DNA of 36,267 bases from Asterionella formosa (GCA_002256025.1 NKIB01009642.1:62001-98267); one strand, 5' to 3'. Shown: positions 1 through 36,267, counted from the first letter of the stretch. Notes: generated from the letters alone by a model not told the origin. Translations and numbers: made by a program.

Positions 1-686
1 ACGCAAACGTCTAACCCGGTTTGCAATGCGATCTGTACGAGAGCACGATTTGCCAATTGGCAATCATGGGTACATATTGCTCCACGTGAAAAAGAATGCA
101 GTGAAGCACGTAGATGCGAGATGGCTCCATCCATGAGGGGGCAAGACATTGAGTTAGACTCCGCCTCGGGAAGGACCAAGTTTTCGCACAAGATGTTGAC
201 AAGCAAAATCCTATGGGAATAATGCAATTGAAACGAGTGCGCATATGGAGACTTCATCAGTCTTTGTGCTCGGATCCACGATGGCTTGTTCAACGTAGCT
301 GCAGTTTTGGGTATCATTCGCGCGCTTGTGGTTGGTGCGATGCACATTGCAAGAAGATGGTAAATATCAATCTCTTGCTCATGCGCTGGTCGACCTGCTA
401 GTAACGGCGCCAGCCCATTGTTAAGAAATGATATGAAGGAATTCTCCCGTTCAGTATCACTGCAAACTTCAAATTCCCCATACTCATGAGCGGCAAAGAA
501 ACGACAGGTACTTTCTAGCCGCTCTTCAAGATCCAACGTGATAAATGCGTCCTGGTCAGTTCCCTCTGACCGATCAAGTTGAAAACGAAGGGTGAAAAAA
601 TCATTTCCAGTCGAAGTGGGAACAAGGAAGCCTAGCAAGTATATGGCAGCGTATCGAAGAATTTGGGCAATCTCAGAATTCTTCAT
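1..686 (-). CDS. Partial (3'-truncated by window edge) hypothetical protein with a probable N-terminal signal peptide
   Basis: Manual translation from ATG at 686 (minus strand) gives 228 stop-free codons to the window edge: MKNSEIAQILRYAAIYLLGFLVPTSTG-NDFFTLRFQLDRSEG...ALVQIALQTGLDVC. It is missing from the ORF track because no stop lies in the window. The basic N-terminus plus hydrophobic stretch resembles a signal peptide. CpG content is gene-like. Confidence 0.7.
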   Translation of the reverse strand, partial: MKNSEIAQILRYAAIYLLGFLVPTSTGNDFFTLRFQLDRSEGTDQDAFITLDLEERLESTCRFFAAHEYGEFEVCSDTERENSFISFLNNGLAPLLAGRPAHEQEIDIYHLLAMCIAPTTSARMIPKTAATLNKPSWIRAQRLMKSPYAHSFQLHYSHRILLVNILCENLVLPEAESNSMSCPLMDGAISHLRASLHSFSRGAICTHDCQLANRALVQIALQTGLDVC

Positions 687-1517
687 AAACGGGAACAGAG
701 TGGAAGCTAGAGCCAGAATCTGAAAAATTGAAAGACGAGTTGGGCGTCATTAGGGACCGCAGCGGGTACGGATGTACTGGAAGCAGCTCAATTAATCGGT
801 TAGTTACTTCTACTTACGTCTTCCCATCGCCTAGTCGAGTGTTTTCTGCTAGGAAGCCTTGGTTTCTTCGAGAAATGGTTTGGCGGGCTATCCAATAATG
901 CTATTTCAACGAACAACGGGCGAGAACACGCTTGCTTTGCCTGGACTAGCAAATCAGCCACCTTCTTTCTCGTCTCTTGAGTGCTACCGGTATGCCAATT
1001 TCTCTGCATAATAATCATTGATTGCAAAATGGAGACCTTCGTTTGTTTTGAAGCGCATAGCCGAGCAGTAATGGTTTCAAAGAGAGACAATCATGTGAAA
1101 TGTAATTTTACCCGCGGCATTATTACCTGCATGTTCTTGCTGCCGCTGCGTTTCTGCCTGATGGGCGGGCGGTCTGTGTTATTTCATATGTTTGTTTAGG
1201 TTACGGCCCCGGCTTAACCCTAGTTTGTGGAAAAAACTAGCTAGGGTTGTAAAATTGACGTGGAACAGGGAATTTGTTTCTGTGTAGTCCCATGATGCAA
1301 GTATCTGTCTGAATATTTAAACTAAGTAGAAAATGGGGCCACATTGACAGAGTTCTATTTCAAAAGGAATGAAGACGTTTATGTTATATCTACATTGCTC
1401 AATGTAGATATAATTTTACTCCCCACCAGAACACATGATGTATAGACTGTAACTACTAGTATATATACCTCGAGCGTAGAGTATAGTCATCTTTGAGCAA
1501 AAATATTAAGTCAAACA

Positions 1518-1983
1518 ATGCAACACCAATCAACCATGAGTTCTGTTGGATTGCCCCTACTAGTGAATACCAATCCTCTTCCATACAATCATGTTCCGTG
1601 CCCTACTTGTGTTGATTGTGTCATTGTTGAATCAGAAGTTTCAGGCTGTGGAAATCACATCTTCTGTGACTTTGCATGCCCAGAGTGTCAATGTTGGTCA
1701 ATGTTGATGGGACGAGATGGAAGAGTTAGTTGAGCAATACATGGAAACAAACTTAGTTCAGCTTCGACTTGACGAAGATATTATCACGCCGGGCCAAGGA
1801 AGAAACCTTATATACAAGTTTCTGGTCAAGACATTCTGTGGTTCACTTGGGAAAGGCATCCGAATGGAACTTCCAGATCGTTGCTTGAAGGGGGTTCGTT
1901 TGCTTCTCAAGAATAAGGACCCCAAATACGAGTACACTGGTTACCAACCAGTGTCTAAAAGTATCAAACATAGTAGAAAATGA
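1518..1983 (+). pseudogene. KolX-like accessory protein (P2X7 C-terminal ballast-like Zn-binding domain), one frameshift near 1716
   Basis: The Cys-rich ORF 1518-1733 (CPTCVDC...CGNHIFCDFACPECQCW) joins ORF 1717-1983 if one base is restored in GGACGAGATGGAA. The second part, GRNLIYKFLVKTFCGSLGKGIRMELPDRCLKGVRLLLKNKDPKYEYTGY, fits the R..xY..F....G.LG.G.R..LP.C....IR......YTG[FY] pattern of KolX/P2RX7_C. Confidence 0.75.
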
Positions 1984-2172
1984 GTGTTTGTCATATATTA
2001 ATTTTATTAGTTTACATTTGAAGTCGTTATTACATGTTTGAAAATCTTCTATCATGTTCAGCCAATCTTGTCAATGAATATTCGAATATTCAAACATTTC
2101 AATCATAGGTAATGAAAAATTGAAATCCTCATTTATTTATTGCATCATTACTACAGTTCAAAATAATAGACA

Positions 2173-4481
2173 ATGACGAGATCAGGAAACCAAACTCGTC
2201 TCCTTGCCTCGATTATGAATGGTGGCATGGACGCTGTACAGTCAAAGATGTACCTGATGAAACAAATTGGTTTGATGAGCCAAAAAGACTGGCTGATACA
2301 ACAGAAGTCAGACCTCCACTAACGAAGCTGCATGGACATCGTTTGCTGTCAATAGAATCTTTGCAGCAGTTTCTACAAACCGATATTACCTGTAGTAAAT
2401 GGAATGAAAAATTGAGATTGCAATCGTATAACAATGGTTACAAACAAGCAATTAAAGATTTACAAATGTACCTTTGCAAAGAATCTAACTCAAAAAATCA
2501 ATAAATGATAAATGCAATGCATTCCTTGAAAGCTCCGCGTTCCTTGACAACGCTGATGATCAACCCTGCTTTACAGAATGCACGGCTGATTGTTGATGAC
2601 GATGTCAGTCCATTTCTCGGCATTGCATGTCGAATTTCAATTACATGTGGACTTTGTGATTCAAGAAAGTATATTGAACCTGTAATTTGCAAAAATAAAG
2701 GCAATCAAATGGGACACTTTGCAATCAACAGCATGTTTGTTCTTGGTTGTCACGAAGCAGGAATGAGCCCGGTTGACGCTGATATAATTTGCTCGTCCCT
2801 TTCCTTCTTGCCTTTGCAGAGTGGTTTCTGGAGTAGGAAGGAAAGGTTCCGTCAACTGGAGCAACGAATTGGCGAAGCTGAAATTGATGTAACAGAACAT
2901 TCAATGAGAGAGGCAATGAATGAGGAGGCATGACTTAATCTGGACATACATGAACGTCATGTTTAGTCCCATGTTGGGAAAGACTATTCTTGGTGGAAGA
3001 AGCACGCGTGATCCCGGAAAACATGCCAAGACTAACAGTAAGTTTTGATATGGGCTGGCAGCAGTGCTCCAGTGGTTACAAATATAATTCGAATAGCGGG
3101 CTTGCTTTCTGTATTGGGGGCTCTTCAAAAAAGATGCTGAATTACTGCGTAAAATCGAAGGTATGCAACATTTGTGACTATGCTGCCTGGCGGTTTACGT
3201 CAGCCAAACCTCATGTTTGCTCTAAGAATCACCTATTGGGTAGTTCCAAGTCAATGGAATCTGATGCTGGTGTTGAAATGGTGATGAAGGCTGTGGATTA
3301 TTATCAAGTCTTCTACACTACAATGGTTTGTGATGATGATTCAACCTTACAAACTAATTGCAAATGGTCTTGTAAAGATTTACAACTACAAAATTCTTTG
3401 TTTGAATAGCCAAAAACCGACAGCGGCGCAAAAAAGGCAAACCATGGATGCCTTCCAATACATGTCGAAGAACCGGTTTTTTCTCTGATCCCTCGCACCA
3501 AGTTTGTGTCTTACTTCGCCCCTGTTTCAAGATGTCTTGAGGCCCAAAATGCAATGCAAGATTCACAAAAAACCGACTGCCTGCAACTGAAAATCTACTA
3601 TGGATGCTTCATTAAAAAAATCGACATAAAACATTTGAAGATTTCCTAGCAGCATCAATGGCGCCAATCCACCTTTTATTCGACAGTCATGAGCACTGTA
3701 ATCCGGAATGGTGTCCTACAAAAGCAAATAAAAGAGTAAGTAATGGAAAATACCGGAACATTGATGATAACAAGGAAATTTTCGATAGGTTAATTGAAAA
3801 TGTTGGCAAAAGGATGGAAGGTGAGAAACTCAAAGCATTACATTATCCATTTGATACGCAAATGAATGAGGGAATGAAAAATGCTGTTACAAGGCATTGT
3901 CCAAAAACAAAATGTTCGCTGGCTCCCGAAGCCTGCTCTACCGAGTAGCATCAGTGGCAGGACAACAGACACAAGGCGCTGATAAATACATGTCAGATGT
4001 ATTTGAAAACTTGGGAATGACAATGTCAACCCAACAACTAACCTTTTGGAGTCAACGGCAAAAAAAGCGAACAAATGATGCGGAGTATAAGAAAAAACCC
4101 ACAAGGAAACGCAAACAAAGCGAAACAATCCATAGCACACGATTTGAAATAGTTAAACAAGAAGAGACCGACAAAAAACGAGGACGAACTTACAAATCAG
4201 GAATAGCAGTCACCGTGGATGCTGAAGGAAGTGTTCAACCTCCCACTTCCAAGAAATGCAAACATTGCGGACTTACCGATCATTTGAGAAGGCCGAGTGC
4301 ACGATGTCCATACAACAACAGCAAAACACAAAGCACCTCGCTCCTCATCTTGAAATTGTACATGAAACTATTGGTAATGCTGATTTTACTGATGCATCTG
4401 ATATGGGACATGTGGTTCAAGTGTAGCTGGCGTGTTTTTACAAGAACGGGATACTCCAGTCAATCCAGAGCATGTGAGTAA
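2173..4481 (+). pseudogene. DDE transposase pseudogene (Kolobok type; family often labelled 'Mutator-like transposase')
   Basis: Collinear ORF fragments carry GHRLLSIESLQQFL..ITCSK, ITCGLC, VSFDMGWQ (first D), GLAFCIG..SKKMLNYCVKSKVCNIC, HVCSKNH..GSSKSMESD, MVCDDDST (second D), HLLFDSHEHCNPEWC, DTQMNEGMKN (E) and a C-terminal knuckle CKHCGLTDH......CPYN. Interrupted by stops (2502, 2931, 3407, 3538) and several frameshifts. The true 3' end is uncertain. Confidence 0.88.
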
Positions 4482-5084
4482 ATTCAATTCAACCAATCTG
4501 TGTACCGGTAGTGATGCGGGAACTTACCGTCGAGTCTTTTCGGACAGCAACTTACGAAGGCAAATATACCTACTATGCAAGACTCCTATGTCTTCAAGAA
4601 CGTTTTCGTATGTACAAATTCCGATTCCAATATTTTGGCGACTGTTGAAAAAGCCGATCTGGTCGACTTTTTGGCGTAGGATTGCTCTACATCTGCGGGG
4701 TTTCACGAAGATTAGAATAGATAGCCGTGTACCCTATAACGTCAGGGGATAACTTCCGGAGAGAAATTGCAGTTATCCCTCGTAGATTTTTAGAAAAGCT
4801 TGATAGCCCCCTTCTTTGATAGTTACGATTCCAAGAGCAGGGGTACCTGCAGATTCTCTCCAGAAATGGGGTCCTTACCATATCTGTACATAGATCATAC
4901 CCTTAAGCAAGTCGAGCAATGACAGTATCTAAGCATATGCAAAGTGGTCTTAATGGTGAAAGCTAAATTTACCTTAAACTATTTTATTAACTTGTACATG
5001 ATGTGTGGATGGACATACCTCATAAAAAAATATTTTGGGAAGAAACGGACCTCGCAATTTGTAACTGTGGGGCCGCAACCTTAT

Positions 5085-6041
5085 GGTTCCTGCATTTCAA
5101 CCCTAGTTTAGAGGTAGGGTTAAAAAATAATTTTGAGTCAGAGTACTCAAGCACAGACTTCTTACGAGTAAAACATAAATGTGTATCGCTAAACGGAGCT
5201 TTCACCAATATACACCCTTTCCATATGCTTAGATATAGTCATTGACAAAAGAAGGGTACAGGTCAACGCTATACCGGTATATCGTCAGGATATAGGATCT
5301 TGCGAGAAACTGCAGAAAGGAACTTCAGTTTTTTAACTTTGCTATAAAGACCAGAAATTTCGGGGGAAATCACTTTATTTGCTTAGCATAGTAAAAAAAC
5401 GGACGTTCCTTTCTGCAGTTTCTCGCCTGAGGTTATATACTGATGCTATTTGAAGGTTACTTATGTATCTAAATCGGCTTCAGACCCAGCCAACGTTGAG
5501 TTATCATTGTCCAAAAATTCGACGAAATCGGCCTTTTCTACGGTCCCCGAAATATCGGAATTGGAACCACTTAGCACCGAAACGTCATCATTGGAATGGT
5601 AGTTTCGTGATGCAATATTTAGTCGTAAACTTTCCAGTACCGAAAATGATATTGTTAGTGCGCGCAGTCTTATATATGTCCTGATTGGATATGGCGAAAT
5701 ACTCGACTCCGTTTGATTGTGAAAGGAATTGCAAACCCACACCGCCCATATTGGATACATGTGTAGCATTTCTTTGAGTGTACCGGTAGGCCGGTACTAT
5801 ATCCAGTTCGGGTACCAGTAGATTATCATCATTGGACAGTACATATACATCATACAGTGATGCACATTCTCTATATATATATTTAGCTATTTCAAAAAGG
5901 AATCTATGTACGTACGCGCAAATTTCCAGTGATTTGAATATTTCAAACGGAATCATGTCATTCAATAATAGCTCCTATAAATTCTTAGTTCCAGGGAATT
6001 TCGGTAACCCTAAGCAATTTTAAAGTTGAAATACAGGAACC
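5085..6041 (-). mobile_element. Non-autonomous Kolobok-like element, subfamily B, copy 1 (957 bp)
   Basis: 17-bp TIR GGTTCCTGCATTTCAAC / GTTGAAATACAGGAACC (1 mismatch), flanked by TTAT and TTAA (6042-6045). Collinear with 33476-34393. Subterminal blocks match the ends of element A in reverse orientation. Confidence 0.9.
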
Positions 6042-6060
6042 TTAAACTATCATATCATTT

Positions 6061-6325
6061 AGTTGTACGTAGCTATACATCGCGAGGTCTGTTTTTCTCC
6101 AAAATATTTTTATACAGCAATATAGATATAGTATAAACGTTTAAATTTCATTTTTGTTTGTTTCAAATGGAATTCTATCAATCTGGCGCCGATTCCTATT
6201 TAATTCAAATATTCAAATGGACACTCTAATTATGGGAGTTCTTAGTAGGAAACTCCCTGTTCCACGCCGTTTTTACAACCCTAGCGATATTTCCTCCAAA
6301 CTAGGGTTAAGCCAGGGCCGCAACC
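6061..6325 (-). mobile_element. MITE-sized internal-deletion derivative of subfamily A (about 265 bp), inverted
   Basis: The reverse complement of ~6135-6325 aligns with the left end of A (1199-~1383: GGTTGCGGCCCTGGCTTAACCCTAGTTTG...CTAGGGTTGTAAAA..GTGGAACAGGGA). The reverse complement of 6061-6113 aligns with the right end of A (AAAATATTTTGG..AAAC.GACCTCGC) with a damaged TIR. TTAA lies at 6326-6329. Confidence 0.8.
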
Positions 6326-8252
6326 TTAATTCATATCATCTTTATTATTTCATATGTGGGATGTGCATCACTCCTGTCTGGTGTAATCATAATCATCATA
6401 CATATGGCAACACTGTACCAGATACCTGGTATAGATACATCACAAAATTTCATGCCTAAACTTGACTGTCTAACCCAAACTTGAAAAGATATTAGATACA
6501 TGGTATCAGAAGGAAAGGGAGAGAAAATGGAAGAAAAGCATGGAACAAGCTATGGATTATGAAATTGATAAGAAGATGTCAATATTCAGATGAATAAAAT
6601 GCTGCAGTCAAAATGGATTGAAAGCAAAAGGAATTCTTGAAGCTTGTGCAAGGCAGTACTTTTTAGGGGGGACAAAAAGGATAGAAGAAATACAGGGATG
6701 GACACATATTATTTCTGGAAGGGAGGTCTTGATAGTGCTGGCATCTACTTGTTCTGAGGTGAAATTGACTGAAATTGGAGTGGTGGTGACAGGCTCAGAC
6801 AATAAATAAATGTGAAGTACTTGATGAAATTATGCATCTGATGCTAGATTAGGAATCAAGATTGCCAATGTAGTAGAGAGATCGGAGGAGCAAAGTGATA
6901 TTCCTGCTGCCTTTGGTGCTTCATGGCAGAGGGTGTGGGCAGCAGCAATAGAAAGCAGTTTCTTGGGATTTCCGAAGCGTATAGGCGGGGTCTTCCAGAT
7001 GAATATGAGAGAGTTAGAAGTGGGAGGGAGACAGGAAGGGCGTGGGAGGAGTAATGAGCATTCGCTTGAAGAAAGTGCTGTGTGAGGTGTGCAAAATAGG
7101 CGAAATTCGTTTTCTCAGGATGGAATGGGCGGATTTGAATGATTTTTGCTATGGAGTGCGTGCGTGACCAGCAGCTCAATTAACAGAGCAAGTTGAGCGT
7201 GAATAAGAGTGGAGAAGGAGTTAGCGAAGGGAGCGGCAGTGTACAAAGAGGACATGGTAACAAATTAGGAGGGTGTCAGCAGCAGCACTACAGACTAACA
7301 ATGTTGGCTTAGTACTAGAAATGTTAACGAGAGTAGGGATAGTAACCCGGAAAAATCGATGGTTCAATGTTGAAACTATATATCTTACTAGTAGAATATC
7401 TAATGGTATATAAATAATATGACCTGCATTTCATTGTATTTTTTTCTACCTTTTTGCTGCCAAGGGTATATCCTGGTGACTTGTGGATTTTCAACAAGCA
7501 AAGTTTGATGGGCTCATTTAACAATTGAATGTTGCATATGCTGAGCTTGGTACACATGAGATGGATTTTGGCTTCATCACCCTCGTCCAATCATGCAAAT
7601 ACTTTGTAGTAATAGCAAGAATGAGTGCCAAATAATCCACTTCATGGCGAAGGGTCAATGCTCAAAAATGGTGAATTGTCACATAACCAGGTTAGCAAGC
7701 AACGAGTAACACAGCTGCTGAGGTGGCAAAACATTTCTCAGTTTTAGGGATGCATGCACTGTGCAACCATGATGAAGGAACCATAAGTTGACACAATACT
7801 TTCTAGCACAATAATGAGCATTGGTTATATTTTTGAACCAGGGAGGTGCCAAACATCGTTAATTCTCGCACTCTACTGCCAATGTAGAAGCTAAACTAGC
7901 TTTATGGATCTGACTCATGGGGGTAGTGAGACTACTTGTGTGTCTATAAACCTACATATATGATTCAGTTTTAGACATCTAGGACTAACAAATAGCCTTG
8001 ATGTAGAGTCTCTTTCAGCATTGATGGCCTCATGGTGAGGAAACGGTCACCTACTAGACCGAACTAAGAATTGTGTTCTAGTACCAGGTAACTCATATTG
8101 AATAATAACTTATTTTCAACCTGACAAATATTTAGATTACCCAAGTATGCGTAAACCAAGGGTAATAAGACCAATGGTCTAGGCAGTCTCTAGCTAGAGT
8201 TCTTGAATGAACCCCCACCAAGACTAGTAGAACCAACTAATTAGAAATTTCA

Positions 8253-8356
8253 ACAAAATAATTATTCACATCACTAAAAGTCATGATACTGTCGATTCAA
8301 AGAGAGAATTGATGACATTCTCTATTTAGTCTTTTTGAGCAGCTGTCCTGCATTAC
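8253..8356 (+). repeat. Dispersed ~105-bp repeat, copy 1 (probable TE fragment)
   Basis: ACAAAATAATTATT...AAGTCATGATACTGTCGATTCAA..GAGA.TTGATG.CATTCTCTATTTA..GTCTTTTTGAGC..CTGTCCTGC matches 30820-30934 in the same orientation. Confidence 0.8.
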
Positions 8357-8364
8357 TTTGTGTT

Positions 8365-8645
8365 TTTTTAAAGCTTCGTAGCCCCTTTTTTGGGATAGTT
8401 ACAATTCCTAGGGGGATAACTGCCACTTCTCTCCAGATATGAGGTCCTTAACATATCTGAATATAGATCTTACCCCGAAGTCGAGCAATGACAATATAGA
8501 AGCATATGGAAAGTGGTCATATTGGTGAAAGCTAATTTTTCCTTTTACTATTTTATTTTGCTCTACGTAGTGTGTAGATTGAAGTACACCATAAAATTAT
8601 TTTGGAAAAAAAGACCTCGCAATGTGTAACTGTGGGGCCACAACC
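8365..8645 (+). mobile_element. Solo 3' end of a subfamily A Kolobok-like element
   Basis: Aligns with ~4790-5080 (AAGTCGAGCAATGACA...AAGCATATG.AAAGTGGTC.TA.TGGTGAAAGCTAA...GACCTCGCAAT.TGTAACTGTGGGGCC.CAACC) and is followed by TTAC. Confidence 0.88.
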
Positions 8646-9045
8646 TTACTAGCATTTGTGCAATCAATCTCTGATATTGCTTAGTAACAAATGAGTAATG
8701 GAGGAAAATAATATAAAGCTTGCCTTCAGAATAGAATGCAAATGTAAGTCTTAGTATAACCATGCTATAGGTATTGTCTGTGTTATGCATTTGGCAGGTG
8801 TGCATAACCAGTTGAAAACGACTTTCTCATGGCTTAAAGATATGCAGAATTTCGGCTGCTGGTATGTGTGAACAAACAAATACTAGGGCAAATATTTTAT
8901 CAAAATAGTTGATGATCAGATTGCTGTGAAGACCACTGTGCAATCATTCCCATTTGATCATTTATATACATACTTAATTGTCCACTCCTAGTACACAACG
9001 AATAGGGATGATACACTAGTTTCCAATGAATAACTCTTCGGAAAT

Positions 9046-10973
9046 TCACATTGTTGCTTTTCTGATTGCGTCGGCTTTGGCATTCGCTGCTTGTTGCCGC
9101 ATATTATGCACATCATTCAACATGCGGTTGCCTATTAACTGATTGATAACCTCGCCAGTTTCACCACCAAGTTGAGTCGTGGTGGAATGTGCAAGACTGT
9201 TGAGAAACATCTCATTCCCAATGCCAGAAAGTAGTGAGGGCCTTAATGATTGGTGATCTTGGTGCTGCTGAAGAAGCAACAACAATGCCATATCTGCATT
9301 GTTCGTTGTGCTATCACCTGACAATGCTTGCCCAACAGGCGGCAATTGCGACCGCTGTCGCTGCCTCAAGGATGATGCAAGAAAATAATCAAGTATTGCC
9401 GTTTCGTGTTGCGGCTGTGCCGTTGCTCGATTTGCCAATGGGTGAATGTTGCTCCCCCTCTGTGTCCATGACGAGTTTAGCAGGCCTGTCCGTGCGAATG
9501 TTTGAGCTGCTAAGTTGTCCGTATGGTCGTTGGCAACACCATAACGCAGCCCAGCAGATTGTACACTTAAAGGAAATTGGTTGAGAGGAGAAGCGATCAG
9601 GTTTCTCTGATATGACGCCAACCTTTGCAGAAGAATCGACGCATCGCTGTTACTGCCGTGAAGAAGGGGTGCCGACGTTAGCGACGAAGGCAATGGATTC
9701 CTTCCAAGATAGGCAGCCAGTGACGGATCGTTCAATAATGCCTCTCTCTGCAACTGTGAGAATGCATCAGGACCAATTCCTGGTGCTCTGGCACTATTGA
9801 GACTATTGTGAGTAGCAAGAATGCTTTTGAAGTGCGAGTTGGAAGTGGGGGCTTGCGTTGCTAACCAGGCATCCCCGTTATTGAATTGCGAAAGGTGTTG
9901 TTGAGAAAGTATTTGGTTTTCACGGTGATAATTCGTCGTCCTTCTCGCGTCCTCGTCTTCTTTGGCAGATATGCGGTTCACTCTATTTGAAATGCCCCGA
10001 GGGGCCTTCCATATGAAACCTATATTGTCAAGGGCCGCCACCTTACTAGCGTCAAGTCTCGAAGATCTTCCCTCACGAAAGAGCTTCGCCTCTTGACGCT
10101 GGGTTGACACCCAATTTGCGAGCTTAATATTTCTCTACGATAATGACACGAGATGTTACAAATGCAGTGAGCAATGGTGACGACAATGATCAATACACAA
10201 GCAGCAGCAAGCAAATCTCATGTTGGTGAACAACGTACTTCGTACCCAATGGGAACCGAACAGTGCTGTTATTAAATAGAATAGGTAAATGAAGTTAGAA
10301 CGAAGACGCTTGCAAACAAGACAAGGCAAGCGTTTTCCAAACTTACCCCATACTGCTTTTTGAACTCCACCAGCTCTTGGAATCTTCTTGCCCATGGCAC
10401 GTGACGAGGATCTTTCGTTGCCCAAACGAAGCCAAGTGATTCCAACCTTTGTGCTCGATCTGGGGTCATGGGAGTAGACTCGTAGCTCCCTGTTGTCAAT
10501 ATTTTATATTGACGGCGCTGCGTCGACACCCATGCTCCCAGCGATGAATCGCCCTTGTAGCGGTTCGGAACTAAGCAGTCGCCATGCTTCAATTTGTACT
10601 TGATAAGACGGTCAAACATCTCGTCCCATTTAACCTGAAGTAAACCATAGGGTTTCCCATCGTCGTCTTTGAGAAATTGCTTTGCTCGGCGCTTCTTCTG
10701 GCGAGAAGCGGGAGGAGATGTGCTCTCCTCTGCTGATACAGTCGATGTATGTTCCTGAGCACCAGGATGGTTCGAGTTGGATACTGATGTGTCTGTTTCA
10801 AGCCCGTGCGAGGACTCTGGCGCACATTCATTGTGAGTGGATCTTGATGTTGATAAGCTCTGAGTGGCAACGGATTGATCGTCGCCAGATGAGGCTAACG
10901 AAGATGAAGAGTCCTCGTCGTCGCTCCTGGACTCATGGGATTCCACGCCAGGCAACGCAGCTGCATTGCTCAT
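9046..10973 (-). CDS. Protein with two tandem HA (helicase-associated, PF03457-type) domains and a long low-complexity C-terminus; 3 exons (10973-10347, 10265-10239, 10134-9046), about 580 aa
   Basis: HA1: KWDEMFDRLIKYKLKHGDCLVPNRY...LGAWVSTQRRQY...RAQRLESLGFVW. HA2: PWARRFQELVEFKKQYG|HCSVPIGYE|RNIKLANWVSTQRQE...KVAALDNIGFIW. HA2 is rebuilt in frame by GTAAGT..AACAG (81 nt) and GTACGT..CGTAG (104 nt) introns. Confidence 0.92.
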
Positions 10974-11245
10974 GGTTTTGACGTAAAGGTTCCGGCGTTT
11001 GACCGCTCGATGTTGTGAAGTCTCGCTACGGAAGAAAGTTGATAGCAAAGTCGATCGAAAGCATCAGCGGGGGCAATTAAAAAATAGCAAATACTGGAAA
11101 CGGTTGTCTCAAGAGCTCGAACTAACAAGGAAGGCGGTATGCATGTACCGGTACATGGACGAAAAGGGAGCGCGTGGACTGTGTGTGTTTTCGAACGACG
11201 ATTCGCGATTCCGTGTTATTGTTAACTATGGAGGTTCACCAGGGC

Positions 11246-11399
11246 GGTACCTGGTACCTGGTACCTGGTACATACCTCTTGTTACTCTGTCGTAGGGTAC
11301 CAGCTACCCTTGTACCAGGTACCAGGAACGCAACAATATGTAATATACAATACTTTACTATGGTGAAACCTGGATGGTACGACTACCTGGTACCGGTAG
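11246..11399. repeat. Cluster of GTACCTG/GTACCAG heptamer repeats upstream of the HA gene
   Basis: GGTACCTGGTACCTGGTACCTGGTAC (~11246-11271), GTACCAGGTACCAGG (~11312-11326) and TACCTGGTACCGGTA (~11384-11398). Confidence 0.75.
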
Positions 11400-12628
11400 T
11401 TTTATTGTAAATAGGTAGTCAACGGAGAGAAATTTTGCATCAGCAGTACATACACACAGCACATATATCATCGGCTCTTTGAACAAGGACGGCACTAATT
11501 ATCAGACGGACATAGACCGAATAGACGGATTTGTAAGGAGCGTTGAAGGTGTTCACATGATAACTGAGACAAATGTTCACTGTTTGAGAATCGTTTTACC
11601 TACTGGTACTCAGGAGTACCTGGCACTCCGTATGTCCCCGGTAAATTCGTGTTTTTTATAACGGTTTACAAAATGTTCCGGTCATTTATCAGCAAGTTGC
11701 GGTCATTTTGCTTAAATCAACAATTTAATCATGGATAAAGACAGCTAACTCTTTCGTTCACCGCAACTTGCCGTAGTCTATGCGATTTAAAAATCCGGTA
11801 TTATCGTGATCGAGCCTCGCTCGGTCGGATCATATAACTGCCCTTCCCTTGAAGAAGCAACATACCGTTATTTATATAATTATATTTTAATAAATTCAAA
11901 AATGTCAACGGCCTTTCGCTGCTTCGGAATATTTAATGGTCAATGTCAGAACCACAGAAACCTCGCAGGACCTCGCTGGAAATCTATCAGCGTTGATGAG
12001 GAAATTCGCAAGACCTCGCAGAAAAGACAGCAGAGAATTAAATGCGGTACCTGGTACCCAGTATGAAACAGTTACATGGGGAAGTAAGGGAAACTCCATT
12101 TTTCCTTGCTACTACTACGTTGAAAATTCCTTACGTGTATCGTGCACAGACCTCGGTTTTTATTTTCCAAATGTCAAGCGAAGTTCTAGTCGCGCGTTCT
12201 TTTCCGAGGTTCACGTACATCTTGAAAAGGATGCGCGTCTGTCGTTTTTTCGAAGCGAGTTGAAACTCTGTATAGGCATTAAATATCCAGGGGCAATATG
12301 AGCAATTAATGAAGCATCCAGTTTTTGCTACGGTGAAGCTTACAGTTGGCGCATATTGCCGACGATAATGGGACGCAACCACATCTATGTGATAACTGTT
12401 GACTGGGCAGCAAAGAAAATTTCTAAAATATCTATTGTGGCTAAGTCAAGCACAACAATCACAACTATGATCAAAACTTTCTTCACAGGTCCAATGATAA
12501 GGTGAAAGAATAACATTCGCACACGTCTGTAAATAAAAAACCCATTAGGCCTACGGTAACAGTTTTGCTGAAAGACCCACTGCCCCAAAAATTCTCAGTA
12601 TGGCATATTATTTTTTGATTAATCATAA

Positions 12629-12686
12629 AGAAAACTGATTGATCATACAGAAATACTGATTGATCATACAAAAAAACTGATTGATA
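12629..12686. repeat. 21-bp minisatellite (~2.7 copies) within a GATC-rich repetitive tract
   Basis: The unit AAAACTGATTGATCATACAGA repeats with a 21-bp period. TTCGATCTAAC-like motifs follow at ~12706, ~12797, ~12820 and ~12862. Confidence 0.75.
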
Positions 12687-13110
12687 TCAACTAAAGTTTT
12701 GGTGTTCGATCTAACGATAGTGATTGTGAGATCAAATCAGTTATTCATTTTGTCTAACCTTTGGAATGCTAACAATATCAAATAGAATTTTTAGCTTTCG
12801 ATCTAACATTCATTACTACTGATCTAACTTATTTCTCTCATTGAGCAAACCTATTATCATGTTCGATCAATGATGAACACAAATCGAATTAAATGGATTA
12901 CTATTTAATACTCAAATATTCTACTTCTGGTCACCCATAGGGCTGACACTGGGAAAAATAAGTTTTTTTAACACAGACTATCAATCCAGGAAGAAACACC
13001 ACACAGGCTCCCCAACTAACACTTGAGTACTCGTAAGGGGTTTAATAAATGAAGTTACAATATTATTTCTGATTGACACTATATGCACTGTGCGAATCTA
13101 GAAAGCCTCA

Positions 13111-14379
13111 TCATTTGTCCTCATCTGTAAGTGACAGTTCAACACTGGAGAATGCACAAAGTCTTTTAATGCCACGATTCTCTACTTCCATCATACATTC
13201 ACCAAGATCAAACTCAAACCTGACCTGGTTGTCTTTCTCAATGTAAGCTCGCCGCAGTTTTGTCTGCAATTTTTTCATATCTCGCTCATCTCTGATCAGC
13301 TGAACGCCGCCAATTCGTTCCTTAACGGCTCTACGGAGAGCTCCCTTCCACATGGAATTACTTAATTCATCATCCCATTCGTTTTGGAGAAACAAGTGAC
13401 ATTGTCCCAAGTGCTTCATTGCACCTAGTAGAATTTGGTTCGATTTTGGCTTTGGATCGGGATGAATGTACATGATTTCCAGTCCCTGTTGGTCCTCAAT
13501 AGTCGTTTTTATCAATTCCCAGTCCCAGACATGATGAGGTTCCATTTGCGATGGGGTTCGCCTTTGCTCTGTGGGCTCTTCTCGTCTAGGACATTGGGAA
13601 ACACGATCTTCCTGAACTTCTTGAGCTTTCCGCTTCTTACGCTCTAAATGGAATGCGACATTGCCACTTGTTCTGGAAACGACCTTGGATATATTGACAT
13701 CATGTTTGTTATCGTTGCCTTGTCTATTCTTAAGGATAGACTTGGGAACGATTTCGTACTCCACTTTTTTAGTTTTTTTGTTTCCTTCGTCCAAGTGAAG
13801 TCGCTGAGGAATTTCTTTCGCAGCATCTTCGATTAAAATCCAATCATAAGGCCACATGGTATCTCCCCTGTGACCAATCTCATCTAATTCTTTAACAGAT
13901 TTCATGATGTCACCTTCTTTCGCGACTCTTCTAAGCTTCGTTATTGAAAGAGCAGGATCGCGTTTCAGTGATGACTCCAAGAGTATTTCCTCATATGAAT
14001 TGGGCAATATTCGGTCTCCTTCGACCTGTTCAACATCAAACTCGCATTTGGAACTGTCCCTATTATCGGTCTGCAGAAAATATTCGTCTTCTTCCCAAAA
14101 CCCACCTTTCTCAGATATTTCCTCAACCCATCCCGCAATTTCGTTTTGATTCGCTAGCACCAGTTTCATTTTCCATAATTCAGCTAGTCGTCGACAACCA
14201 CGATCGCACAGCTCCAACTTTTCATTGGTGACCATCACATGGATCTCACATTCATTGCGATCCAAAACGCACAGGGACGTTCGCAACACCTGAATTGCTG
14301 TTTCCCGAAAGACCTTTCGAATCCATGATTGAACAATGTGACGAGCTGAATTGTTCGCTTCGTCTAGTAATTGGTCCAT
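13111..14379 (-). CDS. Hypothetical protein, 422 aa from first ATG, no recognised domain
   Basis: Uninterrupted 1.27-kb ORF (MDQLLDEANN...SSVELSLTDEDK) with normal CpG content, E/K/R-rich, lying between repeat-derived DNA. Confidence 0.65.
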   Translation of the reverse strand: MDQLLDEANNSARHIVQSWIRKVFRETAIQVLRTSLCVLDRNECEIHVMVTNEKLELCDRGCRRLAELWKMKLVLANQNEIAGWVEEISEKGGFWEEDEYFLQTDNRDSSKCEFDVEQVEGDRILPNSYEEILLESSLKRDPALSITKLRRVAKEGDIMKSVKELDEIGHRGDTMWPYDWILIEDAAKEIPQRLHLDEGNKKTKKVEYEIVPKSILKNRQGNDNKHDVNISKVVSRTSGNVAFHLERKKRKAQEVQEDRVSQCPRREEPTEQRRTPSQMEPHHVWDWELIKTTIEDQQGLEIMYIHPDPKPKSNQILLGAMKHLGQCHLFLQNEWDDELSNSMWKGALRRAVKERIGGVQLIRDERDMKKLQTKLRRAYIEKDNQVRFEFDLGECMMEVENRGIKRLCAFSSVELSLTDEDK

Positions 14380-14569
14380 TTTGAACTTCCATTCTTGCCT
14401 ACTTTGCGGTAAATCGAAAACGAAAATCAAGCAAAGGATTTGTACCGATTTTTATCGTGCTACAGTCAAATTTCTCTCTTTTTGTTATACAGGGCGCGCT
14501 GCGAAATTATAAAAATATTTTCTTCATGTGCATTACTATAACATCAATTACTGTACTCATAACCCCAAG

Positions 14570-14822
14570 ATTTGGTCAACACAAACACAATTTTTTTACA
14601 GTTAGAAATAACAGTGCAAAATATAGAAATATGTTTATCCATGTATGACTACAAATGATTTCCCGGAATATTTCATGACTTGCATGCTCATACCCGAAAT
14701 GGCTTGCTCTTGCCAAAATAGGTACCTGATGGTAATATGCATATACTATATATGTACACATCAATCAGCCTAATGTACTTCGTTTGTCATCCTCTGTTTT
14801 AGATCATTGTGATGATGTCATC
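14570..14822 (+). repeat. Dispersed repeat forming the 5' flank and start of the DUF6818-like ORF, copy 1
   Basis: ATTTGGTCAACACAAACACAATTTTTTT...ATGACTACA...ATGGCTTGCTCT..CAAAATAGGTA...TACACATCAATCA...TTGTGATGATGTCATC matches the reverse complement of 30445-30698. The first ~75 bp also match 16278-16350. Confidence 0.85.
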
Positions 14823-16073
14823 ATCCACTTCCAGGCAAAGGAGACCAGCCAGAGAGGATGTCCCTTCCTCCCCAAGGCTGCGAGAACATCGCCATCTAGA
14901 GCAGGAACAAGAGTTGCAATCCCAAGATGAGGAAGAGAAAGAAGATGATGCTGACAAAGATGCCAGTGATGATGACAGCAGGGCTGATGCCTCTGGTGGC
15001 TCTCTGATTGGTGTCCCTCAGCTTTCATCAAGGAACAATGGCAGTAATTCATCGCGTCACAGTGCAAGTGCAACCGTACAAAGAGTTACAAAAAGGACAA
15101 CTGTGGGTATCAATAGCAGGCAAGATCAACCACCAACATTTCCAAAGCAAGGCCTGCTGCAACCTAAGCAGTTTAGGTTGAATGAGGTCATGTCATTGTT
15201 GGACACTGTTCTGACACATCTTCCAATTAAATCACATGAATGGGAATGTGCATCATCTGAGCACAAATTTTCCAGAAAAGGATCGAACTGAAACGTCAAT
15301 TCACACAACTACATAAAGTGAAAATACCAACTGGTGAACCAACATGTCCTGCTGAGGTCCGATGATCATATCATGCTAAGCAAGTATTCCGAAAAATAGA
15401 GGAAAGAGCAGATGCTTGTGGTGAAGTTGATTCTATGGACCTTGAGATAGAAGATGGCAACAAGGTTATGATGACTTCATGGAACTTGAGGACACAGTCA
15501 AGACAATGCTGAAGCGGTTGAAACTTCGGATAGCTAGTATTACTCCTGCTCGTTCCGCTCCTGAAGCAACTGCTGCTGTTTCCGCTGGAGCAACTGTTGC
15601 AAGATCTGCCAGTGTAAGATTTCCTCGTCCTATGGTATCCCCTTGGCTCAGGGATAAACCTATGTCAAACAATCTTGACAAATATTGGCTCTAGTTTCAA
15701 CACAATTGCTTCAAAAAGCGGACAAGACAGAGTGATAATATCATTCCAATGCAGATACAAATTCAGCAACAAAAGCAACATCAAATTCAATAGCAACAGA
15801 ACATGATGAACATGATGATGATGTCAATCATGTCATCCATGTTGAACATGGGACATCACAAACAACCACCTCAATACCAATATCAAACCCATTCAGACAA
15901 TGATGAATTCAATGATAGCTTTGAATGTGGTATCAATGCAGCAATCATTGCAATCTCCAAGCACAACAACGCCGAGTACAAATGCACAACCATCTTCATC
16001 TGCATCCATAGAATTTCAAACCCCAAATGATAATGATGGTGACAACGAAAGCAGTAGTAGTGATGATGAATAA
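14809..16073 (+). pseudogene. Degenerate DUF6818-like (putative Myb/SANT-like DNA-binding) ORF, probably transposon-derived
   Basis: FRLNEVMSLLDTVLTHLPIKSHEWECASSEH continues across frameshifts as KRQFTQLHKVKIPTGEPTCPAEVR...HAKQVFRKIEERAD, fitting the DUF6818 LP.....W...H...TG.P.CP..V..AK motif. A Q/M-rich tail (MMNMMMMSIM) and an acidic end follow. Multiple stops and CpG depletion. Confidence 0.7.
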
Positions 16074-16277
16074 GTTAAATGAATATAGTAAATCTAAGTC
16101 TTTGAAACATTACTCTATGACTTACAACGCATATCTGTTAGCACTTCTACGCAAATAGGGCATGTAAACCGAAGCAATTTGATTCTGACAGACTTTAGAT
16201 CAGCAAAGAATATGGCACAAATCATTTTGGTATTTCGAAGCGCACCCACTGGTGAGCGCGCTACCAGGTTTACGAAA

Positions 16278-16350
16278 TTTGGTCAACACTAACACAAATT
16301 TTTTACTGTCATAAAAAACAGTGCATTTTATAAGAAGATGTATAGGCATG
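16278..16350 (+). repeat. Short direct copy of the 14570 repeat
   Basis: ATTTGGTCAACACTAACACAAATTTTTTACTGT.A.AAA.AACAGTGCA...ATGT.TA..CATG aligns with 14570-14643. Confidence 0.8.
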
Positions 16351-17387
16351 AAAAACAGCTTGGTTCTTGCACTCAGTGCCGGAACACACCAAGCAGGAGC
16401 TCAATGTCTTACTTTTCAATATCATCCTTCAAAAAAGATTGAGCAAGAGATCATTGCATATCGTGCAAAGCGATGACCGAAACAATCTCCCACAATCGAA
16501 GCGGAAAATCTGGAGTACTAAAGAAAGCTGGAGCAAAGCCCGGCGATTTGGCAACAATCTCTCCTTCGCCCTGCAGCAAGAAGTCAGAATTAGACAAGCT
16601 CAACGTTTGTGTATCGATATCGAAATCATTGGTTCACAGGCTGTTTCTTTGCTTCGTTGTCATAGTCATGATGTTTGATCTTTGGTATTTCTTTCCTTTG
16701 GATGATTCTTGTTTGCAATGATCCTCTTAAGAGTATTAATAAATTGTGAGACCATTTCGCTCCGAAATATTGTTTAGGTGCATTCCATTACCCATTTTAT
16801 TCAAAATGAACCCTTTGCAGTTGTTTTGACATGTCAATGCAGTCGAAGGGAAAAATCATGAAATGCATGAATTTTGATGGAAATATCTCACAAATCACTG
16901 CAGAATCACTCCTGTCTCTTCTCGTTCTATATGAATCGATTTCCAGAAAACGAGCAACCTGCACGCTATGTGCGCGCTGATTGCCGGACCTTCCAGGGTA
17001 TGAAATTAATTTATATAGCACATATTAGTAGAATTAAAGATTGTTTAGTAATCTTTTTTGACAAATGGGTTTGTCGTTATTTGCACTGCAGCTGTTTATA
17101 TTGTGTTCCCACTTTCCTACGTACTACCTGGTGATTCATCAGCATACCACTACATATACCGGTAGTCTAAGATATGCATACCACATATGGTGTGTCATTT
17201 ATTATATAAATATACAAAAAGTATACTTCTTGACATGATCTAGCAGGGCCATGTTGCAGCATACCTATGATAAAGTCATTCAATGGTGAACGTCAACAGT
17301 AGCATGTTGGAAGATACATATGTCCAATACGTATGCATGTGCCAGTACTTCAATAAATGGATTTATGACAGACAGCATACTGCTACC

Positions 17388-18329
17388 AGCAGTATGCTGA
17401 CCCAACAAGGAATGCAAAAAATTTATTGAGCACACATTAGTGCTAGAAGTTAATGCTGCAATAAATTTATAGAGCACACATTAGTAGAAGTAAACACTTG
17501 GTAACTGTATTTCTCTGTGTCTGGCGGCATATGCTTTCGGCGTGATTTGTTCAGAGCTTGTTTATATTTTGCTTTCTAGTTCTTTATCAGACCTTACCGC
17601 TCCTTTCCCTTGGACCCATCATAATTCTGCGAAGGGCTTCGCCGTCCTACAGAAGCAAGTGCTGCTGCATACAAATCGTCAACGCGTTGAAAAGTTGCAC
17701 ACCATAAGTTTGCTGTTGAAGGCATTTTCCGGCGGACCTTTGCTGCCCATAGTGGCGCTCCAGCGTTGTTGCAGACAGTCACATGTGCATCACGGGTACA
17801 AGCCCTCATTACCCACTTCTATTGGATACATGCTCTAATTGGTTTTGCCCTCCATCCCATCACATTCTACTCTGTACTGAGTATAAAGAGATGCTCACAA
17901 CGCCCACAAGAGCCTAACAAGGGGTTTTCTTCCTTTCTTCCTTCCTTACTTCGTTGTTCCTTTACTTCATCTCCCAACAGCCAAGGACTCCGCTTGTCTC
18001 GTCGGCTCAGCGCTCGCCTTCCCTCTTGGGAGAAGAGGGGGGATATTGAACACTCCCATCTTACTTCATCACACTAGCACAACTGAGTGGGAAGACAGCA
18101 GATAGGGGAGATTGACTGTATTAGCTACCTCATCACAATGGCACAACTGAGTGGAAAGAGAGCAGATAGGGGAGATTTGCTAGCAGTATGCTGACCCAAC
18201 AAGGAATGCAATAAATTTATAGAGCACACATTAGTAGAAGTAAGCACTTGGTAACTGTATTTCTCTGTGTCCACTGGAATGTGCTTTTTTCAGGATTTGT
18301 TCAGCGCCTGTTAATATTTTGCTTACCAG
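17388..18329. mobile_element. ~940-bp unit bounded by ~150-190-bp direct repeats (LTR- or pseudo-LTR-like remnant, unclassified)
   Basis: 17388-17579 and 18182-18329 share AGCAGTATGCTGACCCAACAAGGAATGCA...AGAGCACACATTAGTAGAAGTAA.CACTTGGTAACTGTATTTCTCTGTGTC. The left copy has an internal ~45-bp duplication. No TG...CA ends or TSD were seen. Confidence 0.5.
18062..18178. repeat. Tandem duplication, period 64 bp
   Basis: TAC.TCATCACA.T.GCACAACTGAGTGG.AAGA.AGCAGATAGGGGAGATT at 18062 and 18126. Confidence 0.85.
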
Positions 18330-18574
18330 GAGGTACCTGGTACTACCGGTTTGATCATATGAACAAATCTCCGGTTTCTCCCATACTCAGATATAGCTTT
18401 TGTCTATTCTTATTAGGCGATTTCTAGTAGTCTAGTACAAATTGCCGTACTTGTGTCCCGCGTGCACAATCGTGAGGATTAACGACAGTGAATTTGGAAT
18501 TCCTATGAATTTTGGTATAAATTTAATCTTATTATAATGAAGTCGACGTACATCAATATATTACAAAAATCAAG

Positions 18575-21500
18575 ATGGAGCCAACAAAAAGCGGCCAGGA
18601 AGTTGACGAGAACATTTCGCTGGCCACCGAGGTTACCGCACGTAATGCTGTTGGGCAAATTCTTAGCGTAGGCGATGCAACAGCGGTGACCCTCCTCTTA
18701 TCGGACTGGTCTAATTTCGGCTTGTCAGAACGAGTTTGCTACCACTTCGACTTGATCGAAACGCTCCAGGCTGCGTCGGGAGACCATGTTATAAAACGAG
18801 CAGTCACAGAAAGTCCAAGCTTGTCGTTACACATCGGTACCAAAGTCTGTGGAGTCGCAGCTTTGCTGGAGTGTATCCCATCTCTTTCTGTGAACCAGTT
18901 GACAAAGCGACAGAGAAAGACCCTGAAGAACCTAATAAAGCAATTCAATGACGAGGCACTGACCGTACAAACTGAGAAGAGATTGGCATGCCATCAGCCA
19001 TCGTATCTGCCCCTTCCATTGAATCCGATTACACGGCTAGCTTGTGCATACGAGCTAACAAAAGTTGCATTTTGTTTAGATGCGTCGCCCACCTTGGTCT
19101 CTATGTTTGGTGCAGGCAACGACAACGATGTATGTTGCTCACTTGATCGTCTACCTGAAATGGTGAGAATTTTCTTCATGTCCATGATAGAACCGATTGT
19201 TTTGCCGTACATGGGGGGCAACCAAACAGGATGGACACCAATTCTAGCAGTGACAGTTATTGCCGTGTATCCCAGAGGCCCTGATACGTCCAACAGTAGT
19301 TTGCTTGTTCGAGATTTTCGTGTTTACGATAGAAATTCAGCTTTGGAGATTTCTAAAAAGATTGGAGAATGGGCCTTGGGAGAAGTGGAAAGTCAGATCT
19401 CAACGAGGCTGAGCAGCCGGGGCGCCGCATCTGCTTGTGATGGCTATGATTCTTGGACCATCCCGAAGTACTCGACTAATTTCCGTGATGTACTGGAGGC
19501 TGGAGATGTAGCTCTCAGTCTGCTTCCAGTAGAAGCTCGTCCATGTATCGTCGTTGCGACTGATGCCAGATCGGTTGCGTGCGACGGAATCTTGGACTTG
19601 TTCGCTGACAACCGACGACATGATACTCCCCTGTTTCTGCTTGATTTATCCGCATCAAAATCACATCTTCGGACTGGAATTCTTACAAACGAAGGAACAT
19701 GTAGCGATTCCAGTCTCCTTTTGTATGATCCTGGTGGGTCGTCGGCATTCCCATTGCATTTATCTGACGATAGCGAATCACTTTATGGGATCTGCAAGGC
19801 AACGGGGGGAGCCTTCTTTGACATGGAGCTACTCATCGAAGCTGCAAATAATCTCGCAGGGCAGCTGCCAGATAGATCTCCGCTCGCTGCAGATCAATAC
19901 CTTGTCAACCGACGACGGACAATGAAACCGAATGCTCTGCAGTGGTATGTCTTGTTCTCCTTGTCTCCACTATCGCCGGCCCCTCACTCGTCTTGGGGTA
20001 AATTGGTCCCACCCTCATATCTTCGGAGAATGGCAATGTATGGAAGGGAGGCACCAAGCTTGCTTGAAAAAGTGGAAAATCAAGCGCGAGAGAGACCCGA
20101 GAGACTCTCAAGTGCTGACTCAACCTTGTCCCGTCGACAACCATCTCGCATCACTTTTAGTACATATGTTGTCTCTCCGGTTCGAATCAAGGTGTTGCTT
20201 TTGGCCAGAATTAAAGAGGGTTATCGTGCCAAACAATACGGGCAAAGTACAATGGAGAAGAACAAAGTTTCAATACAGATGACTCTGCCTCTTGAACTTG
20301 GAACTGTTTTGCATTATGAGGTTCAGTACACATCACTAGTTGGTGGTGATCCCATGGTTGGTGTTGCTCATGTTAAATTGGAACTGTCTGGAGAATCAGG
20401 ATACATTCAGCTTGTGAAGACTAATTTTTTGTCGACCGCCACGAACTTGCCCCAGCGTTGGTCAACGATTGCTCAAGGTTCGTCAGCTCGATTGTGTAAG
20501 TACCTACGATGGGTACGGAAGGAAGATCTCCTGCAATCTCTCTTATGCATTATCAGTTGGAAAAATACGCTATCAAGCGACGATTCTCCATTTTTAAGGA
20601 GATTGAGGGCACTATCGTCCCTTCAACTTGGACGATTCTTCAGGCGAAACGAATTCGATGTAATATGCAAATATCGGGTGCCATATACTTGTGACGATAA
20701 TACAAAGCTTAGCGAACTCATCGATCTCGAAAATTGTGAAAGAGAATTGTACAATGCTCTCGGGGAATGGTCGAATCAAGTTGTTTTGGCAAGAAGTAGT
20801 TACGTCAAAATTATTTCGAACCCTGGTGGGTTTTCGGAGTATGCTATTGTCCATATCAATCGATCGCCACGGGTATCTCGTTTGTTCAACGTAACCATTG
20901 ACACTTTATCAGGCACAGATACTAGTGATCGTCTGATATTGGTCGAATCTCTCAAGGAAAGGCTTTCATCGCTGAAAGATATTATCTGTCTGGACTTTAT
21001 TATTGACTGCTTCTTAACCGGCGTTCAGCAATCTTCGACCCGAGATAGTTTGCTTGCAGATCATTTCAGTCACGAAAGTTGGGACTTAGCAAAGCATCCA
21101 GAAATACTACCGCTGATCACGAAACGACGAAATGAGATTGCAAAATTTTGGCTTCTTCATTCGTCCGATTCCTATGCGCGTTTTGCAAGGCTTGTTACTG
21201 CTGAGAGGGACGTGGGTGGAATATTAGACACATACTTAGATGAATACCAAATTGAAAGCTGTGAAGATAAAGTAGTAATCAATATGCACGTTGAGCGAGA
21301 CAACGGACGCTTTTTTTGCTCAAATCCTAAAGGATCGCCCGAAATCACGAGAGCGCATCGCCTTTTTGTGAGCGTAAAACGCCGTGACCAAGAATGCGGG
21401 ATCGCACTTCGAAGCCGAACCAAACTATTGGGAATACTTCAACCTGAAAAGCCCGAGATGTTACATCCTGATATCCAGGTAGAGTGTCTTGAACGCCTTC

Positions 21501-24500
21501 TGGCATACGCGGCAAAGCAAACACGAAAACTGAGATTTTTTGGGCAACCTGCAATTACTGCCAATCGCATTTTGGAGGAGCTCACAATTGATTTGATGCT
21601 TTCAGACTATTTTGATGTCAATGTTATAAAGCTTAGCATTAGCTCCGATGCAATTGTTGCTGGCGAGAAACCAGGCGCTTGGTTTCTCATTAACTTTGAT
21701 CGGCGCACCCTTATTATTGTCCATATCACTCTCGTCGAGAAGGTAGAGGAAGGACCTGAAGAAATGGGTGCAAAATCTTCCTATCGAGAGCTGACTTTCT
21801 TTACGATTGGGATTAGTGATCTTTACTGTCCTCGAGATGACGTTGCCGACGACGAGTCTGTAAATGGGCAGATCATTGAGCATCTAGGTGTTGAGGGTCA
21901 AATTGCCGACGCCATCGAGGCCGCTCACGGGAGAAATTTCGCCAAAGCAGCATACTCGGCCCTTTGTGTTGACAAAGGAAACGGATTTTCTCCGTTCTTA
22001 GCAAGTCAAGACATCCAGTATGCGTTGAGCTTTTGTGATTTTGTGGAAGTTGCCAACGTGTTCATCCCCATATCGTCAGAGGAAACGACGACAAACGATG
22101 TTGTTTCCTCATCAAAGCTCGGTAGAATATTGGGGGAAGTACTTGCCCCACTACCAGGAAACCCGATCACTCAATTTTATTTCCCTCGTACAACTGAATC
22201 CTTGCGAGACCATTTGCACTCTAGAAGCTTTTTGTTTCATGACAGTGACGATTCCTATTATTTAATCTCTGATGATTCTAGCGACGACGCTACTGAATCC
22301 GGTGGTGCTGCTCCTCGCTTGACCCACGACGAAGATATTAATATGAGTGAGGACGGCTCAATAGTTTTGGAAAATCCTGAGATGTTCATTGTAGCGCCTC
22401 CTATTTTTGTAAGATTTGTCAGCGACGACGGGCATATTTTCTCTTTACAAGAACTTTCGGAGGTGCAAGGTATAAGTCTGAGGATTTTAATTCCCATGTT
22501 TAAAAATCTCGATCCTTCGGCCGTTCCAAAGGTGGTCCAGACTCCACATGATGAGCATCCTCATTTCAAAGTGGTAAATGAGCTGGAATCAATTTTGAAG
22601 GCATACGTTGCAGAACAGACGCTCGAGAGATTGCGAAGACTCGGCATTGCCATTGATGAATCCGGTATAAGATCAGTCCAGCGATGCTTGCGGAAAGCAA
22701 GAAACGTCATTTCTGATTTTGTCGATATTCACTTCTATACTTCCAAGTCTGACACACTTATTACCGCTTCTGAAGCCGAGGGCAACGAAGCAGCGTTAGA
22801 AAATGGCTTTGAGCTGTTGTACTCTGAACTGTCTGCAAATCTAGCGATGACTCTTCGCGATGCCTCCCAAGACACATTCTACGTTGTCGACACTGAAGAA
22901 GCCAGTGATCGTAGAATGAAATATTGGTGTTTTATTAGCTTGAAACGATCATTTGGAGGATGTACAATCGAAGTGTTTCACCCAAGCGGGTCCGAAAAAG
23001 CTTCAGCTGTATTGTCTGCTGCTCGTTTTGTGGTTAGCCAAACAGGAAAGAGGGTCAATCAGCTCCTTTTGTTGAAAAACTTGCATATGAGTCGAGTAGC
23101 AAGTTCACTTCTGATCTCCGATGAATGTGCAGACTTTGTAAGCGATGGATCCAGGGAAAATGATACATTCGGCTCAAATTCATTCGCTTGTCCAATAAAA
23201 TTTACGTCCACTTTCAAACTATTCCACCGATGTTCAGCAACCCAAATGATTCTTGCAGTAGAGGCAACTGTTCTTCATAGTTTTGCAGTCTCAAATCGAC
23301 GAGGGTTCTTTGTATACAAAGACGAAACTGGTGCTATCTTCTACTTGAATCTTAGTCCAGTTTCTAGTTCTGCGTTGAACGAAAATTCAATTGAGTTGAA
23401 AGTCTATGGAGTGGAAGAACCAGGGCCGTCTATTACACAGCAATTGAACGAAATTCTTCAGAAGAGATTGTTGTCACTCTCGGTGGATACATTGTCGTCA
23501 TTGTTGACGAAAAATCCCAATTTCAACTGGAAGAAAGAGGACTTGCAACTTATCCGTTCCTTCCGCCGTAGTTTCTCGGTCTTGGGCGAAGGCGATGAAG
23601 TTCAAATCAACAGTGAAGACAGCATTTACGAGTTTCCCGAACAAGTCTTCGATCCACTCGCTGTTCTCCTTTACTTCAAACAGAACTTATGTGGTTCCAC
23701 TTTCTTTCACAGGCTCCAAGACCAAAATTCTGAGCAAGCCGAAATCGACGCCATGCTCACAATTCAGGGGGAGGGTTGTTGCTCCGGCTTTGGTCTGGAG
23801 GTCAAGTTTGACCCCTCTGAGTTCAGGTTTTTTTACAACAACGCCCCATCACCCTTAGATCCGGGCTATGAACACCTTTCCACGCTCACCTTGAAAGGTT
23901 CGGAATATGCCAGAATGGCTGGTAACGGAATCGCTCTCATTGAGCTGACATTGGTTGACAAGCAGGGGTATGATATTAGCAATATCAATGTCGGACTGAA
24001 TATTGACAAAATGAGAAGTTCTCTAGATTCGTCTCTCATTTCTTTGCGAATGAGGAAGTTGGCACATGACGGCAGCATAGTGCTGCAGTCGTCATATGGT
24101 GTTCGTGTCCGCATCGTAGACACTGCCATGAATCGGATTGCCTTACACAGGTGGATTCAACTTACACTTGACCAAGTATTAGTTAGTTGGTCGATGGAGC
24201 GCCACATTGAGCGAGTCAGCAAGAAGTTGCTTACTACCGATACTGTTTTGAAGAACAGACAGGAAAATCAAAGTAGTTATACGATACGGGAGCGGCAAGC
24301 CATTTTGGATCAATTGTGTCCAGGCTTACAAACTTTTTTGTTTATGTGCCAGTCGTCGTACAACTTGCCCCATCCCGCAATTGACCAAGTGGAACATCAC
24401 GGCGTTATTAAGGCTTCGTCTGTTGCCACACTGGCTTTAAGTATGCTGGATAGGAACGTCATGGGAGCATTAGTAAAGAGTGGAACACCATGGACGAACC

Positions 24501-26938
24501 GAAATGTAATCATTGTTCGTATGTCTCGAGAGCAGCGGCCAAAGCTAGTGAGCTTAAACTGGGATGCATCTCATCAAGTTGCTCGCGTTCACGAGCTTGG
24601 ATTGGATAATCCACCAGAGTTCAAGGATTTTCCGATTGACTGTCCCGAGTATATTTGTTTCTACTGTCATCAGCGATACAGTGCCGACGAAGGTAATGCT
24701 AATAGTGTACTTTCCCTCCTTTTGAAAGAAGTCATGGTTGACACAAAACTCAGCGAAAGCAAAAGTCGCCCCTTCACATCTGCTATGCAATTTCTCAAAG
24801 AAAACAATCCATCCGTCTTTATGAGATCCCTTGCTTTTGTTCTTATTGTGAAGCGAAATAGGCGATTATTGCTAACTTATAATTGGGATCCGCGAATACT
24901 TGTCGACGTAAAGGCTCGGATAAAGGAGGTTGAAACGTCTGCCACTTCGTCGTTTGGTTTATCCTTACACACACAGCAACGCAAATGCCTAGGCGCTTTG
25001 TCTCCCCCAGTGGCAACAGGTCGCTTTCTTAAAAAAACTGTGAATGTGGCAAAATCTGATAAAGGGAAAGATAGTGCCGACAGAATGCCTGAGAAGGGTC
25101 TAAATGTCAACAACAGTATCGCGAAGCCAGCTTTGCATAGCGCTGGCACAATGAAGACTCATGTTCGACGAATTCAGCGTCCTACAATGATCCGGAGGCC
25201 AACACTCGTCGGGAAGTCTGTGGAAGGTGCGGCAGTACAAGCAGTGGCAGCGTCGAGGGCACGAGCGAGTTCAAATCGTTTCTCGCACCCAACTTTGGCA
25301 AACAAATCTGTTTTGAAGGACGGAAGTAGCACTCGACGGCAAAGCAATGTTAGCGACGACTCCATTCGCAAGGCAAAAATCAGGGATGGTGAAGACCAAA
25401 GCACCTTTGGGCAAAAGAAAGAACGAGTTGCTACAGAGGCTGAGGTAGTGGGACTGTTTGGTGCTTATGATAACACCAATTCTTTGGCGAGGATCCCTCG
25501 ACCGACGAATACGCTATTGCAGAAAATTTGGATAGATCCATCCATCCAGGCCCTTTCTTTTGCGATGAGAAACTTTATCCTAATGCAATCGACAAAATTA
25601 TGTATTGATACAGTTGAATTGTTGTTAGCTCTCCCTCGTTTCGACAATCACGATGTACTTTCATCCTTTACTGATTTCCTGCAGATGCAATTTCCTGGCC
25701 TTCGAAGTCTTCCGACAAAGGATGGATCGAGTCAATGTGAGACTTTGACTTCAGTTTTTCTCCTGATCCAACTTAAATTAGCGAAATGCGTTGTTTTTCG
25801 ATTGCAACTGTCAAAAGAAAAACCTGGCAAACGAATTGTCCGTCTGGATACATGGCTCTTACAGCTTCCGCCATCGAAGACGAAGAAGATTCGGAAACGG
25901 AATCTGCCAATGGCCGAGACAATTTGTGCAGCCGCTGATAACCAATTGGCGGCTTGTCAAAACGCATTTAACCTCGACGTTCAGTTTTTCAACTTTTCGG
26001 GGCATCTAATTGAGAAATTAGTTGAAAGCGAAAATTCTGAGTCACGATGGCACAACGCTCTGATCCTGTTGCAGCAGCTCGTTGAACACCATTCTTATGA
26101 GAAACAACATTATTTGTGGGGCTTGTGTTACAACGTTTTCGAGGCTACCATTGTACTTGCTTCATACAAGAGCAACATCATTGATATGTATGACGCACAG
26201 CAACTTTATGACAGCTTAAATTCAGGACCAGACATGGTAAATATGATGCGCTGTGGACCTGATTCCATGTGCTTCCTCCCGAGAATACTGGCAAATGGAA
26301 CGATTTCCTTTTGCTTTCTTCTTCGCGAACCTAGAGTCACCAAAAAACTGAAGTTGCTTATTTTGTGTCGTAACGAGGGACGAAACATTGAGCACTACAT
26401 GTTTCCAGATGGTTCAAATGTTGCTGCAAAGATTGTGAATGTGATTATTGTTCAAGCCGCCAGACTTACATACGACGCCTTAGAGCTGGCAGGAAATAGG
26501 GTGCGGAGAATGGCACTGTGGGAATCGTTTACAGTCAAACGTCGAGGGCACAGTCCTACGGTGACGGACTTCGAGGATTTCCTCGACACAGCATTTTCCA
26601 GGTCACTGTTGCAAATAGATGAGGTGTTGAAGTCTTTCTCAGTCGCCGACAACGAGATGAGTACGAATTGGTCACTCTTGGTAACTTGTATGAAGAAAGA
26701 TAATGTTTTCCTTCCATTCTGGTCGTTTTTGGTCAAAGGATCAACAAAGTTAATTTTCTACATCGGCTCCTTAGACTGTTTTCTCATGTTCGATACACTT
26801 GAAAGAACTGAGACTGAGATTGTTGATATGAAAATCTTGATTCAGGAAGCTGCCTTGGAAAGCCAGCAAGCGAAGGCATTCCAATTGGCACAGATCATCA
26901 CCAACTACATTTTATACTTCACGTGGCAAACGACGTAA
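18575..26938 (+). CDS. SZT2: SZT2-like protein (KICSTOR complex scaffold), 2787 aa, single ORF
   Basis: SZT2-type motifs occur in the expected order: LTKVAFCLDASPTL (vWA-like start), LLARIKEGY, FAVSNRRGFFVYKDETGAIFYLNL, LKVYGVEEPGPSITQQLNEILQKRL....VDTLSSLLTKNP......EDLQLI, and LLTYNW. The size is consistent. Confidence 0.85.
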   Translation: MEPTKSGQEVDENISLATEVTARNAVGQILSVGDATAVTLLLSDWSNFGLSERVCYHFDLIETLQAASGDHVIKRAVTESPSLSLHIGTKVCGVAALLECIPSLSVNQLTKRQRKTLKNLIKQFNDEALTVQTEKRLACHQPSYLPLPLNPITRLACAYELTKVAFCLDASPTLVSMFGAGNDNDVCCSLDRLPEMVRIFFMSMIEPIVLPYMGGNQTGWTPILAVTVIAVYPRGPDTSNSSLLVRDFRVYDRNSALEISKKIGEWALGEVESQISTRLSSRGAASACDGYDSWTIPKYSTNFRDVLEAGDVALSLLPVEARPCIVVATDARSVACDGILDLFADNRRHDTPLFLLDLSASKSHLRTGILTNEGTCSDSSLLLYDPGGSSAFPLHLSDDSESLYGICKATGGAFFDMELLIEAANNLAGQLPDRSPLAADQYLVNRRRTMKPNALQWYVLFSLSPLSPAPHSSWGKLVPPSYLRRMAMYGREAPSLLEKVENQARERPERLSSADSTLSRRQPSRITFSTYVVSPVRIKVLLLARIKEGYRAKQYGQSTMEKNKVSIQMTLPLELGTVLHYEVQYTSLVGGDPMVGVAHVKLELSGESGYIQLVKTNFLSTATNLPQRWSTIAQGSSARLCKYLRWVRKEDLLQSLLCIISWKNTLSSDDSPFLRRLRALSSLQLGRFFRRNEFDVICKYRVPYTCDDNTKLSELIDLENCERELYNALGEWSNQVVLARSSYVKIISNPGGFSEYAIVHINRSPRVSRLFNVTIDTLSGTDTSDRLILVESLKERLSSLKDIICLDFIIDCFLTGVQQSSTRDSLLADHFSHESWDLAKHPEILPLITKRRNEIAKFWLLHSSDSYARFARLVTAERDVGGILDTYLDEYQIESCEDKVVINMHVERDNGRFFCSNPKGSPEITRAHRLFVSVKRRDQECGIALRSRTKLLGILQPEKPEMLHPDIQVECLERLLAYAAKQTRKLRFFGQPAITANRILEELTIDLMLSDYFDVNVIKLSISSDAIVAGEKPGAWFLINFDRRTLIIVHITLVEKVEEGPEEMGAKSSYRELTFFTIGISDLYCPRDDVADDESVNGQIIEHLGVEGQIADAIEAAHGRNFAKAAYSALCVDKGNGFSPFLASQDIQYALSFCDFVEVANVFIPISSEETTTNDVVSSSKLGRILGEVLAPLPGNPITQFYFPRTTESLRDHLHSRSFLFHDSDDSYYLISDDSSDDATESGGAAPRLTHDEDINMSEDGSIVLENPEMFIVAPPIFVRFVSDDGHIFSLQELSEVQGISLRILIPMFKNLDPSAVPKVVQTPHDEHPHFKVVNELESILKAYVAEQTLERLRRLGIAIDESGIRSVQRCLRKARNVISDFVDIHFYTSKSDTLITASEAEGNEAALENGFELLYSELSANLAMTLRDASQDTFYVVDTEEASDRRMKYWCFISLKRSFGGCTIEVFHPSGSEKASAVLSAARFVVSQTGKRVNQLLLLKNLHMSRVASSLLISDECADFVSDGSRENDTFGSNSFACPIKFTSTFKLFHRCSATQMILAVEATVLHSFAVSNRRGFFVYKDETGAIFYLNLSPVSSSALNENSIELKVYGVEEPGPSITQQLNEILQKRLLSLSVDTLSSLLTKNPNFNWKKEDLQLIRSFRRSFSVLGEGDEVQINSEDSIYEFPEQVFDPLAVLLYFKQNLCGSTFFHRLQDQNSEQAEIDAMLTIQGEGCCSGFGLEVKFDPSEFRFFYNNAPSPLDPGYEHLSTLTLKGSEYARMAGNGIALIELTLVDKQGYDISNINVGLNIDKMRSSLDSSLISLRMRKLAHDGSIVLQSSYGVRVRIVDTAMNRIALHRWIQLTLDQVLVSWSMERHIERVSKKLLTTDTVLKNRQENQSSYTIRERQAILDQLCPGLQTFLFMCQSSYNLPHPAIDQVEHHGVIKASSVATLALSMLDRNVMGALVKSGTPWTNRNVIIVRMSREQRPKLVSLNWDASHQVARVHELGLDNPPEFKDFPIDCPEYICFYCHQRYSADEGNANSVLSLLLKEVMVDTKLSESKSRPFTSAMQFLKENNPSVFMRSLAFVLIVKRNRRLLLTYNWDPRILVDVKARIKEVETSATSSFGLSLHTQQRKCLGALSPPVATGRFLKKTVNVAKSDKGKDSADRMPEKGLNVNNSIAKPALHSAGTMKTHVRRIQRPTMIRRPTLVGKSVEGAAVQAVAASRARASSNRFSHPTLANKSVLKDGSSTRRQSNVSDDSIRKAKIRDGEDQSTFGQKKERVATEAEVVGLFGAYDNTNSLARIPRPTNTLLQKIWIDPSIQALSFAMRNFILMQSTKLCIDTVELLLALPRFDNHDVLSSFTDFLQMQFPGLRSLPTKDGSSQCETLTSVFLLIQLKLAKCVVFRLQLSKEKPGKRIVRLDTWLLQLPPSKTKKIRKRNLPMAETICAAADNQLAACQNAFNLDVQFFNFSGHLIEKLVESENSESRWHNALILLQQLVEHHSYEKQHYLWGLCYNVFEATIVLASYKSNIIDMYDAQQLYDSLNSGPDMVNMMRCGPDSMCFLPRILANGTISFCFLLREPRVTKKLKLLILCRNEGRNIEHYMFPDGSNVAAKIVNVIIVQAARLTYDALELAGNRVRRMALWESFTVKRRGHSPTVTDFEDFLDTAFSRSLLQIDEVLKSFSVADNEMSTNWSLLVTCMKKDNVFLPFWSFLVKGSTKLIFYIGSLDCFLMFDTLERTETEIVDMKILIQEAALESQQAKAFQLAQIITNYILYFTWQTT

Positions 26939-27363
26939 AGTTATTAATCATTTGTGATGTGCCCCGTATCTTCTCGTGCGAACCAGCGGAATCGGACGAA
27001 CACTCAGATTTTTAAATTGTGATTTCTCATGAATTGTGGGCTGCGAATATTAAAGGAATTCATCAATCCTTATACATTAAGTTTCTGGAGGGAAGTGACA
27101 ACACACGGAATGGACTACGTTGATACTGATGGGACTTAATATACCTTGGAGTACATTCTCTCATTTCATGTGCCACACCGGCAACATCGCCCTTCAACCC
27201 TCTGTTTATACTCAAAATGATGTGGGGTTACCCCAATGGGCTACTAATGAGTGGCACTGAAATCAGATCCCACGAGTCCTTGCTTGGGTTACAAAAGGTC
27301 ATTGTAAGGTGATTCATCTACCATGACCATTCGAACTCCCTCCGTCTCCCTCTAGGATGAATG

Positions 27364-29679
27364 CTAGTCTGACTTCTTGCCCATTTCGCCTTTTGCTGCT
27401 TTACTTTTTCCTCCTTCGGCGACCATGCTACCTTCATCGCTGTTTACACCAGGTGGGCACTTCTTGCAGAGCCCAAAGGATTCACCTTTCTTTAGCTTTG
27501 CTTTCTCAAATAAATCTTCCGTATTTTCTTTTAGTGCCATTACACCATTGGTAATGCTCTCATTTGTCTTTGTCAGTTTGGTTTCTAAAATTTCTGCTTC
27601 TGCTCCAAATTTTCCTTTTGCCGTCGTGGTAGCTGCTTTGGGCATGTTATCCTCCAAAACTTCATCCACAGTATTGAACGGCTCTCCACCACCTCCAATT
27701 TGCTCCTTGACATCATTCAACAACGTCTCATCAACCCGAAGTTTACCCCTAGCATCATGGTGCAACACGTTGGCAAAGGTGTATCCAATGATCAGGTCAT
27801 CATAGTTGTACACCTTTTGGTTGTACACTGTCAATCCAGAAACGTTTGACTTTCCAGTAAAGCAAACTACAATTTCATGGAAATTAACGTGCTGTCGTAG
27901 CTTTTGATGTGAGTTGAGTGATTCGGGCCAAAATCCATTGTTGGCAGCGACCAAACTCCTTGCTTCCAATGTCAGAAGGGGAGAGTTGCCGTTAAGTGTG
28001 TGTCGAATGATCCAATGTCGTTTGAAAAAAGGATGAGATGGTGTCTCGAGTTCAAGGGTACAAAATACGCGTCGTGGGACCAGCTTGGACCCCTCATCAA
28101 TCACCGCCCGCTGCTCCCTACTGGTCTGGAGTATCAATGCGTCACGGGTCATGAGTTCGACATCGGCAAACATATGTCGGTCGACGTCGGGGTCACACAA
28201 TGAACCTTGGCTGCTCATCCGATGTCTTGACGTTGACCGCCCAATCAAGGTTTGGTTGGAAGTGACAAGAGGAAATACATTATCGTTCAGAGTGTGACAA
28301 GCTGGATTGACCATGTTCTTCGAGATTGGATTAATGATGTTTGCACTGATTGGTCGAAGTAAGTATTCATTCACTGGATTGAGGAAGTATGCATTGGCAA
28401 TTTCTCCTAGTTTTTTCTTACTTTTGGAATGGCGAGAAGTGTCAACCAGTTGAATATAGTCACATGCATTTTCTGCCTTGATACTGGCTACACAATGAAC
28501 TACAGAATGAACAATTTCTCCCCCGGGGACGTTGTGTTTGCCATTGATCATCCGAAATTCCAAAACGGGACACGGGATCTCCTTGTCTGAACATGTTACT
28601 TCGGAAGTTCCCGGATTCGCTTCTGGCTGTACACCACTTCCATATCTCACCAAGATGGCATAGCTAAACATCAAATCTGCCGTTCTTTGAAACCGTGACA
28701 CTTTACCGAAGACAATTGCTGCAGCTGTAGCGGCATACAAAATTCCGGTGAATGCCTCTAATGCCGCCAAAATATTAATTGCATAACAGCCTCCTCTAGT
28801 TGGTACTGCGACATTTGGATACACCAACCCATATCCGACAGTACTAAATGTTGTCCAACTCAATTGAAACAAATCCAAGAACGATTCTGTACCTTGATAC
28901 TCGAATTTCTGGCCCTGTACTAAGATGCAATTGGGTTGAAAATGAGCAGCAAGAGTAAAGAGACCTGCAAAGAATGTTGTGATGATCCAAAAGGAAATCA
29001 TGAGTTGAAAAACAAGAGCCGCAAAAGTCGTCCGAAACGACCAGTTTAGATATCTCGTCATTCCAGGGAACCATGTGCTTTTTGAATTATCATAATCCGG
29101 ATTGATCGTCCATCGGTGGAGGCAGCTTCGATCTTCGGCCTTCATAGTGCATAACGATAAAGCATACACACTTATGGTGTCAGCAACGCACATATACAAG
29201 ATATGATCCATCAAATCAAATGTCACAACAATACACACCCTTTGAGTCTTCAATCGATATTGTTTAATGGATCCGCCCTCCAAATCATTGCCTTCTTCTG
29301 CGTTTTCTGAGGAATCCAGGGTTGCTGTGGGTCGACTCATTCCTGTCGCCCAACTCAAGATACTATTTCGTACTCTCCTCCAACGATCCATGGGGCGTTC
29401 CTTCGGATCAACCGCTTCGGCGGTACATGTCTTGGATTCGAGCGACCCCGTTTCAATATCAACCAAGGATGATTTTCGCACCAAAAAGTGTTGCTTGGCA
29501 TCACCGAAGATAGATGCGAATTTACCAGCGAACCGGCGCCGCAAGAAATTGGGACAAGGACTTCTCTGTGCGGCCCTTAGCGAGGAGTAGGCTTCGTCGT
29601 TGTTTTCACTTCGAAACGATGTTACCTCGTGTTCGGGGATGTCTTGCAGCAATCGTTTCGAGGGAGCAACCGAAGGCAT
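27364..29679 (-). CDS. Inward-rectifier-type (Kir) potassium channel; probable start 29679, probable 99-nt intron 29238-29140
   Basis: TM1 (TTFAALVFQLMISFWIITTFFAGLFTLAA), extracellular Cys (PNCI), pore helix and filter FQLSWTTFSTVGYG, second Cys plus TM2 (GCYAINILAALEAFTGILYAATAAAIVFGKV), and Kir cytoplasmic motifs PVLEFRMIN and HWIIRHTLNGNSPL. The upstream in-frame ATG at 29796 adds a GTAC-rich, promoter-like stretch. Confidence 0.9.
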   Translation of the reverse strand: MPSVAPSKRLLQDIPEHEVTSFRSENNDEAYSSLRAAQRSPCPNFLRRRFAGKFASIFGDAKQHFLVRKSSLVDIETGSLESKTCTAEAVDPKERPMDRWRRVRNSILSWATGMSRPTATLDSSENAEEGNDLEGGSIKQYRLKTQRVCIVVTFDLMDHILYMCVADTISVYALSLCTMKAEDRSCLHRWTINPDYDNSKSTWFPGMTRYLNWSFRTTFAALVFQLMISFWIITTFFAGLFTLAAHFQPNCILVQGQKFEYQGTESFLDLFQLSWTTFSTVGYGLVYPNVAVPTRGGCYAINILAALEAFTGILYAATAAAIVFGKVSRFQRTADLMFSYAILVRYGSGVQPEANPGTSEVTCSDKEIPCPVLEFRMINGKHNVPGGEIVHSVVHCVASIKAENACDYIQLVDTSRHSKSKKKLGEIANAYFLNPVNEYLLRPISANIINPISKNMVNPACHTLNDNVFPLVTSNQTLIGRSTSRHRMSSQGSLCDPDVDRHMFADVELMTRDALILQTSREQRAVIDEGSKLVPRRVFCTLELETPSHPFFKRHWIIRHTLNGNSPLLTLEARSLVAANNGFWPESLNSHQKLRQHVNFHEIVVCFTGKSNVSGLTVYNQKVYNYDDLIIGYTFANVLHHDARGKLRVDETLLNDVKEQIGGGGEPFNTVDEVLEDNMPKAATTTAKGKFGAEAEILETKLTKTNESITNGVMALKENTEDLFEKAKLKKGESFGLCKKCPPGVNSDEGSMVAEGGKSKAAKGEMGKKSD

Positions 29680-30049
29680 GTTGACAAAAGTGCGGGATTG
29701 TATTGCTCCGTCGACAGTCCGGCACCGTAGTCTGTACTGGTACCTGTTACAGTACTGGTAGTATTTCAAATCAGAGGCGACTTTCCGAGGAAACATTCAT
29801 AAATGAATAAATACCGGTACATATGCAAACCGAAATATATTACATACCGGTGTGGTAACCGGTACTTCCGTCGTAAACTCATGACGACAATCCCGTCAAA
29901 GCATTCCCACCGAGTACGACCGGCCTGCAATCCTGTATGTACTTGCATGGCTGATGTTTGCATGATCTACGACCATATACAGCTAGCTGTGGGCGCGCTC
30001 TGATATTTAAAAAATATTATATCATCTGTCTATTACAACACAAATTATT

Positions 30050-30297
30050 TTGGCACCAGGAACTTTTTCAGACATGACTAATAGTGGACACCATGAATGT
30101 ATCCTACATGGTGCCAATGGGGAATCCAAGTACAAGGAGAGAAAGTATGGAGAAGCCATGACACACTTGCAAACAGCATATACCACAGCCAAGGAACAAG
30201 GATGCGAATCTATTGGGGGCTGTCAGACACAATTATGAATTATGCAATCCAAGTGATGCAGCAAGATACTTACAGGAGGCAATTGTTGACAATGTAG
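30050..30297 (+). pseudogene. Possible decayed TPR-like gene fragment
   Basis: LHGANGESKYKERKYGEAMTHLQTAYTTAKE resembles one TPR unit (G..Y.....Y.EA...L..A). It is short, frameshifted and CpG-poor. Confidence 0.3.
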
Positions 30298-30444
30298 CAA
30301 TTTTAAAGCTAACAAACTAATTTATAGAATAATAAAATGCACTCAGTTTCTTCATTTCGATTTATTGTCAGCAACCAGTACAGACATTGCACATGAATTG
30401 ATAGTGTGACCACTCAGATTGTATTACAGGTAGATTGTGAGCAA

Positions 30445-30698
30445 GATGACATGATCACAACATAAATGGAAGCAGACAATTGATGAACATCTAATATAAC
30501 TTTAAAATGATTGATGTGTATATGTATATGCATACCAATACCTATTTTGAGAGAGCAAGCCATTTTTGGCATGATGAGCAAGCAAGTCTTGAAATATTAT
30601 GGGAAAGTATATGTAGTCATTCATGCCTAGACATTCACTTATATAATACACTGTTATTTGTAACAAAAAAATTGTGTTTGTGTTTGTGTTGACCAAAT
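30445..30698 (-). repeat. Inverted copy of the 14570-14822 repeat
   Basis: The reverse complement aligns with 14570-14822 up to and including the TTGTGAT.ATGTCATC start context. Confidence 0.85.
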
Positions 30699-30819
30699 AT
30701 GGTAACTCCAGTTTGCACATCCTACTTTTGCTTTGGGCTACCCCTCTATTGCCCCAGTTGCTGTGGTAGTTATTTTCTTTTGTCAGCAATTTGCCTCGTT
30801 TTGACGTTTCTGTGTCTAG

Positions 30820-30934
30820 ACAAAATAATTATTTGTCTCTAACAAGTCATGATGCTGTCGATTCAACAAAGAGAGTTGATGTCATTCTCTATTTACCGTA
30901 CTGGTAGTCTTTTTGAGCGCCTGTCCTGCGTCAC
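30820..30934 (+). repeat. Dispersed ~105-bp repeat, copy 2
   Basis: Matches 8253-8356, with a small CCGTACTGGTA insertion. Confidence 0.8.
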
Positions 30935-31266
30935 CGTAACTTGCTGGTAGCACGGGTTGCGAACATGAATATCTTGAGAACCAACCAAAAGTTGCTTGAT
31001 ACCCTTATCTGGTGTGGAGCTGCGTTTTTGATAGCTGTTGGGAGAAAATACTAAGAAATGGTATGCATGTGGAGGTGATCGCGGAGGAGTGTTTGTAATC
31101 AATCTAAATACCTGTATATATGTAATTTGTACTCGGCTACCAGTAGTCGATCAGTTACCAGATACAGTGGTACAGGCTGCAGTGTTTGATGATCGGCTGA
31201 TTGGCTTTCCAGCTCAACAAAAGGCCATACCGGTATTGTGATTTTCTGCATTGCTCCTCATCCACT

Positions 31267-32257
31267 ATGGTAGTCTTTGTATGCGATGGATGCAGCGAAA
31301 CGCTCAAGAAGAACAAAGTTGATCAACATGCCGATCGATGTCGAAAATGTGCTTCTGTTAGCTGCGTAGACTGCTCCGTTTCGTTTTTTGGAGGTACGTG
31401 TGCTGTGTTGATTTGATCGGCTTCCACGTTTTATTTTATTTGTTGTCCGGATGATTACATCAACCAGAAGCTCGACGGATTTATTCCGTGGGAGAATTCA
31501 AATGTTTTAATTAAACTATGAAGGATGAAGAGGCTGAGATATGTCTGGTCGGAAGTGTTTTAATATCTCTCACTTTTCTTTGTGTTCAACAGATGATTAT
31601 CGAGCCCATGTATCATGTGTTTCAGAAGCGGAGCGATATGAAAAGACAGTGTACAAGGGTAACAAGAAAAATGCAAAGAAGAACCCACAAGAAGCATGGA
31701 AGGATTTGATCACGGAGGCATCGGACTCTGCTCCCCCAGCGCTACAGGCGTACATGCAACGCCTCGCCGAGCTCGACAACGTACCACGAAAAGAAAAACC
31801 ATTTAGAAACTGGGCAGCAAATTCATTGAACCTCAGAGGGCAACAGACGACGACAGTGGAAAGTCTCTGGAAATTTTTGTCTGAACTCCGAGCGAAGGAT
31901 CAAGCTAGCAGAAATATGGCAGACAACGACGAAAAGCGGGGCGATGTGGGAAGTCTCGTGGTGAACCAAATTGATGACGTTTCGAAAACGGAAAGGGAAA
32001 AAATTGAAACAATATCCGCATTGGGCGTATGTGATAGTACGGATCTATCTTCGAAATCCATTCGCAAGACACTGAGAAAAGTGCTGAAAAAAGCTCCAAA
32101 TCGCTCGATGAAGATCAAAGCGCTTCGAACTGCTATAGAAGATCAACTTGGTATTGAAAAAACCATGCGAAAGAAGCTTAAGGCCCTGTTGTCTCAAGAA
32201 ATCCAAGTAGACACTGAGAAAATCGTTGTTGATGGAAAAGTTGTAACTCTAAAATGA
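31267..32257 (+). CDS. LYAR: LYAR-type C2HC zinc-finger nucleolar protein; exons 31267-31393 and 31593-32257, 263 aa
   Basis: MVVFVCDGCSETLKKNKVDQHADRC...VSCVDCSVSFFG|DDYRAHVSCVSEAERYEK, then NVPRKEKPFRNW and a C-terminal KVLKKAPNRSMKIKALR segment. A 199-nt GTACGT..CAACAG intron restores the frame. Confidence 0.93.
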
Positions 32258-32306
32258 AAAGTTGGTTTTGTTGAGCACTGTACATAATGCCAAAAACCAC
32301 ATCAGC

Positions 32307-32978
32307 TTATTCAATGTCGCTATCTGACGAACCATATCCACCTAAGAGTGACAAACCAGAAGGAGCTTGTTCACTCCCTCCAACAGTATTTATTATGTCC
32401 GTGCCTTTTGATTTGATTTCATCCTCAGGACTAGGTGCCTCACTTCCAGATGCTTTGTTAGGTGATATTTGTTTCCCAGCAGAAGCCTCAAATTGTTCTT
32501 CATGTTGACGCCTTCGCTTGTGTTTTATTATGACATTTGGAAGGAGAGGCGCGACCGCCTGTCGCTTTGGTGCTACTGACGAATGATGTTTCTTCTCTTC
32601 CGATTCATCTTCGTCCTCAACAATAAGTTGCGACTGAGATCGATCAGCTTTCGCTGCCCTAAACAAGGCCAGCTCATCCTCCATATCCTTTCTGATAGAT
32701 TGCTGCTGTTCATCCTTCTGCCTCTGAATCGCTTCCAAATGTGCACAGTCCTCGTCGTCGAGGGTCATTGTTCCTCTCATAATGTTGCGCTGGAATTCTT
32801 CACGCTCCTCCTCTTCCTTGTTTTTGTTCGCCTGAAGCTGCTGAAAGAGCGGTTGCTGTCCCCCTGCTTGTCGCGAACGAACATCTTGGACTTCCTTGGA
32901 ATCAACCGCCGTTTCTTCATTGTGAGACACACCATCTGTCGACGATAGGACTGCGGATGACACAAAAGCTAAAGACAT
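32307..32978 (-). CDS. PSME3IP1: FAM192A/NIP30/Fyv6 N-terminal domain protein (PSME3-interacting protein homologue), 223 aa
   Basis: MSLAFVSS...PLFQQLQANKNKEEEEREE...RGTMTLDDEDCAHLEAI...EDELALFR, ending in GLSLLGGYGSSDSDIE, matches the family pattern. Confidence 0.85.
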   Translation of the reverse strand: MSLAFVSSAVLSSTDGVSHNEETAVDSKEVQDVRSRQAGGQQPLFQQLQANKNKEEEEREEFQRNIMRGTMTLDDEDCAHLEAIQRQKDEQQQSIRKDMEDELALFRAAKADRSQSQLIVEDEDESEEKKHHSSVAPKRQAVAPLLPNVIIKHKRRRQHEEQFEASAGKQISPNKASGSEAPSPEDEIKSKGTDIINTVGGSEQAPSGLSLLGGYGSSDSDIE

Positions 32979-33475
32979 TATGCTACGATGGAGCCGCAAG
33001 AATAGCACAGACAGGCAAGTGAATTACGCCTAGTACCTTCATACCTGTACATATCAATTTATCTGGTTAACTTCCTCAAGGCTGATAAAAATACAATTTT
33101 TCTGGTAAAGCAATTTTCTGATAAAACATGTTATGACGTAAGACGTTTATCAGATTTGTCTGTTGGTCCGTTCCGGTGGTATGTACCAGGTACACATTTC
33201 CTTTCCAGTCAGTGTACCAGGTACCTACCGGTATGGGTGATGATGGTATCTGGGTGTACCTTGGCGTGCCCGTTTATGAATGCTCAAGTTACTTAGGCAA
33301 TAAGAGGTGACAGGGATAAGGATATGACACGAATCAGTTACCAAATAAATCGAACTGCATTGACCCACTGTTTTATCCCATTCGTTTGATTAATTTGACT
33401 AACACTTAGCTCACCTCTCTCTGAAATTGATGGCATAAGGCGTCGGTACATTGGCATCCTTGTTTTCCTAGTTAA

Positions 33476-34393
33476 GGTTACTGCATTTGAACCCCTAGCT
33501 CGAGGTAGGGTTTTAAAAAAATTCAGTCAGACTAATCAAACACAATTTTTCACGTATAAAATAGATATGTATAATGCTCAACGGAGCTTTCACCAATACA
33601 CACCCTTTCCGTATGCTTACATACAGTCTTCGGACAAAGTAGGGGTGTAGGTCCACTCTATAAATTGTCAGTATATAGGATCTGGTCAGAAACTGCAGAA
33701 ACGAACTTCGGTTTTTTAACTATGCTAAAAAGACTCGAAAATTCGGGGGGAATCTGTTTATTTGGCATAGTAAAAAAACCGAAGTTCCTTTCTGCAGTTT
33801 CTTGCCAGAAGTTATATACTGATGCTATTTTAAAGTTACCCATGTATCTAAATCGCCGTCAGACCCAGCCAACGTTTAGCTATTGTCGTCCAAAACCTCG
33901 ACAAAATCGGCCTTTTCTACAAACGCCAAAATATCGGAATCAGATTTAATGATAGTCGTGTGCCGGAATTTTTAGTCCTAAAATATCCTGTCCAAAAAAT
34001 TCCATTGTAAGTGGCCGCTTCCACATATATAATACGATTGGTGAACGTGAATTACATTCCTCTGTTTGATTGGCCTGGTTTGCGAGGTCTTGCAAACCCA
34101 CACCGGCCACATTGTATAAACATAAAATCGTTAATTGGAGTATAGAGTGTCCATGCATACATGTTGATCGTATTTTTAGCGTATATATACATCCAGTGAC
34201 TAAGAGTGTTTATATATATATTTAGCGATTTCGACAAGGAATCTATGTATGTATTCGCAAATATCCACTGATTTAAATATTTCAAAAGGAATCACGTCAT
34301 TCAAAAATAGCTAATTAAATTCTTAATTCCAGGGAATTTCGGCAACCCTAAGCAACATTTTAATTTTTGCCTAGGGTTTCAAATGCAGCAACC
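33476..34393 (-). mobile_element. Non-autonomous Kolobok-like element, subfamily B, copy 2 (918 bp)
   Basis: 23-bp TIR GGTTACTGCATTTGAACCCCTAG / CTAGGGTTTCAAATGCAGCAACC (2 mismatches), with perfect TTAA on both sides (33472-33475, 34394-34397). Collinear with 5085-6041. Confidence 0.93.
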
Positions 34394-34755
34394 TTAAATT
34401 GAACATCTGATTCAGAAGATATTTTATATATATCTAGACGTAAAATTCAGTCTCATTGGGTCAAAGCAGTATATGAAATACTGCTTTACTTTAATATATC
34501 TATGTACATTACCCAATCTGTTCAATTCTCGACTCGGTGGTCATCATTTGGTGTTGTGGCTGAACATTGTCGCACACAGCCGCCATTATGATAGTATGGT
34601 GCTGCTTTGATGCACACACCATAATAATTTTAATGCATATTATCTTATGTGTATAAAAGTAGTGCCCTGCAGGCGTATTTTCGGTTACCTTGTCAGTGAC
34701 AACGGAAATGATACCCTCGTGAAAACGCCAGTATCACTGATACCTTTTTTGGAGG

Positions 34756-34857
34756 GGGCAAAAAACGGTATCAAGTTTGTATCAATGATACAAAATTGAT
34801 ACCATCAAGTTATCATTGCTGACACTGTGTTTTGATACCAACCGTCACTTTTTGCCC
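34756..34857. repeat. Small palindromic element rich in GATAC/GTATC motifs
   Basis: Bounded by GGGCAAAAA...TTTTTGCCC. Internal palindrome GGTATCAAGTTTGTATCA-A-TGATACAAAATTGATACC at 34767-34803 (18-bp arms, 1 mismatch). Confidence 0.65.
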
Positions 34858-35272
34858 ACAACCCGCCCGGAAATGATTGGTCGTTCTTATAATTACGACT
34901 TTGCTAACTTCTCCCAATTGGATATCATCTGGCAACCTATTTGGAGACTTGTTCCTGTGAAATCATTGAAGCACAATGAAATTACACAACTCCATGTGGC
35001 ATCATTGATAGAAACAGGTTGGTGGAGTAAAGCAGCCAATCCTTGGTTGCAACATAGGATCAATCATAATCTCTCTTTCTAGCCGAGCAGGATCTACACT
35101 GCTCCAGTTATGCATGGGAGAACGAATTAGTGCAGATTACTTCCCCTGGCCTTACACGTTTTTCAATTGAGACTTTCAAGCCAAGGAAACGTGAAGCACT
35201 TTCCGTCATGTGGTTGCCTCACTTATTAAAAGTATTATACCGTTAAGACTTGACCATGGTTCATGCTTTCTC

Positions 35273-35365
35273 TTTATCCAACGATTTCGCCAACTAACAA
35301 CATCTGCATGGTGTTTGGTTTATCCAACGATTTCGCCAACTAACAACATCTGCATGGTGTTTGGT
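35273..35365. repeat. Perfect tandem duplication, period 46 bp
   Basis: TTTATCCAACGATTTCGCCAACTAACAACATCTGCATGGTGTTTGG occurs twice in tandem. Confidence 0.92.
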
Positions 35366-35866
35366 AGAAGCCATACTGATGTTACATCCTTTAAAAAAGC
35401 AGGGTCATGGACGTCTAATGGAAGTGTTTCCAGAGAGGCAGGAGGCAAAAATGTACCGCTTTCGCTCTTTATCTGTTGTAGAAGCATGAGATCCACATAA
35501 ATTACTGATTTTCTTCATCAGTGTTCGCTGTGACTCTTTGATGATCCTTTGCTTTCTGGAGACAGAGGAGGGATGCTGCTCCATGTTCTTGTAACCAACA
35601 TGCATGGAAAGAAGAGTTGCTAATTGTTGGAAGTAGCCGACGTTGACGACTGATCACTGATGGTGAATTATGGAGATGGTAGAAATCATTTTATATTCTA
35701 TCTTATAGTATCACAATCAACAAACACACTAAACAAGCACAACAAGCGGTCCATTAGTGGTTCGAACGAGCGAATGATGATACGGTACCAATTTTTCCAA
35801 CGAAAGAACTTGTCTCTCTATTGATGAGGATGACACGGACACGGACACGGACACCGACTTTTTCAG

Positions 35867-36146
35867 GAGCAAACAACAATGAAGAGACCCACTTGTCGCT
35901 CTATTGATGGTAAAAAAGATGCGGACAAGTTCAACAGTGAATACAAAGAACAACATACCATTGAAAACAAGTCGACAGTGTGTGCACGCACACGCCAAGC
36001 AAGTTTGAGGCAACGGACAATTCCAACAAGCAAATGACGATACAGATATCAAATTCTTCCTACGAGCAAACAACAATGAAAAGAGCCACTTGCTTTCGCT
36101 CTCTTGATGGTATCAAAGATGCGGACAAGTTCAATAGTTAATTCAA
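35867..36146. repeat. Diverged ~80-bp direct repeat, spacing ~197 bp, preceded by a (GACACG)n microsatellite
   Basis: GAGCAAACAACAATGAA.AGA.CCACTTG...TCGCTCT.TTGATGGTA..AAAGATGCGGACAAGTTCAA.AGT.AAT.CAA at 35867 and 36064. Confidence 0.8.
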
Positions 36147-36267
36147 GTACAGTATGCCAAATGCAGAAACGAGCGAGCGATATGAAAATGAAATGCGTTC
36201 TAATCAGAATCATTCTATAACTATAGCTATGTGGACAGTAGTCTGTTACGCACATTTTCGTATCTCC

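Follow-up and report, generated by a model that had tools for sequence, protein, structure and literature searches.

Several DNA transposons carry transposase-binding repeats inside their ends, such as the 12-bp TnpA motifs of En/Spm, the internal 11-bp inverted repeats of the P element and the internal repeats of piggyBac. These cis sequences lie 100-300 bp inside one or both ends, are needed for transposition or enhance it, differ in arrangement between the two ends and persist in non-autonomous copies. They are short, defined by their sequence and often present in several copies. Sites specified by the structure of single-stranded DNA are found in the attC sites of integrons, the subterminal hairpins of IS200/IS605 elements and the 3' hairpin of Helitrons, all of them imperfect palindromes with conserved mismatches near an element end, whose structure is conserved while the sequence drifts. 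Such systems work with enzymes of the tyrosine or HUH type, pass through single-stranded intermediates and have no TIRs or TTAA duplications; in Helitrons, which have neither TIRs nor target duplication, 10-12 nt separate the hairpin from the CTRR 3' end. To our knowledge, the cis requirements of Kolobok transposons are essentially unstudied, and we know of no Kolobok element with a worked-out mechanism.

Kolobok elements are defined by TTAA flanks and 5'-RR...YY-3' termini (Kojima and Bao 2022, PMC9587614). As far as the available portions of the sources go, the elements analyzed here resembled the Kol0 group with KolX (PMC9587614) and the Xenopus T2-MITE (PMC6004289) in their TTAA flanks, 5'-RR...YY-3' termini, putative DDE transposase and abundant non-autonomous derivatives. 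A description of a subterminal hairpin or palindrome in Kolobok elements was not found in the portions of PMC9587614, PMC6004289 and PMC7845603 that were available, so that we found no published account of one; Repbase entries or supplements could hold one.

The DNA analyzed, referred to as the window, was a stretch of 36,267 nucleotides from Asterionella formosa (GCA_002256025.1 NKIB01009642.1:62001-98267), eukaryotic DNA with about 42% GC. The features on which the analysis was based are given below.

1199-5080, plus strand: element A, a decayed autonomous Kolobok-type transposon with GG...CC termini
1384-1413, plus strand: 30-nt palindrome with 14-bp arms, 186-215 bp inside the 5' end of A
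4741-4878, plus strand: hairpin of A, degenerate, core arms 4752-4778 and 4841-4867
4931-4964, plus strand: 34-nt block AAGCATAYGNAAAG...TGGTGAAAGCT, where conservation of the shared 3' sequence is highest
5085-6041, minus strand: element B1, non-autonomous, gene-less and B-type, about 957 bp long, carrying a TIR of its own (GGTTCCTGYATTTCAAC)
5284-5444, minus strand: hairpin of B1, arms 5279-5344 and 5384-5449, 66 nt, 82% complementary
6062-6325, minus strand: fragment C, an A-type derivative of 264 bp that lacks the hairpin
8370-8645, plus strand: solo A-type 3' fragment, 5'-truncated, with loop and right arm GGGATAACTGCCACTTCTCTC (about 8413-8433)
33476-34393, minus strand: element B2, the second gene-less B-type copy, 918 bp long and flanked by TTAA at either end
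33667-33823, minus strand: hairpin of B2, arms 33668-33734 and 33756-33822, 67 nt, 85% complementary

The defining features of Kolobok elements were confirmed in the host elements, with TTAA flanks and with GG...CC at every A-type and B-type end, which corresponds to 5'-RR...YY-3'. Among the 12 readable 3' flanks, 7 were exactly TTAA and the other 5 differed from it by one letter; TTAA was present on both flanks of B2 and of L008, a copy from the metagenome described below. Element A was flanked by TTTA (1195-1198) and TTAT (5081-5084). Its transposase ORF pieces (2124-4481) were split over several frames, and the ORF at 2954-3409 matched Pfam PF20700 "Mutator-like transposase" with an E value of 1.6e-29. 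A Cys-rich ORF upstream of the transposase (1497-1733) was a candidate KolX, for which no Pfam match was obtained at E up to 1. A splice-site reading of the 3' part (GTGAGT at 4474, acceptor-like CCAG at 4866) was rejected on account of an immediate stop codon.

B1 was inverted relative to A and inserted exactly in the TTAA at the 3' border of A, and about 480 bp of 3' sequence was common to A and to B1 and B2, in the orientation opposite to that in A. The TIRs read at the ends were GGTTRCGGCCCC in the A type and GGTTNCTGCATTT in the B type, which bore out the first-pass annotation in its claim of two subfamilies with different TIRs. In fragment C, about 45 bp from the 3' subterminal region followed the 5' 215 bp, the two being joined at the centre of the 5' palindrome. 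A, B1 and C were clustered (5081-5084, 6042-6061) as a local pile-up at TTAA sites, C lying another 12 bp along. In run X1, 30,910 contig pieces resembled the window stretch, although contig depth is not copy number. With the same proviso on depth, the summed X1 contig depth was 1,086 over 6069-6100 of fragment C versus 35,532 to 2.4 million in the bins of B1, and fragment C may therefore not have multiplied.

Several other features were recorded in the window. A single open frame at 18527-26938 (plus strand) coded for 2,803 aa with no Pfam match at E up to 0.01, and an 810-aa frame at 27364-29796 (minus strand) gave weak matches to potassium-channel domains (IRK_C, E 2.3e-5; Ion_trans_2, E 0.002). 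A dispersed repeat family, unrelated to the Kolobok copies, occurred at 14570-14780, 16270-16352 and 30499-30705 in direct and inverted orientation with 77-90% identity. A perfect tandem duplication of a 46-bp unit was located at 35273-35364.

The long hairpin that had been reported about 200-350 bp inside the 3' end was found at about 190-360 bp, and this position was constant among the copies. In the window, the inverted repeats of A, B1 and B2 were located where the first-pass annotation had placed them, with strong folds in B1 and B2 and a weak one in A. The hairpin of B1 lay 199-359 bp inside its 3' terminus (5085); its DNA fold had a z score of -9.49 with 0 of 200 shuffles as good, and 48 of 55 alignment pairs were Watson-Crick. 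For B2 (191-347 bp inside the 3' terminus at 33476), the z score was -13.24, again with 0/200 shuffles as good, and 51/55 pairs were Watson-Crick. In A, where a spacer of about 57 nt separated the arms, the hairpin was located 202-339 bp from the 3' terminus. The 27-nt arms were 81% complementary, the core had 17/21 pairs, and 33/54 alignment pairs were Watson-Crick. However, the hairpin of A was not convincing by itself, because its fold was no better than chance (z -1.64, 14/200 shuffles as good); the minimum-energy structure of A contained another small hairpin instead. The loop of 40-60 nt proposed for all copies applied to A but not to the B type, where 21-39 nt separated the arms, and the arms of about 58 bp proposed for B2 proved too short, as B-type arms measured 66-75 nt.

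The homology of the outer stem was upheld: the motif GAGAANNNGCAG occurred without mismatch in both arms of A and B1 and in the right arm of the solo fragment, and with 1 mismatch in each arm of B2. It had 17 hits in the window, 7 of them in hairpin arms, compared with 8.3 expected by chance. The solo fragment, which aligned with A at 78.6% (8370-8648 versus 4795-5083 of A), carried GGGATAACTGC at 8413-8423, the complement of the left arm of A, in agreement with what had been noted. It had no left arm; homology to A started from about 8359-8370, the break coincided with the left-arm edge, and only positions 44-156 of the nhmmer model were matched. A repeat of 78.6% identity (8253-8351 and 30820-30929) adjoined this fragment at the place expected for the left arm. 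Except for the 30-nt palindrome at 1384-1413, no further closely spaced long inverted repeat was found in the 36-kb window; a degenerate version of this 5' palindrome was present at the same place in L006, an A-type copy from the metagenome.

A metagenome scan was run with the conserved 34-nt block, which follows the hairpin at a distance of about 50-70 bp, as probe. In the window the block had 4 exact matches versus 0 expected, the other copies being at 5197-5230 (minus), 8500-8533 (plus) and 33585-33618 (minus). The block held two GAAAG-type direct motifs, and proteins may in fact bind the 3' end here. The scan returned 12 loci (L001-L012); with a relaxed block pattern, 0 loci were obtained in a genome contig collection and 0 in a viral contig collection. 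Because their 3' ends had different flanks, the loci were separate insertions, with the exception of L003 and L005. These had been taken for two copies of a hairpin-less subfamily until BLAST showed one locus (99.2% identity over 474 bp, and the same downstream flank after a 311-bp difference), so that no amplification without the hairpin was demonstrated by it. The 311-bp difference (L003 472-474 versus L005 2122-2432) was a B-type 5' piece inside an A-type terminus, either a structural polymorphism or an assembly chimera. A 58-nt palindrome upstream in L003/L005 was part of another repeat, also present at 304-402 of L005. In L009, a second partial B-type 3' end (1625-1772) directly followed the TTAA of the first copy, in a tandem or nested arrangement.

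Together with the 4 copies in the window, and with L003/L005 counted as one locus and L002 left out as uninformative since it was cut by a contig end, 14 loci were informative. Both arms were present at the homologous position in 10 of them (A, B1, B2, L004 and L006-L011). One arm only was found in 3 (the solo fragment, L001 and L012), with the break at the centre or the edge of the palindrome, and the whole hairpin region had been lost in 1 (L003/L005), between short repeats. Searching the window and all loci with an nhmmer profile of the hairpin yielded nothing beyond the 10 complete and 3 half copies. Frequent successful copies lacking the hairpin, which the first-pass annotation had named as evidence against its reading, were not seen in the data examined, the single locus L003/L005 being the sole full deletion. 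L006 was a young A-type deletion derivative of 1.2 kb, consisting of the 5' 240 bp and the 3' 680 bp, with a perfect, uninterrupted main helix of 22-23 bp of the GAGAGAAGTGGCAGTTATCCCTC type (fold z -6.79), and the young B-type L010 had a fold z of -12.59. L007 represented a third stem sequence, the GAAAGTGCATTTATG type, and was decayed (z -1.18, no better than shuffles).

The ten complete hairpins were aligned with MAFFT (alignment A3, 55 pairs), and the same column pairs fitted all ten. Compared with partners slid by 1-3 columns (35.6-44.6%) and with shuffles (76.7 +/- 0.9%), 84.2% of cells were paired in the alignment, a value reached by 0 of 500 shuffles. Pairs changed on both sides numbered 18 of 55 versus 5-8 after sliding and 11.1 +/- 2.0 after shuffling, where 1 of 500 reached 18, and the covariation score was 0.238 versus 0.115 +/- 0.013. 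The covariation was based on just three to four independent lineages, with three A-type stem sequences and the B-type one among the copies; roughly one position in three differed between the A and B types (66% mean column identity). Between L006 and L010, 13/27 pairs differed over columns 15-41, and 12 of these 13 pairs of the main helix were Watson-Crick in both. Pair 27/139 was T:A, G:C or C:G across three lineages.

In the common architecture, a small internal loop separated the outer helix from a helix of 5 bp, which was followed by the main helix, 22 to more than 40 bp in length; the spacer, 57-75 nt in the A type, contained a conserved C-run. An invariant core in the main helix, GAA-N3-GCA paired with TGC-N3-TTC, was formed by G23 A24 A25 and G29 C30 A31 with their partners. 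In a sequence-defined dimeric site on duplex DNA, the half-sites would be expected at a fixed spacing, with conservation of sequence and not of pairing; here, the distance between GCAG and CTGC of the core varied (76 nt in A versus 92-97 nt in B) and the pairing covaried outside the core. A 12-nt core-like motif in the 5' half of B1 (5860-5871) was not conserved in other B copies, and the idea that the arms mimicked the TIR (CTGCATTT versus CTGCAGTTT) was dropped, for the A copy of the window combined an A-type TIR with a B-like stem core. Mismatches were inherited as well: a 3x3 internal loop was located at columns 12-14/152-154, and a 2-nt mismatch at columns 20-21/145-146 was common to B2, L004, L008 and L001. 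The symmetric changes were partly multi-nucleotide blocks, at columns 26-28 (3 nt, GTG/ACT) and 33-41 (the inner 9 bp), and from the alignment each of the two blocks could represent one symmetric mutational event.

Substitutions were compared between arms and remaining sequence in 7 gene-less B copies, which had been found via the probe 50-70 bp from the hairpin. Singleton letters were taken as decay after insertion, and differences shared by at least 2 copies as changes in lineages that later multiplied. Singletons occurred at equal frequency in the two classes, with 31 in the 118 arm columns and 120 in the 416 others, whereas shared differences were about 3 times rarer in arms (6/118 columns versus 60/416, Fisher p 0.006); the mean pairwise difference was 0.100 in arms and 0.177 elsewhere (Mann-Whitney p 0.001). 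This was a small test, and misalignment of the flanks would exaggerate the difference. The results indicated that arms mutate normally and that multiplying lineages seldom carry arm changes, which fits purifying selection on arms in transposing gene-less lineages, as far as can be judged from sequence comparison. Because the arms would be constrained in elements that encode nothing, a role in cis was indicated. Given the double-sided changes in 18 of 55 pairs and the depletion of shared arm substitutions in gene-less B copies, the earlier proposal that pairing or dyad symmetry is maintained, also in non-autonomous copies, was supported.

We propose that the palindrome is a structure-constrained cis-acting DNA element that is needed for, or promotes, proliferation in this diatom Kolobok clade, and we put the probability of this reading at roughly 0.45. 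It starts from what was observed: a palindromic structure at a constant position, covarying pairs and a deficit of inherited arm substitutions in gene-less copies. The conserved property of the palindrome would be intrastrand pairing. When the DNA is single-stranded or strongly unwound, as in replication, repair synthesis or under negative supercoiling, it would fold into a hairpin, and the folded stem might be recognized by the transposase, an accessory KolX-like protein or a host architectural protein. Such recognition could help the 3' end to enter the transposition complex, or could couple transposition to replication, while copies that do not move would just decay. Several points stand against the proposal. 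The hairpins of A and L007 folded no better than shuffles, and derivatives without the hairpin exist, namely the L003/L005 locus and fragment C. No single-stranded stage is obligatory for a DDE transposon of the cut-and-paste type, and with spacers as long as those of the A type, spontaneous extrusion of a cruciform from duplex DNA would be unlikely.

Since these spacers disfavor cruciform extrusion, two other explanations stay alive, a structured RNA and a palindrome without function whose symmetry is kept by mutation itself. The latter, which we hold to be possible though rather improbable, would perpetuate itself through template switching in replication or gap repair, or through mismatch correction of a transient hairpin; these mechanisms would act mainly in repair synthesis during transposition, and resident copies would decay. 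Multi-nucleotide symmetric blocks such as those at columns 26-28 and 33-41 are the product expected of template switching. Moreover, breakpoints clustered at palindromes, with one arm only in the solo fragment, L001 and L012 and a break in the middle of the 5' palindrome in fragment C, and several single contigs of run X1 skipped 56-148 bases inside hairpins. From this clustering and these skips, the palindrome was judged to be mutationally active, and this fragility makes a template-switch origin of some symmetric changes plausible. The B arms also extended over sequence homologous to the unpaired A-type loop, which could reflect arm extension by copying. However, unbiased copying from arm to arm leaves the substitution rate unlowered, yet shared differences were depleted in arms at an equal singleton frequency. 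Mismatches and internal loops persisted within lineages, although general arm-to-arm correction would have erased them, and their unchanged inheritance together with the deficit of shared differences argued against in-place correction. In decayed copies, no private symmetric changes were seen beyond two CpG-type transition pairs (L009, L007).

As for a structured RNA, the hairpin would belong to the 3' untranslated part of transposase or read-through transcripts and serve RNA stability, 3' end formation or diced small RNAs that regulate or silence the family. In A, the last long ORF (3870-4481) was on the strand of the hairpin and ended about 270 bp upstream of it. Long spacers suit the folding of RNA or single strands more than a cruciform, and stems of 40-75 bp that pair almost perfectly make good substrates for Dicer. 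Similarity to plant miRNA precursors in Rfam was below threshold, equal on both strands and far from the gathering score (MIR7504 48.3 versus 83 bits, mir-8186 25.4 versus 80, MIR2629 20 versus 60). The metatranscriptome run X8 gave low-depth contigs over parts of both hairpins, among which one of 268 nt spanned the whole B hairpin (5278-5491, depth 2.9) but could be DNA carry-over; in the poly(A) RNA run X19, from the same sample as the best DNA-containing run, depth was 0 over 4727-4909 and 5276-5397, which is weak evidence given contigs of low coverage. The comparison of wobble pairs by strand that had been suggested was carried out on the aligned hairpins and gave balanced counts (G.T in 13-17 cells, A.C in 18-20), that is, no RNA-type wobble tolerance on either strand. 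The initial interpretation was supported in part, as to maintained pairing, and any choice among its cruciform, dimeric site and RNA readings would be tentative. The arms were conserved in copies without gene or promoter, where selection on an RNA function is hard to see. We regard a structured RNA as unlikely. Still less probable is passive descent from an old nested insertion or foldback, with a small foldback or MITE-like palindrome that landed in the ancestor of A and B and was carried along as a relic. The B palindrome as a whole (about 160-190 bp, arms pairing almost end to end) looks like a foldback MITE, and nested insertions are frequent in MITE-rich genomes, with A, B1 and C themselves clustered at TTAA sites. 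But no TTAA or other clear target duplication flanked the palindrome in the copies inspected, and passive carriage explains neither the pairing kept through a divergence of about a third nor the deficit of shared arm substitutions.

As a structure-constrained cis element, the palindrome would share with the repeats of En/Spm, the P element and piggyBac its place inside one end and its retention in non-autonomous copies. It differs from them in being one inverted pair with arms of 20-75 bp, in the covarying pairing outside a small core and in a spacing that varies by tens of bases. With attC sites and the hairpins of IS200/IS605 elements and Helitrons it has in common an imperfect palindrome with conserved mismatches near an element end, in which structure is kept while sequence changes. 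The hairpin is also not of the Helitron type, since it lies 190-360 bp from the end of elements with TIRs, TTAA flanks and a putative DDE-type enzyme. MITE-derived hairpin RNAs and miRNA precursors are alike in being long hairpins of transposon inverted repeats, with the sub-threshold MIR7504 similarity as a further link; unlike them, the diatom hairpin is internal to the element and not formed by the TIRs. Subterminal cis sequences and structure-defined hairpins are known elsewhere, and the new aspect, as suggested by the sequences, would be a subterminal element of Kolobok transposons that is defined by pairing. By analogy, a DDE cut-and-paste Kolobok element may even use a folded single-strand DNA hairpin as a structure-specified signal at one end, read like attC or the ends of IS608, although we consider this doubtful. 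If true, the signal could tie transposition to the passage of replication forks or to repair synthesis, and the instability of the hairpin would also explain the origin of the many deletion derivatives of the family.

If the palindrome were just self-maintaining, it would still be a clean natural example of palindrome dynamics in a mobile element, including breaks at the centre and arm extension. If it is a cis element, such a subterminal site, defined by pairing and not by sequence, would be uncommon among DDE cut-and-paste transposons. The site would provide a concrete target for first excision assays with stem mutants and compensatory mutants, and would aid the annotation and sub-classification of the very abundant non-autonomous copies in diatom genomes.
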